DNA of 57,237 nt from a virus (taxonomy: Duplodnaviria > Caudoviricetes), in the IMG/VR virus record IMGVR_UViG_3300021964_000077, positions 1 to 57,237 of that record. The stretch is one strand, 5' to 3'. Of this stretch, positions 1 to 57,237 are shown in pieces. The translations under genes and the position numbers were made by a program. The notes beneath the pieces were generated by a model, which saw only the letters and a list, made by a program, of their open reading frames with translations, had not been told where the DNA came from and ran no database searches. How positions within the stretch are numbered: the first letter of the stretch is position 1; the number at the start of each line of letters is the position of its first letter.

Positions 1-1137
1 GCTAAAGCTGCTTTAGAAGAGTCTATTACTCCTGAGTTGAAAGAACTTTTAGCTCAACGTCTCCAGGAAATGGAAGAAGAAGTTGAGGAAGAGGTAATCG
101 CTGAAGAGGAAGTTTCTGTTGAAGAAATTATTGAAGAGACTATTGAAGAAGCAGAAGAAGTAATTGACGAAGCTGACGAAGAGGAAGCAGAGGATGATTC
201 AGAAGAATCTGAAGACGAAGCTGACGAGGAAGAAGATGCAGAAGGTGAAGAGCCTGCTGGTGATGATGAGATCGCTGACAGTGATATGACTGTAGATGAT
301 CTTAAAGACATGATCCGTGACATTTTATCTCAAGAAATGGGAGACCACGAAGAGGAAGATGCTATGGAGGATGACATGGAAGCTGATGCAGAAGCAGATG
401 ATATGGCCGCTGGCGATATGACTGCTGCTGACGATGAAGAAATCAACTTAGAAGAGTTGATGGCTGAATTAGCTGACATGGCAAAAGAAGAAGTAGTAAC
501 TGAAGAAGAAGCTACTGAAGAAGAAGTAATCGCTGAAAACGAAGTGGAAGAAGGAGATTACGGAATGGAAGAAGAGGCAATAGACGAACTCGATCACGCA
601 GTGATGTCTGCCGGCGAAGTACTGGGTACTATCGGCGCAACAGGTGTTGGAATGGGTTTACTTTACAATGCTGATAGAATTGCAGCAGCTGTTAAAGCTC
701 TATTTGCAGCAGGTAAAGACGAAGAAGCACGTGCTTTAGCAGATTTTGACAAAGTACCACTAAAAGGTAAAGAGCAAAATGAAGCTGAATTAAACGAAGC
801 TTTAGAAACTGTTGAAACTCTTCGCAAAGAAATCAACGAGACTAACTTGTTGAACGCAAAATTGTTGTACGTAAATAAAGTATTCAAAACAAATACTCTT
901 TCTGAATCACAAAAAGCACATGTTCTTGCTGCTTTTGATAAAGCTGAGACAGTCAAAGAAGTTAAGTTGGTATTTGAAACAGTTAGTGAAAATATCCCTT
1001 CAGGTAAATCTGAGGTAGTGAAGGAAGCCAAAGGCTTTGCTTCTGCTGCTGTAGGAATTTCCGACAAACCAGAAGTGATTACTGAAGCTAACCAGGCTGT
1101 ATTACGTATGCAAAAACTTGCAGGAATTATTAAATAA
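1..1137 (+). CDS. Prohead core/scaffold protein (T4 gp22-like), 5'-truncated by the window edge
   Basis: Frame is open from base 1. Extremely Glu/Asp-rich, with a coiled-coil C-terminus (NETNLLNAKLLY...RMQKLAGI). Directly upstream of the major capsid gene; many (I/L/V)-x-E sites like T4 gp21 protease targets. Confidence 0.75.
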   Translation, partial: AKAALEESITPELKELLAQRLQEMEEEVEEEVIAEEEVSVEEIIEETIEEAEEVIDEADEEEAEDDSEESEDEADEEEDAEGEEPAGDDEIADSDMTVDDLKDMIRDILSQEMGDHEEEDAMEDDMEADAEADDMAAGDMTAADDEEINLEELMAELADMAKEEVVTEEEATEEEVIAENEVEEGDYGMEEEAIDELDHAVMSAGEVLGTIGATGVGMGLLYNADRIAAAVKALFAAGKDEEARALADFDKVPLKGKEQNEAELNEALETVETLRKEINETNLLNAKLLYVNKVFKTNTLSESQKAHVLAAFDKAETVKEVKLVFETVSENIPSGKSEVVKEAKGFASAAVGISDKPEVITEANQAVLRMQKLAGIIK

Positions 1138-1158
1138 CATTTGTTAAAAAAACTAATC

Positions 1159-2742
1159 ATGGATTTAAACAATCTTTTAAACGAATCAGCAAACGGCTTC
1201 AAGAGCTTGCAAGCTGATGCGTCTCGTTTGGCTGAAAAGTGGACTGCTACCGGTCTTTTGGAAGGTCTTTCTAACGAGCAAGAAAAAAACTCTATGGCTA
1301 TGATTCTTGAGAATCAAGCTAAAGAATTGATCAAAGAACAATCACAAACTGGTACTGGTGCAATCGGTTCAGGTGCTGCTGGTGAGCAGTGGGCTGGTGT
1401 TGCTTTACCATTGGTAAGAAAGGTATTCGCTCAGATTGCTGCTAAAGACTTCGTATCTGTACAGCCTATGAACTTGCCTTCAGGTCTAGTATTCTACTTG
1501 GACTTCAAGTACGGTGTTGGCGCTGGCGCACAGCAAGACTTCTCAGGTAACATGTACGGTAACGTATCTAGTGCTGCTAACAAGATGACTGCTGCTGACG
1601 AAGTAGAAGGTGGTCTTTACGGTGCAGGTCGTTTCGGTTACTCTATCAATGAATCAGAAGTAACTCATGCTGCTGCAAAAGGTCAAGTAAGCGCTACTGC
1701 TGTAACTGATGCAGATATTAACTTCAACAACGCTTACGTCAAAGCTGATTACGATCTTTACCAAGTAACTGCTTCTTTACTATCAGAAGCTGACTTGAAA
1801 GGTGTTAGAGCTTTCGTACCTATGTCAGGTTCAGTACCTGCTAGATACTTAGCAGAATTTACTAAAGTAGTTGGTGACAAAGTAGTTTTCGTAGTTGACG
1901 ATGCTGACTCTGCTAACATCACTAAAGTAGTATACCACGTACAGCCTGCTGACAACTCAAGAGGTGACTTCGAAGATAGATCAGGTGCTCCTATCTCTAT
2001 CCCAGAAATCAACGTTGAGTTAGCTTCTGAAGCTATCGTTGCTAAGACTAGAAAGTTGAAAGCACAATGGACTCCAGAATTCGCACAAGATTTGAACGCT
2101 TACCACAGTGTAGATGCTGAGGCTGAGTTGACTTCTATCTTGTCTGAGTACATCTCAATGGAGATCGATCTAGAGATCTTGGATATGTTGATTCAAGACG
2201 CTGCTACTATCGAAAGATGGTCTGCTAAGAACAACGAAGTTTACTCTGGCGGATCATTCGGTCAAGGAGCTTCTACTTTCTTTAACACTCAAGGTCAGTG
2301 GTTCCAGACTCTTGGTACTAAGATGCAGAAAGTATCTAACAAGATTCACCAAAAAACTTTGAGAGGTGGTGCAAACTTCGTAGTAGTTTCTCCAGAAGTA
2401 GCAACTATCTTGGAAAGCATTCCAGGATTCGCTGCTGCAACTGACGGTGACAAAATGGACTTTGCAATGGGCGTACAGAAAGTAGGTTCATTGAACAGCC
2501 GTTTCAAAGTGTACAAGAACCCTTACATGACTGAAAACGTAATGTTGATGGGTTACAGAGGATCTCAGTTCTTGGAAACAGGTGCTGTTTACGCTCCTTA
2601 CGTACCATTGATGATGACTCCTCTAGTATACGATCCAGATACATTCACACCACGTAAAGGTATCATGACTCGTTACGCTAAGAAGATGATCCGTCCTGAA
2701 TTTTACGGTAAGATCGTAATTGCTGATTTAGACACTATCTAA
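1159..2742 (+). CDS. gp23: Major capsid protein, T4 gp23 family
   Basis: Typical gp23 motifs: VSVQPMNLPSGLVFYL, AKTRKLKAQWTPEFAQDL, AEAELTSILSEYISMEIDLEI, YAPYVPL, DPDTFTPRKGIMTRY. ATG at 1159 preferred over TTG at 1141. Confidence 0.96.
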   Translation: MDLNNLLNESANGFKSLQADASRLAEKWTATGLLEGLSNEQEKNSMAMILENQAKELIKEQSQTGTGAIGSGAAGEQWAGVALPLVRKVFAQIAAKDFVSVQPMNLPSGLVFYLDFKYGVGAGAQQDFSGNMYGNVSSAANKMTAADEVEGGLYGAGRFGYSINESEVTHAAAKGQVSATAVTDADINFNNAYVKADYDLYQVTASLLSEADLKGVRAFVPMSGSVPARYLAEFTKVVGDKVVFVVDDADSANITKVVYHVQPADNSRGDFEDRSGAPISIPEINVELASEAIVAKTRKLKAQWTPEFAQDLNAYHSVDAEAELTSILSEYISMEIDLEILDMLIQDAATIERWSAKNNEVYSGGSFGQGASTFFNTQGQWFQTLGTKMQKVSNKIHQKTLRGGANFVVVSPEVATILESIPGFAAATDGDKMDFAMGVQKVGSLNSRFKVYKNPYMTENVMLMGYRGSQFLETGAVYAPYVPLMMTPLVYDPDTFTPRKGIMTRYAKKMIRPEFYGKIVIADLDTI

Positions 2743-2766
2743 GAAGTAAATCTTACAAAGATTATT

Positions 2767-2795
2767 GAGAGGGGCCTTCGGGCCCCTTTCTTTTT
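2767..2795 (+). terminator. Intrinsic terminator after the capsid gene
   Basis: GGGGCC-TTCG-GGCCCC stem with a C(UUCG)G tetraloop, followed by TTTCTTTTT. Confidence 0.9.
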
Positions 2796-2799
2796 GTCC

Positions 2800-2807
2800 T
2801 ATTTATA
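2800..2807 (+). promoter_or_regulatory. TATTTATA motif (putative late promoter), first of many copies
   Basis: Exact TATTTATA in intergenic DNA at 2800, 3529, 5740, 9367, 10080, 12518, 26206, 32764, 32833, 34596, 35660, 46304, 54060 and 54958; TATTTATT variants at 36717 and 51146. Confidence 0.75.
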
Positions 2808-2829
2808 GTAAACGTAAAAGTTATTACAT

Positions 2830-3516
2830 ATGACTTCAAACCACCACGAAGACGACGTCTTCAAGGCGAAGAGAAAGCCCAAAGGGCCAATTAAGTTTAA
2901 GTTACAGCTCAACGAAGAGCAGAAAGTAGCCAAGTCTACTATTCTCGAAAATCCAATTACCGTACTTAAAGGGATGGCAGGCTCTGGAAAGACTCTGGTA
3001 GCAGCACAAGTTGGATTAGACTTACTATTCAGAAAAGAAGTAGATAAGGTTATTATTACTCGACCTACTGTAGCTAAAGAAGATATAGGATTTCTACCAG
3101 GCGACATCAGAGAGAAGATGGATCCATGGTTAGCTCCTATCTATCACAACCTATTCATGTTATACGATCAGACAAAGATAGAGAAAGAGATAGAGCTAGG
3201 TAATATCGAGATCGTACCCTTTGCCTTCATGAGAGGTAGAACCTTTGTCAATGCTTTTGTTATCGTAGATGAAGCACAAAATGTTACTCATACACAAATG
3301 GAGACTGTCTTAGGAAGATTAGGTAGAGACAGTAAGATGGTAATATGTGGAGATCTAGCTCAGATTGATTTAAAGAACAAAAGAGAGACAGGTTTCTCAT
3401 TCTTAACTAGGATTGAAGAGCATGTTGAAGGCTTTAAGTTGATTGCTTTAGAGAGAAATCATCGTCATGATATCGTTTCTCCTATATTAAAGGTATACCA
3501 GACCTTTAGGGATTAA
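2830..3516 (+). CDS. phoH: PhoH-family ATPase
   Basis: Walker A GMAGSGKT; IITRP, IGFLPG, FMRGRTF, DEAQN, GDLAQID motifs. Confidence 0.95.
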   Translation: MTSNHHEDDVFKAKRKPKGPIKFKLQLNEEQKVAKSTILENPITVLKGMAGSGKTLVAAQVGLDLLFRKEVDKVIITRPTVAKEDIGFLPGDIREKMDPWLAPIYHNLFMLYDQTKIEKEIELGNIEIVPFAFMRGRTFVNAFVIVDEAQNVTHTQMETVLGRLGRDSKMVICGDLAQIDLKNKRETGFSFLTRIEEHVEGFKLIALERNHRHDIVSPILKVYQTFRD

Positions 3517-3551
3517 AAGCCAAGCAGCTATTTATATAAAAATCTAGCTAC

Positions 3552-3953
3552 ATGGCCGCAGGAAGGTACGACTTTACTATAGAACAGGGAGCAACACTAA
3601 ACTTCCAGATCGATTATACAGAGAACTGTAAAACCCCTATAGACTTATCAGGATACAATGCACGTATGCAGGTAAGGCCTGTAATAGGTGATCCTACTTC
3701 ATACCTAACTTTATCTAGCAGCTTACAGCCTTGTGGTACTGGCTTAAACATGAGCGGTTCTAATGGAATCACCCCATTAGCATCAGGATCAATCGGAGTA
3801 TTTATTTCAGCTTATTCATCCTCTCTATTAGATTGGGATGGAAAAGCATCATACGATCTAGAGATATACTCAGGCAGTGATAATTGCGAATATGTAGTAA
3901 GGTTGTTAGAAGGTAGAGTAAAACTTAGTAAAGAAATAACCCTTATTCCCTAA
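3552..3953 (+). CDS. Small virion structural/adaptor protein (Ig-like, BppU-N-like)
   Basis: YDFTIEQGAT...PIDLSGYNARMQVR...YDLEI...RLLEG pattern, common in phage structural proteins. TATTTATA upstream; coupled by TAATG overlap to the collagen gene. Confidence 0.55.
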   Translation: MAAGRYDFTIEQGATLNFQIDYTENCKTPIDLSGYNARMQVRPVIGDPTSYLTLSSSLQPCGTGLNMSGSNGITPLASGSIGVFISAYSSSLLDWDGKASYDLEIYSGSDNCEYVVRLLEGRVKLSKEITLIP

Positions 3954-5713
3954 TGGACTGTAATGTAAAAAAAGTAGTAGTACGTCCCGATTGTACTACA
4001 GTTAAAGTATCTAGCGTAGGAATACCAGGAAAGACTGGATTACAAGGTATACAAGGTCTTCAAGGATTACAAGGTATGCAAGGAACTACCGGCATACAGG
4101 GATTACAAGGTATTCAAGGAGAGAGTATTCAAGGTATCCAAGGGATACAGGGCATTCAAGGACTTCAAGGATTACAAGGACCTCAAGGAGTTCAAGGGCA
4201 GACAGGCGCTACAGGCGCTCAAGGCATTAAAGGAGACGAAGGAACACAGGGAATACAAGGAATACAAGGAATATCGGGTACTGGAGGATCTCAAGGTACA
4301 CAAGGGATTCAAGGCCCACAAGGTTTACAGGGACTTCAAGGATTAGAAGGTTTACAAGGAATACAGGGGTTAACAGGGATTCAAGGTATCCAAGGTGAAC
4401 AAGGACTTCAAGGTATAGCCGGTGAAGGAGCTCAAGGAATACAGGGGTTAACAGGTATTCAAGGAGCAGATGGTACTCAAGGCTTACAAGGAGAGGGTGC
4501 ACAAGGTATCCAAGGTACCACCGGTATTCAAGGATTAGATGGAGTTCAAGGAACAGATGGAGCACAAGGAGTGCAAGGACTAATCGGACTACAGGGACTT
4601 ACTGGTACTCAAGGTCTTATTGGTATACAAGGATCTGACGGTACTCAAGGAATACAGGGAATATCAATTCAAGGTATTCAAGGACTAACTGGTATCCAAG
4701 GACTTGAAGGTGCTCAGGGAATTACCGGAGTAGGAGCTCAAGGTATTCAAGGACTAACTGGTATTCAAGGCACAGATGGAGGAGGTGGAGACTTAGAAAT
4801 ACTAGACGAAGGAGTTCAACTTACTACTGCAGCATCTTCTCTTAACTTTGTAGGAAACGGTATACAAGCAACAAACTCAGGTAACGATGTAACTGTTACT
4901 GTAGAAGAGTCAATGGTAGATACCCAGTTCCTTTTAGACTTGGGTAAAATTGCCTACGGTTCCAACAGCAGCAACAGTAGTGCTATATTTAGCGGATCCG
5001 CTTACTTAGTACTATCTGGTAGCGATATAAATGAAGCAACCTTCAACCTTGCTTCTCCATCCGGTAAATACGGCGGCGAAGGAGTTTGGGGAGGAGTTAA
5101 TATATGGTACGTACACCGGGGACACGATACTCACATAGAGTTCTATGATGTCACAGTAAGTAACGGATACAACACAACAGGAGAACGGACAAACGTGTAC
5201 CTAAACGCAAACCCTAGTAGCATCTTCGGTCCTTGGGTAAACAGTCCTACCCGGATCGCAACCTTAAGAAAGACCGGCTACTACGCTTTCGATACGACTG
5301 CTACAGGCGGAGACGGACAGATGTTATATAGTAGCTACTCCCAGTACTACTCAGATCCTAGGATTGAGGACCAGCGATACATATTAAGCAGTGCTTACAA
5401 TAAGACATCAAACACTAGAGTACAGATTACCGGTAATACAACCTTCGAGCTAAACGAACCATATACGCGATTTGATCTTCAATGGAACGCCTCAGGATAC
5501 ACCATTGTACTTAATCAAGGTACATTACCGCTAGGTCAAATTGCAACAGTACATATAGATTACATCAACAACGGTACTACTGCTAACCTTAAGTACGAAA
5601 AAGTAAACGGAGGAGCAGATACAGAAATTGGCTCATTAGGACCAGGAGCAGGTACTATTACTTTAACTTTTATAGGATTAGTAAACGGCATCTTCTGTTA
5701 CGAACATCCTTAA
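3953..5713 (+). CDS. Collagen-like fibre protein with globular C-terminal domain
   Basis: About 250 aa of interrupted G-X-Y repeats (GIQ/GLQ/GAQ), then ILDEGVQLTTAASSLNFVG...VTVTV and a beta-rich C-terminus. Confidence 0.85.
   Translation: MDCNVKKVVVRPDCTTVKVSSVGIPGKTGLQGIQGLQGLQGMQGTTGIQGLQGIQGESIQGIQGIQGIQGLQGLQGPQGVQGQTGATGAQGIKGDEGTQGIQGIQGISGTGGSQGTQGIQGPQGLQGLQGLEGLQGIQGLTGIQGIQGEQGLQGIAGEGAQGIQGLTGIQGADGTQGLQGEGAQGIQGTTGIQGLDGVQGTDGAQGVQGLIGLQGLTGTQGLIGIQGSDGTQGIQGISIQGIQGLTGIQGLEGAQGITGVGAQGIQGLTGIQGTDGGGGDLEILDEGVQLTTAASSLNFVGNGIQATNSGNDVTVTVEESMVDTQFLLDLGKIAYGSNSSNSSAIFSGSAYLVLSGSDINEATFNLASPSGKYGGEGVWGGVNIWYVHRGHDTHIEFYDVTVSNGYNTTGERTNVYLNANPSSIFGPWVNSPTRIATLRKTGYYAFDTTATGGDGQMLYSSYSQYYSDPRIEDQRYILSSAYNKTSNTRVQITGNTTFELNEPYTRFDLQWNASGYTIVLNQGTLPLGQIATVHIDYINNGTTANLKYEKVNGGADTEIGSLGPGAGTITLTFIGLVNGIFCYEHP
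4019..4777 (+). repeat. Collagen G-X-Q coding repeat (9-bp period, CAAGG-rich)
   Basis: Repeated ggNNNNcaa units visible in the DNA. Confidence 0.9.
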
Positions 5714-5760
5714 CGAGTACTAATTAGCAGTACGGTTACTATTTATATAAAAATGTAACT

Positions 5761-6918
5761 ATGGCCGATATTGCAATCTGGGAAGGATCATCAACATTCG
5801 CTGCTGGTCAGACACCATTCGCATTTTACGATAACGACTCTGACTTTAGAACAGATGCTGATAAAGTAGCTAAATTCTGTGCTCAAAGACTCGGATATCC
5901 GCTAATGGATGTAGAGTTGCAGTCTGGATCTTTTTATGCTTGTTTCGAAGAAGCAGTCACTACTTACGGTAACGAAGTATTCCAGTATAAGGTTAGAGAG
6001 AACTACCTTACAATGGAAGGAGCTTCTAATCAAGATACTTTTAACAGTAAGTTAATACAGCCAAACCTTAGCCGTGTTATCAGAATCACAGAAGATTACG
6101 GTACAGAAGCCGGAGTAGGCGGTAAGGTGACTAAGTACACTGGTGAACTAAACGTAACTAGTGGAGTACAGGAGTACGATCTAAATGCATGGGCTGATGA
6201 GCAATGCATAGACGGAGGTATTGAGATCAGAAAAGTATTCTACGAATCACCCCCAGCAATCTTACGTTACTTTGATCCTTATGCAGGTACCGGTACAGGT
6301 ATTCAATCACTAATGGATGCTTTTGATTTCGGATCGTATTCACCAGGTGTTAACTTCTTATTGATGCCTGCATCATTTGATATGTTAAAAGTACAAGCTA
6401 TTGAATTCAACGATCAGATAAGAAGATCAGCATACTCCTTTGAAGTAATTAACAATCAGCTTAAACTATTCCCGATTCCAACTAGAACAGGGAAGATTTT
6501 CTTCGAGTACTATAAAACTGCTGAGAAAGATTCACCAACAGGATCTTCAGATTGTATTGTACCTAAAGCTAATATTATAACTAACGTAGGAGAAGTACCT
6601 TATGAGAATATGGAGTACACCACAGTTAATTCTGTAGGTCGTCAATGGATCTACAGGTATACGTTAGCATTATCAAAAGAGCTATTAGGGTACATCAGAG
6701 GGAAGTACCAACAAATACCAGTACCTGGATCTAATACAGGACTTAACCAAGCTGACCTACTAACTGACGCTAGATCTGAAAAGACTACTTTACTAACTGA
6801 GCTAAGAGAGATGTTAGATCAGACTACAAGAACTGCTCAACTAGAAAGAAAAGCAAACGAAGCAGATAGTTTAAAAAGAATCACCACAGAGGTGCCAATG
6901 ACAATATTCATAGGATAA
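5761..6918 (+). CDS. Neck/head-completion protein (T4 gp13-like)
   Basis: RLGYPLMDVEL near the N-terminus and WIYRYTLALSKELLGYIRGKY...PG near the C-terminus resemble gp13; position after the head genes fits. Confidence 0.75.
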   Translation: MADIAIWEGSSTFAAGQTPFAFYDNDSDFRTDADKVAKFCAQRLGYPLMDVELQSGSFYACFEEAVTTYGNEVFQYKVRENYLTMEGASNQDTFNSKLIQPNLSRVIRITEDYGTEAGVGGKVTKYTGELNVTSGVQEYDLNAWADEQCIDGGIEIRKVFYESPPAILRYFDPYAGTGTGIQSLMDAFDFGSYSPGVNFLLMPASFDMLKVQAIEFNDQIRRSAYSFEVINNQLKLFPIPTRTGKIFFEYYKTAEKDSPTGSSDCIVPKANIITNVGEVPYENMEYTTVNSVGRQWIYRYTLALSKELLGYIRGKYQQIPVPGSNTGLNQADLLTDARSEKTTLLTELREMLDQTTRTAQLERKANEADSLKRITTEVPMTIFIG

Positions 6919-7232
6919 TGAAGTTACGTAATTTAATACTAGAGGAAGAGTACAAAATGTTTAAGACATTTTTCTATTTTGAATTCGACGATTCAAACAT
7001 GGATGTATCTACTTTAGCTAATATTGTTAGAGCAGTAGATTTAGTTGCTGTAGTGAATAACAAATCAGATAAAGACGATCCTCGTCCAAGAGCATTATTT
7101 CAGATTAAGATTGCTACTACTAAGCCTCCTAAAGAATCATTTGACCAAGTCAAGCAAGAGTGCATGACAAAGATTTCTCAAGTAAAGAAATGCCAGTTCT
7201 CAGAAAGACATATTGAAGAAGTTAATCTGTAA
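6918..7232 (+). CDS. Hypothetical protein; N-terminus MKLRNLILEE resembles a cleavable capsid-targeting leader
   Basis: 104-aa ORF overlapping the upstream stop (TAATG). Confidence 0.6.
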   Translation: MKLRNLILEEEYKMFKTFFYFEFDDSNMDVSTLANIVRAVDLVAVVNNKSDKDDPRPRALFQIKIATTKPPKESFDQVKQECMTKISQVKKCQFSERHIEEVNL

Positions 7233-7234
7233 TT

Positions 7235-7792
7235 ATGAGTATATTCGGAAGTAAAAAGGACTTTGCGCTCATCACTAAGATGAACCGTGCACTGCTTCGA
7301 GATATAATCGAGCAGGAGGTTGGGTACTACAAAATATCTCTAGAAGATACTTTTGCTAATATCTACGGAGAATCTTTAGAGAAAGTTTATAACGACCCAG
7401 TATTACTTCAATGTATATTAACCAGAGGAGATCAAGTAGTAACTTCTGATGATTTTGGACCAGATCTACAACGTAACGTATCTTTTGCTTTTTTACGTCA
7501 AGATCTAGTAGATACTCAATTAGTACCAGAGGTAGGTGATATTATTATGCTTAATGAAGATTACTACGAAGTAGATTTAGTAAGAGAAAATCAATTCTTC
7601 TTTGGGAAAGATACGAATTATAACTACGGTAGAAGTGGAGCTCACGGCTCTAGTATTTCTATTGTATGTGATGCTCATTTAACAAGAGTAGAGAGGTTGG
7701 GCTTAACTCAAAATCAACCTGCTACACCTCCTATTGCAAGAGAAAGCAATTATGTTAAGAATCAATTCACTGGAAACGATTACGTAGACTAA
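7235..7792 (+). CDS. Head closure/neck protein (T4 gp14-like)
   Basis: NIYGES and PEVGDII...YYEV motifs; lies between the gp13-like and gp15-like genes. Confidence 0.65.
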   Translation: MSIFGSKKDFALITKMNRALLRDIIEQEVGYYKISLEDTFANIYGESLEKVYNDPVLLQCILTRGDQVVTSDDFGPDLQRNVSFAFLRQDLVDTQLVPEVGDIIMLNEDYYEVDLVRENQFFFGKDTNYNYGRSGAHGSSISIVCDAHLTRVERLGLTQNQPATPPIARESNYVKNQFTGNDYVD

Positions 7793-7793
7793 T

Positions 7794-9041
7794 ATGGCAG
7801 CTCCTAGAAAAAATAAACCAAGAGCAAAAACTCAGTCAGACTTGACTAGAGACCAGATTACTGCGTACGGTGCAAGCGCTGGTGTACCTCCTGCTTCAAC
7901 TAAGCAGAACAGAGAGAATCAAATCTCAGTAAAAGACGATAACACTAAGCTTCCAGTAATTGGAATAAAGGATATTGATGAAGCTGTATTCTATTACTTC
8001 AATAATGTACTAAAGCCAACAGTATCTCAAAACGGTTCAGAAATACCGGTACCTGTTTTATACGGCAACCCGGAAAGATGGTCTGCTGTACAGAAAGACG
8101 GATTCTATAGAGATAGAAACGGTAAGGTACAGGTACCGTTAGTAATGTTTAAGAAAAACACTATTGAGAAGGATCGTAGCTTAAGTAATAAGTTAGATGG
8201 TAATGAGGTAAATAATTTTGTTGTTTACGAAAAGAAGTACTCTCGTAAAAATATATACGATAGATTTTCAATCTTAGGAAACAGAAACCCAGTAAAAGAG
8301 TTATACGGAGTAGTTGTACCTGATTATGTGACAGTAAATTACTCTTGTGTAATATTCACAGACTATGTTCAGCAATGCGATAAGATTATTGAAGCTATTA
8401 ATTTTGCATCAGATTCATACTGGGGTGATAAAAACAGGTATAGATTTAGAGCATCTGTAGATACTTTCTCAACAGCTGTAGAAATGTCTCAAGGACAAGA
8501 TAGAGCAGTGAAGGCGTCTTTTAATATTAAGCTTCACGGATATATTATAGCAGATAGCTACAATAGGGATTTAGCTAATATGAAAAAATTCTATTCTAAA
8601 TCTCAATTAAACTTCCAGATGGAAACAACTGGTACTTTAGAGGAATTAGAAAACAAAGTAAAAGCTGATTCAACCCCAACAGCTACTAGGTTCGCAGATA
8701 ATGAATTAAACAAGCCTCAAGTATTTAGAGAAGGTATGGAGATAGAAGAAATCATATACCTTTCTACAAACAGTACTGCTATAGCAAGCTCACTATCAGG
8801 AACTGTAGCTACTTTTACCGGGTTCAACATACTGACTCCACCAGAAGACTTCCCAGCTATTACTAAAGATGATTTTGAAGTCTACTTAAACGGTAGAAGG
8901 TTCCCATCATCACAAATCAACTCAATCTCTCAACAAGGAACAGCAATCGAAGTAGATGTAGATTTATCAACATTCTTAGAAACACCTGGATCTATTTTCG
9001 AAGCAGATGATCAAATTCTATTAACCGGTAAATTCAAATAA
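7794..9041 (+). CDS. Tail completion/sheath stabiliser (T4 gp15-like) with an extra C-terminal domain
   Basis: IPVPVLYGNPERW and VPDYVTVNYS...IIEAI resemble gp15. The last ~100 aa are paralogous to the next two ORFs. Confidence 0.7.
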   Translation: MAAPRKNKPRAKTQSDLTRDQITAYGASAGVPPASTKQNRENQISVKDDNTKLPVIGIKDIDEAVFYYFNNVLKPTVSQNGSEIPVPVLYGNPERWSAVQKDGFYRDRNGKVQVPLVMFKKNTIEKDRSLSNKLDGNEVNNFVVYEKKYSRKNIYDRFSILGNRNPVKELYGVVVPDYVTVNYSCVIFTDYVQQCDKIIEAINFASDSYWGDKNRYRFRASVDTFSTAVEMSQGQDRAVKASFNIKLHGYIIADSYNRDLANMKKFYSKSQLNFQMETTGTLEELENKVKADSTPTATRFADNELNKPQVFREGMEIEEIIYLSTNSTAIASSLSGTVATFTGFNILTPPEDFPAITKDDFEVYLNGRRFPSSQINSISQQGTAIEVDVDLSTFLETPGSIFEADDQILLTGKFK

Positions 9042-9043
9042 GT

Positions 9044-9355
9044 ATGGCAATGACAGCAGCTCAAAGAGCATACTTACAGCTAAACTCATCAGCAATCGCA
9101 GACTCTTTTACAGGATCGACAGCAATATTTCTAAACAAGACTATTATAACACCTCCAGAAGATTTTAGTAAGGCTAAAAAAGACCATTTTGGAGTATATC
9201 TTAATAACAGAAGACTTCCAGGAGAGTATGTAGACTCAATCTATCAGATTGGATCTAATATAGAAGTAACTGTTGATCTAGCTTCTTTTTTAGGATTACC
9301 TGAAGCAGAGATTGAAGAAGGTGACGAAATTTTACTAACTGGTAAATTTAGTTAA
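9044..9355 (+). CDS. Small structural protein, paralogue of the gp15-like C-terminal domain
   Basis: TPPEDF...FGVYLNNRRLP...DEILLTGKF. Confidence 0.7.
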   Translation: MAMTAAQRAYLQLNSSAIADSFTGSTAIFLNKTIITPPEDFSKAKKDHFGVYLNNRRLPGEYVDSIYQIGSNIEVTVDLASFLGLPEAEIEEGDEILLTGKFS

Positions 9356-9392
9356 TACAACTTACCTATTTATATATTGAAAGATACCGGTA

Positions 9393-9788
9393 ATGGCGTA
9401 CAAAATAGGAGCAGTGCAATTTTCAGACGGAGAATTATACCGTCCTCAAGTAATAAGAACCACTCGAGTTGACGGGATGACCGCACAAGAGATTGCTTTT
9501 ACGCAACTTAACAATACTGCAGTCGCCGATCTTTTAGAACAGACTAAAGCGAAGTTCACAGGTAAAGTAATCGCCACACCTCCACCGGGATTTGCAGCAA
9601 TTACAGTTGACGATTTTGAAGTATACTTAAATGGAAGAAGAATACCTTCTTCTCAGATAAACAGCATACTTCAGCAAGCTACTCCGGTATTAATCGAAGT
9701 AGATATAAACATTTCAGCTTTCCTCGACATACCGAACTCAGTATTAGAGGAAGACGATGAAGTAGTACTAGTAGGAAAATTTAACTAA
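9393..9788 (+). CDS. Small structural protein, paralogue of the gp15-like C-terminal domain
   Basis: TPPPGF...DDFEVYLNGRRIPSSQINSI...DEVVLVGKF; TATTTATA at 9367. Confidence 0.7.
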   Translation: MAYKIGAVQFSDGELYRPQVIRTTRVDGMTAQEIAFTQLNNTAVADLLEQTKAKFTGKVIATPPPGFAAITVDDFEVYLNGRRIPSSQINSILQQATPVLIEVDINISAFLDIPNSVLEEDDEVVLVGKFN

Positions 9789-9791
9789 ACG

Positions 9792-10070
9792 ATGGCTAGA
9801 TTAAAACTTAGAGAGGTAAACCCCACAGGTGATTTTAACATCACCGGATCTCTTGGAGTATCTGGGAGCTTTGTAACCGTATTAGAAGCACCAGCAGTAT
9901 TCCAGACAAGAGACCCGGAAGTACCTGCATTAATTGTATCAGGTGCTTTAGAGATCGTAAAAGCAGAAATTCAAAACCGTGTAGTATCAGCTTCGTTAAC
10001 TATTGAAAACTTAGGAACTATGTCAGATAGATCTTCTGGGGATATAATCGATCTCGGAGGATTTTTCTAA
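9792..10070 (+). CDS. Hypothetical structural protein
   Basis: 92-aa ORF in the fibre block; ends IIDLGGFF, like the VIDGGSF end of the next gene. Confidence 0.6.
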   Translation: MARLKLREVNPTGDFNITGSLGVSGSFVTVLEAPAVFQTRDPEVPALIVSGALEIVKAEIQNRVVSASLTIENLGTMSDRSSGDIIDLGGFF

Positions 10071-10121
10071 TATAATTTATATTTATAAACAAGTAATTAA
10101 TTAATTTACCAAACAAACAAC

Positions 10122-12470
10122 ATGGCACAAAAAATTCTTTTAAGAAGAGGTCCCGTTGGAAATATTTCTGCAGCAGCAGTATCCCAGGGTGAACTCTTAC
10201 TCGCAACCGGTTCGATCGGTGACTTGTCGGGGCCGTTTGTAACCATGGCCGGCACCGCCGGAACTGGTACATCCACGCTCTTAGGTAAGATCTACGAAGG
10301 TGCTGCCGCTCCTTCCGTAAATTCTACATTGACTGGTCTACCGTTCTACTCTACCAATGACTCAGCCTTATATAGGTTAAATCATTCAGGTAACGAAAAA
10401 CTAGATCTTTCCGGTAACTTGGAAGGAACTACTATCAACAGTATTACTGTTAGTGGTTCATTCTCTGGTTCATTCCAAGGTGACGGTTCAGGGCTGACTA
10501 ACATTCCTGCTGATAATATCATACTCTCTACTATTGTAGACGGTAACGGTATTGCAGATTTTAGCTACGACGGTACATCTAATGTAACCATCTCAGCAGA
10601 AATCAGTGGTTCTACATTAAGCTTAGGTGCTGCTGGTTTAGCAGTAGCTGCTTCTGGTATTAGTACTGTAGAGATCGCTGACGGAGCAGTAACTAACGCT
10701 AAATTAGCTGGTTCAATTGCTAACGCTAAACTTGTTAATTCCAAAGTAACTATCGGTACAACTGATGTTAATTTAGGTGACACAGTAACATCTTTCGCAG
10801 GTGTAACTCTAACAGGTGCTACAGCAACTGGTTCATTCAACGGTACATTCGTAGGTGACGGTTCTGCTTTAACTAACCTAAACTTAGGTAGCTTATCAGC
10901 TCCTGGTAGCTCAGGTGAGATTCTATACAACAATGCAGGTGCATTAGATGCTACTAGCGCTTTAACATTAAGCGGAACTAGCTTAACTGTTGCTGGTAAC
11001 ATCTCAGGATCTAGCTTATACTTGAGCGGTAACGCTAACATTGACGGTAACATCGTATTAGGCGGTAATATCACAATCGGTGATGCTAGCACAGATACGG
11101 TATCATTTGGCGGTGAGATCTCTTCTGATATTATTCCATCAGCTGACAATACTTACGATCTCGGTTCTACTGGAGATAAATTCGCTGAAGTACACGCTAC
11201 AGCGTTATATGGCGCCTTAACTGGTGATGTAACTGGTCAAGTTTCTGACATATCTAACCACGATACCGACGCATTATCAGAAGGCTCAACCAACCTCTAC
11301 TTTACTGATGGTAGAGTTAAATCCAAATTAAACGCAGATGGCGTAATCTCAGGTTCAGTACAGGTAGAAACTGGCGGTGACTTATCAGGTGATGCTACTA
11401 ACGTTACAGTAACAGCTGTTCAAGGTGTATCGGTAACATCTGGAGAGATCACTCAAATCGCTAACATCGGTACTACTACAATCTCAGGAACTCAATGGGG
11501 TTACTTGGGTGCTCTAGATCAAGATTTAGGTACTGTTAGTAACGTAACGTTTACTGACTTATCTCTAGACGGTAACTTATCGATTAACACTAATAAGTTT
11601 ATCGTTAACAATGCTACAGGTAACACAACTGTTGCAGGTACATTAGGAGTAACAGGCGCTGCTACATTATCTAGTACATTAGACGTATCTGGTGCATTAA
11701 CAGTTACTGCTGACATCGACGCTGACGATATCACAATCAACGATTGGGGTTCAGTTTCTGCTTCTTTGGCAGCTATCGAATCTGGTGCTAATGCATTGAG
11801 CTTGCAAGACGTTGTAACAGTAGGATCTACTTCAACTGATGCAATTACAGTAAGAGACTTGAGTATCGGCGGTGATGCTGCTAACGAAATCAGCACTACA
11901 TCAGGTAACTTAGTTATCGATTCTGCTGGCGGTACTGTAACTGTTGATGATAACTTAACAGTAGCCGGTAACTTAGTAGTTCAAGGTACTACAACAACTG
12001 TTGACTCTACAGAAATTAACATTGGAGATAGAATCTTAACATTGAACGCTGCAAGTACTGCTGACGACGGCGGTATCCAAGTTATTGATACTGTAGGTAC
12101 TGCAGGTACTGGTTCATTATTGTGGAGCGCAAGTAGCGATTACTGGTACGCAGGTGTAAGTGGATCTGCTCACTATAGATTAGCAACCTTTACTAACGCA
12201 TCACCATCTTCAAATGGTATCGTTAAGGTTGACGCTAACGGTAGATTAGTTGCTTCAAACATCTCAGACGATGGTTCTGCTGTAACAGTTTCTACAGGCT
12301 TAACTGCTGCTGGATTGACGGATAGTACATCTGCAGCTGCTACTAGATTCTCTTACATCAACGCTTCTAAGAAACACGCTTACGAAACACCAACTGCTGC
12401 TGGTCAAATCCTTCAATGGAACGGATCAGCGATGGTTGCTTCTAACGTAATCGACGGAGGTTCATTCTAA
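10122..12470 (+). CDS. Tail/virion fibre protein (trimeric beta-rich)
   Basis: N-terminal MAQKILLRRG...GELLL fibre-anchor motif; GSFxGDGSGLT, VTNAKLA, DALSEGSTNLYFTDGR and GNLVVQGTTTTVDS fibre motifs; Gly/Ser/Thr-rich. Confidence 0.75.
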   Translation: MAQKILLRRGPVGNISAAAVSQGELLLATGSIGDLSGPFVTMAGTAGTGTSTLLGKIYEGAAAPSVNSTLTGLPFYSTNDSALYRLNHSGNEKLDLSGNLEGTTINSITVSGSFSGSFQGDGSGLTNIPADNIILSTIVDGNGIADFSYDGTSNVTISAEISGSTLSLGAAGLAVAASGISTVEIADGAVTNAKLAGSIANAKLVNSKVTIGTTDVNLGDTVTSFAGVTLTGATATGSFNGTFVGDGSALTNLNLGSLSAPGSSGEILYNNAGALDATSALTLSGTSLTVAGNISGSSLYLSGNANIDGNIVLGGNITIGDASTDTVSFGGEISSDIIPSADNTYDLGSTGDKFAEVHATALYGALTGDVTGQVSDISNHDTDALSEGSTNLYFTDGRVKSKLNADGVISGSVQVETGGDLSGDATNVTVTAVQGVSVTSGEITQIANIGTTTISGTQWGYLGALDQDLGTVSNVTFTDLSLDGNLSINTNKFIVNNATGNTTVAGTLGVTGAATLSSTLDVSGALTVTADIDADDITINDWGSVSASLAAIESGANALSLQDVVTVGSTSTDAITVRDLSIGGDAANEISTTSGNLVIDSAGGTVTVDDNLTVAGNLVVQGTTTTVDSTEINIGDRILTLNAASTADDGGIQVIDTVGTAGTGSLLWSASSDYWYAGVSGSAHYRLATFTNASPSSNGIVKVDANGRLVASNISDDGSAVTVSTGLTAAGLTDSTSAAATRFSYINASKKHAYETPTAAGQILQWNGSAMVASNVIDGGSF

Positions 12471-12490
12471 GAGTAACTTTCTTATAATTT

Positions 12491-12522
12491 AGGGAGCCGG
12501 CTTTATGCCGGCTTTCCTATTT
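12491..12522 (+). terminator. Stem-loop, probable terminator overlapping a TATTTATA motif
   Basis: AGGGAGCCGGC-TTTAT-GCCGGCTTTCCT, followed by a short, interrupted T tract. Confidence 0.6.
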
Positions 12523-12577
12523 ATATAAGTCCTATATAGGATACCTTGGTATATACCCTTAAATTAGTTCCATCCAT

Positions 12578-15500
12578 ATGGCTCAAAACATTAAACTGAA
12601 ACGCTCTGCGACTGCCGGTAAGGTACCGACTACAGCGCAATTAGATTCTGGAGAGTTAGCAATCAACACTAACGACGGTAAAGTCTACTTTAAAAGAGAC
12701 GATAATACTATCCAGACAATTCTCACTACAGATTCCGAAATTACCGGAAGTATCATTGTCAACGGCAATGTAACAGCATCTGCTTTTACCGGTACTTTAG
12801 ACGGTAATGCAGCAACAGCAACAACTGCTTCTTATGCAGTAACAGCTTCTTATGCAGCATTTGCAGCTACCCCTACAGTACAGGGAGCGCAGGGTACTAC
12901 TGGAGCTCAAGGAACACAAGGAACAACAGGTATACAAGGAACACAGGGTATTCAAGGAATCCAGGGTATTCAAGGAACACAAGGAGTCCAAGGTACTACT
13001 GGTATACAAGGTCTTACCGGTACCCAAGGTACCCAAGGAACCCAAGGAATACAGGGGACCCAAGGAATACAGGGATCAGAAGGATCAGAAGGAGGTTTAT
13101 CAATCGTATATGATGGTATTACTTTCGAAGATACAGCGTATGCTAATGTCAATCAATTAGTTCATACAGAAGCTTCTTCGTTTATATATGCTACAGGATC
13201 TACCGAAGAATGGTGGTTCTCTGATATTGCAGACGGTTTACAAGATGTAAACTACTTCAGCAACCTGTATGATAATATAGTTAACGATGGGTACGATAAG
13301 ATCTACGTTAAGATTGCTAGAAGAGGAGAACCTGAAAAATACCATCTATATGAAGGTACCAGCCCTAGCTTAGTAGCAGGGGACGACTTAAGGTTAGATA
13401 TGAAATATGCCGGAGGTAATTCTACATGGACTGGAGGTACCGGTTCAGTAGAACATATGACCTCTAAAGCCACTTCTTCTACATATAACGGTCAGATTAT
13501 CGTATCGTTTACTCCTGTAAAAGTAGGCTCACAAGGTACTCAAGGTATACAGGGTGTACAAGGTATTCAAGGTACGACTGGATCTCAAGGCACTACAGGT
13601 ATTCAAGGTGATACAGGCACACAAGGAACAACTGGAGCTCAAGGAATTCAAGGTGTTCAAGGAACAACGGGTATTCAAGGAGCCGACGGTACCCAAGGAA
13701 CAACAGGATCTCAAGGCACAACAGGGAGCCAAGGAACAACAGGATCTCAAGGAACTACTGGTACTCAAGGTACCACAGGTACTCAAGGTATCCAAGGAAC
13801 TACTGGTTCTCAAGGTACCACAGGTACTCAGGGTACTACAGGTACCCAAGGAGTACAGGGTACTACTGGTTCTCAAGGTACCACAGGTACTCAGGGTATT
13901 CAAGGAACTACCGGGATACAGGGTGACACCGGTGCCCAGGGAACACAGGGTACTCAAGGAACTCAAGGAATTACTGGTACTCAGGGAACACAAGGTATTC
14001 AAGGTATTAGCGGTGAATCAGCAGCAGTAGGCTTAACTAATAACACAAACAACTACGTCGTAACAGCTACTGGAGATGCTAACACACCTTTTAACGGAGA
14101 AGCTAACTTAGTATTTGATGGTGACTTCTTAGGGGTGGGAACTTCATCACCATTCTCAAGTATACATATTAAATCAGGATCTGACGCACAGTTCTTAATC
14201 GAAACAGATTCACCTTACGATGATGGAGAGGGGTACTCAGCTGGTATTCGATTTAAAGTAGAAGATACAGATACCTACGATCGAGCAAAAGGAGGTATTT
14301 TCTTCTTAAACACTGATGCTCAAGACTGGGGAAGAGGTGAATTGATACTAGCCACTCAAAACGGAGCTAGTAATAGTAACGTAACACCGAATGACTGGAG
14401 GTTAAAACTAACTTTAGATGGAAAGGTTCACACCAAAGGAGACCTCATTGTCAGTGGGTCAATTACAGGTAACGCTTCGTCTGCTACTAATGCAGATCAG
14501 TTAGATAATCAGCACGGTTCGTATTACTTAAATGCTTCAAACCTTAATGCAGGTACGATCAACGATGCTCGCTTACCAGGTACAATATCTTCAGATACTA
14601 CAGGCAACGCAGCAACAGCAACAGCATTAACAGCAGGTAATAAAACTATTACAGGAGACTTAACAGTTACAGGTAACGTAACTGCTCAAGAATTCCACAC
14701 CGAGTTTGTATCTGCTTCAATTGTATACCAATCAGGTTCAACAAAATTCGGTGATACATCAGACGATGTACATTCATTTACAGGTTCTTTAGAGGTAGAT
14801 GGATCTATAGTAGGAGACTTGACCGGTAATGCTGATACAGCAACCACCGCTTCCTACGCTTTATTTGCAGCTACTCCTACAGTACAGGGAGTACAGGGTA
14901 CTCAAGGTATCCAAGGTATTCAGGGTATACAAGGACTTAAAGGACTTCAAGGTACTACTGGCGCCCAAGGAACAACAGGTTCTCAAGGTACTACAGGTTC
15001 ACAAGGAACTACAGGCTCCCAAGGAACTCAAGGTACTACAGGTTCACAAGGTACCACGGGAAGTCAAGGTACTACTGGTACTCAAGGTATAACTGGATCT
15101 CAAGGAACTACGGGAAGTCAAGGTATAACTGGATCTCAAGGTATAACTGGATCTCAAGGTACTACTGGATCCCAAGGTACAACTGGTACTCAAGGAACAA
15201 CAGGGAGTCAAGGTACTACTGGTACTCAAGGTATAACTGGATCTCAAGGTACTACTGGATCCCAAGGTACAACTGGTACTCAAGGTATAACTGGATCTCA
15301 AGGAACAACAGGCTCTCAAGGTACTACTGGTACTCAAGGTATAACTGGATCTCAAGGAACTACGGGAAGTCAAGGAACAACAGGTTCACAAGGTACTCAA
15401 GGTATACAAGGTACTAATGCTACTACAAGTATTACTAACAACGTTAATAACTACGTAGTAACTGCGACAGGAGGTGCAACACCGTTTAACGGTGAATCAA

Positions 15501-16759
15501 ACTTAGTATTTGATGGATCTAAATTAGGTATTAATACCACTTCTCCAGACAATACATTACACGTACGCAACACATCAGGCGGCACTGCCTCGGGTATCTT
15601 AATTGAAACTGATGCTAACGGAATCGGTCAAGCAGGTCTATACTTTAGAGTAGAGGACAATGACGGTAACTTCTACAGAAAAGGAGCTCTTATCATGGAA
15701 AATGAAGGAGATACTTACGGTAGAGGTAAAATGCATATCACATTAGATAATAATGCCGACGCAAATAACGCCGACATCACAGACGCTGTACTTACAGCTA
15801 CCTCAGACAAACTAATTGGTATCGGTACGCAAGATCCTACTGCTAAATTAAACGTAGTAGGAGGAGCTGATGTATTGATCGTAGAAGGATCTGGTTCAAC
15901 AGCCAATACAACCATCTTTGCTATCGATGGAAATAACGGTAGATTATTTGAGATCTCCGATGATCTATCTGATTCTTTATTCTCGGTTAACACTATAGCT
16001 GGGCTACCGGTAATGGAAGCATTCTCCGATAATACAGTAGTGTTAGGAGCTTACAATCAGAATGATTTAGTAATTACAGGATCGTTAGTAGGTATTGGAA
16101 CAGCAACACCCTCTTATAAACTAGATATTAACGGTACAGGTAGATTTACTGGCAGACTTTACTTAGATACACTAGATACAAATACTTCTTCTACAGCAGC
16201 CCTTGTAATGAACGGTTCAGAGGTAGAGAAGAGAACGTTAGGATCTAATGCATTTACAAGTACAGGCTACCTACCACTAACTGGAGGTACTTTATCAGGA
16301 ACACTTACAACCAGACACGTTATCCCGAGTGCTGATAGGACTTATGATTTAGGTACTGATGCAGCAAGGTATAGAATCGTATTCTGTGAGACATTAGATT
16401 CTGCAGGTCTTCATGAAACTAATCTTGCTTCAGGAAGTGTTGCTGAATTAGCTACAGGAACAGTATTAGTTTGGCAAAACGGAGAGAACACACCATGTAC
16501 AGTAGAGGCTGATCACATGAGAATGGGTATAGCCGTGAATGGAAATGCATCTCCATTGATTCAAGGAGCAGAACCTGTACTATGTACCGGAGTAGTAAAC
16601 GAAGGGGATTACCTAATAACCTCCGCAGTAGAAGGTCACGCAAAAGGCATCTCTAGAGAGGAAATGCTACAGCGTAATTTATATGACTGTGTATTAGGAA
16701 AAGCATTGGAAGATGGTTCTGGAGAGAGCTATTTATTAAAGACGTGGATCACGATATAA
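12578..16759 (+). CDS. Long fibre protein with three collagen-like segments and a probable C-terminal intramolecular chaperone/autoproteolytic domain
   Basis: N-terminal MAQNIKLKRSATAGKVPT...GELAINTNDGKVY anchor; G-T/S-Q / G-T-T collagen blocks; repeated (V/L)GIGTxxP fibre motifs; C-terminal GVVNEGDYLITSAVEGHA...VLGKALE. Confidence 0.8.
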   Translation: MAQNIKLKRSATAGKVPTTAQLDSGELAINTNDGKVYFKRDDNTIQTILTTDSEITGSIIVNGNVTASAFTGTLDGNAATATTASYAVTASYAAFAATPTVQGAQGTTGAQGTQGTTGIQGTQGIQGIQGIQGTQGVQGTTGIQGLTGTQGTQGTQGIQGTQGIQGSEGSEGGLSIVYDGITFEDTAYANVNQLVHTEASSFIYATGSTEEWWFSDIADGLQDVNYFSNLYDNIVNDGYDKIYVKIARRGEPEKYHLYEGTSPSLVAGDDLRLDMKYAGGNSTWTGGTGSVEHMTSKATSSTYNGQIIVSFTPVKVGSQGTQGIQGVQGIQGTTGSQGTTGIQGDTGTQGTTGAQGIQGVQGTTGIQGADGTQGTTGSQGTTGSQGTTGSQGTTGTQGTTGTQGIQGTTGSQGTTGTQGTTGTQGVQGTTGSQGTTGTQGIQGTTGIQGDTGAQGTQGTQGTQGITGTQGTQGIQGISGESAAVGLTNNTNNYVVTATGDANTPFNGEANLVFDGDFLGVGTSSPFSSIHIKSGSDAQFLIETDSPYDDGEGYSAGIRFKVEDTDTYDRAKGGIFFLNTDAQDWGRGELILATQNGASNSNVTPNDWRLKLTLDGKVHTKGDLIVSGSITGNASSATNADQLDNQHGSYYLNASNLNAGTINDARLPGTISSDTTGNAATATALTAGNKTITGDLTVTGNVTAQEFHTEFVSASIVYQSGSTKFGDTSDDVHSFTGSLEVDGSIVGDLTGNADTATTASYALFAATPTVQGVQGTQGIQGIQGIQGLKGLQGTTGAQGTTGSQGTTGSQGTTGSQGTQGTTGSQGTTGSQGTTGTQGITGSQGTTGSQGITGSQGITGSQGTTGSQGTTGTQGTTGSQGTTGTQGITGSQGTTGSQGTTGTQGITGSQGTTGSQGTTGTQGITGSQGTTGSQGTTGSQGTQGIQGTNATTSITNNVNNYVVTATGGATPFNGESNLVFDGSKLGINTTSPDNTLHVRNTSGGTASGILIETDANGIGQAGLYFRVEDNDGNFYRKGALIMENEGDTYGRGKMHITLDNNADANNADITDAVLTATSDKLIGIGTQDPTAKLNVVGGADVLIVEGSGSTANTTIFAIDGNNGRLFEISDDLSDSLFSVNTIAGLPVMEAFSDNTVVLGAYNQNDLVITGSLVGIGTATPSYKLDINGTGRFTGRLYLDTLDTNTSSTAALVMNGSEVEKRTLGSNAFTSTGYLPLTGGTLSGTLTTRHVIPSADRTYDLGTDAARYRIVFCETLDSAGLHETNLASGSVAELATGTVLVWQNGENTPCTVEADHMRMGIAVNGNASPLIQGAEPVLCTGVVNEGDYLITSAVEGHAKGISREEMLQRNLYDCVLGKALEDGSGESYLLKTWITI
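13526..14008 (+). repeat. Collagen G-x-Q/G-T-T coding repeat (second block; first is 12884-13090)
   Basis: Hexapeptide GSQGTT/GTQGTT/GIQ units. Confidence 0.9.
14888..15416 (+). repeat. Collagen coding repeat with near-identical 18-bp DNA units
   Basis: Recurrent ggatctcaaggtataact / ggtactcaaggtataact / ggatcccaaggtacaact units. Confidence 0.9.
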
Positions 16760-16771
16760 TAAAGGAGTAAT

Positions 16772-17230
16772 ATGGGATTTAGAATACACAGAGGAGTCTT
16801 TCAATTTTTGGATACAGGTAACAATACCTACAAAGGTAGATACAGGTTTAACGCAACCGGTAAACTGGTGGAGGTAAACGATAGCGATGATCGTGTAGCT
16901 GATGTCAGTGATACTACTCCTTTATCCGTAAGTAAGAATGGATCAAATGTATTTGTATTAGATTTAAATTCTCGAGCAAACTTTATACTAAGTGCTGCCG
17001 GTACATGGACTTTAAGCTTAACTGTAGGATCTGAAAACGTAGGTCAAACAGGAACCATTATTATAAACAATACAGCAGCCACCACACCAGGAGCTTTGCC
17101 ATCTAATGTTAAAACTCCTAATGGAGATTCAATATCTTGGCAAACAGATAATGGAGATGTTTCTATTTTATCTTATTTAGTAGTAGACACGTCAACAGTT
17201 TTAGTTAATTATATAGGGAACTTCGGTTAA
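16772..17230 (+). CDS. Small beta-rich fibre-tip/adaptor-like protein
   Basis: LDLNSRANF..., VGQTGTIII..., DVSILSY pattern seen in fibre-end domains; sits between the collagen fibre and the giant repeat protein. Confidence 0.5.
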   Translation: MGFRIHRGVFQFLDTGNNTYKGRYRFNATGKLVEVNDSDDRVADVSDTTPLSVSKNGSNVFVLDLNSRANFILSAAGTWTLSLTVGSENVGQTGTIIINNTAATTPGALPSNVKTPNGDSISWQTDNGDVSILSYLVVDTSTVLVNYIGNFG

Positions 17231-17238
17231 AAAATACC

Positions 17239-20200
17239 ATGAAGAGCATAGGTTTCTGGGACATATACGAATGGAACACATCCGCGAACACGAGTACTAC
17301 ACGTAATACTTCCCGTAGCACGTCTAGCAGTACTACTACCGTATGGAATACTGCCAAATCAACTACAACAACTTGGAATACCTCTCAATCAACAACTACA
17401 AACTGGAATACAACAGTTAGTACAAGTAAGAGTACTACCACAACCTGGAACACATCACAGAGTACTACCACAACCTGGAACACTACTCAAAACACAACTA
17501 CTACATTTAATACCAGTAGGTTGACAAGTAAATCTACTACGACCACGTGGAATACTACACAAAGTACAATAACAACCTGGAATACCACTAAAAGTACAAC
17601 CACAACATTTAATACTTCAGTATCAACTAGTAGAAACACCACCACAACCTGGAACACTACCAGGAGTACTACTACAACCTGGAATACTAGTCAAAGTACT
17701 ACAACAACTTTTATAACAAGTCAAAACACCACCAGGAGTACCACAACAACTTGGAGTACTTCTAAAAGCACTACAACTACATTTGCTACTAGTAGAAGTA
17801 CCACTACAACATTTAACACTAATACCAGTACCACTACAACATTTAACACTACTTGGAGTACATCAAAAAGTACAACAACAACATTTAACACCACCAGGTC
17901 AACCACTACTAGCTGGAATACAACTCAGAGTACTACAACTTCGTGGACAACATATTGGAACACTACAAGATCAACAGTGACTACTTGGAACACTACAAGA
18001 TCAACGGTGACTACATTCAACACGACCGCAAGTACAACAACAACATTTAATACAACCTGGAATACTACTAGAAGTACCACTACAACGTTTAATACGACTA
18101 GATCAACTACAACTACGTTTATAACAAGTCAAAGTACGACAACAACTTTTAATACAACTTGGAACACAAGTAAAAGTACTACTACTAGTTGGAATACGAC
18201 AAAGAGTACTACAACAACCTGGACAACTAGTCAAGGTACTTCTCACAGTACTACAACTACATTCAATACTACTAGAAGTACAACAACAGTCTACAATACG
18301 ACTAAGAGTACTACCACGACATTCAACACTAATGCAAGTACGACAACTACTTGGCTATCTTATTGGAATACTACTAAGAGTACAGTTAGTAGCTGGACAA
18401 CATCTACGAATACAACTACAACGTTTAATACTACATGGTCCACTTCTAGAAGCACAACTACTACTTGGACAACGAATACTACAGTAAGTACTACTAGAGC
18501 AACTACTACTAGTTGGAATACTACTAGAAGTACTACAACAACATTCAATACCTCTAAAAGTACAACAACAGTCTACCTAACTTCGAAGTCAACAGCGACT
18601 ACTTATGTAAGTTACTGGAATACTACTAGAAGTACAACAACAACATTCAATACTACAAGAAGTACGACAACGACTTGGGTAACAAACACTACAGCAAACA
18701 CTACTAGAAATACAACCACTAGTTGGAATACCACTAAAAGTACAACCACAACCTGGAACACATCACAGAGTACTACCACAACCTGGGTAACAACGTGGGA
18801 CACAACAACAGTTTACATAAGTTACTGGAACACAAGCCGTAATACGACTACATCGTTCAATACTACTTGGAATACTAGCTGGAATACGACAACCACCTGG
18901 GTAACAAACACTACAGTAAGTACATCACGAGCTACTACTACGACTTGGAATACCACTCAAAGCACAGTTACTACCTGGGCTACTTCTCGAACTACAACCA
19001 CAACTTGGACTTCGTATTGGAACACCTCTAGAGCAACTACAACTACGTTTAACACTACTAGGAACACCTCTACAACGTGGACTACATACTATAACACTAC
19101 CAGGAGTACTACAACAACATACAACACTGCCCAGAATACAACAACAACATGGGTTTCGTATTGGAATACTGGTAGGAGCACAACAACAACATTTAACACC
19201 ACAGTATCAACAAGTAGGTCAACTACTACTACATTTAGTACATCTATAGGAACAACTACTACGTGGTACACTAACTTAGGTCTCAATACAAGTAAGAATA
19301 CGACAACAACTTGGAATACTACAAGATCTACATCAACAAGTAGATCTACATCTAAGTCAACTGTCACAACGTGGATTACCTATAAAAATACAACTACTAC
19401 ATTTAATACAACCTGGAGTACTAGTAAGAGTACTACAACAACTTGGGTAACAACCTGGTCAACAACCTATACTGTCTCTACAGCAAACGCAACGACTACC
19501 TCATGGACAACGTATTTCAACACAACTAAAAGTACTACAACGACTTTTGGAACTACATGGAATACTACAAGATCTACATCTACTTCTAGAAGTACAACAA
19601 CAACATTTAACACTACATTTAACACTACTAAGTCAACCGTGACCACCTGGACAACAGGAGTATCAGACCCAGGATGTGATTGTTTCCAATTCTTTGTAGA
19701 TGCTTCTCCTTCAGGGACAGTAGAGTATTTTGATTGTGGCTCAGGAACAACAGTAACCGCAGATGTTCCTCGTGGGGGACTAATGATCTGTGCCTGCCCA
19801 AACTATGAAATTATTGGTCCTGAAGTAATTGAGGGTCCTCTGGAACCTTGTGGATCCATCCCACCGTCCGATACTACCTTTAATACTACCAGGAGTACAA
19901 CAACAACATATAACACTTCTAGAAGTACTAGCAAGAGTACAACAACAACGTTTAATACTACAACAACCTGGAATACTACTAGGAACACCACTAAAAGTAC
20001 TACCACAACCTTCCAAACATCAGCTTCTACACAGATAGAGACTACTACAACATGGAATAGTTACTGGAATGTGAACACAACCAGGGAAACATCTCAAAGT
20101 ACGACTACAGTATACAATACAACTGTTAGTACAAGTAGATCTACGAACACTGGCTTCAACACTACTCGAAACACCACTACTACATTTAATACGTCCTGGA

Positions 20201-22290
20201 ATACTACTACAACGTGGAACACATCACAAAGTACAACAACAACGTATATTAGTTCATGGAACACTACCAGGAGTACTACAACCGCATGGAACACCTCTAA
20301 AGCAACAACTACAACATTTAATACTACATGGTCCACTTCTAAAAGCACAAGTACTATTTGGACAACGAATACAACTGCAAGTACTATTAGATCAACTACA
20401 ACTACCTGGAACACTACAAAAAGTACAACAACAACCTGGGAGACAAGTATAAACACCGGTAGGAGTACTACTACAACCTGGGCGACTACCCAGAGTACAA
20501 CTACAACTTGGGTAACTAATACAACTGCAACTACTTCTAGAAGCACAACAACTACCTGGAACACTACAAGAAGTACAACAACTACCTGGAACACTACAAG
20601 AAGTACAACCACCACCTGGACTTCATACTGGAATACTACTAGAAGTACAACAGAAAATAGGAATACTACGAGAGGTACAGGTAGATCAACCACCACCACC
20701 TGGATAACTAACACAACAGGAAGTACTCAGAAAATTACAAGTACAACTAGAAGTACTAATAGAAATACAACAACTACCTGGAACACTTCAAAAAGTACAA
20801 CAACTACATTTGTTACTTCAAAGACTACAGCTACAACATGGATTTCATATTGGAACACTACAAAAAGTACAACAACAACATTTAATACTACTAGAAGTAC
20901 CACTACAACGTTTTCAACTTCAGCGGTAACAAGTACTGTACGTAATACTACGACGACTTGGAACACTTCTCATGCAACTACAACTACATGGAACACTTCA
21001 AAAAGTACAACGACTACCTGGATTACTAGTCAGAGTACAACTACAACATGGACTTCATACTGGAATACTAGTAGGAGTACTACTACAAGCTGGAACACTT
21101 CACAGAGCACTTCACGTTCAACGGTAACTTCCTATATAGTAAATACTTCAACAACAACAACGTGGGTAACTAGCGGAGTAGCTAATACTACTAAGAGTAC
21201 AACAACAACCTGGAACACCAGTAAAAGTACGACGACGACTTGGAACACTTCTCATGCAACTACAACTACATGGAACACTACTAAGTCAACTACAACTTCC
21301 TATACCACGTATTGGAACACTTCAAAAAGCACAACAACTACTTGGATTACCAGTCAAAGTACTACTACAACGTTTAACACAACAGTTAGCACCAGCAGAG
21401 CTACAACAACAAATTGGAATACCAGTAAAAGTACTACTACAACATTTGCAACTACTAAGAGTACTACTACAACTTTTGCTACAACAGTAAGTACTAGTAG
21501 AGCTACTACAACTACGTGGAACACTACTAAGAATACAACAACTACTTGGAACACTACACAAAATACGACTACTACATGGACTACTAGTCAAGGTACTACT
21601 AGGAGCACCACTACCACATGGAGTACTAGTCAAAGTACAACTACTACATTTAATACGAGTCAATCTACTACAACAACGTTTAATACGACTATTAGTACAG
21701 ATAGATCTACTACCACAACTTGGGCTACAAGTAAATCAACAACTACCACGTTTAACACAACGAAATCAACGACTACTACATTTAATACGAATGCAAGTAC
21801 AACAACTACCTGGAGCACATCCTGGAACACTACTAGAGCTACAACAACTACCTGGAGCACTACTAGAGCTACAACAACTACCTGGAGCACTAACACAAGC
21901 ACCACAACTACATTTAATACAACATGGTCTACCAGTAAATTAACTACGACTACGTTTAACACTACGTACAGTACAGTAACAACCTGGAACACTACCCAGA
22001 GTACTACTACATCCTTTACAACAACCTTTAATACAACTAAGGTAACGGTTACAACCTGGAACACTACTAGAAGTACCGCCACGTACTGGAATACTACCCA
22101 GAGTACTACTACAACATTTAATACCACTTGGGTTACTTCAAGATCAACTACTACAAGTTGGAACACTACCAGAAGTACAACAACAACATTCCAGACTCAG
22201 ACAATCACCCTTACAACCTGGACTACTAGCTGGGTTACTTCTTGGAGCACAGGAACAACATGGTACACAGACTTTTACTATACTCCGTAA
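17239..22290 (+). CDS. Giant Thr/Ser/Asn/Trp repeat protein (1683 aa): two ~805-aa repeat arms around a 72-aa Cys-rich loop; predicted self-complementary beta-hairpin filament
   Basis: Uninterrupted 5 kb ORF with diversified codons. 10-aa unit (W/F/Y)NTT(K/R/Q)STTTT; central non-repeat segment 19657-19872 with six Cys. The ORF is well supported; the structure is inferred. Confidence 0.85.
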   Translation: MKSIGFWDIYEWNTSANTSTTRNTSRSTSSSTTTVWNTAKSTTTTWNTSQSTTTNWNTTVSTSKSTTTTWNTSQSTTTTWNTTQNTTTTFNTSRLTSKSTTTTWNTTQSTITTWNTTKSTTTTFNTSVSTSRNTTTTWNTTRSTTTTWNTSQSTTTTFITSQNTTRSTTTTWSTSKSTTTTFATSRSTTTTFNTNTSTTTTFNTTWSTSKSTTTTFNTTRSTTTSWNTTQSTTTSWTTYWNTTRSTVTTWNTTRSTVTTFNTTASTTTTFNTTWNTTRSTTTTFNTTRSTTTTFITSQSTTTTFNTTWNTSKSTTTSWNTTKSTTTTWTTSQGTSHSTTTTFNTTRSTTTVYNTTKSTTTTFNTNASTTTTWLSYWNTTKSTVSSWTTSTNTTTTFNTTWSTSRSTTTTWTTNTTVSTTRATTTSWNTTRSTTTTFNTSKSTTTVYLTSKSTATTYVSYWNTTRSTTTTFNTTRSTTTTWVTNTTANTTRNTTTSWNTTKSTTTTWNTSQSTTTTWVTTWDTTTVYISYWNTSRNTTTSFNTTWNTSWNTTTTWVTNTTVSTSRATTTTWNTTQSTVTTWATSRTTTTTWTSYWNTSRATTTTFNTTRNTSTTWTTYYNTTRSTTTTYNTAQNTTTTWVSYWNTGRSTTTTFNTTVSTSRSTTTTFSTSIGTTTTWYTNLGLNTSKNTTTTWNTTRSTSTSRSTSKSTVTTWITYKNTTTTFNTTWSTSKSTTTTWVTTWSTTYTVSTANATTTSWTTYFNTTKSTTTTFGTTWNTTRSTSTSRSTTTTFNTTFNTTKSTVTTWTTGVSDPGCDCFQFFVDASPSGTVEYFDCGSGTTVTADVPRGGLMICACPNYEIIGPEVIEGPLEPCGSIPPSDTTFNTTRSTTTTYNTSRSTSKSTTTTFNTTTTWNTTRNTTKSTTTTFQTSASTQIETTTTWNSYWNVNTTRETSQSTTTVYNTTVSTSRSTNTGFNTTRNTTTTFNTSWNTTTTWNTSQSTTTTYISSWNTTRSTTTAWNTSKATTTTFNTTWSTSKSTSTIWTTNTTASTIRSTTTTWNTTKSTTTTWETSINTGRSTTTTWATTQSTTTTWVTNTTATTSRSTTTTWNTTRSTTTTWNTTRSTTTTWTSYWNTTRSTTENRNTTRGTGRSTTTTWITNTTGSTQKITSTTRSTNRNTTTTWNTSKSTTTTFVTSKTTATTWISYWNTTKSTTTTFNTTRSTTTTFSTSAVTSTVRNTTTTWNTSHATTTTWNTSKSTTTTWITSQSTTTTWTSYWNTSRSTTTSWNTSQSTSRSTVTSYIVNTSTTTTWVTSGVANTTKSTTTTWNTSKSTTTTWNTSHATTTTWNTTKSTTTSYTTYWNTSKSTTTTWITSQSTTTTFNTTVSTSRATTTNWNTSKSTTTTFATTKSTTTTFATTVSTSRATTTTWNTTKNTTTTWNTTQNTTTTWTTSQGTTRSTTTTWSTSQSTTTTFNTSQSTTTTFNTTISTDRSTTTTWATSKSTTTTFNTTKSTTTTFNTNASTTTTWSTSWNTTRATTTTWSTTRATTTTWSTNTSTTTTFNTTWSTSKLTTTTFNTTYSTVTTWNTTQSTTTSFTTTFNTTKVTVTTWNTTRSTATYWNTTQSTTTTFNTTWVTSRSTTTSWNTTRSTTTTFQTQTITLTTWTTSWVTSWSTGTTWYTDFYYTP

Positions 22291-22304
22291 AAAAAAGCAT
22301 AAGT

Positions 22305-22335
22305 AGTTGTCTATTCAAAAAATTTATCGTAAATT
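22305..22335 (+). promoter_or_regulatory. RGTTG-N16-TTCRTATATT-type promoter (Bacteroidota-like -33/-7) ahead of the sugar cassette
   Basis: AGTTG-N16-ATCGTAAATT here; identically spaced copies at 30816, 32371, 44901, 46764, 49592 and 56950. Confidence 0.65.
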
Positions 22336-22367
22336 ACAGTTATTAACTTTATAGTATAAGTAGGTAT

Positions 22368-23264
22368 ATGGAGATGTTCAACAAGAACGTGGCTAAAGAA
22401 CGCATTGGTCACTTAAAGAAAAGTAAAGCGTTAGATCCTCTAAGAGACGTAGAGAGGTATTTCTTAAAACAAATCAGGAAGTACAATATTGAGACAAGCT
22501 ATGATGTTCTTGCTCAAGAAATTCCGTACTTTAAAACAATGGCATACACAGAATTTGCTACATGTTTTATGATGCATCCTCTTAACCTAGATTTAAGGTT
22601 AACTCAAATAATGGAAGCAGCACAAGACGATGACTCTGAAGAAAAAGATTTTGTAAGTTATTTCCGTTCAAATATCGAAGGTAAGTTAGCAAATAAATAT
22701 CAAGATAGAGCAACAGATTTTAACGATTTTCACGAAGTAGACAACATTGTAGTACTTCCAGGATCTAATAAATTAAAATCAAACACCTGCTTGAATAAGT
22801 TACATTACATTAAAAAGACTCATGATGATAATGTATATTTTAAACCTCACCCAATCACAACACACCAGGTCATTGGAGAACTGAAAGATATGTTCGGCGA
22901 AGATTCAATTCTACCACGCGATATCGATATGTACCATTTCTTACAACAAGCTGATAAAGTTTACGGTACACACATTACAGAGTCTACAATTTATGCTGCA
23001 TCTCTAGGGAAGGAAATTGAACCAGTTGATGTATATAATGGAATCGAACGAGGATCATTCTATCATGTTAATAAATTCTTATTTGAGAATAGAGATAATC
23101 CTCAACCGTGGATTAATAAGACTCTATCTAGCCATAAATCGGGTATTATCTGTCCTCAAATAGAAGAAGATTGGAGAGAGAAGTTAGACGCTTACCTAGA
23201 GTACATGTACGAAAAAAGAGAGACGTACAAGAATTGGTTTATTGAAGGTAAAAAGAAGAAATAA
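22368..23264 (+). CDS. Putative CMP-sugar-dependent glycosyltransferase (KpsS/KpsC capsule-biosynthesis-like, possible Kdo transferase)
   Basis: VYFKPHP (HP motif of CMP-Kdo/CMP-sialic acid transferases), then FLQQADKVY...TESTIYAASLGK (GT-B C-terminal pattern); same operon as kdsB and kdsA. Confidence 0.55.
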   Translation: MEMFNKNVAKERIGHLKKSKALDPLRDVERYFLKQIRKYNIETSYDVLAQEIPYFKTMAYTEFATCFMMHPLNLDLRLTQIMEAAQDDDSEEKDFVSYFRSNIEGKLANKYQDRATDFNDFHEVDNIVVLPGSNKLKSNTCLNKLHYIKKTHDDNVYFKPHPITTHQVIGELKDMFGEDSILPRDIDMYHFLQQADKVYGTHITESTIYAASLGKEIEPVDVYNGIERGSFYHVNKFLFENRDNPQPWINKTLSSHKSGIICPQIEEDWREKLDAYLEYMYEKRETYKNWFIEGKKKK

Positions 23265-23267
23265 GTT

Positions 23268-23615
23268 ATGCATATACAAGGAAAAGTCTGGGGACAAACA
23301 CAAGCAATCTTCCAGAAACCTAATTTTGAAATCCACCGCATTGAGATCAAAAAAGGCGGATTTTGTTCTACTCATAAACATAATAATAAGTTTAACGCTT
23401 TTTACATGGAGAGTGGAAGCCTTAAGATTTTTATTGAGCAACAGGACTACGATTTAATAGATGAGACAGTAATCACTACCGGAGAACTATCGATAGTAAA
23501 ACCAGGATTGTACCATTCATTTGAAGCATTAACAGACTGTGTTTGTTATGAAATTTATTGGACTGAACTAAACCATAATGATATCGAACGTCGTACCGTC
23601 GGCGGTTCTAAGTAA
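23268..23615 (+). CDS. Cupin-fold protein (sugar isomerase-like)
   Basis: KVWG, CSTHKH and VKPGLYHSF cupin metal-binding motifs. Confidence 0.75.
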   Translation: MHIQGKVWGQTQAIFQKPNFEIHRIEIKKGGFCSTHKHNNKFNAFYMESGSLKIFIEQQDYDLIDETVITTGELSIVKPGLYHSFEALTDCVCYEIYWTELNHNDIERRTVGGSK

Positions 23616-24145
23616 TGTATACAAAAGGCAGTACTCACGATTACTTTATTGAGCAATACAAGCAGCTTCATGAAGGAGGGTATACTCAAGGTTACCGCAT
23701 AAGTCCCACTTACGGAACTAGAGATACGTTGAAAGTTCTTTTAGAAAAGTACAACTGTAAATCTTTGTTTGATTTTGGATGTGCTTCAGCAGCACACTGG
23801 ATTGAGACAGACCTACAGGAATACCTGGGAATAGGAGAACTATACTTATACGATCCAGCTATTGAAAAGTACAACACCTATCCAGCTGAACAATTTGACG
23901 CATCCTTTTGTATAGATGTAATGGAACATATACCTGAAGACAGTATAGATTATATTGTGAATAGGGTTTTAGATAGAACAAAAAAACTAGCAATCTTTAG
24001 AATTGCAATATGTGAAGCATCCACTTTACTACCGGATGGTCAAAATGCTCACGTTACTGTGCAGAACTCACAGTGGTGGAGAGAGCGTATTGCTCAACAT
24101 AAGAGAGATGGTATCGCAATTGAAGTTAATAGAGTAATAGTATAA
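23615..24145 (+). CDS. Class I SAM-dependent methyltransferase
   Basis: SLFDFGC (motif I), YDPA, FD...CIDVMEHIP, NAHVTV...WW. Confidence 0.8.
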   Translation: MYTKGSTHDYFIEQYKQLHEGGYTQGYRISPTYGTRDTLKVLLEKYNCKSLFDFGCASAAHWIETDLQEYLGIGELYLYDPAIEKYNTYPAEQFDASFCIDVMEHIPEDSIDYIVNRVLDRTKKLAIFRIAICEASTLLPDGQNAHVTVQNSQWWRERIAQHKRDGIAIEVNRVIV

Positions 24146-24712
24146 ATGGAAATAGTAGAATTAGAACACTCATCACCTTCTTTTATTTTAGCAGGAGTTA
24201 TTAATCACGATCTATGTGATGAAATCATAGCAGAGATAGATAGTAATTCTGAAAAAGCTAGGTACGACAAAGTAAGAGGTTACCATAGGTTAACCGATAA
24301 GGAAGTTAATCAGGATTTAATGAAAAAGTATTTACGGGAACTTAATCGAGTTTTCGAAAAATACAAAAAAGAGTTTCCCTGGGTTGAAGATCGCGGATCA
24401 AACTGGGGTGTTATGTCTCCTTTTAATTTACAGAGGTACGACCCAGGAGACTGTTACCGACCTGTACACATTGAACAAGGCGGTCCCAGAGAAGGTAAGT
24501 TAATTAGGAACTTAGCTTTTGTTACGTATCTTAATGATATTGAAGACGGTGGTGAAACAGAATTCCCTCAACAGAATATGATGATAAAACCTCAAAAAGG
24601 GTTAACAACGATATTCCCAGCAGGATGGACTCACCCTCACCGAGGCTACCCCGCAGTAAGTGAAGATAAGTACATTGTAACAGGTTGGGCTAGTTATTTC
24701 CATCGTTGCTAA
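24146..24712 (+). CDS. 2OG-Fe(II) oxygenase (prolyl-4-hydroxylase-like superfamily)
   Basis: LQRY, HIE, YLNDIEDGGETEF, FPAGWTHPHRG, KYIVTGW. Confidence 0.9.
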   Translation: MEIVELEHSSPSFILAGVINHDLCDEIIAEIDSNSEKARYDKVRGYHRLTDKEVNQDLMKKYLRELNRVFEKYKKEFPWVEDRGSNWGVMSPFNLQRYDPGDCYRPVHIEQGGPREGKLIRNLAFVTYLNDIEDGGETEFPQQNMMIKPQKGLTTIFPAGWTHPHRGYPAVSEDKYIVTGWASYFHRC

Positions 24713-25413
24713 TGAAAGTAGTTGCGTTAATCCCTGCACGTTTACGTTCTACTAGATTACCGCGAAAACTTATTCAAAGCATTGGCGGTAAGAGTATCAT
24801 ACAGAGAACTTACGAAGCGGTAGAATCTACAGGTTTATTTGATTTAGTATTTGTAGTTACTGGAGATGAAGAGATTATAAAGAAGACTCAAGCTCCTGTC
24901 ATTAAGAGTACTACACATTACCTTTCCGGCAGTGATAGGATCGCCGCAGCAATCAAGAGTATATCTTGTGATGCCGTTATCAACGTTCAAGGTGATGAGC
25001 CATTTATTGATAGCACTTTGTTAGAAAGGCTTAGAGATGCGATAATTACAACTAAAGCGGATGTAGTATCTGCAGCTTTTCCTATTGAGAATGTTGATGA
25101 AATCAATAATCCAAATAACGTAAAGGTTTATTTTAATGAAGAAGGATTAGCTGAAAATTTCTCTAGAACCCCAATGACTGCTTCTAAGCATTATCAGCAT
25201 ATCGGTGTATACGCTTTTAAGAGATCAGCATTAGAGAGGTTTGGTAAACTAGAACCCAGTATGAGGGAAAAACAAGAGAAATTAGAAAACCTAAGATTCT
25301 TGGAAAACGGGATGAAAGTTCGTATATTGTTAACAAATGAACCAAGTATCGGAATCGATACTCAAGAAGACTTAGATAAAGCAAGAAAGTTATGGAGCTC
25401 TATGAACAGTTAA
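24712..25413 (+). CDS. kdsB: 3-deoxy-manno-octulosonate cytidylyltransferase (CMP-Kdo synthetase)
   Basis: IPARLRSTRLPRK, SGSDRI, INVQGDEP, NPNNVKV, FSR, HIGVYAF, EKLENLRFLENG, GIDTQEDL. Confidence 0.93.
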   Translation: MKVVALIPARLRSTRLPRKLIQSIGGKSIIQRTYEAVESTGLFDLVFVVTGDEEIIKKTQAPVIKSTTHYLSGSDRIAAAIKSISCDAVINVQGDEPFIDSTLLERLRDAIITTKADVVSAAFPIENVDEINNPNNVKVYFNEEGLAENFSRTPMTASKHYQHIGVYAFKRSALERFGKLEPSMREKQEKLENLRFLENGMKVRILLTNEPSIGIDTQEDLDKARKLWSSMNS

Positions 25414-26198
25414 CATCTCAAGATCGACTATTTTTAATCGCAGGACCTTGTGCTGTAGAAGATGAGAAGATGCCTCTACAAATAGCCAGGGATATTTCTG
25501 AGATTACTAAAAAGTTAAATATACCTTATGTTTTCAAAGCAAGTTATAAGAAAGCTAACCGCTCTCGATTAGACTCGTTTACAGGCATTGGAGATAAAAA
25601 AGCATTAAAAGCAATACATAAGGTAAAATCAGAATTAGGTATACCTGTAATTACAGATGTACACAGTGTAGATGAAGTTAAATTAGCAGCTAAATATGTA
25701 GATGTACTACAGATACCAGCTTTCTTAGCTCGGCAAACAGAGTTACTAATAGCAGCTGGTGAAACAGGTAAAATTGTTTCTATTAAGAAGGGACAGTTTA
25801 TGTCTCCTGAATCTATGCAATTTGCTGTTGAGAAAGTTAGATCTACAGGAAACCATAGAGTACTTATCACTGAACGAGGGACGATGTTTGGGTACGGAGA
25901 TCTAGTAGTTGATTACAGAGGTATTCCAATTATGCAGCAATATGCTCCAACAGTACTGGACATTACACATTCTCTTCAGCAACCTAACAACTCTTCAGGA
26001 GTAACCGGTGGACTTCCTCAATTAATCGAAACTATTGCTAAAGCCGGTATTGCAGTTGGAGTAGACGGTATCTTCTTAGAGACTCACCCTGACCCATCGA
26101 GAGCACTATCAGATGGTGCTAATATGTTACCGTTAGGAGAATTAGAAGACTTATTAACAAAGTTAGTTAAGCTTTATAACTTATCTAATATGTTATAA
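25392..26198 (+). CDS. kdsA: Kdo-8-phosphate synthase
   Basis: LIAGPCAVE, FKASYKKANRS, TDVH, QIPAFLARQT, KKGQF, TERGTMFGY, DITHSLQQP, FLETHPDP, SDG. Confidence 0.96.
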   Translation: MELYEQLTSQDRLFLIAGPCAVEDEKMPLQIARDISEITKKLNIPYVFKASYKKANRSRLDSFTGIGDKKALKAIHKVKSELGIPVITDVHSVDEVKLAAKYVDVLQIPAFLARQTELLIAAGETGKIVSIKKGQFMSPESMQFAVEKVRSTGNHRVLITERGTMFGYGDLVVDYRGIPIMQQYAPTVLDITHSLQQPNNSSGVTGGLPQLIETIAKAGIAVGVDGIFLETHPDPSRALSDGANMLPLGELEDLLTKLVKLYNLSNML

Positions 26199-26231
26199 GT
26201 CGCTATATTTATAAGAATAAACCATTATACT

Positions 26232-26576
26232 ATGAGTAGATTCCCCAACAGACGCTGGTTAGTTATACCAGTTAGTCAAGTTGAAAACATTAACTTTACC
26301 CAGGTACTAGAATCCTCAGCAGATTCCCTAAGGTACTCTGTAGACGGATCCCAGACCTTTGTAAAATACGAGGTAACAGTAGTTGAAGAGACATACTCAG
26401 AGACTCATACAGACCTAGAAACAAATGAAGAAGTAGTTAGTACAGTAGAGGCTGGTGTTTACGGAAGACCCGCTATCTACAACGGAACATACCCAGAATA
26501 TAACCACCAAGAGATTCTAGAGCTATTAGCAACAGAAGCTTGGACAGCACCTATGAACGATGAATTGGCCAGATAA
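26232..26576 (+). CDS. Hypothetical phage protein
   Basis: 114-aa ORF (LRYSVDGSQTFVKYE); TATTTATA at 26206. Confidence 0.65.
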   Translation: MSRFPNRRWLVIPVSQVENINFTQVLESSADSLRYSVDGSQTFVKYEVTVVEETYSETHTDLETNEEVVSTVEAGVYGRPAIYNGTYPEYNHQEILELLATEAWTAPMNDELAR

Positions 26577-26730
26577 ATCAGAAGGATTTGGAGATACAGT
26601 AGCAAAAGTAGCTCATGCTATCGGAGCAGATAAGATAGCAGATTCTTGGGCAGAAGCTACTGGCAAAGACTGTGGATGTAAAAAAAGACAAGAAACATTG
26701 AATAAGATGTTTCCTTACGATAACGAATAA
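26560..26730 (+). CDS. Small protein with DCGC motif (56 aa, not in the ORF track)
   Basis: Translated by hand: MNWPDKSEGFGDTVAKVAHAIGADKIADSWAEATGKDCGCKKRQETLNKMFPYDNE. Fills the gap; TAATG coupling to the next gene. Confidence 0.75.
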   Translation: MNWPDKSEGFGDTVAKVAHAIGADKIADSWAEATGKDCGCKKRQETLNKMFPYDNE

Positions 26731-27503
26731 TGGCACTACATCACGGTACATATACCCGCAATTTTAGAAGTTATGCTGAGCTAAAAGCTCATATACCTTC
26801 CCTACCGGATAGGGTGTATGCTTTATTTCCTAACGGAGCTAGAGGTCCTGCTTCCACTGCACACTGTGTAACATACGGAGGAGAGCACTACCAGGCAGTA
26901 TTTGCACAATGTGGAGGACCGCAGTATAGTACCTTCGGTACCAACGTAGCAAACTCTACATTACACGGTAACTTATCTACATACGATGGGATTATACAAC
27001 CTTTTAGTGTAGATGGTCAAATGTATTCTAGAGTAAATAAGGTAGGTTACGACTACTGGACTACTAAAACTGGAACAAAATGGTATAAAGCAACCAGATC
27101 CTACAACTCTTCCGGAACCTACCTATCAGCTTACTCTCAAGATGTTACATTAACATTAGATAATTCTATAACTTTTGCCGATATCTGGAACTCAGCAGCC
27201 AGTACAGAGTTACCAGGTTATGTAACTATGGAATTAAACGGATCTTCTTACGGGAGTACCAAGTATACAGCATGTTACGGTGACTGGAACAGTACTCGAG
27301 GATTTGCCAACGCACAGAATGGAGATGATAGCTGTGTACCTGCTGGAGAACCTAAGATGAATGACTGGAATGCACGCCACGTACTATCCTACGTTCATGG
27401 ATCTTCAGGATATAATGCAACCCGCTGTCAACCTACCTGCTGGAGTGGTACCGAAGATGTTGCTATGGAACAAATATGGTATGTTAAATTTGACAACGAA
27501 TGA
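26730..27503 (+). CDS. Putative fibrinogen-C/lectin-like structural protein
   Basis: RSYAELK...VYAL...AHCVTYGG opening resembles degenerate fibrinogen-related domains; several Cys; rich in aromatics and Gly. Confidence 0.4.
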   Translation: MALHHGTYTRNFRSYAELKAHIPSLPDRVYALFPNGARGPASTAHCVTYGGEHYQAVFAQCGGPQYSTFGTNVANSTLHGNLSTYDGIIQPFSVDGQMYSRVNKVGYDYWTTKTGTKWYKATRSYNSSGTYLSAYSQDVTLTLDNSITFADIWNSAASTELPGYVTMELNGSSYGSTKYTACYGDWNSTRGFANAQNGDDSCVPAGEPKMNDWNARHVLSYVHGSSGYNATRCQPTCWSGTEDVAMEQIWYVKFDNE

Positions 27504-27616
27504 TACTAATAGAAGATTTACAGAATAATCTATATATCGTTATGCAAGACGGTATAGATGTTGCATTATTTAACAGCAGAGAAGAAGCACAAAACTTTAT
27601 AGATAATGCCAACTAG
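27500..27616 (+). CDS. Small hypothetical protein (38 aa, not in the ORF track)
   Basis: MILIEDLQNNLYIVMQDGIDVALFNSREEAQNFIDNAN; ATGA overlap with the upstream stop; fills the gap. Confidence 0.5.
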   Translation: MILIEDLQNNLYIVMQDGIDVALFNSREEAQNFIDNAN

Positions 27617-28868
27617 TGTAGGACCAAATACAAAAGGAGAAGAGAATCTAGTCTTTGGCTATGATTTATCGGATAACTATAACTCGTATATAGGAGAACC
27701 TGCTACGAATTCTCAAGCTTATAGCCATTCTGCTATGACTCAAGCAGGGTTTGATGCCTGGGGATGTTACGATGGTAATAACAGCTCCCCTGCTTACCAC
27801 TCCTGGGGTAACGCACAATCTAAAACTCTAGTCAGTATAACAGGTCCTAACGGTAAATATGTTAACGCAATGTTATACCATAATTTTACTGGAGGCTTTC
27901 ACGGACCTACAAACTGGAGTGGAGTAGCTGCTTCTTTGTTAACTAATGGTAGTAAGATAACTGTGCAAGGATGGGTAAAAGCAGCAGACGCAGCAAGTGT
28001 TGGAAAAACAGTAACACCGTATTTGTATTATAGTAAAGTTGGAGGAGGGTCTTATAGCACCGGTACTGGTTATACACTAACAGCAAACTGGCAGCTAGTC
28101 TCACATTCCTACACGGTACCTGAAGGCTCTACAGGAACAGGTACAATGTACTTTTTTACAAGCGGTGGTACAGATATTAAAATGTATTTAACAAATACAG
28201 CGATTGTAGGAGGAAAGCTCCATGCTGTACAATGGCTTCCAGGAGGAACAACAAGATCAGCCACCCAAGGCTTACTAGATCTCACAGGCAATTCAACAAT
28301 CGATCTATCAAACGTATCATTTGACAGTAATGCACAAATGACTTTTGATGGTACGAGTGACTATGCAACAATTCCACATAACACAGTAATGCGAGATACA
28401 GAAACACTTGCCATAGAGACTGTATTTCAAGTATACTCCCAGTTTGGATATTATGGAGGAATTATAGGAAAAGGTACAAGTGATACAGATGAAGAATATT
28501 TCTTAGGAATACAACCTAGCGGTAATAGGATTTATTTTGATGTAGGTATAGGAAGCGGACCTTACGTAAATGCTGTACAAACTATCAACTCTAATCAATA
28601 CTACCATGTAGTAGCAATGCATCAGAGAATAGGAAGTACATCAGTATGCTCTATTTACGTTAACGGAGAATTTGCATCTAACACAACATCAGGCGCAACA
28701 AATAGTGTCAATACTAATACAACTGATATCACAGTAGGAGCTAGGTGGAGTAATGGAAGTAGCTCTTTCAACGGAGCTATACCTCTATTGAAGATGTATA
28801 ACAGAATACTATCAGCCGAAGAGATCAAATCAAACTTTAACGCCATCAAAGGCAGATTCGGGATTTAA
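27606..28868 (+). CDS. LamG/concanavalin A-like lectin protein with an inserted carbohydrate-binding-like domain
   Basis: FDGTSDY, YYHVV, IYVNG and FNGAI..LKMYNRILSAEEIKSNFNA LamG signature. Confidence 0.8.
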   Translation: MPTSVGPNTKGEENLVFGYDLSDNYNSYIGEPATNSQAYSHSAMTQAGFDAWGCYDGNNSSPAYHSWGNAQSKTLVSITGPNGKYVNAMLYHNFTGGFHGPTNWSGVAASLLTNGSKITVQGWVKAADAASVGKTVTPYLYYSKVGGGSYSTGTGYTLTANWQLVSHSYTVPEGSTGTGTMYFFTSGGTDIKMYLTNTAIVGGKLHAVQWLPGGTTRSATQGLLDLTGNSTIDLSNVSFDSNAQMTFDGTSDYATIPHNTVMRDTETLAIETVFQVYSQFGYYGGIIGKGTSDTDEEYFLGIQPSGNRIYFDVGIGSGPYVNAVQTINSNQYYHVVAMHQRIGSTSVCSIYVNGEFASNTTSGATNSVNTNTTDITVGARWSNGSSSFNGAIPLLKMYNRILSAEEIKSNFNAIKGRFGI

Positions 28869-28879
28869 CATTTATAGTT

Positions 28880-29623
28880 ATGTCATTACACCATAATCCT
28901 AGAATAACCACAAACGGGCTTATAACTGCCTTAGATGCTGCAGATCCAAATTCATACCCAGGATCCGGAACTACATGGTACGATATGTCAGGTAATGGCA
29001 ATCACGGCTATATCTCAAGCGGAGAGTTTGTAGCTGGGGACAAATACCTAAGGAATTTAAACAATACCTCAAATTTCTTCACTGTAACTGTAAATCATTC
29101 TTCTGTAATTAACGATGCTTTTACTACAATTACCGGTGGATGGACAATAGAAGAAGTTATCTGGACTAACTCAACCACATACCCAGAAGCAGACGGAGGC
29201 TCAGTAGTAAGTAGTAACGCATATAGTTCTGGTCAAACTGGTTTTGACTGGAATCACGGACAAGGATCTTTATCTAGCTTTCAGTTTGGTATGAGCAGTA
29301 ACTCAGGCGGTTCTTATGAAGATCGTGTTTACATTTCTACCGGTAACTATAATTCATTAAATACCTGGAGAGTAAGAACAATGATATGGGATAGAGGAGC
29401 AGACCAGGTAAAGCTCCATATGAATGGAGAGTACATGGGAGCACAGAGTATACCCAATACATCTGGAACTTCTATCTATGATGGAGGTGGAATACTTTTT
29501 GGAAGCCTGTACGGATGGAAGCATTACGGAAGACGTGCAAGTATAAAAATATACAACAGAGTATTAACAGCCAAAGAGGTCAAATCAAACTTTAACGCCA
29601 TCAAAGGCAGATTTAATATTTAG
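28880..29623 (+). CDS. LamG/concanavalin A-like lectin protein
   Basis: GLITALDAADPNSYPGSGTTWYDMSGNGNHG start; KIYNRVLTAKEVKSNFNA end. Confidence 0.8.
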   Translation: MSLHHNPRITTNGLITALDAADPNSYPGSGTTWYDMSGNGNHGYISSGEFVAGDKYLRNLNNTSNFFTVTVNHSSVINDAFTTITGGWTIEEVIWTNSTTYPEADGGSVVSSNAYSSGQTGFDWNHGQGSLSSFQFGMSSNSGGSYEDRVYISTGNYNSLNTWRVRTMIWDRGADQVKLHMNGEYMGAQSIPNTSGTSIYDGGGILFGSLYGWKHYGRRASIKIYNRVLTAKEVKSNFNAIKGRFNI

Positions 29624-29629
29624 TAAGTT

Positions 29630-30814
29630 ATGGCAGTAAGACACGGATACGGAAAGATAGCAGGTGCTGATGCATTAGTATTTGCATACGATACTGGAGA
29701 TACTAGAAATAGTTATAGGGGTGAGCCTACTGAGAATCTAGTATACACTAACTCAAATGTTTATACATTAGGTGCGTCTACTTTTCCTATTGATCCACCA
29801 GTCAAAGAAGTTTTCAACGGCAGTACTCAAGCTAATTTAAGTTGGACAGATCACTTAAGATGGTATAACGAAACAATTCCTTCTGGAACTACAATTACTA
29901 TTTCCGGGTGGTACATGGTCTACCATATAAATCCTACTACAGCATGGCAAAGTAGCGCTAGATTAATTATATATTCTTCTGCAGGATATGGAGGTACAGT
30001 ATGTAATCCTGGAGCTTGGAATACTTGGAAATATTTTGAAGTAACTTATACTGTACCCTCTGACACAACTAGTTTTAGACTAGAAGATGCTGGGTATGAC
30101 TATTATAATGACGCAGATAAAACCAATACAACAGCTTATGGATGTAATTATCAGCTTGAACTAAAGTCTCACGCTACTCAATTTGTAAACGGAACAAGAT
30201 CAGCCACAGAAGGATTAAAAGATTTGACAGGAAATACTTCTGTTGATTTATCTAACGTATCATTTGATTCTGATGCAATAATGACTTTCGACGGTACAGA
30301 TGATTATATGAGCATTGCATCCTCTAATACTATTACAGATTACTCACAACCTTTTACAATGGAAACCATCTTTAAGGTAGACACAAATGCTACCTGGGAT
30401 AACGGGTACAGAAGTAATATATTTAGTATAGCAGGCTCGTATGGAGGAATGTACGGTTTATTTAAGTACAACAACACAGATGTGGGTATTCAGTTGAGAG
30501 ATGGAGATAGCACAACCTACGCAGTAGCTACAAACCTATCCAAAGGAGGATATTACCATTTAGTAGGAACTAGTAACGGATTAGGTACAGTCTCTTTATA
30601 TTTAAATGGAGTATTAACACAAGACAACGTAGGAACATTAACAGGCGCTCCTGACTCTCAAGGCCTATTCATAGGAGGATCTAGGGCGTTTGGTGGAGCT
30701 TACGGTAATCACTATCAAGGAGAAATACCAGTAGCTAAATATTACAACAGAGCACTCACAGCCGCAGAAGTGAAAAACAATTTTAACAATTATAAATCAA
30801 GATTTAACTTATAA
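29630..30814 (+). CDS. LamG/concanavalin A-like lectin protein, paralogue of 27606-28868
   Basis: TRSATEGLKDLTGN...SNVSFDS...FDGTDDY; YYNRALTAAEVKNNFN. Confidence 0.8.
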   Translation: MAVRHGYGKIAGADALVFAYDTGDTRNSYRGEPTENLVYTNSNVYTLGASTFPIDPPVKEVFNGSTQANLSWTDHLRWYNETIPSGTTITISGWYMVYHINPTTAWQSSARLIIYSSAGYGGTVCNPGAWNTWKYFEVTYTVPSDTTSFRLEDAGYDYYNDADKTNTTAYGCNYQLELKSHATQFVNGTRSATEGLKDLTGNTSVDLSNVSFDSDAIMTFDGTDDYMSIASSNTITDYSQPFTMETIFKVDTNATWDNGYRSNIFSIAGSYGGMYGLFKYNNTDVGIQLRDGDSTTYAVATNLSKGGYYHLVGTSNGLGTVSLYLNGVLTQDNVGTLTGAPDSQGLFIGGSRAFGGAYGNHYQGEIPVAKYYNRALTAAEVKNNFNNYKSRFNL

Positions 30815-30815
30815 A

Positions 30816-30846
30816 AGTTGACGTTCTAAGAAAAGGTTCTTATATT
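30816..30846 (+). promoter_or_regulatory. RGTTG-N16-TTCRTATATT-type promoter
   Basis: AGTTG-N16-TTCTTATATT just upstream of the ATG at 30854. Confidence 0.7.
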
Positions 30847-30853
30847 AAAGTTT

Positions 30854-31840
30854 ATGCTAGTAAAGAAAGTTTTAGATAACGGAGGCATGATTAAGCCTCT
30901 TTTAGTTCCGAGTAATCTTACCGAAGGTACCGGGTTATGCAACCCATCTATATTAGTAGATGGAGATAAGATACTGGTTAACATACGTCATGTAAAGTAC
31001 AACCTATATCATTCAGAGTTTAAACAAAAGTTTCCTTCTCGCTGGGGACCTCTAAGCTACTTACATCCAGAAGACGATTTAACCTTGCGAACAGTTAATT
31101 ACTTTGGCGAGTTAGATGAGAATCTAGATCAGAAGTGGGTATCTGCTATTGACACATCTAAACTAGATGTAGAACCTATCTGGACATTTATCGGATTAGA
31201 AGATGGTCGATTAGTCAAATGGAATGATAAGATCTATCTAATCGGAGTACGTAGGGATACTACAGATAATGGAGAAGGTAGAATGGAATTCTCTGAATTA
31301 GATATTAAAGGTACTGAAGTAAAAGAAGTTACTCGTACTAGAATAGAACCGCCAGAATGGTCATATTGCGAGAAGAACTGGATGCCTATCTTAGATACTC
31401 CTAACCAGTTCGTTAAATGGTGCTCCCCTACAGAAGTAGTCGAAGCTAATCTAGAAGATAAGACCTCTTCCTCAGTTGCATTAGAACCTCACGAACACAA
31501 ACTACCAAGAGACCTTAGAGGAGGTTCTCAGGTAATAAAGGTAGGTAAGTATTATTTTACGATTACTCATGAAGTAGACCTCTGGCACAACGAAGCTGAT
31601 CAAAAAGATGCCCAATACTACCATAGAGCAGTATTATGGAACGAAGACTGGGAGATGGTAAAAGTTGGAAAAGAGTTTAAGTTTATGGACGGCTATATTG
31701 AATTCTGTACAGGTATAGCAGAACTTGGCGATGACTTCCTAATCACCTTCGGATTCCAGGATAATGCTGCTTATGTGTTAAGAGCTAATAAAGAAACAGT
31801 TTTAAATTACGTATTTGATGGACAAACTATTGAACAATAA
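30854..31840 (+). CDS. Five-bladed beta-propeller glycosidase/phosphorylase-like protein (GH43/GH130-like)
   Basis: CNPSI, GLEDGRL, EKNWMP, LRGGSQ, IEFCTG and FGFQD motifs. Confidence 0.65.
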   Translation: MLVKKVLDNGGMIKPLLVPSNLTEGTGLCNPSILVDGDKILVNIRHVKYNLYHSEFKQKFPSRWGPLSYLHPEDDLTLRTVNYFGELDENLDQKWVSAIDTSKLDVEPIWTFIGLEDGRLVKWNDKIYLIGVRRDTTDNGEGRMEFSELDIKGTEVKEVTRTRIEPPEWSYCEKNWMPILDTPNQFVKWCSPTEVVEANLEDKTSSSVALEPHEHKLPRDLRGGSQVIKVGKYYFTITHEVDLWHNEADQKDAQYYHRAVLWNEDWEMVKVGKEFKFMDGYIEFCTGIAELGDDFLITFGFQDNAAYVLRANKETVLNYVFDGQTIEQ

Positions 31841-32369
31841 GTTACTAGCTTACGCTAATAACCCTCAAGACGCCTTTGTAAACTTTGAACTAGGAGTCCG
31901 TTATATGCAATTAGGACAGAGAGCATCCGCAATCTCATATATCTTAAGAGCAGCAGAATTAACTGACGATAATGATCTAGCGTATACCTGTCTTTTACTT
32001 AACTACGAAAACTTAAACGTTCAAGTGGGTCGTTCACATTCAGCTAAAGGTCAACTTCTGCATGCGATAACGCTACAACCTAACCGCCCAGAGGCTTATT
32101 ATATGTTAAGTTTGTATTTTGAAATAAAACAGCAATGGCAGGAAGCCTATACAGTCGCTTCTATTGCAGAGACATTAAAACCAGGTACGACTTACGCAGA
32201 GGTTAATTATCCTGGAGAGTACGGACCTATGTTACAGAAAGCAATCACAGGATGGTATCTAGGATACGGTCAAGAATCTAGACGTTTATTTAGAGAGTTG
32301 ATTGAAGATACTACTGTTCGAACAGATCACCGAAGAGTTATTGAAAATAATATAAAAAACCTTGGGTAG
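31818..32369 (+). CDS. TPR-repeat protein
   Basis: Helical TPR patterns (FELGVRYMQLGQRASA; AITLQPNRPEAYYMLS..F...QQWQEAY). Confidence 0.7.
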   Translation: MDKLLNNKLLAYANNPQDAFVNFELGVRYMQLGQRASAISYILRAAELTDDNDLAYTCLLLNYENLNVQVGRSHSAKGQLLHAITLQPNRPEAYYMLSLYFEIKQQWQEAYTVASIAETLKPGTTYAEVNYPGEYGPMLQKAITGWYLGYGQESRRLFRELIEDTTVRTDHRRVIENNIKNLG

Positions 32370-32370
32370 A

Positions 32371-32401
32371 AGTTGCTCAATTGAGAAACTATTCATATAT
32401 T
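32371..32401 (+). promoter_or_regulatory. RGTTG-N16-TTCRTATATT-type promoter
   Basis: AGTTG-N16-TTCATATATT. Confidence 0.7.
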
Positions 32402-32438
32402 AATATAATAATTAACAAAACAGTTAAATTTTAATTAG

Positions 32439-32714
32439 ATGGCAAATCAGAAGATGACACCAGAAGAGCTCGGAACGATCCGCGCTTTACAAGAAGGTAA
32501 TCAATCAGTTATCCGTGAACTAGGAGAAATTGAAGTGATCCGATTAAATTTAGATGCTCGTAGAGCTAACGCTCTTCAGACAATGGAGAATTTAAAAACA
32601 CAGGAAACAGATCTTGGAAAAGAGCTTTCTGAGAAGTATGGTGACGGTACCGTAGATTTAGGTACTGGGGAATTTATTCCTAACGAACCACAAGAAGAAA
32701 TTACAGTAGAATAA
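32439..32714 (+). CDS. Small coiled-coil hypothetical protein (possible fibre-assembly chaperone)
   Basis: 91 aa with heptad pattern, ending KYGDGTVDLGTGEF. Confidence 0.6.
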   Translation: MANQKMTPEELGTIRALQEGNQSVIRELGEIEVIRLNLDARRANALQTMENLKTQETDLGKELSEKYGDGTVDLGTGEFIPNEPQEEITVE

Positions 32715-32740
32715 TTATTTAGTAGTTTCTATTAGAACAG

Positions 32741-32762
32741 AGAGGGTTTCGGCCCTCTTTTT
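32741..32762 (+). terminator. Intrinsic terminator
   Basis: AGAGGGT-TTCG-GCCCTCT followed by a T run. Confidence 0.85.
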
Positions 32763-32866
32763 CTATTTATATAAGAGGATTTACATTTCCCCAATAGACA
32801 ATTTCCGATAGGTTTTTTGTATATTAGTGACATATTTATATAAAGACTAATTAACCTTCAACTAAG

Positions 32867-34594
32867 ATGGCTGAAAGAATTTTATCACCGGGTGTATTCT
32901 CAAGAGAGAATGACCTATCATTTTTAACACCAGCTCCAGCTGAGATCTCTACAGCAGTAGTAGGTCCAGCGGTAAAAGGACCTATCGACATTCCTACGGT
33001 AGTACGTTCTTACGGAGAATACAAAAACGTTTTCGGAGAAACTTTCCTATCAGGAAGTGACTACTACGTACACTTTACTGCAATGGCAGCAGAAAGATAC
33101 TTCGACCAAGGCGGTTCATCACTGCTCGTAACAAGAGTATCGGGTGATAGCTTTACCGCTGCATCTGCTACAGTAGCTAACGATACATTAAGTAACGACT
33201 TATTCAAACTCGTGACCTTAGCAGAAGGCGAGATCATGAACAATAACGGCGGTACTGGAACTAACAACGCTTTAACAGACGGTACAGTAGATAACATCAG
33301 ATGGGAGATCACTTCAGTAAATGCTGTATTGGGAACTTTCTCACTCGTTATCAGAAGAGGTGATGACAATGATAAGAACAAAGTCATCTTAGAATCTTTC
33401 TCTAAGTTGTCATTAGATCCTAAATCAGAGAACTACATCAACAAAGTAATTGGTGACCAGGTAGAGAGTAACTCTAACGGCGTAATTACAATGACTGGTG
33501 ATTATCCAAACAGATCTAGATACGTAAGAGCGGCAGCCATCTATAAAATGCCAGACTACTTCGACAACAACGGAGTAGCTAAAACAGCTTACTCAACAGT
33601 ATTAGCAGATCTATCAGCTACAGACGGAGCATTCTCAGGAGCAACAGGAGCATTATTCCAAACAGGAGTGGCAGCTTCTTTCTATCAAGATGCACCACAC
33701 CCAAGCTCTGAAGACAGCCAAGGTATTGATGTAAGTCTTACAAGCACTGCTTACAGCAACGCTCTTGCAGCATTAGCTAATAAAGACCAATTTAGATTTA
33801 ACGTATTGATGACTCCCGGTATCAACCAAGACCTTAACGGAGCACTTGTTGGTTCATTCATTGATATGGTTGAAGATAGAGGAGATGCAATCTACGTTGC
33901 CGACTTAGTGGGTCACGGTGCTCCTTCAGTATCAACAGTAACTGCTGAAGCAGGATATGCTAATTCATCTTACGCTGCTGCTTACTGGCCATGGGTTAAA
34001 GTATACAGCCAAGGATTAGGAAAAGATGTATGGGCTCCTGCTTCTACAGTAATGGGAGGTGTTTACGCCTTCAACGATAGAGTAGGCGCTGAATGGTTCG
34101 CACCTGCAGGTCTTATGAGAGGTGGTATTCCTGGAGTAACTGCTGCAGAAAGAAAACTTTCACAAGCCAATAGAGATGAGCTTTACTTAGGTAAGGTTAA
34201 CCCAATCGCTACATTCCCAGGTTCTGGTATCGTAGCATACGGACAAAAGACATTACAAACTAAAGCTTCTGCACTTGATAGAGTAAACGTTAGAAGACTT
34301 CTTATTAGTCTTAAGAACTTCATCGGCGATCAAGCAAACAACTTAGTATTCGAGCAGAATACAATTGCTACTCGTAACAAGTTCTTGAGCTTAGTCAACC
34401 CATATCTTGAAACTGTAGTACAGAGACAAGGTTTATACGCTTACAGAGTAGTAATGGACGACACCAACAACTCTGCTGATGTTATCGACAGAAACCAATT
34501 GGTAGGTCAGATTTACATCCAACCAACTAAAACTGCTGAATTCATCGTTCTTGACTTTGTTGTACAACCAACAGGTGCAAGTTTTGGAGCGTAA
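32867..34594 (+). CDS. gp18: Tail sheath protein (gp18-like)
   Basis: SPGVFSREND, GPAVKGP, YWPWV, WFAPAGLMRG, VNPI, GQKTL, RVNVRRL, VFEQN, IQPTKTAEFI. Confidence 0.95.
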   Translation: MAERILSPGVFSRENDLSFLTPAPAEISTAVVGPAVKGPIDIPTVVRSYGEYKNVFGETFLSGSDYYVHFTAMAAERYFDQGGSSLLVTRVSGDSFTAASATVANDTLSNDLFKLVTLAEGEIMNNNGGTGTNNALTDGTVDNIRWEITSVNAVLGTFSLVIRRGDDNDKNKVILESFSKLSLDPKSENYINKVIGDQVESNSNGVITMTGDYPNRSRYVRAAAIYKMPDYFDNNGVAKTAYSTVLADLSATDGAFSGATGALFQTGVAASFYQDAPHPSSEDSQGIDVSLTSTAYSNALAALANKDQFRFNVLMTPGINQDLNGALVGSFIDMVEDRGDAIYVADLVGHGAPSVSTVTAEAGYANSSYAAAYWPWVKVYSQGLGKDVWAPASTVMGGVYAFNDRVGAEWFAPAGLMRGGIPGVTAAERKLSQANRDELYLGKVNPIATFPGSGIVAYGQKTLQTKASALDRVNVRRLLISLKNFIGDQANNLVFEQNTIATRNKFLSLVNPYLETVVQRQGLYAYRVVMDDTNNSADVIDRNQLVGQIYIQPTKTAEFIVLDFVVQPTGASFGA

Positions 34595-34623
34595 CTATTT
34601 ATAATAAAGTAAACTAAAGTAAC

Positions 34624-35109
34624 ATGCCAGTACTAGATCCAAATGAAATCATGTTTACCGCCTTCGAACCGAAGGTAGCTAACAGGTTTATTATGTACAT
34701 CGATGGAATTCCATCATACATGGTTAAGAGCGCATCATCTCCATCTTTCACAGATAATGTAATCAAACTCGACCATATCAACAGCTACAGAAAGCTACGC
34801 GGTAAGAGAGAGTGGCAAAACATGACACTCAGCTTATACGATCCAATCACTCCTTCTGGCGCACAAGCTGTAATGGACTGGGCTAGATTGGGCTACGAGT
34901 CAGTAACGGGTAGAGCTGGATACTCAGATTTTTATAAAAAAGACGTAACGTTAAACATCTTAGGTCCTGTCGGCGATATCGTCGGTGAGTGGATCATCAA
35001 AGGTGCATTCGTAGCTTCTTCAAACTTCGGTCAATACAACTGGTCAACTGATGAAGCAATTAACGTTGAATTACAACTCGCAATGGATTATTGCGTACTA
35101 AACTTCTAA
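34624..35109 (+). CDS. gp19: Tail tube protein (gp19-like)
   Basis: Follows the sheath gene; EPKVANRF, GKREWQNMTLSLYDP, YKKD and EWIIKGAF patterns. Confidence 0.85.
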   Translation: MPVLDPNEIMFTAFEPKVANRFIMYIDGIPSYMVKSASSPSFTDNVIKLDHINSYRKLRGKREWQNMTLSLYDPITPSGAQAVMDWARLGYESVTGRAGYSDFYKKDVTLNILGPVGDIVGEWIIKGAFVASSNFGQYNWSTDEAINVELQLAMDYCVLNF

Positions 35110-35116
35110 TTAAGTT

Positions 35117-35596
35117 ATGGATAATTTTGATTTAAGAAAATTTTTAGCAGAAAGTAAGCAGCCAATCCAAGAAATGGAAGCTGTTGAAGAGACAATCGAA
35201 GAGACTGCTGCAGAAGCAATGGAAGAGATTGTTGCAGAGTATGTAACAGAAGCTCTAGGCTGTTCTGATATGAAAGAAGTAGCTAACATCATCGAAGGTC
35301 GTTGTAACAGAGCAGCGATGGAAATGAAGATGGAAACTATTGCTGAAGTATTAGATGCTTACGAAGGTAGATTAGCAGAGATTAAAGGCAGTCAGTACTT
35401 TAAGGAAATGGCTGACGAAGCTAAAGTAGGTACTCAAGAAGGTATGATTAAAGAACTTCACGAGATGGCAATGTCTATCAAGGAAGAGTACAAAAAAGCT
35501 TACATGCCAGAAGAAATGAAAGAAGAGGAGAAAGTAGAAGAGAAAAAAGCTCCTAAAAAAGAGAAGGAAGATAAGGAAGAGAAAGAAGAAAAATAA
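35117..35596 (+). CDS. Acidic hypothetical protein, possible internal head protein
   Basis: N-terminal MDNFDLRKFLAE leader; Glu/Lys-rich. Confidence 0.6.
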   Translation: MDNFDLRKFLAESKQPIQEMEAVEETIEETAAEAMEEIVAEYVTEALGCSDMKEVANIIEGRCNRAAMEMKMETIAEVLDAYEGRLAEIKGSQYFKEMADEAKVGTQEGMIKELHEMAMSIKEEYKKAYMPEEMKEEEKVEEKKAPKKEKEDKEEKEEK

Positions 35597-35616
35597 ACCT
35601 CGCCCTGTCAAGCAAT

Positions 35617-35655
35617 AAAAAACCCGGATCTTAGTTGGTTCGGGTTTTCTTTTTT
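35617..35655 (+). terminator. Intrinsic terminator (possibly bidirectional)
   Basis: AAAACCCGGATC...GGTTCGGGTTTT followed by CTTTTTT. Confidence 0.75.
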
Positions 35656-35696
35656 CATATATTTATATATAAATTGAGTTACAACTAATTAAGTAT

Positions 35697-36437
35697 ATGG
35701 AATCAAAGTACAAATTACCTACCGAACAGGTAGATCTACCATCAAAAGGACTTCTATACCCAGAAGATCATCCATTAGCCAGCGGTACAATTGAAATGAA
35801 ATACATGACCGCTAAGGAAGAAGATATCTTAACCAATCAGAACTATATTACAAAAGGTACGGTTATTGATAAGCTCTTACAGTCCTTAATTGTTACTGAT
35901 GTAAATTATGATGAGATCTTAATCGGCGATAAGAATGCTATTATGATTGCTGCTCGTATACTATCTTACGGTAAAGAGTATGTATTTAACTACAACGGAG
36001 TAGAGCAAACAGCAGATCTCTCTACATTTGAGCATAAGGTAATCGACGAAAGTGAATATACTAGAGGTCAGAATGAATTCTCCTTTCAACTTCCTAATAC
36101 AGATAACTTAGTTACTTTTAAACTACTCACACACGGTGATGAGAAGAAGATTGAACAAGAAGTAAAAGGCCTTCAAAAGATTAATAAAGATAATATTGCA
36201 GAAGCGACCACTCGCCTAAAGTACTTACTTACATCTATCAACGGATCTGCAGAAAGAAAAGATGTTAGGGAGTTTGTAGATTACGGACTATTAGCCAGAG
36301 ATGCAAGAGCGTTGAGAGAAGAGTACAATAGAGTATCACCAGATGTCGACCTTACATACGAGTATGAAGACTATAACGGAGTAGAGCAGGAGGCTACTCT
36401 GCCGATTGGAATCAACTTTTTTTGGCCTGACGCCTGA
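35697..36437 (+). CDS. Baseplate hub assembly/tail chaperone (T4 gp26-like)
   Basis: VDLPSKGLLYP, MKYMTAKEEDIL, GDKNAIMIAARILSYG, FKLLTHGDE; C-terminal NFFWP. Confidence 0.8.
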   Translation: MESKYKLPTEQVDLPSKGLLYPEDHPLASGTIEMKYMTAKEEDILTNQNYITKGTVIDKLLQSLIVTDVNYDEILIGDKNAIMIAARILSYGKEYVFNYNGVEQTADLSTFEHKVIDESEYTRGQNEFSFQLPNTDNLVTFKLLTHGDEKKIEQEVKGLQKINKDNIAEATTRLKYLLTSINGSAERKDVREFVDYGLLARDARALREEYNRVSPDVDLTYEYEDYNGVEQEATLPIGINFFWPDA

Positions 36438-36711
36438 GTATAGAACTCTACTCTTCCAGCAGATACATGAAATCTGCTTTCACGGCCAAGGCGGTTATGA
36501 CTGGCATACAGTCTACAACATGCCTATATGGCTAAGAAGGTACACTTCACAGACCATCCGTGAATTCTACGAAAAACAAGCTGAAGCTCAAAAAGAAGCT
36601 ATGGAGAAATCTCAAGGTATTGAAAGAGCTCAACCAAGTACTTCTTCAGTAAGTATTCCAGATGCAGTAAAAAAAGCAAGTTACACAACAAAAGCGTCTA
36701 AAAAACAGTAA
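36406..36711 (+). CDS. Tail-assembly chaperone C-part (gp51-like), probably expressed by frameshift from the upstream gene
   Basis: YDWHTVYNMPIWLRR motif; only a TTG start, inside the upstream gene; overlap spans a T7 run; immediately before the tape measure. Confidence 0.65.
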   Translation: MESTFFGLTPEYRTLLFQQIHEICFHGQGGYDWHTVYNMPIWLRRYTSQTIREFYEKQAEAQKEAMEKSQGIERAQPSTSSVSIPDAVKKASYTTKASKKQ

Positions 36712-36741
36712 TAAACTATTTATTACTATACCTATGTAACT

Positions 36742-39120
36742 ATGGCTGACGGACAATTCGGAGATATTTCAGGAGATCAATTTAGAGAGATTCGAGATCA
36801 AGCATCTGAAGCGATTGCTAATATAAAAGCATACCGCCAGGAGCTTAATTCGTTTGGTGACGATGCTTTTAAAGGATTAGCCAGTACTCTACAAGATCAA
36901 GTTAATCTTGCAAAATCTTTATCGAGTATTAATAAAGATAATATTGCAGACGAAGTTAAGAAGAAGAGCTTTCAGGATAATCTTTCAAAAGCTAAAGCTA
37001 AAGAAGCAGATTTAGCAAAACAGATTGCCAAAGTAGACTCAGAGCGAAAACAACTATCTGGAGATATTGCAAAAAAAGTAGAAGAAGGGTACAGTCTTAA
37101 TAGTAAGGTAGTACGAAAACTCCGCGAACAGTTAAGGTCACGTCAATCCGAACAAGAAGTCTTACTATACACTAAAGAGACTACTGGTGATTTAGTTAAG
37201 AACGCTGAAGCATTAGCTAAAGCAGTCGCGGAAGCAGGATCCAAGACAAAGCTTTTTGATAATATGTTATCTGCCGTCCGAGAGTTACCGGTTCTCGGTA
37301 GGTTCTTAGAAGGACCTTTCAGGAAAGCCGCTGAAGCAGCAGGAGAAGCAGCTAAGGAAGGAAAGGGAAGGTTAAATACGTTCTTACAAGGTTCTTTAGG
37401 ATTAGCAAAAGGACTACTAGCACAGCTAGGACCAGCAGCAATCTTAGGAGCAATCTTAAAGGTAAGTGAACAAGCAGGAAACCTTAATAAGCAATTAGGG
37501 TTAGGGATGGAAGCTTCACGTAGAATGCGTGATAGGTTTGCCGAAGTAGGTCAAAATTCCGGATCTGCAAGATTTAACACAGAGAAACTTGTTAAAGCTA
37601 ATGTAGAATTAAATGCTCAATTAGGAACTAGCATCGAATTCAGCGGTCAAATGCTACAGGACTTTGTTCAGATGACAGAGTATATGGGCTTATCTGCTGG
37701 AGCAGCCGGTAAACTAGCCACATTAGGTAAGATTACCGGACAAGAATCTAGCGAATTCGCAGGAAATATTGCTGAATCTGTAGTATCGGCTAATAAAGCT
37801 AACGGAGTATTTATATCAACCAGTAAAGCTTTAGAAAAAGTAAAAGATCTATCAGGAACTACTCTCTTAAACTTAAGAAGAAACCCTGAAGCAATAGCTG
37901 AAGCTATCGTAGCTACTGAAAAACTAGGTATGAGCTTCCAGCAGTTAAGAAATACTGCTAATAGTTTATTGGATTTTGAATCATCTATATCTAATGAACT
38001 AGAAGCTGAGTTACTAACTGGTAGAGAGCTTAATCTAGAAAGAGCTAGAGCTGCAGCATTAAGAGGTAACGACTTAGAGTTAGCTAAAGAATTAGCCAAT
38101 CAGGTTGGAACATTAGCTGATTACGAAAGCATGAACGTTATTCAACGCGAATCCTTAGCAAAGGCATTCGGTATGAATTCCGACGCAATGGCTGATATGT
38201 TGATCAAACAAGAATTGATGAATAAGCTCGGAAAAGAAGCCAAAGACTTATCATCAGAACAAGCTAGAGAGATCAATCAGTTAGTCAAGGATAATCCTGG
38301 AATGACTCCTCAACAAGCTCTATTAGAGTTGCAGTCTCAAGAAACAGCTACTAAGAAATTCCAAGATGCCGTCGCAAAGCTTAAAAACGTTTTTACTGAT
38401 ATAGTATCTTTCTTAGAGCCTTACATTCAAAAATTCGGAAACTTTATAGAAACTATATCATCCTCGGGAATCGCTAAGACCTTAATGGGCGGCGGAATGA
38501 TGGTTGCAGCAGGTTTAGCTTTAAAAAACTTAGCTTTCCCTCGCGGTACTATGTTAAATCCCATGGTTACTCGTCCGGTAGGTGTTGGAAGCGCCGGCGG
38601 AGGAATGATGTCTACATTGCCCGGAGGTTCAAGATATGCTGCTGCAATGCGAGCTAATAGTATGGGAAGATTTGGTATGTCTAGAGCAATGGGTGCAGGA
38701 GCAGGATTAGGTTTTGGAATGGGCGGCGCACTCGTTCAAATGGGTGGAAACGCTCTAGCGAGTAAGTTCGAGGAATCAGGAAACATGGCAGCAGCACAAA
38801 CTACAGACATAGTATCGGGAGCTGGCCAAGGAGCACTATACGGTGCAGCTTTAGGATCTGTTGTACCTGTAATAGGAACGGCAGCAGGAGCAGTAATCGG
38901 AGGAGCAATTGGATTAATCTCCGGAGGAATTGAAGCTTCTAATAGAAGAGCAGAAGAGCAGGCTAAGAAAGACGAAGAGAACAAGAAGTTAGAAAAAAAC
39001 CACTACGCACAGATGGTAGATCAACTCAGAGTCATCGCTAAGAAAGAATCAGAGATTTATATGGATGGGAACAAAGTTGGTTTAGGTTTAGTACAAAGTA
39101 ACCCTCAATTAGGAGATTAA
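36742..39120 (+). CDS. Tape measure protein
   Basis: 792 aa, Ala/Leu-rich helical; LLDFESSISNELEAELLTGRELNLERAR; Gly-rich C-terminal segment; canonical position after tube and chaperones. Confidence 0.8.
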   Translation: MADGQFGDISGDQFREIRDQASEAIANIKAYRQELNSFGDDAFKGLASTLQDQVNLAKSLSSINKDNIADEVKKKSFQDNLSKAKAKEADLAKQIAKVDSERKQLSGDIAKKVEEGYSLNSKVVRKLREQLRSRQSEQEVLLYTKETTGDLVKNAEALAKAVAEAGSKTKLFDNMLSAVRELPVLGRFLEGPFRKAAEAAGEAAKEGKGRLNTFLQGSLGLAKGLLAQLGPAAILGAILKVSEQAGNLNKQLGLGMEASRRMRDRFAEVGQNSGSARFNTEKLVKANVELNAQLGTSIEFSGQMLQDFVQMTEYMGLSAGAAGKLATLGKITGQESSEFAGNIAESVVSANKANGVFISTSKALEKVKDLSGTTLLNLRRNPEAIAEAIVATEKLGMSFQQLRNTANSLLDFESSISNELEAELLTGRELNLERARAAALRGNDLELAKELANQVGTLADYESMNVIQRESLAKAFGMNSDAMADMLIKQELMNKLGKEAKDLSSEQAREINQLVKDNPGMTPQQALLELQSQETATKKFQDAVAKLKNVFTDIVSFLEPYIQKFGNFIETISSSGIAKTLMGGGMMVAAGLALKNLAFPRGTMLNPMVTRPVGVGSAGGGMMSTLPGGSRYAAAMRANSMGRFGMSRAMGAGAGLGFGMGGALVQMGGNALASKFEESGNMAAAQTTDIVSGAGQGALYGAALGSVVPVIGTAAGAVIGGAIGLISGGIEASNRRAEEQAKKDEENKKLEKNHYAQMVDQLRVIAKKESEIYMDGNKVGLGLVQSNPQLGD

Positions 39121-39122
39121 TT

Positions 39123-40373
39123 ATGCCGTTAATAGATTTAAAGACAAATTTAAAATCGCTTAAATTTACAGGAGCGGCACCTTATGTAACTAAAGACATA
39201 AACAATCCTCCAGTATACGGAGCTTTAAGTAATGAAATTAGCTCTCGTGTTGATGATGTATCTAGGCTAGTTAAACTTTTAGCAGATACTCCTGGCGTTA
39301 AATTCATATCTCATCAAGCATTGCTCCAAGCTAGCGACCCTGCGAATGCTTCTGATAAGCGGACAGTAATAGGTCGAGCTATAGATGTAGCAGGAAACGT
39401 ATTAAAAAATACAGCTAGAACAGTAGGTACAGCATTAGCACAAGCAGGTGTAAATGGAACCGGCACACACTTTATACAACCCTCACCAGAGTACTACTAC
39501 ACAGCAGGTTCCGCCGCACAAATAGCCTCAGTAAATTCAGAAGTTACACAGACAGCTGAATCGCCATTACTATTAAAAAACAAAGTAAGTAGGTATAATC
39601 TAAACGGCGATAAACCTAGTGAAGTATACAACGATAAAATATGGACTTCTGCATCCCTTGCAGCATACAACGATGGATCAGTTATTATACCCACTGGTAA
39701 GAAAGGTACTAAATCTTTAGAAAGTAAATACGGATTTGCACAAGTCTCAGGATCTGATAGTGTAGGATTGACTGACATATACAGCTCTGGAAGCTCTGAA
39801 GAAATAAGTAATCTTAAGAAGGACCTGGTGCCGATTATATTCGGTAAATACCCAGACTTAGAATATAAACTCTTTAGAGGATTTATCGGAAGTATTACAG
39901 ATAACTTTCAAGCAAATTGGAATTCTCAGAAGTACGTCGGTAGAATGGAAAACTTTTTCATATACACAGGCTTTAATAGGACAATAAGCTTTAACCTAAC
40001 TATACCTATTTTCTCAGAAGAAGAACAACCAATCGTATATAATAAAGTTAATGCGCTTGTTTCACATACAGCTCCTGAATACAAAAACGGAACAGGAATA
40101 CCTTCAGGAATCATAACTCATTTAAGAATAGGAGATTACTTAGACACTCCAGGAGTACTTAATAGCGTAGGTATTACTGTAGATAATAATATACCTTGGA
40201 GCGCAGGACCAGGAACATCACCTATGTTGCTCCCTCAGGTACTTCAAGTAGCTGTACAATTTACCCCAATTCACACAGAAACTCCGCAATACCATAACTC
40301 AGCTTTATCGTCAACTGAGCAACAACTTCCATATATCGGTAATACTCAAAAAGTAAAATCTAATAAATTATGA
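39123..40373 (+). CDS. Baseplate/tube-initiator protein (gp48/gp54-like C-terminal domain)
   Basis: FRGFIGSITDNF..WNS.KYVGR.E.F.IYTGFNRTISF...LRIGD...PW. Confidence 0.6.
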   Translation: MPLIDLKTNLKSLKFTGAAPYVTKDINNPPVYGALSNEISSRVDDVSRLVKLLADTPGVKFISHQALLQASDPANASDKRTVIGRAIDVAGNVLKNTARTVGTALAQAGVNGTGTHFIQPSPEYYYTAGSAAQIASVNSEVTQTAESPLLLKNKVSRYNLNGDKPSEVYNDKIWTSASLAAYNDGSVIIPTGKKGTKSLESKYGFAQVSGSDSVGLTDIYSSGSSEEISNLKKDLVPIIFGKYPDLEYKLFRGFIGSITDNFQANWNSQKYVGRMENFFIYTGFNRTISFNLTIPIFSEEEQPIVYNKVNALVSHTAPEYKNGTGIPSGIITHLRIGDYLDTPGVLNSVGITVDNNIPWSAGPGTSPMLLPQVLQVAVQFTPIHTETPQYHNSALSSTEQQLPYIGNTQKVKSNKL

Positions 40374-40669
40374 GCAGGTACGGGTCAATAGAACGTAGAG
40401 TAGTTGAAGGTAAAATTGTAAAAGAGACCTCAATCTATCCAGAAGTTGCCACTTCGGAAGAAGATTACTATATTATAACTTCTATGGGGGACAGGTATGA
40501 TATATTGTCAAAGCAGTTTTACGGAACTTCAGACTACTGGTGGGTTATTGCATCTAGTAATCCTCATGCTAAAAGGGATACTCTTTTTTTAGAACCAGGT
40601 ATACAGTTAAGGATTCCACCTTACAGACAAGTCACTAAGCAATATGAAGATTTAAATGAATCTCGATGA
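40370..40669 (+). CDS. LysM/gp53-like baseplate protein
   Basis: GDRYDILSKQFYGTSDYWWVIASSN...PGIQLRIP. Confidence 0.8.
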   Translation: MSRYGSIERRVVEGKIVKETSIYPEVATSEEDYYIITSMGDRYDILSKQFYGTSDYWWVIASSNPHAKRDTLFLEPGIQLRIPPYRQVTKQYEDLNESR

Positions 40670-43600
40670 GCAGTTATCAAGCAAAAGATTTTAAAGTAGG
40701 AGAACCTATAGACGGTAACGTAGCTAGTCATATTAAACAGCTACAGAAAGTTTTCGGCGAACAATCTTCTCGTTCAGAGTACATAGAACTACAATCTTCC
40801 ATACCATGGATCAAGATGCAGTCCGGTGTAATCTTGGATGCAAAAGCAGCTGTTGAGTATGGAACTACCTCTGGGAATCAGTTAGCTAAAGATAATATTT
40901 TATTTGGGCTTAACAGTAGGGCAGTTATTACTGATGAAAACGGTAATAAGGATATTACATATAGCCCTAATACCGGAGGGCTACCCGGATATCAAAAGAC
41001 TAGCGCCCTGGGTTACAGACCAAAACCAGGTATTACAAGCCTGGGAATTAGATCTCACAACAGATTCGGATCTCTAAGAACTGCTACAATAAGCTTTCAG
41101 TGCTGGTCAAAAGAGCAGATGGATACTATCGAAGTACTTTACATGCGACCTGGAATGACTGTACTACTGGAATGGGGACACAGTAAAGTATTAAAATCTT
41201 CAGACAAGGTAGAACCATCAGACTACGGTATAGATTACTTTACAGCAAGTGATAAGATGTCTAAGGTCATTTCAAAAATAGATAGTAAAAGAAAAACATC
41301 TAATTATAGCTATGACGGTATTGTTGGTATAATTAAAAACTTCTCTTGGAAATTCAGACCAGATGGAGGGTACGACTGTCAAGTAAGTTTAGTTACTGCT
41401 GGAGATCTTATAGAATCCTATAAAGCGAGTTTTTACGTAGAGCAGAGCGTACTAACACAGGAGTACCAAAGCCAGGTGAGTAGTTATCAACAAAACCAAG
41501 CATCTGGAAGTGCCGCCACAATTACATTCCCTTACACTGCAATCGACTATGATATAACAAGTGGTTCTGCTGCTCTAAACGGTATCCCGAATTTAGCAGA
41601 CACTTATACTCAATTTTGTGGTTCTGTAGAATCTACACTAAGTGATCTTGGAGGGTTATTTGGCGAGTACATCAACGCACGCGCTCAAGGAACCGCTCAA
41701 GAAGACCCATTTATTGCCGCAGGCTTTGATACATCCACAAACTCTATCGAGGTACTTACCAACCGCGTGCAGGATTTGATAAAGTCTTTAAAAGTTGTAA
41801 AAGGAGGAGACGTAATTGGAACAATTCAGCGGTACTATTCTCTCGGTAGAGTACGTCAATTTGGAGAAGAAGAAAAACTTAATCTCACGGTAGATACTGC
41901 GTGGTCGAATGGGATCGTTAACTTTAATGTACGTGAGAACGACCTAACCGCAGGCACTTATGAAGCAGGCTTTATTAGCTTACTGCCGATGCAGAATCCG
42001 TATCCAACTACACCTGAATTTGTAAAAGGAATACAGGATTACCAGACAAACAAAAGTAGAGACGCTGTAGAATGTATTGACGCCTTCTTTAATCTAATTT
42101 GCAAAACACCAGTAACCTCAGGTAATACAACTACGCAATTGTTTGAAAACCCAGTGTCCGTATTGAACATTCCTTTTACCGGCGGAACACGTGTTTTAAC
42201 TGAAGCAGAATATAAAAAAGCACATCAAGGTAGATTCTACGACCCAGGCCGAAATTCCGTAATAAGTAATTATTATGAATTGGAAGAGAAATCACCCGGA
42301 AAAATAATCGACCAAAACCTCAACGAGGTCCCTGAACTATGGAAGTATGATTTTGAAAGTCCATCTAATTCAAATACAAGGGAGCGCTTGAATCCGTATT
42401 TTGTAGGACCTGCTTTTTTCTTCAGTGTAAAATATGTAGGCTTTCAAACAATGTTAGCACAGCAAGGATCTAACGCACAAGTAGTAAATGCAGGAGCTGA
42501 TGATTCATATATAGATCCAAATGATGACAACTTATCAAAGTTACATTATCACCTACGATCAAAATTTGACAATCCATATGTTGCTGCGTATTTAAAAGAC
42601 TCTTTTATAGGTCAGCAATTCACCGATGTATTTAAGTACAGGTACCTATGGGATCTGGTGGATGGATCTACCGGGACTTTTAAACCTTCTGATAGAGTTA
42701 AAGAACTTTTTGGCTCTGATGAAACATCAGAACGTGTTGCAAACTTAATGATGTACGATAGTGATCCGTATTTTAATACATACGAAAAACAGTTGCTATC
42801 TTGGAGCTACCTTTTAGGAGGTAGGTTTGTTTCGACGAACAACGAACCTGTACGTAACACGGTATACATTAAGTTAGGAGCATTATTAGAGTTACTAAAC
42901 AGACACGTACTGCAGAGCGACTCAGGGTATTTCTTTCTCTTCAAATCAATGTACAAAAATGAATTAAGTACTCCTTTATACAGAACTCAAGATGATCATT
43001 TATCTGTAAATCCTGAAATATGTATACTACCAAACAGCTTATCCAAACTTAATATTAGTAGATCTGCAACCTTTGTTGTAGATTATCAAGCACCTATAAT
43101 TCTTAATATAGAGTTAGGTATTAACTTTATATTAGATACCCTAAATAAGTATATTGATGATCAAGGACAGGTAACAATTCTTACTTTTGTACAAGAAGTT
43201 TTAGATGAAATCTCTAGAGTATGTGGCGGAATTAATAACCTACAGTTACAATACCGCGAAGATTCTTCATTATTCCATGTAGTGGATAGAAATGCAGTAA
43301 CACCGATCGCTGAAGCTGAATATCCAGAACTTGAAGTGTTCGGATTAAGTAGTATTATCAAAGACATAAACATGGTTAGTAAGATTACTCCTAAGATGTC
43401 TTCCATGATCGCTATTTCTGCACAAGATACTGCTTTCACTTCCACTCAAGACGCTACAGGCTTTGGAGCACTTAATAGGGGTATCACAGATAGAATTTTT
43501 ACTGATCGATACGACGAAGATCGTAAAGAAAGAGAAGATCTTACAGACTATGATTCAATTCGAGACCGGTTAATAGAGGATATTGTTGATCTCCGTACAC

Positions 43601-44508
43601 ATATACTCTTATATTACCGAGCTAGAACAATTCCAAGAATTGGGAAAGATACTCAAGTAGGAGTATACCAGAACTACTGTAACTACCTAGCCGGCGCAGA
43701 TAGTGTTTACAATCACAACAAGGTACCTACATACAACTTTATAATACCTTTCCAGGTTGGATTAAGTTTATATGGAATATCAGGATTACAAGTAATGGAT
43801 GCTTTTAGATTGAGTAAAGATGTACTACCGAAGACATACGGAGGACGTTCTGATTCAAACATTGCTTTTTTAATAACCGGAATTGAACATACAATAAACA
43901 ATGGAGACTGGGTCACTCAACTGAACACTCAAATATTCAATGTTGATAAAAAAATAAGCGGGTTATACCCGAGTATTAGTTTTGATATAGATAGAATGCC
44001 GCCAGGCTTTGACGATCTACTAAACGGCGAACCGAAATTAGATATTTCAACTGTGAACTGGACAGGAAGTTATCCGTTAACAACGTTAACTAGACATCCT
44101 AGTACACCTAACGCAGATAATAGACCTACTCAAAGTATATTAGACGCACTCCTATTACTAGATAAGAATATTCTAATCCCGATTACTACTCTGTTCGGTA
44201 CAATAGGGATAACCAGTGCATACAGAAGCCCGTCAGTCAACTCAGCTATAGGCGGCAGCACCACTTCACAGCATTTAAGAGGTGAAGCTGTAGATTTTAC
44301 TAGTGTCGGTAACGGATCTAGCTTAGCTACAGTATTCAAGTGGATTGCAGAAAACTTAGCTTTCGGTCAGTTAATCTGGGAAAAAGGTAACGACACAAAT
44401 CCGCATTGGATTCATGTAAGCTTCTCATCTAATAGAAACGCTCAGGAATTATTACGCTACGACGGATCCTCTTACAAAGACTGTGATAAATTTGGAAAGT
44501 ATGTATAA
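40666..44508 (+). CDS. Baseplate hub protein with a C-terminal peptidase M15 (Zn, peptidoglycan-cleaving) domain
   Basis: Hub motifs RPKPGITS, LYMRPGMTVLLEWGHS, NFSWKFRPDGGYDC; C-terminal SAYRSPSVNSAIGGSTTSQHLRGEAVDF...WIHVS. Confidence 0.75.
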   Translation: MSSYQAKDFKVGEPIDGNVASHIKQLQKVFGEQSSRSEYIELQSSIPWIKMQSGVILDAKAAVEYGTTSGNQLAKDNILFGLNSRAVITDENGNKDITYSPNTGGLPGYQKTSALGYRPKPGITSLGIRSHNRFGSLRTATISFQCWSKEQMDTIEVLYMRPGMTVLLEWGHSKVLKSSDKVEPSDYGIDYFTASDKMSKVISKIDSKRKTSNYSYDGIVGIIKNFSWKFRPDGGYDCQVSLVTAGDLIESYKASFYVEQSVLTQEYQSQVSSYQQNQASGSAATITFPYTAIDYDITSGSAALNGIPNLADTYTQFCGSVESTLSDLGGLFGEYINARAQGTAQEDPFIAAGFDTSTNSIEVLTNRVQDLIKSLKVVKGGDVIGTIQRYYSLGRVRQFGEEEKLNLTVDTAWSNGIVNFNVRENDLTAGTYEAGFISLLPMQNPYPTTPEFVKGIQDYQTNKSRDAVECIDAFFNLICKTPVTSGNTTTQLFENPVSVLNIPFTGGTRVLTEAEYKKAHQGRFYDPGRNSVISNYYELEEKSPGKIIDQNLNEVPELWKYDFESPSNSNTRERLNPYFVGPAFFFSVKYVGFQTMLAQQGSNAQVVNAGADDSYIDPNDDNLSKLHYHLRSKFDNPYVAAYLKDSFIGQQFTDVFKYRYLWDLVDGSTGTFKPSDRVKELFGSDETSERVANLMMYDSDPYFNTYEKQLLSWSYLLGGRFVSTNNEPVRNTVYIKLGALLELLNRHVLQSDSGYFFLFKSMYKNELSTPLYRTQDDHLSVNPEICILPNSLSKLNISRSATFVVDYQAPIILNIELGINFILDTLNKYIDDQGQVTILTFVQEVLDEISRVCGGINNLQLQYREDSSLFHVVDRNAVTPIAEAEYPELEVFGLSSIIKDINMVSKITPKMSSMIAISAQDTAFTSTQDATGFGALNRGITDRIFTDRYDEDRKEREDLTDYDSIRDRLIEDIVDLRTHILLYYRARTIPRIGKDTQVGVYQNYCNYLAGADSVYNHNKVPTYNFIIPFQVGLSLYGISGLQVMDAFRLSKDVLPKTYGGRSDSNIAFLITGIEHTINNGDWVTQLNTQIFNVDKKISGLYPSISFDIDRMPPGFDDLLNGEPKLDISTVNWTGSYPLTTLTRHPSTPNADNRPTQSILDALLLLDKNILIPITTLFGTIGITSAYRSPSVNSAIGGSTTSQHLRGEAVDFTSVGNGSSLATVFKWIAENLAFGQLIWEKGNDTNPHWIHVSFSSNRNAQELLRYDGSSYKDCDKFGKYV

Positions 44509-44911
44509 GCCATCATTTAAAGGTACCATAGAACCTACAGTACAAAATCAAACTCCATCAAGTGGAGAACCTGATTTCTCTCCAAAAGCACCTCCGGAAA
44601 TTAAGCTTAGCGAAAAAAGACAATCAGGAAGATTCTCTAGATACTTTATACAACATAAGTCTGATAGGATTATTTACGAAGTCTCATTAAAGACTTATGA
44701 AGAATTACTTAAGCAATCAGAGAGATATGACTTTAGGTTGTATAATCTCGCAAAATTAGAATGGGACGCTACATTACCCGGAGAAGATACATACTACGGG
44801 AAGTATAAAAGGGAAGGGTCTAATACTAGAAATATGAGAGAGGTGAATTTAGCAGAAGAGAAAATGTCTGGTTTACGAGACTATTTAAAACCTGTAGAAA
44901 GGTTGTTTTAG
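44501..44911 (+). CDS. Hypothetical protein of the baseplate cluster
   Basis: ATG at 44501 overlapping the hub gene end; G.F.RYF...IYEVS motif. Confidence 0.6.
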   Translation: MYKPSFKGTIEPTVQNQTPSSGEPDFSPKAPPEIKLSEKRQSGRFSRYFIQHKSDRIIYEVSLKTYEELLKQSERYDFRLYNLAKLEWDATLPGEDTYYGKYKREGSNTRNMREVNLAEEKMSGLRDYLKPVERLF

Positions 44912-44931
44912 AATAAAATCTTTCGTATATT
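44901..44931 (+). promoter_or_regulatory. RGTTG-N16-TTCGTATATT promoter for the polymerase
   Basis: GGTTG-N16-TTCGTATATT at the boundary between structural and replication modules. Confidence 0.75.
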
Positions 44932-44955
44932 AATAGAGGTTATGAATAATAAGTT

Positions 44956-46296
44956 ATGTTTTACATCGTTGAAAGCGATAGTCAATTAAAATACCTTTGT
45001 AATTTAGGACGAAATGGAGGTTATGTTGAGGTAGTTAGATCTAACGACCGCTATCATCCTATGCTTTCTTCTGCAGTCGCACTATATATTAGACCTTTAG
45101 ATCATAAGGAAGGTTATATTATTCCTATTGATCATGAGGAAGGACTAAATCTCTCAAAGAAAGAGGTACAAGAGGTATTAAAATGCTTCGAAACACTATA
45201 TACATATAATAAGAAGACCTTCTTATACTATTTCTCTCACGGTAACATCAACGATATCAACCTAATGTACTCAATGATCGAGTACGATACCCTAAAACTT
45301 CCCGATCCTCCCCAGACCATACAGTGGTATTATAACAGGATGTCCGAGAAAGAGGATCTAAACCGTATCATTCCTTTATCTAAACTGCACGAAGCTTGCG
45401 AAAGGAATTATAACAGTCTTGTAGAGATCATACAAGATTACATAAACACCACAAAAGACCCTAGCTGGCCATTTTACAATAACTTAGCTACCGGAGTATT
45501 CTATTTATCAGAACATAACGGAGTAAGAATTACTTATGAAGAATTTATTGACAAGTTTAAACCGAATAACCCTAGCTTCAGTATTGCAGATAATATTTGT
45601 TATACAAGCTATAATCTTTATAATCCCACTAGTCGTCCTACTAGTGCCTTTAATAGCGTTAATTTCGCCGCCATCCCAAAGAAAGAGGAATTCAGAAGAG
45701 CCATCATTCCAAGGAACGATCGATTTATAGAATTCGATTTCGACGGATATCACATCAGGCTGATCGCTGAAGTAGTGGGTTACGAGTTTACTTCTGAGAG
45801 TGTACATACTCAGTTAGGTAGAATGTACTTCAATAAAGAAGAGCTAACCGAAGAGGAATACAAGCAATCTAAACAGAACACCTTTCAGATCATGTACGGT
45901 GGTGTTCCGGACAAATACAGACACATAGAGTTTTTTGATAAAGTAGCCTCCTACATAAATGAGATGTGGACTAGGTTTACTGTTGACGGAGTCGTTAGAG
46001 CTCCTATATCAAACAAGCCGTTCTACTCTAACCTCAAGGATATGAATCCTCAAAAACTTTTTAATTATGTTATACAAAGTTTGGAGACCTCAAGAAATAT
46101 TCTTATCTTAAAAGAAGTATTAGGTTATTTAAGAAATAAGAAATCTGGAGTAGCATTGTACACATATGATGCAATATTATTTGATTTTGATTTAACTGAC
46201 GGTAAAGAGACGTTAGAAGAGCTTAAACGGTTATTAGAAACATCTGGGAAATACCCAGTGAAATTTAAAAGCAATACAAATTTAGTTTTGGATTAA
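44956..46296 (+). CDS. Compact family-A DNA polymerase
   Basis: TSRPTS..NSVNFAAIPK; motif A EFDFDGYHIRL; motif B SKQNTFQIMYG; NYVIQS; motif C YTYDAILFD. Confidence 0.85.
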   Translation: MFYIVESDSQLKYLCNLGRNGGYVEVVRSNDRYHPMLSSAVALYIRPLDHKEGYIIPIDHEEGLNLSKKEVQEVLKCFETLYTYNKKTFLYYFSHGNINDINLMYSMIEYDTLKLPDPPQTIQWYYNRMSEKEDLNRIIPLSKLHEACERNYNSLVEIIQDYINTTKDPSWPFYNNLATGVFYLSEHNGVRITYEEFIDKFKPNNPSFSIADNICYTSYNLYNPTSRPTSAFNSVNFAAIPKKEEFRRAIIPRNDRFIEFDFDGYHIRLIAEVVGYEFTSESVHTQLGRMYFNKEELTEEEYKQSKQNTFQIMYGGVPDKYRHIEFFDKVASYINEMWTRFTVDGVVRAPISNKPFYSNLKDMNPQKLFNYVIQSLETSRNILILKEVLGYLRNKKSGVALYTYDAILFDFDLTDGKETLEELKRLLETSGKYPVKFKSNTNLVLD

Positions 46297-46311
46297 TAAA
46301 ATCTATTTATA

Positions 46312-46764
46312 ATGGAAGTTACGACACAAGAATTCGGTTACGATTTTATCACCGACAACAGCATTTGGAACGACGATATGAGCAATAAATTATTCTGTAC
46401 ATTTACTACGGAAGAGAATCTTGATACTCTAATTGAAGAGATTAAAGGCAAGTACGATATTATGTACAACAAGATCTTCGTACTATACTCTAAGAGCAAT
46501 CAAGAGTACATCTGTACATATAATGTTGATTTCGGCAATGTTGCTAACTTCCTAGACAATACTATCTTAGTACATAGAAAGAAAGAATCCAACACTTTAT
46601 ATACTATCAACGCACTAAACACTCTAATTAAGGAACTCAACGGAGGAATACCGGATCCTAGGTATAGAGTTAACTGGAGCGATTTTCGCAACTGTATCCT
46701 ACTCACTAGAGGCCCAGAGTTAAAGCGTATCAATACTCGATTACATCAAATAATCGAACTTTAA
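46312..46764 (+). CDS. Hypothetical protein (start may be the ATG at 46378)
   Basis: NKLFCTF, CTYNV, ILVHRKKESNTLYTINALN; between the polymerase and SSB. Confidence 0.7.
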   Translation: MEVTTQEFGYDFITDNSIWNDDMSNKLFCTFTTEENLDTLIEEIKGKYDIMYNKIFVLYSKSNQEYICTYNVDFGNVANFLDNTILVHRKKESNTLYTINALNTLIKELNGGIPDPRYRVNWSDFRNCILLTRGPELKRINTRLHQIIEL

Positions 46765-46794
46765 GTTGTCTCTTAAAGATACATTTCGTATCTT
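46764..46794 (+). promoter_or_regulatory. RGTTG-N16-TTCGTATCTT promoter for SSB/recombination genes
   Basis: AGTTG-N16-TTCGTATCTT. Confidence 0.7.
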
Positions 46795-46841
46795 TATATT
46801 CGAAAGATAATACAAACAGTTATAATTAAATTAGTTTTTCT

Positions 46842-47654
46842 ATGGATTTATCCGCTATCAAGCAGAAACTTCAGGCTCAACAGTCAAACGGACGTGAGCG
46901 TGAAAAGATCGATTACGAAGCTACATTTTGGAAGCCCTCAGTAGGTAAGCATCAGATCCGAATTGTACCTTCTATGTTTAACCCTGAAATGCCTTTCAGT
47001 GAACTCTACTTCCATTACGGAATTGGTAAGTATCCGATGATTGCATTGACTAACTTTGGAGAGCAAGATCCTGTTGTTGATTTTGTAAACGAGTTGCGTA
47101 AGACTTCTGACCGTGATAACTGGTCATTGTCTGGTAAATTGGCTCCAAAGATGCGTGTTCATGCTCCTGTCGTTGTTCGTGGTGAAGAAGATAAAGGAGT
47201 TCGTTTATGGGGCTTCGGTAAGCAAGTTTACAACACATTGTTGCAACTAGCTGCTGACGAAGATATCGGTGATTTTACCGATGTTATGAATGGCTTTGAT
47301 ATCGTGATAGAAGTAGTTCAAGGTAACCCTTACCCGCAAACTTCTGTACGTGTTAAGCCTAAGCAAACTCCTTTGAGTGATAATAATAATCAGGTAGAGA
47401 CTTGGCTAAAGACTCAACCGGATCCATTAAAGTCCTTTTCAAAGTACGACTTTGCATTCATTAAAAAGCAACTAGAAGGTTGGTTATCAGGTAACGAAGA
47501 CGGAGCAGATGGAGCACCTGTTGCAGCAGCACCAGCAGCTACTCAAGCACCCGCCAATAATTTTACTGTAGAAACTCAAGCTCCTAAGAAAGCTGATACA
47601 GTAAGTCAGTTTGACGATTTGTTTGGCGACTCTTCTAACGACTTGCCGTTCTAA
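46842..47654 (+). CDS. Single-stranded DNA-binding protein (gp32-like)
   Basis: FWKP..GKHQIRIVP, GVRLWGFGK, GDFTDVMNGFDI; acidic tail FDDLF...DLPF. Confidence 0.85.
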   Translation: MDLSAIKQKLQAQQSNGREREKIDYEATFWKPSVGKHQIRIVPSMFNPEMPFSELYFHYGIGKYPMIALTNFGEQDPVVDFVNELRKTSDRDNWSLSGKLAPKMRVHAPVVVRGEEDKGVRLWGFGKQVYNTLLQLAADEDIGDFTDVMNGFDIVIEVVQGNPYPQTSVRVKPKQTPLSDNNNQVETWLKTQPDPLKSFSKYDFAFIKKQLEGWLSGNEDGADGAPVAAAPAATQAPANNFTVETQAPKKADTVSQFDDLFGDSSNDLPF

Positions 47655-47656
47655 GT

Positions 47657-48742
47657 ATGGCTAAGAGAAAAGGAGTATCGGAGACCGCTAAGGCGGCTAT
47701 TAAGAAGGGATTTGATCTCAATAGTTTTAAGAAGAATAAAGGACTAGCTTCTACGAGCATTAAGTTTAAGGAGCAAAGCTGGATACCACTTTCTAAGTCA
47801 TTTCAAGAGATCACTTCTATTCCAGGTATTCCCGAAGGTCATATTACTCTCTTACGTGGTCATTCGGATACCGGTAAAACTACAGCACTCCTAGAGGCTG
47901 CAGTTAACGCTCAGAAGATGGGCGTACTACCGGTATTCTTGATCACTGAGATGAAGTGGTCTTGGGAGCATGCTAAGGAAATGGGACTAGAAGTCCAAGA
48001 GGTTGTTGATAAAGATACTGGAGAGATTTACGATTACGAAGGATTCTTTATTTATGCCGATAGAGGTAACTTGCATACCATTGAGGATGTAGCTACTTTT
48101 ATTATGGACTTGATTGATGAGCAGAAGAAAGGTAACTTACCTCACAACATGTGTTTCTTCTGGGACAGCATTGGTTCAGTACCTTGTGAACTATCTGTAC
48201 GTTCAAATAAGAATAATAACGAATGGAATGCCGGAGCAATGTCTACTCAGTTTGCTAATAATGTAAACCAGAAGATCTTGCTATCAAGAAAAGAAGGTAA
48301 TCCATATACGAATACTTTAGTTGCAATCAACAAGGTATGGACGATGAAGCCTGAATCCCCTATGGGACAGCCTAAACTACAGAACAAAGGAGGAATGTCT
48401 ATGTGGTATGATGCTACGATGGTAGTAACATTCGGTAACATTACCAACCCAGGTACTAGTAAGATCAAGGCTATTAAAGACGGCTTACAGGTAGAGTTTG
48501 CCAAACGTACTAATATTCAGATTGAAAAGAACCATATTAATGGTATTCAATCTCGAGGTAGAATTGTTATGACTCCTCACGGGTTTATCGACGATGAGAA
48601 AAAAGCTATCGACAAGTATAAAGATGCGCATAAAGACCGCTGGTTGACGCTCTTAGGATCGGTAGAGTTTGATCTCGTAGAAGAGGGATCTATGGAGGAA
48701 GATATCCGAGATATCGGAGTAGAATTAACACCAAACTTTTAA
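47657..48742 (+). CDS. uvsX: RecA/UvsX-like recombinase
   Basis: Walker A GHSDTGKT, Walker B FFWDSIGS, KGG motif; next to SSB. Confidence 0.85.
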   Translation: MAKRKGVSETAKAAIKKGFDLNSFKKNKGLASTSIKFKEQSWIPLSKSFQEITSIPGIPEGHITLLRGHSDTGKTTALLEAAVNAQKMGVLPVFLITEMKWSWEHAKEMGLEVQEVVDKDTGEIYDYEGFFIYADRGNLHTIEDVATFIMDLIDEQKKGNLPHNMCFFWDSIGSVPCELSVRSNKNNNEWNAGAMSTQFANNVNQKILLSRKEGNPYTNTLVAINKVWTMKPESPMGQPKLQNKGGMSMWYDATMVVTFGNITNPGTSKIKAIKDGLQVEFAKRTNIQIEKNHINGIQSRGRIVMTPHGFIDDEKKAIDKYKDAHKDRWLTLLGSVEFDLVEEGSMEEDIRDIGVELTPNF

Positions 48743-49767
48743 TGGGAAAATACGACTCGCTATTAAGTAGCATTCAGCAGTCGGCACCCCGTAAAGTTAA
48801 CGATCACATCCTGGTTATCGACGCGATGAATACTTTCATCCGTAGTTTTACCATGATCAATATGATGACTCCAGAAGGAGTACACGTAGGAGGCATGGTA
48901 GGATTTATGAAGTCGTTGGGATTCCTAGTGAGAACTATGAACCCGACCAGGGTAGTGATTGTCTTTGACGGACCGGCTTCTTCACAAGCAAGAAAGAATA
49001 TAAACTCAGATTACAAAGCTAACCGAGATATCACCAGGATTACCAACTGGGAGGTATTTGATAAGAAAGAAGACGAGTACGACTCTATGTCCGCTCAAAT
49101 CGGTCGATTAGTTGAGTACCTTAACATGCTGCCGGTAGATATGATATCTATGCCTAAGGTAGAAGCTGATGATGTGATGGCTTACATCGCTCAACAGTTC
49201 GGCAAAGACAACAACAGAGTAACCTTAATGTCTTCTGATAAAGACTTCTTACAGATTGTCGATGATAACGTAGAGGTATACTCTCCTATTAAGAAGAAAT
49301 TCTACGGTCCTAAAGAAGTAAGAGAAGAGGTTGGTGTTCTTGCTGAAAACTATTTAGTAATGAAGTCGCTTTTAGGGGATAACTCAGACAATCTCCCAGG
49401 AGTAAAGGGACTCGGTCCTAAGGGTATCTTTAAACACTTCCCAGATCTGATGGATAAATCAGGTACTGATTTGGATTATGTTTTCGATATCTGTGAAGCA
49501 GGGGTTGAGAAGGTTAAAGTATTTCAAAAAGTACTTACAAACTACGACCGAGTATGGCAAAATTACGATTTAATGAATTTAATGGAGCCAAGGTTGTCTG
49601 ATCCCCAAAAAGTTCTTATATTGGACTTAATGGATAACTGTCCAGGTCAATTGAACGTTACAGCGTTTATGTTGATGCTAAAGCAGGATAACATCCAACA
49701 CGGTATTACAAAGAATACAGAAAGCTGGTTAGAAAATTTTAGATATTTACTCACAATTAAGAAATAG
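48742..49767 (+). CDS. 5'-3' exonuclease / flap endonuclease (PolA N-terminal / T4 RNase H family)
   Basis: IDAMNTFIR, VFDG, YKANR, EADD, SSDKDFLQ, GDNSDNLPGVKGLGPK. Confidence 0.92.
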   Translation: MGKYDSLLSSIQQSAPRKVNDHILVIDAMNTFIRSFTMINMMTPEGVHVGGMVGFMKSLGFLVRTMNPTRVVIVFDGPASSQARKNINSDYKANRDITRITNWEVFDKKEDEYDSMSAQIGRLVEYLNMLPVDMISMPKVEADDVMAYIAQQFGKDNNRVTLMSSDKDFLQIVDDNVEVYSPIKKKFYGPKEVREEVGVLAENYLVMKSLLGDNSDNLPGVKGLGPKGIFKHFPDLMDKSGTDLDYVFDICEAGVEKVKVFQKVLTNYDRVWQNYDLMNLMEPRLSDPQKVLILDLMDNCPGQLNVTAFMLMLKQDNIQHGITKNTESWLENFRYLLTIKK

Positions 49768-49772
49768 GTTAT

Positions 49773-51137
49773 ATGACTCTTCACAAACTCTCACAATACG
49801 GAAAGCCTTTCCAAGTCAAGGTACTTGGTTCGCTTCTAACTGACAAAGGATTTCTATTAACTGTAAGAGACACTTTACAAGAAGAATACTTTGATGCTGA
49901 TGCACATAAGTGGATTCTAAAAGAGATTGTGAATTACTTTGATAAGTATCACACTACCATTACGATGGATGTTATCAAAATTGAATTAATCAAGATTGAG
50001 AACGATGTACTAAAGACTGCAATTAAAGAAGAGCTGAGGAACTCTTATCAAGCATCCCAGCAGGATTTAGAGTACGTACAAGAAGAGTTTACAACTTTCT
50101 GTAAGAATCAAAAGCTTAAACAGGCTTTGATGGATTCAGCTGATCTGCTTAATCAAGGTGACTACGATTCTATTCGTGGTATGATTGAACAGGCATTGAA
50201 AGCTGGTATGGATAAGAATATCGGTCACGAATATCTTAAAGATGTTGAAAGCCGATACAGAGAAGATTACCGGCCTACTATTCCTACTCCATGGAAAGTA
50301 ATGAATGAAAACTTCCAAGGAGGAATGGGACCTGGAGACTTAGGTATTATATTCGGTAATCCCGGAGGAGGTAAATCATGGATGATGGTTGCTATGGGAG
50401 CTCATGCCGTGCAGCAAGGATTTAACGTCATCTACTATACTCTTGAGTTAGGTGAAGATTATGTAGGTAAGCGCTTTGACTGTTACTTTACTGGGTACTC
50501 TATTGATGAGGTCAACAACCATAGAGATAAAGTAGAAGAAGTAATGGAGAAGCTACCCGGTAGACTTATTGTGAAAGAGTACCCTCCTAAGCAAGCATCA
50601 GTTACTACTGTTAAATCTCACATCCAGAAATGTGAAGATATGGGCTTCAAAGCTGATATGGTTATTATCGACTACGTAGATTACTTGAGAGGACCTTCAA
50701 AGAAATTCGCTGAACGTAAGGATGAGATTGATGATGTATTCGTAGGTGTTAAAGGATTGGCTAAGGATCTGAAAATACCTATCCTAACACCTTCCCAAGT
50801 AAACAGAATGGGTGCTAAGGATCAGATTATTGAAGGAGACAAAGCAGCAGGCTCTTACGACAAGTTAATGGTAGCAGATTTCGCAATCTCACTCTCCAGA
50901 CAGAAAGAAGATAAAGTAAACGGTACCGGCCGTATTCATATTATGAAGAATAGGTACGGTATGGACGGTATGACATACAACGCTCTTGTAGATACCAACA
51001 ATGGTCAGATAGATATCTCAGACGATATCATGACCGAGGATTTATCACCAGTACAACCAACTAATGTACCAGGTGTTGATACCCATGATAGGGCAATTTT
51101 AGCAAAAAAGTTCTTCGAATTAACGCAGAAGAAGTAA
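49773..51137 (+). CDS. dnaB: DnaB-like replicative helicase (gp41-like)
   Basis: Walker A GNPGGGKS, YYTLEL, IIDYVDYL, SQVNR, KNRYG. Confidence 0.92.
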   Translation: MTLHKLSQYGKPFQVKVLGSLLTDKGFLLTVRDTLQEEYFDADAHKWILKEIVNYFDKYHTTITMDVIKIELIKIENDVLKTAIKEELRNSYQASQQDLEYVQEEFTTFCKNQKLKQALMDSADLLNQGDYDSIRGMIEQALKAGMDKNIGHEYLKDVESRYREDYRPTIPTPWKVMNENFQGGMGPGDLGIIFGNPGGGKSWMMVAMGAHAVQQGFNVIYYTLELGEDYVGKRFDCYFTGYSIDEVNNHRDKVEEVMEKLPGRLIVKEYPPKQASVTTVKSHIQKCEDMGFKADMVIIDYVDYLRGPSKKFAERKDEIDDVFVGVKGLAKDLKIPILTPSQVNRMGAKDQIIEGDKAAGSYDKLMVADFAISLSRQKEDKVNGTGRIHIMKNRYGMDGMTYNALVDTNNGQIDISDDIMTEDLSPVQPTNVPGVDTHDRAILAKKFFELTQKK

Positions 51138-51157
51138 TAGGGCCTTATTTATTAAAC

Positions 51158-51193
51158 ACGGCCCGAGAGTATAATAACTCAAGGGCTGTTTTT
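51158..51193 (+). terminator. Stem-loop with T tract between the helicase and nrdB (terminator or leader structure)
   Basis: ACGGCCC-GA-GAGT-ATAATA-ACTC-AA-GGGCTGT-TTTT. Confidence 0.55.
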
Positions 51194-51222
51194 GTCTAAT
51201 AGTTTACCAAATATATAAGTAT

Positions 51223-52206
51223 ATGAGTATATTACAAGAGCGAGTGGTTTATAAGCCATTTGAGTACCCCGCCGCACATGAATTCTGGTTAAAGCAACAA
51301 CAGGCACATTGGATACATACTGAAGTACCGATGGCTAACGATGTTACTGATTGGAAGTCAAATTTAAAGGATCATGAGAAAAATGTTGTAGGTGGGATCT
51401 TGAAAGGATTCGCTCAAACAGAAACAGTAGTGAACGATTACTGGACTGGCCTTGTAACAAAATGGTTCCGTAAGCCTGAGATCATTATGATGGCTACAAC
51501 CTTTGGAGCTTTTGAAACTATCCATGCTGAAGCATACTCTTTATTAAATGAGCAGTTAGGATTGGATAACTTTGCGGAGTTCTTAGAAGATGAGAGTACA
51601 GCAGCAAAGATTGAGAATCTTATGGAAGTGAGAGATGGTCACAATGGTGAGATTGATTACCACGAAGTTGCCCGTAGCCTTGCTATCTTCTCAGCATTCA
51701 CAGAAGGAGTAAACTTATTCTCTTCATTTGCAGTATTGTTATCATTCAAGATGAGAAACAAACTCAAAGGAGTAGGTCAGATTGTTGAGTGGTCAGTACG
51801 TGATGAATCACTCCACAGTAATGCAGGTTGCTGGCTGTTTAAGACTCTCATGGAAGAGCATCCAGAATTAAAGACTGATAGACTGATTACAGAAATCAGA
51901 GAAGCAGCTCAAGCAGCATTAGATCTAGAATTCAACTTTATCGATAAGATCTTTGAGATGGGTGATTTAGAAAATCTTTCTAAAGACGATCTAAAGAACT
52001 TCATTAAGCATAGAGTAAATACTAAGATGGGTGATTTAGGACTAAAGCCTTTAATCCCTTCTAGTGAGATTGATCAAGGAGCATTAAAAACTATGTTATG
52101 GTTCGACTCAGTAATTGCAGGAAAGCAACACACAGACTTCTTTGCAGGAAGAGTTACGAATTACTCTAAAGGTCATATGGAATGGGACGCAGCATCAATG
52201 TTCTAG
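51223..52206 (+). CDS. nrdB: Ribonucleotide reductase class I beta subunit
   Basis: YKPFEYP, ETIHAEAYS (radical Tyr), EGVNLFSSF, RDESLH, HTDFFAGRVTNYSK. Confidence 0.96.
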   Translation: MSILQERVVYKPFEYPAAHEFWLKQQQAHWIHTEVPMANDVTDWKSNLKDHEKNVVGGILKGFAQTETVVNDYWTGLVTKWFRKPEIIMMATTFGAFETIHAEAYSLLNEQLGLDNFAEFLEDESTAAKIENLMEVRDGHNGEIDYHEVARSLAIFSAFTEGVNLFSSFAVLLSFKMRNKLKGVGQIVEWSVRDESLHSNAGCWLFKTLMEEHPELKTDRLITEIREAAQAALDLEFNFIDKIFEMGDLENLSKDDLKNFIKHRVNTKMGDLGLKPLIPSSEIDQGALKTMLWFDSVIAGKQHTDFFAGRVTNYSKGHMEWDAASMF

Positions 52207-52346
52207 AAGAAGATCACAACTTGCAGAAAGAGCTAGCTTACTGGAGCTATCAAAAGAAAGCATCTATAATGGAAGGCGACCTACAGGGAGCATTAGAGAG
52301 CGATAAAAATATACAACAATTATTACAAAAGAGAGACAATGTCTAG
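52182..52346 (+). CDS. Small helical protein between nrdB and nrdA (54 aa, not in the ORF track), UVR-like pattern
   Basis: MGRSINVLEEDHNLQKELAYWSYQKKASIMEGDLQGALESDKNIQQLLQKRDNV; overlaps both neighbours and fills the gap. Confidence 0.55.
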   Translation: MGRSINVLEEDHNLQKELAYWSYQKKASIMEGDLQGALESDKNIQQLLQKRDNV

Positions 52347-54057
52347 TATTAATGTAGATTACACTGAGTGGGTAGCAGGTAAAGATTACCCAGAATGGAT
52401 GAGTGAAATATCCTTAGCAACTATATCTAAAGGGTATATGATGCCAGGAGAGACTCCAAAGAAGGCTTATAAGAGAGTCGCAGATACGGTAGCTATGCGA
52501 TTAGGTAAGCCGGAATTGTCATCCAAGTTTCAGAGGTACATGTGGAAAGGCTGGTTAAACCTAGCCTCTCCCGTCCTCTCGAACACAGGAACTGATAGAG
52601 GACTTCCTATCTCATGCTTTGGTATTGATACACCGGATAGCATTAGAGGAATAGGTCTAACAAATGCAGAGCTAATGAAACTTACCTCTGTAGGAGGAGG
52701 AGTGGGTATCTCACTTTCACGTATTAGAGGAAGGGGTAACAGCATCGGCAAAGGCGACATGGGACAATCAGAAGGTGTAGTGCCGTGGGCTAAGATTTAC
52801 GATTCTACAATCATTGCAACCAATCAAGGAGCAGTACGTAGAGGAGCAGCTTCTGTTAATTTAGATATTGACCACGTTGATATTAAAGAGTTCTTACAGA
52901 TTAGACGTCCTAAAGGTGACCCAAACAGACAATGTTTGAATCTACACCAAGCAGTAATGGTGAGTGATGACTTCATGCACAGACTAGAAAGAAGAGATCC
53001 AGAAGCAATGGAGCTATGGGTTGAGATCTTAAAGTCTAGAGTTGAGACTGGTGAGCCGTATTTGATGTTTAAAGACAACGTTAACAACGCTAACCCTTTA
53101 GCCTACACTAAGAACAATCTTAACGTTACTATGACTAATATCTGTTCAGAGATTACTTTGCATACTGATGAAGAGCATAGTTTTATCTGCTGTCTATCTT
53201 CTTTAAACTTAGCTAAGTATGATGAGTGGAAGGATACAGATTTAGTAGAAACTTCAGTTTACTTCCTAGACGGAGTAATGGAAGAATTTTTATACAAAAC
53301 AGAAGGAAAGGAATCAATGGCAAGAACATACCGCTCAGCTAAGAAAGGTAGAGCGTTAGGTTTAGGAGTATTAGGATGGCATACATTCTTACAACAAAAA
53401 GGATTGCCATTTAACTCCATAGCATCAACTTCATGGACTAATAAGATCTTCTCTCAGATCAGAACTGAAGCAGAAGCAGCATCTAGAAAATTAGCAGAGG
53501 AGTACGGTGAACCAGAGTGGTGTAGAGGAACAGGAATGCGCAATACCCACTTAATGGCCATTGCTCCTACAGTATCCAACTCAACTATCTCAGGAGGCGT
53601 ATCTGCTGGTATTGAGCCTATCCCAGCCAACATCTATACGTTTAACTCTAACAAGGGTACGTTCATTCGTAAGAACCCTGTTTTAGAGAACTACTTAGAA
53701 GAAAAGGGTCACAATACAGATGAGGTATGGAAGCAGATCTTACAAGATAGAGGTTCAGTAGCTAACCTTCCTGAAGATATTATGCCTACTGAAGATAAAG
53801 AAGTATTCTTAACCTTTGCGGAAATCAATCAATTAGGATTGGTAGAACAAGCCGGGATACGTCAAAAGTATATTGACCAGGCAATGAGTTTAAATTTAGC
53901 TTTTGATCCTACAGATAGTCCTAAGTTTATCAACTTGGTACACCAAACAGCTTGGAAGTTAGGAATCAAAACTCTATACTACCTAAGAACTGATAGTGTA
54001 ATCAATGGAGATATAGGCTCAAGAACATCAGAAGATTGTTTATCTTGTGACGGGTAA
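52339..54057 (+). CDS. nrdA: Ribonucleotide reductase class I alpha subunit (short, no obvious ATP cone)
   Basis: ASPVLSN, PISCF, GGGVG, RRGA, TNICSEI, CCLSSLNL, AIAPT, KTLYY; C-terminal CLSCDG. Confidence 0.96.
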   Translation: MSSINVDYTEWVAGKDYPEWMSEISLATISKGYMMPGETPKKAYKRVADTVAMRLGKPELSSKFQRYMWKGWLNLASPVLSNTGTDRGLPISCFGIDTPDSIRGIGLTNAELMKLTSVGGGVGISLSRIRGRGNSIGKGDMGQSEGVVPWAKIYDSTIIATNQGAVRRGAASVNLDIDHVDIKEFLQIRRPKGDPNRQCLNLHQAVMVSDDFMHRLERRDPEAMELWVEILKSRVETGEPYLMFKDNVNNANPLAYTKNNLNVTMTNICSEITLHTDEEHSFICCLSSLNLAKYDEWKDTDLVETSVYFLDGVMEEFLYKTEGKESMARTYRSAKKGRALGLGVLGWHTFLQQKGLPFNSIASTSWTNKIFSQIRTEAEAASRKLAEEYGEPEWCRGTGMRNTHLMAIAPTVSNSTISGGVSAGIEPIPANIYTFNSNKGTFIRKNPVLENYLEEKGHNTDEVWKQILQDRGSVANLPEDIMPTEDKEVFLTFAEINQLGLVEQAGIRQKYIDQAMSLNLAFDPTDSPKFINLVHQTAWKLGIKTLYYLRTDSVINGDIGSRTSEDCLSCDG

Positions 54058-54081
54058 GCTATTTATAATAAATCTTTCTTT

Positions 54082-54498
54082 ATGAAATTAATTGACGTCC
54101 TTTTAGAAAACGTAGATTTATCTAGCGCAGTACCTGAAGATACTAGTTATAGAGACTTTGCTAAAGCAGTAGCTAAGATGCTAAGAGAAGACTACGGAGA
54201 GCACAACTTCGGTCCTTTTATGGAAGTATTGCATGCTGAGTTAGGAATGAATGAAGCTATTAACGAAGAGGCAGGTGAGTTAGAATCTATCAAAGCTAGG
54301 TTAGAAGCAGACCCAGAAAATAAGTACCTAACCTTTACCATAGCTAGAGATAAGGATGAAATCAGAGTAGGTGGAAGAGAGTCGGAAAAGTTTTACTTCG
54401 CCCAGAGAAACGAAGAAGAAGATTTTGGGAACTATAGAATTTTTGATGTCGACGATGATGACAGAGGTACTCTAGTTTATATCACAAGAAAGAAGTAA
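54082..54498 (+). CDS. Hypothetical protein with MKLIDVLLE leader (possible internal head protein)
   Basis: TATTTATA at 54060; leader plus an internal INEE site. Confidence 0.6.
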   Translation: MKLIDVLLENVDLSSAVPEDTSYRDFAKAVAKMLREDYGEHNFGPFMEVLHAELGMNEAINEEAGELESIKARLEADPENKYLTFTIARDKDEIRVGGRESEKFYFAQRNEEEDFGNYRIFDVDDDDRGTLVYITRKK

Positions 54499-54513
54499 GT
54501 AAACTAAACAGTT

Positions 54514-54936
54514 ATGATTTTTACATTTGTACTATCGATGCTTGCCATCGTAATGTTCTCTATATGGAGTTTTAATAAGCAGCTAAGTAGATTAAAGCAG
54601 GAACACGAGATTGAACTTAAAAAAGCAACCGCTGCTGCTCGACAAGATGGTAAGCAGAGAAGTGCAGCCGTACAATGGGGTAAGAGTATCGAACACTTCG
54701 TACCTTTTATGAAAGACTTCCCAGTACCTGTAGAAGATGTAACATTCTTAGGTATGCCTATTGACTACATAGGTTTCACAAACTCAGGTAGTAAGACTAA
54801 ATGCGAAGTGCATTTTATAGAAGTTAAGAGTGGTTCTTCGTTCTTAATGGGTAAGCAGAAAAATATCAAAAAAGCTATTCAAGAAGGTCGTGTTTTCTGG
54901 CACGAGATGTCCGTAGAAGGAAACTTTGAGAAGTAA
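54514..54936 (+). CDS. PD-(D/E)xK endonuclease related to archaeal Holliday junction resolvase, with an N-terminal hydrophobic helix
   Basis: GKSIEHFVPF, FLGMPIDYIGF, FIEVKSG, QKNIKKAIQEGRV. Confidence 0.8.
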   Translation: MIFTFVLSMLAIVMFSIWSFNKQLSRLKQEHEIELKKATAAARQDGKQRSAAVQWGKSIEHFVPFMKDFPVPVEDVTFLGMPIDYIGFTNSGSKTKCEVHFIEVKSGSSFLMGKQKNIKKAIQEGRVFWHEMSVEGNFEK

Positions 54937-54981
54937 TCGTTTTATTAGGTTCCCTTATATTTATATGTATAATTGGAACCT

Positions 54982-55296
54982 ATGGACGATCTACTCAGCA
55001 AGTATTTAAAGAGCAATCAGACTATTCGCAAACCTAAGCAACCAAACTTAGGTGAGATGAATCGTGATTTAAAAACCTCTACATCAAAAATTCCTGCACC
55101 TATCACAAGTGTGCCAACTAAGTCTGTATACGAACCATCTACAACCATAGTAAGATACTCAGATGTAGTATCACCACTACCAACAGGAGATGATATTTTC
55201 AGATCAGGAACACCAGGTAGTAATCCAAATCCAAAGGATACCAGACAGACAACTTATGTAAACAACAACTACGCTGGTGACGACTACGTAGATTAA
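54982..55296 (+). CDS. Hypothetical Pro/Ser/Thr-rich protein
   Basis: TATTTATA at 54958; C-terminus YVNNNYAGDDYVD. Confidence 0.6.
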   Translation: MDDLLSKYLKSNQTIRKPKQPNLGEMNRDLKTSTSKIPAPITSVPTKSVYEPSTTIVRYSDVVSPLPTGDDIFRSGTPGSNPNPKDTRQTTYVNNNYAGDDYVD

Positions 55297-55310
55297 TTCA
55301 ATTTAAGACC

Positions 55311-56846
55311 ATGGCAATAACATTAAGAACACTCAAAGGTTCGAGACTAACTCACAAAGAGTTAGATGACAACTTCAGACATTTCACAGGATCCCACACT
55401 GTAGATGGAACGGTAACCGCTACAGGATTTGTAGGTGACGGTTCAGGATTAACAGGAGTAACAGCAGCTGCTGACTTAACAGGTACAACAGTAATCTCAG
55501 GATCAGTTCAGATCGCTGAATTAGGAGCAGGTATTATCTCTGGTTCAGTTCAATTAGACGGACAGAGACTCGGATTCACTTCTGACATCGAAGCAACCGG
55601 TTCATTTACAGGATCATTTGTAGGTGACGGATCTGGCTTAACAGGTATCGGCGGAGGTGCTTCAGCAATCTCAGGCTTAACTGACGTAAACTTAAACACA
55701 TTATCAGACGGAGAATACTTATCTTACGATGCAGCGACTAGCAGATGGTTAAATGTTGCTGCTCCTACTGTTGACCTAACAGGTACTGCAGTCATCTCAG
55801 GTTCAGGTTTAGAGTATAACTTAGCACAGACAAGCTGGGACTTCTCTAACACAATTGTGAACAGTGAAGGTTCTCATTTTGGAGAAAAACTCTCAGTTTA
55901 CGCTACGAATACCCTTTATAATAACGAAGGTGCTAAATGGAGAGACACAAACATCGGACACGAGGATGTTGCTTTGAAGTTTTACACATTTGGATCTAAT
56001 AACAATGATATCGAAATTAACGTTGTTCAAGGTCATATCTCAGCATCAGCGTTCTCAGGCTCATTCTCAGGCTCATTTGAAGGTGACGGTTCTGGTTTAA
56101 CTGGAGTAACAGCAGTAGCCGACTTAACAGGTACAACAGTCATCTCAGGTTCAAACCTATCTTATGATAGTAATGGTGGATCTCTATGGAATTTCGAGAG
56201 TAATGTACAGGTAACACTAGATGCCCAAGAAATAATCGGAGTATTACCAGTAGGTGGTAATAGATACACTGCCATGATAGAACCATCTGGTAAAGGAAAC
56301 TTCACATCACTTTCTATAATTGATGTTACTACTACGCCAGCAACAACAGAAGCACAAATTGACGCAAACGGAAGCGCCCAGTTTAGATCTCTTACTGTTA
56401 ATTATGCTGCAGCAATTAACGGAGATATAATTAGTCTCAAGAATGTAAATCACAGCATTGCTTCCGGGGAAGTATTCAAAGTTACCGCAGGAAACACAAC
56501 CTCTGAGATCTTTAGAGTAAACGGAGATAAGGAGATGGCAGTTAATGCCACCATAGTAGTTTCTGATTTTGATGGAAACACTCCTGCTTCAGCAGACTTT
56601 ACCGGTGCAACCGAAGGTGTCAGTGGTTCATTCTCAGGATCATTTGAAGGTGACGGATCTGGTTTAACTGGCTTGCCAGCAGGTAATGTTCCTGTAGTTG
56701 TATCACTTCCAGCAGTAGTAAATTCAGTCACCGGGTCAATGGTACTTTTTGATACTACAGTTGCTCAAGGCGCTACCGAACTTGCACTTCATGTATTTAC
56801 AGGAGAATCGGGAACAAACGGATGGAGAAAGATTCAATTCGCGTAA
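55311..56846 (+). CDS. Virion fibre protein
   Basis: N-terminal LRTLKGSRLTHKELDDNF anchor; four F(V/E)GDGSGLTG repeats; DLTGT(T/A)VISGS repeats; LTDVN...DGEYLSYD...W motif. Confidence 0.75.
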   Translation: MAITLRTLKGSRLTHKELDDNFRHFTGSHTVDGTVTATGFVGDGSGLTGVTAAADLTGTTVISGSVQIAELGAGIISGSVQLDGQRLGFTSDIEATGSFTGSFVGDGSGLTGIGGGASAISGLTDVNLNTLSDGEYLSYDAATSRWLNVAAPTVDLTGTAVISGSGLEYNLAQTSWDFSNTIVNSEGSHFGEKLSVYATNTLYNNEGAKWRDTNIGHEDVALKFYTFGSNNNDIEINVVQGHISASAFSGSFSGSFEGDGSGLTGVTAVADLTGTTVISGSNLSYDSNGGSLWNFESNVQVTLDAQEIIGVLPVGGNRYTAMIEPSGKGNFTSLSIIDVTTTPATTEAQIDANGSAQFRSLTVNYAAAINGDIISLKNVNHSIASGEVFKVTAGNTTSEIFRVNGDKEMAVNATIVVSDFDGNTPASADFTGATEGVSGSFSGSFEGDGSGLTGLPAGNVPVVVSLPAVVNSVTGSMVLFDTTVAQGATELALHVFTGESGTNGWRKIQFA

Positions 56847-56870
56847 CAGTAAGGCAACTTACTTAAATAG

Positions 56871-56903
56871 AAAAAGAAAGGGCCTTAATTGGCCCTTTTT
56901 TTT
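56871..56903 (+). terminator. Intrinsic terminator (bidirectional form)
   Basis: AAAGGGCC-TTAATT-GGCCCTTT followed by a T run; A run on the 5' side. Confidence 0.88.
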
Positions 56904-56949
56904 GTTAGTAAGTTAGAAAATTACCAAAACTTAACTTAGTATACAAAAA

Positions 56950-56980
56950 AGTTGGATAGTAGGCAACTAATTCGTATATT
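56950..56980 (+). promoter_or_regulatory. RGTTG-N16-TTCGTATATT promoter
   Basis: AGTTG-N16-TTCGTATATT, upstream of the ATG at 57000. Confidence 0.75.
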
Positions 56981-56999
56981 TAGTAGTTAATGTTAGAGT

Positions 57000-57179
57000 A
57001 TGAGAAGATTAGACTTATTAATTCAGAAGAGGGATGAACTAGTTAATCAGCTTATAGAGCTAAGGGTATGGCAAATAAACAACCCATCAGCTAAAGCAGA
57101 CGAATCAATTAAGCAACTAGACGATCAATTAGATGAACTCCAAGAAAAAATCGAAAGACTTAGAATGGATCTCCGATAA
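57000..57179 (+). CDS. Small coiled-coil hypothetical protein (59 aa, not in the ORF track)
   Basis: MRRLDLLIQKRDELVNQLIELRVWQINNPSAKADESIKQLDDQLDELQEKIERLRMDLR, downstream of the promoter motif. Confidence 0.65.
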   Translation: MRRLDLLIQKRDELVNQLIELRVWQINNPSAKADESIKQLDDQLDELQEKIERLRMDLR

Positions 57180-57237
57180 GGAGTGGGACTACTATTCAGG
57201 ACTTCCAAACCCAAAATTTTATGAACAGAGCGATAGT

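Follow-up and report, generated by a model that had tools for sequence, protein, structure and literature searches.

The window analysed here, that is, the whole 57,237-nucleotide stretch of viral DNA, contains a long threonine-rich (Thr-rich) open reading frame, preceded by a collagen-like tail-fibre gene and a short gene and followed by a conserved partner gene (Table 1). The positions and the arm and loop lengths of the Thr-rich ORF had been given in a first-pass annotation and were correct when recomputed.

Table 1. Genes and protein segments at the Thr-rich locus of the window
Feature	Position	Strand	Remarks
Collagen-like tail-fibre protein, 1393 aa	12578..16759	+	Pfam Collagen, E 5.6e-61; PHROG tail-fibre families, best 1.2e-90
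152-aa protein	16772..17230	+	C-terminal ~100 aa (..VLVNYIGNFG) is a fibre end domain in other contigs
Thr-rich ORF	17239-22290	+	1683 aa: 806-aa arm, 72-aa loop, 805-aa arm
N-arm, residues 1-806	17239..19656	+	Thr ladder with aromatic and K/R/Q marks
Loop, residues 807-878	19657..19872	+	72 aa, non-repeat, 6 Cys; presumed distal tip
C-arm, residues 879-1683 and stop codon	19873..22290	+	Antiparallel complement of the N-arm
Conserved 298-aa partner gene	22368..23264	+	Motifs LPGSNK, FKPHPITT, HxSE; directly downstream of the Thr-rich gene(s) in relatives

The Thr-rich protein contains 789 Thr, 240 Ser, 142 Asn, and 106 Trp among its 1683 residues, and its arms are 47% Thr. The basic unit is a 10-mer, [WFY]NT[TS][KRQ]STTTT, with variants of 14, 16, and 20 residues; there is a super-repeat of 34 residues (10+10+14, mean 11.3), and the regular 10,10,14 pattern extends over hundreds of residues. 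The two faces of such a strand read W/T/K/T/T and N/T/S/T/T, and neither is hydrophobic. Gly-X-Y repeats of the collagen type and other known fibre repeats were absent from the protein, which has 24 Gly in 1683 residues and gave no match to Pfam Collagen.

The 1393-aa collagen-like protein is presumably the shaft that carries the Thr-rich module. The C-terminal domain of the 152-aa protein also forms the C-terminal end of fibre proteins of 900-1350 aa in other contigs; it was found in 24 viral contigs, in 19 of which a Thr-rich ORF followed directly. An AlphaFold2 model of this domain, built from 10 sequences, was all-beta with a pLDDT of 87.7, and a fold search with the model gave as its best PDB match a phage tailspike at a non-significant E of 0.019. 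The 152-aa protein itself had no match in Pfam, PHROG, NCBIfam, or PDB sequences, nor by tblastn against phage records; we presume that its domain is a docking or end domain. Local tblastn placed the 298-aa gene downstream of Thr-rich ORFs in 24 fetched loci, and in metagenomes a Thr-rich ORF lay upstream of it in 73 of 80 loci. The 298-aa family comprises 522 metagenome clusters, unnamed or labelled 'hypothetical' save for one stray label, and 413 metagenome loci carrying it were confirmed, ocean samples included; nothing rose above threshold for this protein in PDB sequences, NCBIfam, or Pfam. A CTP_transf_3 cytidylyltransferase and a DAHP_synth_1/Kdo8P-synthase-type enzyme are encoded 1.4-3 kb downstream in the same window.

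Searches with the Thr-rich protein itself returned almost nothing. Pfam gave no family at E ≤ 1 for the protein and no match, Hint and intein families included, for the 72-aa loop; in NCBIfam the sole match was ser_rich_anae_1, whose 23.7 bits fall short of the cut-off of 650. A tblastn search of 50,697 phage records, run with low-complexity filtering, found no match, and neither the whole protein nor the loop had a counterpart in pattern scans of viral contigs. A word-index search returned 6 weak matches and no orthologue, and led to the gp7-like family described at the end; the loop with its flanks, compared with 1.84 billion representatives, gave 2 matches judged to be spurious, from unrelated repeat proteins. 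An Atlas search gave one lead at 0.79, under the Atlas's own trust level. In Flavobacterium phage immuto the capsid gene alone matched, at 80% nucleotide identity, and the annotation of immuto positions 125000-160410 held no comparable gene.

Antiparallel complementarity of the two arms

The first-pass annotation had claimed that the arms are complementary in antiparallel register, leaving their middle parts unpaired. Gapped alignment of the N-arm with the reversed C-arm, with residue classes and a score matrix picked after the sequence had been seen, gave a score of 313 and required about ten short gaps. Shuffling of unit order, a check named beforehand and here extended through the middle of the arms, gave 136.0 ± 11.9 with a maximum of 169.6, and 0 of 200 shuffles reached 313 (z = 14.9). 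Aligning each arm with its own reverse gave 176 for the N-arm and 161 for the C-arm, reversed unit order gave 146 and 159, and parallel alignment of the arms scored 36; among 60 cyclic rotations of the C-arm units, one reached 305. Of 188 columns containing an aromatic residue, 164 placed it opposite a residue other than Thr, Ser, or Asn, 23 opposite Thr, Ser, Asn, or a gap, and a single one opposite another aromatic. Residue i is matched with about residue 1688-i (0-based sum 1687-1689) over roughly 800 positions.

A simple 10-mer repeat that has an aromatic in position 0 and Lys or Arg in position 4 complements itself when reversed. In an ungapped register scan of the window protein the best register had 110 aromatic:other pairs versus 97, 93, and 86 for the next, and rival registers at ±34 reached 80-90% of the best because the outer halves of the protein are nearly periodic. 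Any test must therefore rest on the irregular units. In a unit-by-unit table, 14-mers with a Val, Ala, or Ile insert lay opposite double-aromatic 14-mers in at least 9 cases; [WY]xSYW 14-mers lay opposite W[VT]TNTT.. 16-mers, by way of a 2-aa bulge, in at least 6; and a triple-basic 20-mer lay opposite a triple-aromatic 20-mer. The compensation of irregularities noticed near the loop and termini thus held in the table, including the middle of the arms.

That the symmetry belongs to the protein was also upheld. An inverted repeat of the DNA was ruled out, as the DNA of the arms has only scattered imperfect matches of 14-29 nt and both arms are biased alike on the sense strand (A 40%, C 25%). 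Complementarity of the N-arm and the C-arm in the window protein is confirmed.

Relatives with arms in one chain or in two genes

Relatives could be found only by way of the two flanking genes and not by way of the Thr-rich protein; low-complexity filters and composition-biased scoring make routine searches blind to a large protein family. The viral and metagenome contigs so collected partly overlap, and therefore the counts given below are not all independent. Viral contigs yielded six relatives with a complete single ORF (624-1704 aa), and each had one outstanding ungapped register with its centre in mid-protein; the arms were equal in every one. The centre fell on a non-repeat segment in five of the six, the exception being L021 with repeat-like sequence. 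Counted as aromatic:other/aromatic:aromatic/aromatic:TSN, the best register gave 64/1/5 in L012 versus 42/6/16 for the next best, and 86/3/4 versus 46/1/47 in L021.

Most relatives encode the arms in separate genes, and these match each other rather than themselves. At two-ORF viral loci, ORF1 matched reversed ORF2 in 9 of 10; by the same count the split pair of L006 gave 197/6/6 versus 115/30/40 for the next-best register, and that of L026 gave 107/0/27 versus 18/3/16. The split pair of L010 is a short one, with chains of 417 and 404 aa. Among 30 complete ORF pairs from metagenomes, 28 passed the thresholds that the script had fixed, being paired over 557-1311 residues, and 29 lacked a self-register; the pairs below thresholds were L061 and L100, both from metagenomes, and L005. 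Eleven of the 13 complete 'single' ORFs in the metagenome sample had no self-register. Ten of these eleven have at most 1.4 kb of contig upstream, and the partner gene may therefore have been cut off; L058, which has room for one, is unexplained.

In the split forms, ORF1 carries an extra tip domain located where the N-terminus of ORF2 meets ORF1. This tip resembles Hint_2 (positions 2-34) and Intein_splicing (positions 131-155) at 16.7-21.3 bits, under the cut-offs of 28-36, and the C-terminal motif NG[IVL]L[TVS][HY]N was present in 22 of 30 metagenome ORF1s. In L028 the ORF1 tip matched Peptidase_S74 at 24.7 bits against a cut-off of 22, and L027 did so weakly.

The partners across the register were specific. 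Within single proteins His lay opposite Tyr in 17/17, 53/54, 23/23, and 24/24 cases, and the partner of Gln was Trp 28 times, Tyr once, and Phe never. The pair types were Y:H, W:Q, W:R/K, and F:K/R, plus aromatic:V/A/I. Chi-square p values for partner specificity ranged from 1e-9 to 1e-33, and the specificity vanished at shifted registers, ±34 included. Of the earlier idea that the arms form an aromatic-cation zipper, the part concerning Lys and Arg stood, as these residues lay opposite Trp, Phe, or Tyr in 102 of 103 cases in the arms of the window protein; the restriction to such pairs did not, as Y:H, W:Q, and aromatic:V/A/I pairs occur too.

Comparison of L006 with L008 showed that the two arms change together. 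ORF1 has lost first 24 aa and, further along, 10 aa; in ORF2 the losses come in the opposite order, 10 aa before 24 aa, and their positions are roughly mirror images of those in ORF1. Each of the two indels in one gene thus has a counterpart of the same size in the partner gene, as the first-pass reading predicted. Of the pairs themselves, 180 were kept, one was flipped (W:Q to R:W), two had moved, in both cases by a shift of two residues on both chains, and two were one-sided breaks. In an orthologue-swap test, alignments with the protein's own arms scored 313 and 266 versus 193 and 160 with the orthologue's arms. Equal arms, split-gene matches, mirrored indels, moved and flipped pairs, and the better fit of a protein's own arms all bear out the claim that the irregular spacing would act as a register code; judged from these sequences, the reading of the arms as antiparallel-register partners is strongly supported. 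The first-pass interpretation as a whole, which extended to the fold and placement of the protein, is partly supported.

Proposed fold and its alternatives

Aromatic-to-aromatic spacings were even in 75 of 97 cases in the N-arm and 74 of 90 in the C-arm, the odd ones being 3+1 pairs. The two-residue periodicity expected of an antiparallel beta-ribbon was thus present, in units of 10, 14, 16, and 20 residues and in bulges of 2 aa. AlphaFold2 prediction of residues 657-1028 from the single sequence gave short meandering strands with a pLDDT of 36 and was unusable, and complex prediction of residues 1-160 with 1524-1683, run without controls, gave a score of 0.00 and no answer, speaking neither for nor against pairing. 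Because these predictions were unusable, the three-dimensional geometry, oligomeric state, length, and orientation described here are what we infer; the complementarity, the uniqueness of its register, its co-evolution across arms and genes, and the gene neighbourhood are shown by the sequences.

We propose that the Thr-rich protein is, with high probability, a register-coded antiparallel beta duplex forming the distal part of the phage tail fibre, and that its arms most likely have a two-stranded beta geometry. The chain would go outward as the N-arm, turn at the Cys-rich loop, and return as the C-arm. Every 4 or 6 residues an aromatic residue on one strand would meet a specific polar or basic partner opposite (Phe with Lys or Arg; Trp with Arg, Lys, or Gln; in relatives Tyr with His; extra aromatics with Val, Ala, or Ile), and the remaining positions would be filled by Thr:Thr pairs. 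The non-periodic order of 10-, 14-, 16-, and 20-residue units and the partner specificity together make one register far the best, and therefore would amount to a register code, which would guide folding of the very long hairpin. Its length would be about 265 nm (806 x 0.33 nm), with both termini on the end domain of the collagen-like fibre and the loop as the host-binding tip; a fibre could carry one hairpin or three bundled together. In most relatives the arms would be two polypeptides pairing in like manner, the first of which finishes in a tip domain that looks removable and is either Hint-like or a Peptidase_S74 domain.

In the family as a whole, we judge it rather probable that a residue-level pairing alphabet (Tyr:His, Trp:Gln, Trp:Arg/Lys, Phe:Lys/Arg, aliphatic fillers, and a 2-residue bulge motif) fixes a unique antiparallel register over 300-1300 residues, within one chain or between two products. 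Such a molecule would amount to a 'protein double strand', naturally occurring and able to evolve, with a length of hundreds of nm at a thickness of ~1-2 nm. Phages abundant in aquatic habitats would use it as a tail filament of long reach, and where the arms are split the tip would be processed or locked by the Hint-type domain, perhaps with the 298-aa protein or a methyltransferase.

It is quite possible, if not probable, that the same pairing occurs in a bundle of three hairpins (six strands) per fibre, like the needle of the T4 long tail fibre, the intrachain register then being only one interface among several. Collagen repeats are trimeric, and the upstream fibre, being collagen-like, is therefore expected to be trimeric; every phage fibre known to us is a trimer; and Peptidase_S74, found at the tip of L028 and weakly of L027, is a chaperone that helps phage fibres and spikes to trimerise. 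A bundle would also account for the 10,10,14 regularity, which otherwise has no explanation, as the 34-residue super-repeat could keep aromatic boxes in phase with the strand twist in the manner of coiled-coil stutters. A bundle might be expected to show a second strong register, however, and none appeared (in L026 the next best had 18 aromatic:other pairs versus 107); moreover, neither strand face is hydrophobic, and most split relatives are Hint-like rather than S74-like at the tip (22/30).

We consider it unlikely that the main role of the Thr-rich arms is to carry dense, mucin-like O-glycosylation, added by a conserved sugar transferase that is encoded next door, with the mirror pattern secondary. 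The 298-aa partner gene always adjoins and carries a motif containing HP, Capsule_synth appeared in 14% of the members of one related Atlas cluster, 1 of 14 members matched the polysialyltransferase family PF07388 at E 0.018, and the CTP_transf_3 and DAHP_synth_1/Kdo8P-synthase-type genes 1.4-3 kb downstream would fit. In the window, however, neither PF05159 nor PF07388 had a match, a profile of the 298-aa family found nothing relevant in PDB sequences, and distant homologues of this protein in Cr30 and KVP40 do not lie beside Thr-rich genes. Glycosylation would leave the complementarity unexplained and could at most be an addition to pairing.

Pairing of arms between molecules, giving either head-to-tail antiparallel dimers of ~550 nm or a domain-swapped network, the central Cys domain being its own partner, seems to us quite improbable. 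An antiparallel homodimer predicts the identical i:(S-i) pattern, and pairing between chains does work in the split relatives; yet the symmetry centre lies in mid-protein in all complete single-chain viral relatives and on a compact non-repeat loop in 5 of 6, as a turn requires, the ORF1 tip domain at the ORF2 N-terminus has the topology of an opened hairpin, and closure within a molecule should be kinetically favoured. The notion that the mirror pattern is a by-product of tandem repeats or of scoring, with no physical pairing, draws on the self-complementarity of a 10-mer marked at 0 and 4 and on the near-equal registers given by the 34-aa super-repeat, and we regard it as practically eliminated by the unit shuffles, self-reverse controls, and orthologue swap, by indels mirrored across two different genes, and by His:Tyr and Gln:Trp specificity restricted to one register.

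Comparison with known systems

The fold-back topology of the proposed duplex is as such not new, being known to us from the T4 gp37 needle. Bartual and colleagues are said to have described in 2010 how the gp37 chain runs to the tip and folds back, leaving its ends proximal and the receptor-binding tip in mid-sequence. Like that needle, the Thr-rich protein would be the distal part of a myophage tail fibre, with extended antiparallel strands and a fold-back, here at the sequence level only, where it shows a unique antiparallel register centred on the loop. One account (PMC6957217) describes the T4 needle as trimeric, with seven iron atoms held by His. The gp37 needle has a couple of hundred residues, trimeric organisation, and His-Fe sites, and lacks a Thr ladder and an aromatic:polar pair alphabet, whereas the arms here have 300-1300 residues and can be two genes. 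gp37-like His-x-His iron sites were absent from the Thr-rich protein, which has only 3 His in all, and Pfam and NCBIfam revealed no similarity to gp37.

The arms of SMC, Rad50, and MukB also fold back at a central hinge, with antiparallel halves over hundreds of residues and matched interruptions, and the Rad50 hook contains Cys. Those arms, however, are alpha-helical heptads with a hydrophobic seam, while here the periods are 2, 10, and 34 and the strands Thr-rich, beta-prone, and aromatic:polar; the two kinds of arm are not homologous. Designed and natural beta-hairpins can be stabilised by cross-strand Trp or aromatic-cation pairs, and tryptophan zippers and Lys/Arg-Trp hairpins share with the arms the placing of cross-strand aromatic:Lys/Arg pairs on one face and a preference for Thr-rich strands. 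Such hairpins have 12-20 residues, whereas up to about 200 pairs of several types stand in series here. Thr-rich beta-solenoid antifreeze proteins (TxT arrays) are alike in their very high Thr content and in short regular repeats that predict beta structure, but the coils of a solenoid lie parallel to one another in a stack, for which mirror symmetry is not required, and a solenoid would leave complementarity between two halves or two genes unexplained. Nucleic-acid duplexes offer an analogy only: they have antiparallel complementarity, compensating changes, bulges, hairpin and two-chain forms, and more than one pair type, but the letters here are spaced 4-6 residues apart among Thr residues, neither strand templates the other, and the chemistry has nothing in common with that of nucleic acids.

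The earlier statement that no described phage appendage has this design agreed with our searches of full texts, Pfam, NCBIfam, PDB sequences, and the 50,697 phage records. In the main texts of open-access papers searched, parts of PMC10743442 and PMC5349666 among them, no description of such a protein was found. Tentaclins, judged from the accessible part of their description, were rejected as having a different architecture.

If the proposed pairing is correct, it represents a structural principle so far undescribed for proteins, in which two extended strands recognise each other by a sparse code of side-chain pairs and display the features from which RNA helices are inferred: indels that compensate each other, pairs that flip, bulges, and the occurrence of hairpins as well as duplexes. 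It would offer designers natural orthogonal cross-strand pairs and a means of register control in very long beta structures. Together with the end domain and the 298-aa partner, the Thr-rich arm genes, of which there are one or two, would make up a widespread unannotated fibre module, whose filaments could reach 100-430 nm and so bear on how phages find hosts in dilute water.

A second family consists of baseplate wedge proteins in the gp7 position, including that of Stenotrophomonas phage DLP6, the one cultured example that the searches found; the word 'threonine' has 0 occurrences in the accessible text of the DLP6 paper. The Thr-rich stretch of these proteins is shorter and shows the mirror property too (58/2/8).

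Antiparallel complementarity of the two arms

The window, a viral record of 57 kb with an estimated completeness of 35%, has almost all of its long ORFs on the + strand, and its capsid gene shares 80% DNA identity with its counterpart in vB_FspM_immuto, a T4-like Flavobacterium phage. The product of ORF 17239–22290 contains 1683 residues (T 789, S 240, N 142, W 106, R 63, F 54, K 41, Y 35, Q 30) and matched no Pfam family at E≤1. Its division into an 806-residue N-arm, a 72-residue loop and an 805-residue C-arm, made in the first-pass annotation, was borne out, and the loop contains six Cys. Both arms are built on a 10-residue unit, [WFY]-N-T-[TS]-[KRQ]-S-T-T-T-T, present in 47 copies in the N-arm and 43 in the C-arm, with 14-, 16- and 20-residue variants scattered among them. 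In the outer parts of the arms, and also in the L002 protein, units are arranged in a super-repeat of 34 residues (10+10+14, on average 11.3 for each unit), and where it is occasionally broken (10,10,10,14 or 10,14) the other arm mirrors the break; as speculation, this repeat may hold the aromatic boxes in step with the twist of the strands, by analogy with coiled-coil stutters. The sense strand is A/C-rich in both arms and no long inverted repeat was found in the gene, in agreement with the earlier claim that the symmetry lies at the protein level. Minus-strand open frames within the gene are most likely not genes themselves but a by-product of its ACN-rich codon usage.

A 10-mer with an aromatic at position 0 and K/R at position 4 gives its own complement on reversal. 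In an ungapped scan the best register gave 110 aromatic:non-T/S/N pairs, registers 24–68 residues off still gave 86–97, and a locally unique register was found only near the loop. Because of these self-complementary 10-mers and the super-repeat in the outer halves, a test of complementarity has to be decided by the irregular units. Global alignment of the N-arm with the reversed C-arm, using three residue classes and affine gaps, scored 313, with 164 aromatic:other columns, 23 aromatic:T/S/N-or-gap, one aromatic:aromatic, and 14 and 15 gap positions, mainly in 2-residue gaps. Shuffling the unit order in both arms gave 136.0 ± 11.9 (maximum 169.6; 0/200 reached 313), confirming the proposed antiparallel complementarity. 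Self-reverse controls scored 176 (N-arm) and 161 (C-arm), parallel alignment of the arms 36, and reversal of unit order in one arm 146 or 159; among cyclic rotations of the units 1/60 reached 305, rotation by one end unit costing the global alignment little. All but one of the 103 K/R residues in the arms faced W/F/Y. A unit-by-unit table showed matching throughout, including the middle of the arms, which had been left unpaired at first: 10-mers lay opposite 10-mers, 14-mers with V/A/I inserts opposite 14-mers bearing a second aromatic, and a 20-mer with three basic marks opposite a 20-mer with three aromatics, with a 2-residue bulge where [WY]xSYW 14-mers opposed W[VT]TNTT.. 16-mers.

Coordinates of features in the window and in related loci
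Feature	Location	Strand	Remarks
Super-repeat, outer arm parts	window 17239–18300, 21200–22287
Open frames in Thr-rich gene	window 19089–19367, 20094–20714, 21322–21663, 21660–22166	minus	92–206 codons
298-aa protein	window 22368–23264	+
Downstream genes	window 23268–26198		cupin; methyltransferase (PHROG); 2OG-Fe(II) oxygenase; cytidylyltransferase CTP_transf_3, E 5.6e-35; DAHP_synth_1/Kdo-8-phosphate-synthase-type enzyme, E 1.5e-63
Three consecutive ORFs	window 27606–30814		420/247/394 aa; NCBIfam TafC fimbrial, 20.7–24.2 bits over C-terminal parts, cut-off 410
Split arm genes	L006:2057–5503, L006:5563–8487
Hint/intein-like tip	L006:4754–5503		P0010
Inter-arm gene	L026:12515–13582		methyltransferase-like N-half; Hint-like C-half, homologous to ORF1 tips (local tblastn E 1e-11 to 1e-13)
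Peptidase_S74, ORF1 C-terminus	L028:11531–12430		24.7 bits (cut-off 22)
Peptidase_S74, ORF1 C-terminus	L027:12065–12964		14.6 bits
Second family, gp7 position	L022:3001–6867		Stenotrophomonas phage DLP6, AAY80_265

Single-gene and split relatives

Searches with the window protein itself found no relatives in phage records, viral contigs or 1.84 billion representatives, probably because of composition filters, and relatives were recovered by searching instead with both flanking genes. The C-terminal ~100 residues (..VLVNYIGNF) of the 152-aa protein encoded just upstream were present in 24 viral contigs, usually at the C-terminus of 900–1350-aa fibre proteins, collagen-like or Ala/Ser/Thr-rich. 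An ORF with >30% Thr began right after this domain in 19 of the 24; one of the others ended there, one had a moderately Thr-rich ORF (L005) and three were distant and had no Thr-rich ORF. The 298-aa protein followed the Thr-rich gene(s) in 24 fetched loci. It forms 522 clusters in public metagenomes, ocean samples included, all unnamed or 'hypothetical' apart from one stray label. A metagenome scan for its gene gave 413 confirmed loci; among the 80 fetched, 73 had a Thr-rich ORF upstream, and at least four of the other seven had <900 upstream bases.

All six complete single-ORF relatives in viral contigs (1704, 862, 843, 762, 637 and 624 codons, stop to stop) had one outstanding ungapped register centered at mid-protein, on a non-repeat segment in five and on repeat-like sequence in L021. 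The arms thus remain equal across a range of lengths, from about 300 residues to 820, and homologues with unequal arms, which the first-pass annotation would have counted against pairing, were not seen among the six. At other loci two adjacent Thr-rich ORFs, ORF1 and ORF2, had no self-register and were complementary to each other in reverse; the L005 pair gave an ambiguous match.

Ungapped mirror registers in viral contigs (aromatic:other/aromatic:aromatic/aromatic:TSN pairs; other, non-T/S/N)
Locus	Comparison	Best	Next-best
L002	single ORF	144/2/47	116/7/62
L017	single ORF	76/3/19	48/5/25
L021	single ORF	86/3/4	46/1/47
L014	single ORF	69/1/12	48/3/31
L012	single ORF	64/1/5	42/6/16
L011	single ORF	56/2/15	43/0/33
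L006	ORF1 x reversed ORF2	197/6/6 over 965 positions	115/30/40
L008	ORF1 x reversed ORF2	192/5/3
L010	ORF1 x reversed ORF2	78/2/20
L023	ORF1 x reversed ORF2	83/1/17
L025	ORF1 x reversed ORF2	136/3/51
L026	ORF1 x reversed ORF2	107/0/27	18/3/16
L027	ORF1 x reversed ORF2	100/1/31
L028	ORF1 x reversed ORF2	66/2/41

For the metagenome loci, thresholds were fixed in the script: the best register had to satisfy ≥60% of its aromatic columns and to score ≥1.4 times as high as any alternative outside ±4. Complete ORF pairs passed in 28 of 30 cases, with paired lengths of 557–1311 residues; L061 and L100 failed, with the top register still at the expected place, and a self-register was absent in 29/30. 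Among 13 loci with one complete Thr-rich ORF, two passed the self test, with the center at 0.50 of the length. Ten of the 11 that failed had ≤1.4 kb of contig upstream, so that a first arm gene may be cut off; L058, whose contig has room upstream, is an exception to this explanation. The viral and metagenome sets share some evidently identical contigs, and their counts overlap. The split two-gene form is the rule, and the single-chain form found in the window a minority.

Separate adjacent arm genes occur in L006–L010, L023 and L025–L028 and in 30 metagenome loci (L047, L075 and L103, for example). ORF2, which frequently starts MPTT/MPNT or MA[LI]Y[TI]T, pairs over its whole length with the first residues of ORF1, which carries an extra 150–225 residues as a tip.

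Co-variation and the pairing alphabet

The split relatives L006 and L008 are 82% identical. L008 ORF1 lacks 24 residues at 647 and 10 at 779, and L008 ORF2 lacks 10 at 170 and 24 at 275: gaps of equal size in mirrored order, the mirror images of the ORF1 gaps (172–181 and 290–313) falling within the slack that the repeats allow the aligner. For this pair of loci, the earlier question of whether indels are compensated in both arms was answered affirmatively. Between the two loci 180 pairs were kept, one was flipped on both chains (W:Q to R:W), two were broken one-sidedly, and two were lost on both chains and regained, flipped, two residues off. The 1701-aa L002 orthologue (819/71/811) scored 266 relative to 102 ± 13 for shuffles (0/100 reached it), and when partners were swapped between it and the window protein, scores of 313 and 266 fell to 193 and 160. 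Together with the partner preferences below, these comparisons show selection for the two segments, whether they lie in one chain or in separate ones, to pair in a single antiparallel register and with specific partners.

Among 5887 ungapped pairs pooled from 11 relatives, observed (expected) counts were F:R 234 (19), F:K 139 (13), W:Q 137 (8.4), W:R 124 (18), Y:H 111 (3.9) and N:S 425 (131). Tyr stood opposite His in 17/17 cases in L006, 53/54 in L002, 23/23 in L012 and 24/24 in L014. Gln faced Trp 28 times, Phe 0 and Tyr once in L006, and Trp 22 times and Phe twice in the window protein; K/R was the partner of Phe, with partner specificity within single proteins at chi-square p values of 1e-9 to 1e-33. 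When the L002 register was shifted, His lay opposite Trp 24 and Tyr 23–24 times, even for shifts such as ±34 that retain aromatic:polar pairs. Units of L002 are mixed, with W..H and Y..R within single units; the partner that a W..H unit requires is thus one of the Y..R/K type, and the arms are complementary, not merely alike. The aromatic-cation zip originally proposed therefore held for Phe and Trp with K/R, within an alphabet that, in pooled pairs and single proteins, also includes W:Q and Y:H. Comparative support for the pairing is as strong as for RNA helices, and the structure is predicted from sequence comparison.

Predicted fibre, tips and neighboring genes

Mark spacing is mainly even (aromatic-to-aromatic, 75/97 in the N-arm and 74/90 in the C-arm, odd ones occurring as 3+1 pairs), and from this, the even unit lengths and bulges, and the dominance of Thr, we infer that the arms are β strands. 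The canonical unit would form a dyad-symmetric box (W0:K4', N1:T3', T2:T2', T3:N1', K4:W0'), with S5..T9 against T9'..S5'. A rise of 0.33 nm per residue predicts a hairpin length of about 265 nm; both termini would lie at the fibre end domain and the Cys loop at the distal end, probably as a host-binding tip. That the protein is part of a fibre is suggested by its position after a collagen-like tail-fibre gene and end domain, by the Peptidase_S74 tip of one relative and by a second family at the gp7 position. Peptidase_S74 is an intramolecular chaperone of phage fibres and spikes, and this tip hints at trimeric assembly. A bundle of three hairpins per fibre, rather than one, is possible; the collagen partner and the S74 tip favor it, whereas a second register is absent and the strand has no hydrophobic face. 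The core of the original interpretation, arms that match in one antiparallel register set by their irregular spacing, is right; the interpretation has to be widened to take in a larger alphabet of pairs, the split forms and possibly a bundle. Structure prediction for paired segments, suggested earlier, gave pLDDT 36 with AlphaFold2 on the protein center; the end-domain model reached pLDDT 87.7 and had no significant fold neighbors in the PDB.

The chain of the T4 gp37 needle folds back, and this needle is the nearest known system by function and topology; the window protein lacks its His-Fe sites. According to PMC6957217, the needle is trimeric and holds iron. Nearest by logic are nucleic-acid hairpins and the antiparallel coiled-coil arms of SMC/Rad50, whose heptads the window protein lacks, and nearest by chemistry are short hairpins whose strands are joined by aromatic:cation pairs. 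The window protein belongs to none of gp37, SMC/Rad50 and these short hairpins, nor to any sequence family. Full-text searches of the main texts of open-access papers yielded no account of such a protein and no phage appendage of this design, as the first-pass annotation had supposed, and the fibre-protein design appears new.

The second family comprises gp7-position baseplate wedge proteins of T4-like phages with a PF23786 N-terminus (P0003–P0006). Their C-terminal Thr-rich stretch of ~600 residues contains a central loop of its own and likewise mirrors itself in an ungapped register (56/0/3 in P0003; 58/2/8 in Stenotrophomonas phage DLP6, AAY80_265). Among cultured phages, only DLP6 was found to carry a segment of this kind, and the consulted passages of the DLP6 paper do not mention it. 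P0002 (1098 aa, on a 218-kb contig) has a globular N-half, a Thr-rich stretch and a Leu/Val/Gln-rich tail that looks like the Thr-rich repeat translated out of frame, as after a frameshift in either the gene or the assembly.

Hint/intein-like tips occur on ORF1 of L006, L023, L025 and L005 and on 22/30 metagenome ORF1s. They score 16.7–21.3 bits in Pfam, under cut-offs, and have a Cys block first and ..NGILTHN last, then a non-nucleophilic residue and a 20–30-residue tail with 4–6 Cys. Standard splicing seems excluded; self-cleavage, or moving the arm C-terminus onto another group, is conceivable. When ORF1 has no such tip and finishes with a Gly run and C[SG]RGCQ, the two arm genes flank a separate gene; the gap between them is 0.6–1.1 kb in L094, L098, L100, L102, L103, L108 and L112, and in L027 and L028 it holds a NodS-like methyltransferase.

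The 298-aa protein is 48–81% identical among loci, conserved far above the preceding Thr-rich genes, with invariant motifs including LPGSNK, KPHP.T and H..E and distant homologues in phages Cr30, KVP40, Lullwater and DLP6. Pfam, NCBIfam and PDB sequence searches gave it no identity; weak leads point to a CMP-sugar transferase (Capsule_synth is present in 14% of one Atlas cluster, and 1/14 members hits PF07388 at E 0.018). The cupin, methyltransferase and synthase genes downstream recur beside the closest relatives, L002, L016 and L017, and the downstream enzymes could possibly be linked to modification of the Thr-rich protein. The three TafC-matching ORFs look like paralogues sharing a C-terminal domain.

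Follow-up and report, generated by a model that had tools for sequence, protein, structure and literature searches.

The 72-residue, six-cysteine segment in the middle of a large Thr-rich phage protein is very probably the unpaired loop of a long hairpin, sited at its turn. The chain of this protein (P0001) runs outward over some 806 residues, reverses direction between residues 807 and 882 and runs back, a model that is strongly supported, and the segment can be placed at the turn because the register of the two arms, the covariation between them and a mirror-ordered repeat architecture all agree on it. On balance, we lean toward reading the whole as a fold-back beta-zipper fiber whose loop would be closed by the 72-residue segment as a knob. 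The window, i.e. the entire stretch of DNA that was analyzed, comprises 57,237 nucleotides of the record IMGVR_UViG_3300021964_000077 and belongs to a T4-like myovirus with a gp23-type capsid. The fiber gene occupies a matching position within a gene order conserved in more than 30 related loci, and its product matched no Pfam and no PHROG family. The coordinates of all features are collected in Table 1.

Table 1. Features of the fiber locus in the window (residue numbers refer to P0001).
Feature	Position	Strand	Basis
152-aa upstream protein ending ..LVNYIGNFG, candidate adaptor	16772..17230	+	C-terminal motif in related loci
Gene of the 1683-aa Thr-rich fold-back fiber protein (P0001)	17239..22290	+	ORF and translation
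Conserved opening motif (M..IGF..I.EW.T type), residues 1-14, at the hairpin's open end	17239..17280	+	recurrence in relatives
N arm, residues 1-806, decapeptide units NTT[RKQ]STTTT[WF]	17239..19656	+	unit list
Six-Cys acidic tip domain, residues 807-878	19657..19872	+	composition, alignment, AlphaFold2
C813-D-C815	19675..19683	+	alignment A4
C833, invariant Cys 2, after an invariant Asp (Y-x-D-C)	19735..19737	+	alignment A4
Tip region of highest variability, residues 834-870 except C851/A852	19738..19848	+	per-column conservation, A4
C851-A-C853	19789..19797	+	positions and alignment A4
C871-G872, invariant Cys 4 and the invariant Gly after it	19849..19854	+	alignment A4
C arm, residues 879-1683, mirror partner of the N arm	19873..22287	+	residue phase and antiparallel alignment
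Downstream partner of about 300 aa, starting MEMFNK	22368..23264	+	conservation in related loci

The first-pass annotation had described the segment as acidic, rich in Pro and Gly, holding every cysteine of a repeat protein with basic, Cys-free arms, and lying at its exact midpoint. Residue counts bear this description out, and the sequence quoted there matches the translation. The only cysteines of the protein are at positions 813, 815, 833, 851, 853 and 871 (spacing CxC-17-C-17-CxC-17-C), which corresponds to a Cys content of 8.3% in the tip, 0% in the arms and 0.54% in the 34 other open reading frames of the window. The tip carries 11 Asp or Glu residues and a single Lys or Arg, whereas the arms have 51 and 52 Lys/Arg against 3 and 6 Asp/Glu. 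Nine of the 10 prolines and 10 of the 24 glycines of the whole protein fall within it, while the only three histidines (336, 1245 and 1339) lie outside. The arms are 806 and 805 residues long, and the midpoint of the protein is residue 842. Runs of at least 12 residues poor in Thr, Ser and Asn occur at 1–14, 520–531 and 805–880; the second is borderline, and the tip is in effect the sole internal non-repetitive segment, as had been claimed. Variants of the decapeptide unit in the N arm are 4, 6, 14 or 16 residues long.

Both arms keep a strict two-residue phase. In the N arm, Trp and Phe occupy even positions in 79 of 80 cases, Arg and Lys in 51 of 51, and Asn occupies odd positions in 74 of 75; in the C arm, Trp/Phe (76/76) and Arg/Lys (52/52) are odd and Asn (66/66) is even. 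Among 251 position sums tried without gaps, the best was i+j = 1691, with 84 aromatic-basic pairs. The gapped antiparallel alignment scored 264 as opposed to 11 for the parallel one and 86.5 ± 10.8 (maximum 113) for 20 unit-shuffled controls. Aligning the reversed N arm with the C arm matched 791 pairs of residues, all at sums of 1687–1691; in 129 of them an aromatic residue stands opposite Arg, Lys, Gln or His, and only 3 are aromatic-aromatic. One stretch, N 8–379 against C 1312–1683, is free of gaps, and residue 8 faces the last residue, 1683. At the other end residue 806 pairs with 883, so that the unpaired loop spans residues 807–882 (to base 19884), four residues past the end noted earlier. 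The two arms are thus antiparallel in one register over their whole length, with one face formed by Trp/Phe opposite Arg/Lys/Gln and the remaining positions filled by Thr, Ser and Asn.

Covariation across the arms, which was not built into the alignment scoring, was evident between Trp/Phe and Arg/Lys/Gln (chi2 26.7, p 1.6e-6, n = 120), Phe preferring Lys, and Trp preferring Arg or Gln; the same test applied to same-arm neighbors gave p values of 0.53 and 0.39. Local repeat periods correlated better in mirror than in direct order (mirror/direct 0.70/0.28, 0.945/0.829, 0.886/0.821 and 0.951/0.811), and the mirror correlation was reached in none of 2000 permutations. The hairpin that had been proposed, with the segment as its turn, is therefore borne out by register, cross-arm covariation and mirror-ordered repeats alike. 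Other architectures fared worse. A disordered mucin-like chain is ruled out by the strict two-residue phase over 800 residues per arm together with the cross-arm covariation, and a beta-solenoid made of 10-residue rungs is improbable, since the phase is maintained through units of 4, 6, 14 and 16 residues, which follow a mirrored order in the two arms. Pairing of Trp opposite Trp was also considered, but sums near 1685–1687 were not the top ones and are confounded by a 34-residue period.

The same geometry recurs in relatives. Nearly all pairs fall on one sum in the single-chain proteins L014 (808/808 pairs at 1711), L141 (720/750 at 1589) and L062 (382/393 at 862), in each of which half of the pair sum lies no more than 2 residues from the center of its own tip. 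In these three, Tyr pairs strongly with His (p 9e-19) and Trp with Gln (p 2e-25). The tip is central in all four complete single-chain relatives, as would be expected if it marks the turn. In the two-gene relatives, the arms are split over two genes whose repeat lengths correlate with r 0.99 (32 pairs); the mean difference in arm length is 3.6%, a value that none of 10000 permutations reached (38% when permuted), and the antiparallel alignment outscored the parallel one in 31 of 32 pairs, i.e. these too are mirror-ordered. It had also been anticipated that related phages might carry different loops between similar arms, and in the wider relatives that place is indeed taken by an S74 chaperone, a Hint-like domain or no more than a short turn. 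The single-chain proteins L021 and L047 have turns of merely 12–23 residues without Cys, so a knob is dispensable for the fiber. In two-gene relatives, the tip end of arm 1 bears Hint-like, S74 or GGG-CxRGC tails, which points to folding or processing rather than binding. For example, gene 1 of L127, from one two-gene subgroup, encodes a Peptidase_S74 domain at this end (24.8 bits, cut-off 22), while the Hint assignments in L004, L016 and L024 combine sub-threshold hits (17.5–21.4 bits, cut-off 35.8) with motif reading.

Including the window, six tips could be compared, the other five having been found by position only, in relatives located via the repeat motif and the neighboring gene. All six are acidic, 70–74 residues long, and share four invariant Cys as well as the dipeptides D-C and C-G. 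In the window, C815 and C851 are invariant Cys 1 and 3 of this family, while C813 and C853 are window-specific. Mean tip identity is 30% over 15 pairs as compared with 80% for the next (anchor) gene, and even L141 and L142, whose anchor genes are 93% identical, share only 46% in the tip; the tip is accordingly far from invariant, whereas invariance together with a lack of binding would have spoken against the first-pass reading. Outside the four Cys, the tips are 19–26% identical to that of the window. Strand columns of the alignment (A4) are more conserved than loop columns, conservation being confined to the Cys and the first two strands. The first half of the knob would be its conserved part and the second half a hypervariable, acidic one.

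The profile search proposed for the loop returned no family, and the five homologs came from locus context instead. The tip gave no match to phage records by tblastn; a word-indexed search produced 157 candidates of which none scored, scans of viral contigs with the tip and with alignment A3 gave 7 and 41 pattern matches of which none was confirmed, and the best score in the Atlas (0.89) was under the trusted level. The one hit of a HMMER search over 1.84 billion representatives, P0002, was judged spurious: in this repeat protein of 913 residues, the match was split over 8 stretches with 29% identity. In these searches, and in Pfam and PHROG, the tip has no sequence family and no detectable homolog outside its own clade. 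Contigs from 4 public runs were compared over 19300–20300 using only clean pieces of the tip, as the arms draw partial matches from other repeats, which makes depth and joints there uninformative. In one contig from an independent run (depth 3.84, possibly an error), the first loop of the tip carried two amino acid changes and the arm a single synonymous one. No second copy of the variable region of the kind expected of a DGR template was present in the 57-kb window, the record covering about 35% of a genome.

Whether the loop is structured was addressed with AlphaFold2. From the six-sequence alignment A4, the tip was modeled as five strands at a pLDDT of 72.4, that is, a moderately confident all-beta mini-domain based on six sequences only; residues 743–942 without an alignment gave an uninformative pLDDT of 37.9. 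Fold searches with the tip returned no significant match, the best being an E-value of 0.74 for Foldseek against the PDB, a Z of 3.1 in VIA and an E-value of 0.048 in BFVD. From the model, we infer a small all-beta domain built on the four invariant Cys.

The knob is probably disulfide-bonded, judging from its sequence, with C815-C851 and C833-C871 as the most likely predicted staples. A candidate third bridge, C813-C853, would be specific to the window and would complete a CxC...CxC ladder, a geometry suggested because C813 precedes Cys 1 by two residues (i-2) and C853 follows Cys 3 by two (j+2); the position sums of the two nested pairs are indeed equal (813+853 = 815+851 = 1666). The first-pass annotation had also allowed for metal binding, and the four invariant Cys and two CxC motifs could in principle bind Zn, or Fe as in the needle of T4 gp37, perhaps on the axis of an oligomer. 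This closest structural analog is itself metal-stapled, as described in PMC9659904. We nevertheless regard metal ligation as improbable: the two CxxC-type pairs of a Cys4 zinc ribbon or knuckle are absent, as is any His in the tip, the Cys are spaced 17–21 residues from one another on separate predicted strands or loops, with 16–22 residues between the single Cys of the relatives, and the additional Cys of the window fit a cross-strand disulfide ladder.

As to function, the knob would set the register and nucleate the folding of two low-complexity arms, and would present a fast-diversifying surface at the end of the fiber remote from the virion, where it would contact a ligand on the host or in the environment. 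That the knob end is the distal one appears likely from the conserved termini and the adaptor gene: relatives of every tip type keep the N-terminal motif and the candidate adaptor upstream, while the tip is the most variable part. The opposite orientation, in which the knob attaches to the virion and the paired N and C termini form the free end, would accommodate the variable globular C-terminal domain found at the open end of arm 2 in L023 and L045, two proteins that weaken the case for a distal knob. We consider this orientation quite doubtful in view of the conservation just described, of the S74 chaperone that one subgroup carries where arm 1 reaches the tip, and of P0004, one of 6 weak matches to the whole of P0001, whose large globular N-terminal part, with a sub-threshold baseplate-wedge match, precedes a Thr-rich candidate hairpin-like region. 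In characterised fibers, the Peptidase_S74 chaperone domain is at the distal C-terminus. The trimerization chaperone of the sister subgroup is also the sole, indirect hint that the fiber could be a homotrimer of six strands.

Ligand or receptor binding by the knob can be put forward from the sequence as a candidate function that falls somewhat short of probable. Fast divergence of the tip could also stem from weak constraint, and the knob may be merely a structural clasp that nucleates folding, sets the register and perhaps locks an oligomer, contacting no ligand and diverging freely outside its Cys scaffold. The relatives with a short turn alone, the chaperone-type or self-processing modules that two-gene relatives carry at the tip end, the confinement of conservation to the Cys and first two strands, and the three ConA-like lectin-domain proteins encoded at 27606–30814, which could be the receptor binders of this phage, are all consistent with such a clasp. 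Against it, L047 shows that a simple clasp can do with far fewer residues, and all six tips retain their length, scaffold and net acidic charge while other residues turn over, even where the anchor gene is 89–93% identical. Retention of a scaffold during turnover of surface residues is usual for exposed binding surfaces. A clasp without a ligand strikes us as possible though unlikely. Equally tentative is the fullest version of the loop-closing knob, in which it would act as the hypervariable head that binds the ligand in a naturally occurring stalk-and-knob device for display: a disulfide-laddered 72-residue mini-domain held a quarter of a micrometer from the virion by an 800-residue two-stranded zipper with a pairing-code register (Trp/Phe opposite Arg/Lys/Gln, Tyr opposite His), evolving several times faster than its neighbors and setting which cells or polymers are touched first.

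Among known fibers, P0001 comes closest to gp37 of phage T4, whose needle and head domains form the receptor-binding tip of the long tail fiber, as described in PMC9659904, and are reportedly the subject of Bartual et al. 2010. Both proteins are myovirus fibers with out-and-back antiparallel strands in register, strict two-residue alternation and a small domain at the turn, which is the likely far end in P0001. P0001 differs in its arms of about 800 residues rather than tens, in aromatic-basic/amide pairing instead of iron, in the lack of HxH metal sites and in the Cys of its tip; the trimer is a feature of gp37 and no more than a candidate state for P0001. The two share no sequence or profile relation (Pfam, PHROG) and no tip fold match.

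The bovine ultralong CDR-H3, with which the segment had been compared, is an antiparallel beta ribbon bearing a Cys-rich hypervariable mini-domain at its turn. The comparison holds as an analogy and not as membership. Conserved Cys combined with variable loops, the hallmark of such a stalk-borne mini-domain, were found in 6 of 6 tips, and the tip lies at the center of the register in the window and in three relatives. The origin and context are unrelated, the bovine stalk is about 40 times shorter, the disulfides are only predicted here, and diversification runs through phage lineages rather than somatically. Peptidase_S74 chaperones and Hint/intein-like domains share with the knob its topological place at the tip end of arm 1, from which such modules plausibly nucleate assembly. 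Unlike them, the knob is internal to one chain and shows no sign of cleavage; the N-terminal Cys block, C-terminal HN block and Pfam match of Hint/intein domains are all absent from the window tip, and the Peptidase_S74 Pfam model had no hit in the window protein.

No described counterpart of such a fiber was found in the literature searched. If the reading is correct, a single chain with hairpin arms of about 800 residues and a Cys-scaffolded cap knob would be a fiber design without a found counterpart, its register readable from sequence much like that of an RNA stem. The knob would be an obvious candidate for the first contact of abundant estuarine and marine T4-like phages with hosts or polymers and, being small, hypervariable by nature and carried by a rigid stalk, would also interest those who design or display proteins. 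The equal arms and the pairing rules allow direct and cheap tests.

Around the fiber gene, no RNA families were found in 16500–23500, and the opposite-strand open reading frames of this region were dismissed as by-products of the repeat. In related loci, a motif of the M..IGF..I.EW.T type opens arm 1 of single-chain and two-gene relatives, and the gene just upstream closes with ..LVNYIGNFG, which sometimes ends a collagen-like fiber protein. The 152-residue upstream protein is a candidate adaptor joining the fiber to the virion or to a collagen-like fiber. The downstream partner, which serves as the anchor gene, had no match in Pfam or, by profile search, among PDB sequences; it is 50–80% identical in 12 loci and has 290 relatives in viral contigs. 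In the Atlas, it falls with a score of 0.94 in a cluster where 14% of members carry Capsule_synth, and is a candidate CMP-sugar (Kdo/sialic-type) transferase.

The Thr-rich fibre protein of the window (Table) is built on the decapeptide NTT[RKQ]STTTT[WF] with variants of 4, 6, 14 and 16 residues, and because all these lengths are even, a strict two-residue phase is kept throughout each arm. Even positions of the N-terminal (N) arm hold W/F (79/80) and R/K (51/51) and odd positions hold N (74/75); the C-terminal (C) arm has the opposite phase with zero exceptions (W/F 76/76, R/K 52/52, N 66/66). As the DNA repeats of the gene are only 66-97% alike, the periodicity is maintained at the protein level. 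The sole real interruption of this T/S/N-rich repeat is the 72-aa tip, or knob, flanked by arms of 806 aa (N) and 805 aa (C). It contains Cys 813, 815, 833, 851, 853 and 871, with none elsewhere in the protein, and 11 D/E vs 1 K/R, against 9 D/E and 103 K/R in both arms summed. The first-pass annotation, which described an acidic, non-repetitive six-Cys segment at the protein midpoint, was thus correct as stated. A 34-residue super-repeat (10+10+14) spans the outer ~350 residues of each arm (17239-18290 and 21230-22290), a period of 64-84 residues is found further in, and the innermost ~150 arm residues are the least regular.

Table. Coordinates of the fibre gene, its tip and neighbouring genes in the window
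Feature	Position	Strand	Remarks
Collagen triple-helix repeat protein	3953-5713	+	586 aa
Collagen triple-helix repeat protein	12578-16759	+	1393 aa
152-aa protein	16772-17230	+	C-terminus ..LVNYIGNFG
Thr-rich fibre ORF	17239-22290	+	1683 aa; ORF and translation
Six-Cys tip	19657-19872	+	residues 807-878; includes every Cys of the protein
~300-aa gene	22368-23264	+	starts MEMFN; always 3' of fibre genes
Cupin, methyltransferase, 2OG-Fe(II) oxygenase, CMP-sugar synthetase type (CTP_transf_3), Kdo-8-P synthase type (DAHP_synth_1)	23268-26198		
2OG-Fe(II) oxygenase	24146-24712		prolyl-hydroxylase-like Pfam family
Three neighbouring paralogous proteins	27606-30814	+	two with ConA-like lectin (Laminin_G_3) domains
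1280-aa protein	40666-44508	+	C-terminal Peptidase_M15 domain

The two arms can be aligned with each other in antiparallel orientation. With W opposite W as the pairing model, sums near 1685-1687 did not rank highest and were confounded by the 34-residue period; aromatic opposite basic was the model used below. Among 251 ungapped registers, each defined by a constant sum of paired residue numbers (i+j), the best was 1691 with 84 aromatic-basic pairs. When gaps were allowed, the N arm read backwards aligned with the C arm at a score of 264, compared with 11 in parallel orientation and 86.5 +/- 10.8 (maximum 113) when C-arm units were shuffled (n = 20). The 791 pairs of this alignment fall into ten blocks with sums of exclusively 1687, 1689 or 1691, pairing residues 8-379 with 1312-1683 without a gap and reaching 806/883 as the innermost pair; aromatic residues face R/K/Q/H in 129 pairs and each other in 3. 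Although the score made no distinction between W and F, nor among R, K and Q, the identity of the aromatic residue covaries with its cross-arm partner (R, K and Q partners number 42, 10 and 22 for W and 19, 25 and 2 for F; chi2 26.7, p 1.6e-6), whereas no association was seen within the same arm with the basic residue located 6 positions N-terminal or 4 positions C-terminal of it (p 0.53 and 0.39, respectively). Physical contact across strands would predict just this pattern, covariation between positions up to 1600 residues apart and none between close neighbours. As independent evidence, the local higher-order repeat period is mirrored about the protein centre (34 residues in the outer 350 of both arms, 64-84 inward), with period spectra correlating at 0.70 in mirror and 0.28 in direct orientation, the former value being attained in 0/2000 permutations. 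Antiparallel register, cross-arm covariation and mirrored periods together strongly support the proposed hairpin, with the tip at its predicted turn. The fibre would be ~0.25 micrometre long if its strands were fully extended at ~0.33 nm per residue.

We then turned to related loci, located via a degenerate nucleotide pattern of the repeat and an alignment of the conserved downstream gene; 290 relatives were present in viral contigs, 80 of which were fetched, and 10 metagenome loci were added. All share the same gene order: a protein ending in ..VNYIGNF, the Thr-rich gene or genes, and the ~300-aa MEMFN protein. Besides that of the window, three complete single-chain proteins with a central Cys domain were found, and all behave alike: L014 (1701 aa, 808/808 pairs at its main sum of 1711), L141 (1579 aa, 720/750 at 1589) and L062 (860 aa, 382/393 at 862). 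Antiparallel scores were 231, 311 and 147, respectively, vs 9, 19 and 16 in parallel and shuffled means of 73, 142 and 23; pairing preferences were strong for Y with H and W with Q (p 9e-19 and 2e-25). The tip centre of each lies at half of its own sum, with an offset of at most 2 residues, so the expected central position of the loop holds in these homologues. Many other phages encode the arms in two neighbouring genes. Across 32 distinct pairs, counts that exaggerate independence as the loci are interrelated, repeat-residue numbers (range 341-1246) correlate with r 0.99, and the mean arm-length difference is 3.6% vs 38% with permuted partners (0/10000); kinship notwithstanding, arm lengths shift in step inside each subgroup. 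Repeat-period layout favors antiparallel over parallel orientation in 31/32 pairs (mean 0.70 vs 0.20). The sole exception, L133, has unequal arms (533 vs 653 repeat residues) and lacks a mirror signal, and the tail of its first gene resembles an out-of-frame translation of the repeat, likely reflecting a frameshift or an assembly error.

The knob itself has no Pfam or PHROG family, tblastn of it against 50,697 phage records gave no match and none of 157 word-sharing candidates scored. A single HMMER match among 1.84 billion representatives aligned a repeat protein in eight stretches and was considered spurious. Five homologues were found by position inside relatives (L014, L062, L141, L142 and L143), the L014 tip being identical in L026, L040, L063-65 and L144. 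All six tips are 70-74 aa long and acidic (10-14 D/E vs 1-6 K/R), and their alignment shows four invariant Cys, an invariant Asp preceding Cys 2 and an invariant Gly following Cys 4, the best-conserved positions being the Cys and those of strands 1 and 2, and the most variable ones residues 834-870. The window tip is 19-26% identical to the others and matches that of L014 with only E 0.009 by direct BLASTP. Far from being invariant between related phages, tips average 30% identity over 15 pairs vs 80% for the downstream gene (46% vs 93% between L141 and L142). At the predicted turn, the knob is a new domain, confined to this clade and evolving fast, that has four Cys, or six in the window. Nor does it appear unstructured: AlphaFold2 with the six-tip alignment predicted five strands in an all-beta fold (pLDDT 72.4, pTM 0.57). 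Searches with the tip fold gave no convincing match (Foldseek PDB best E 0.74, VIA best Z 3.1, BFVD best E 0.048 to uncharacterised phage proteins). Of the two extra Cys specific to the window, one precedes Cys 1 and the other follows Cys 3, each by two residues, and since 813+853 = 815+851, the strands carrying Cys 1 and Cys 3 are probably antiparallel neighbours. This geometry points to bridges C815-C851 and C813-C853 as a CxC...CxC ladder, leaving C833-C871; such disulfide ladders are known from beta-hairpin peptides such as protegrin.

Comparison of window positions 19300-20300 with contigs of four public runs, chosen outside the two flagged as possible sources, showed the entire segment in one run (X3) with zero differences. 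One contig of another run, X4 (19584-19839), carries four base differences, one synonymous in the arm and three in the first tip loop, where they alter Ser823 and Ser825; at a depth of 3.84 this variation is only a hint. Runs containing most of the stretch bear estuary or marine metagenome labels.

Wider relatives carry other modules at the tip end. The single-chain L021 and L047 have a bare turn of 12-23 aa with no Cys. Some two-gene arm 1 proteins (L004/L070/L072, L018/L073, L016/L071, L024, L114) end in a Hint/intein-like domain, read from its motifs (Cys start block, ..HN end block) and sub-threshold Pfam matches (17.5-21.4 bits, cut-off 35.8). The residue that follows, mostly ahead of a short Cys-rich tail, is K, F or R instead of C/S/T, which suggests self-cleavage over splicing. 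In others arm 1 closes with a Gly run and then CxRGC, and a gene of ~345-366 aa between the arms encodes a methyltransferase domain and, C-terminally, a weak intein-splicing-like region, with its end overlapping the arm 2 start MPNTT.. (L031, L013/L116, L023, L045, L077, L086, L099, L101, L112, L124, L131), and in yet others the last module of arm 1 is a chaperone domain of the Peptidase_S74 family (24.8 bits, cut-off 22). Extra globular inserts lie mostly near the arm 1 C-end or the arm 2 N-end (exceptions L037 and L134), two sites that would coincide in an antiparallel arrangement of the arms. Inserts of 145-180 aa with no Pfam match sit 60-90 residues from the tip end in arm 1 (L077, L096, L103, L106, L115) or arm 2 (L082, L084, L086, L099), and arm lengths are equal again once they are removed. 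Judged from these sequences, the tip end is a hot spot of module exchange. The occurrence of different modules at the tip end across relatives accords with the idea of a swappable module, for which a role in host range would be a possibility. Because these modules are often self-cutting or folding-assisting, a solely structural function of the window knob is a plausible alternative.

We infer that the tip end is the one farthest from the virion. Whatever the tip type, the N-terminal motif, the flush pairing of residues 8/1683 and the upstream ..VNYIGNF protein are constant, and the tip is the most variable part of the fibre; in characterised fibres the S74 domain sits at the distal C-terminus. 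The reverse arrangement, with the open end of paired termini outermost, would accord with L023 and L045, in which the open end of arm 2 bears a globular domain, but P0004 (1312 aa, a weak whole-protein match) speaks against it. Here a large N-terminal globular part with a sub-threshold baseplate-wedge match precedes a Thr-rich region that self-aligns antiparallel at a single sum (210 pairs, without shuffle control), and the zipper shaft may thus also occur fused to a baseplate protein. Full-text literature searches returned no description of such a fibre; the closest described structure is the antiparallel six-stranded needle and head of T4 gp37, as summarised in PMC9659904.

The uncultured virus is represented by a 57-kb fragment (~35% complete). 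Its major capsid protein is of the T4 type (Pfam Gp23, E 2.7e-82) and 66% identical to that of Flavobacterium phage immuto; a contractile tail sheath and two collagen-like fibres are also encoded. In the region corresponding to the fibre gene, immuto has no comparable giant gene. In every related locus examined, the gene immediately preceding arm 1 closes with the ..VNYIGNF motif, and since this forms the C-terminus of a long collagen-like fibre in some (e.g. L016), the 152-aa protein is a candidate for linking one fibre type to the other. Neither Pfam nor PDB sequences gave a match for the ~300-aa downstream protein; its look-alike in the Atlas is a cluster (score 0.94) with Capsule_synth in 14% of members, and 1/12 relatives has a marginal polysialyltransferase match (E 0.019). 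Taken together with the enzymes encoded downstream, this suggests that the fibre may be sugar-modified. Finally, the three paralogous proteins, one of which also has a weak CBM_4_9 match, are candidates for alternative receptor-binding proteins.
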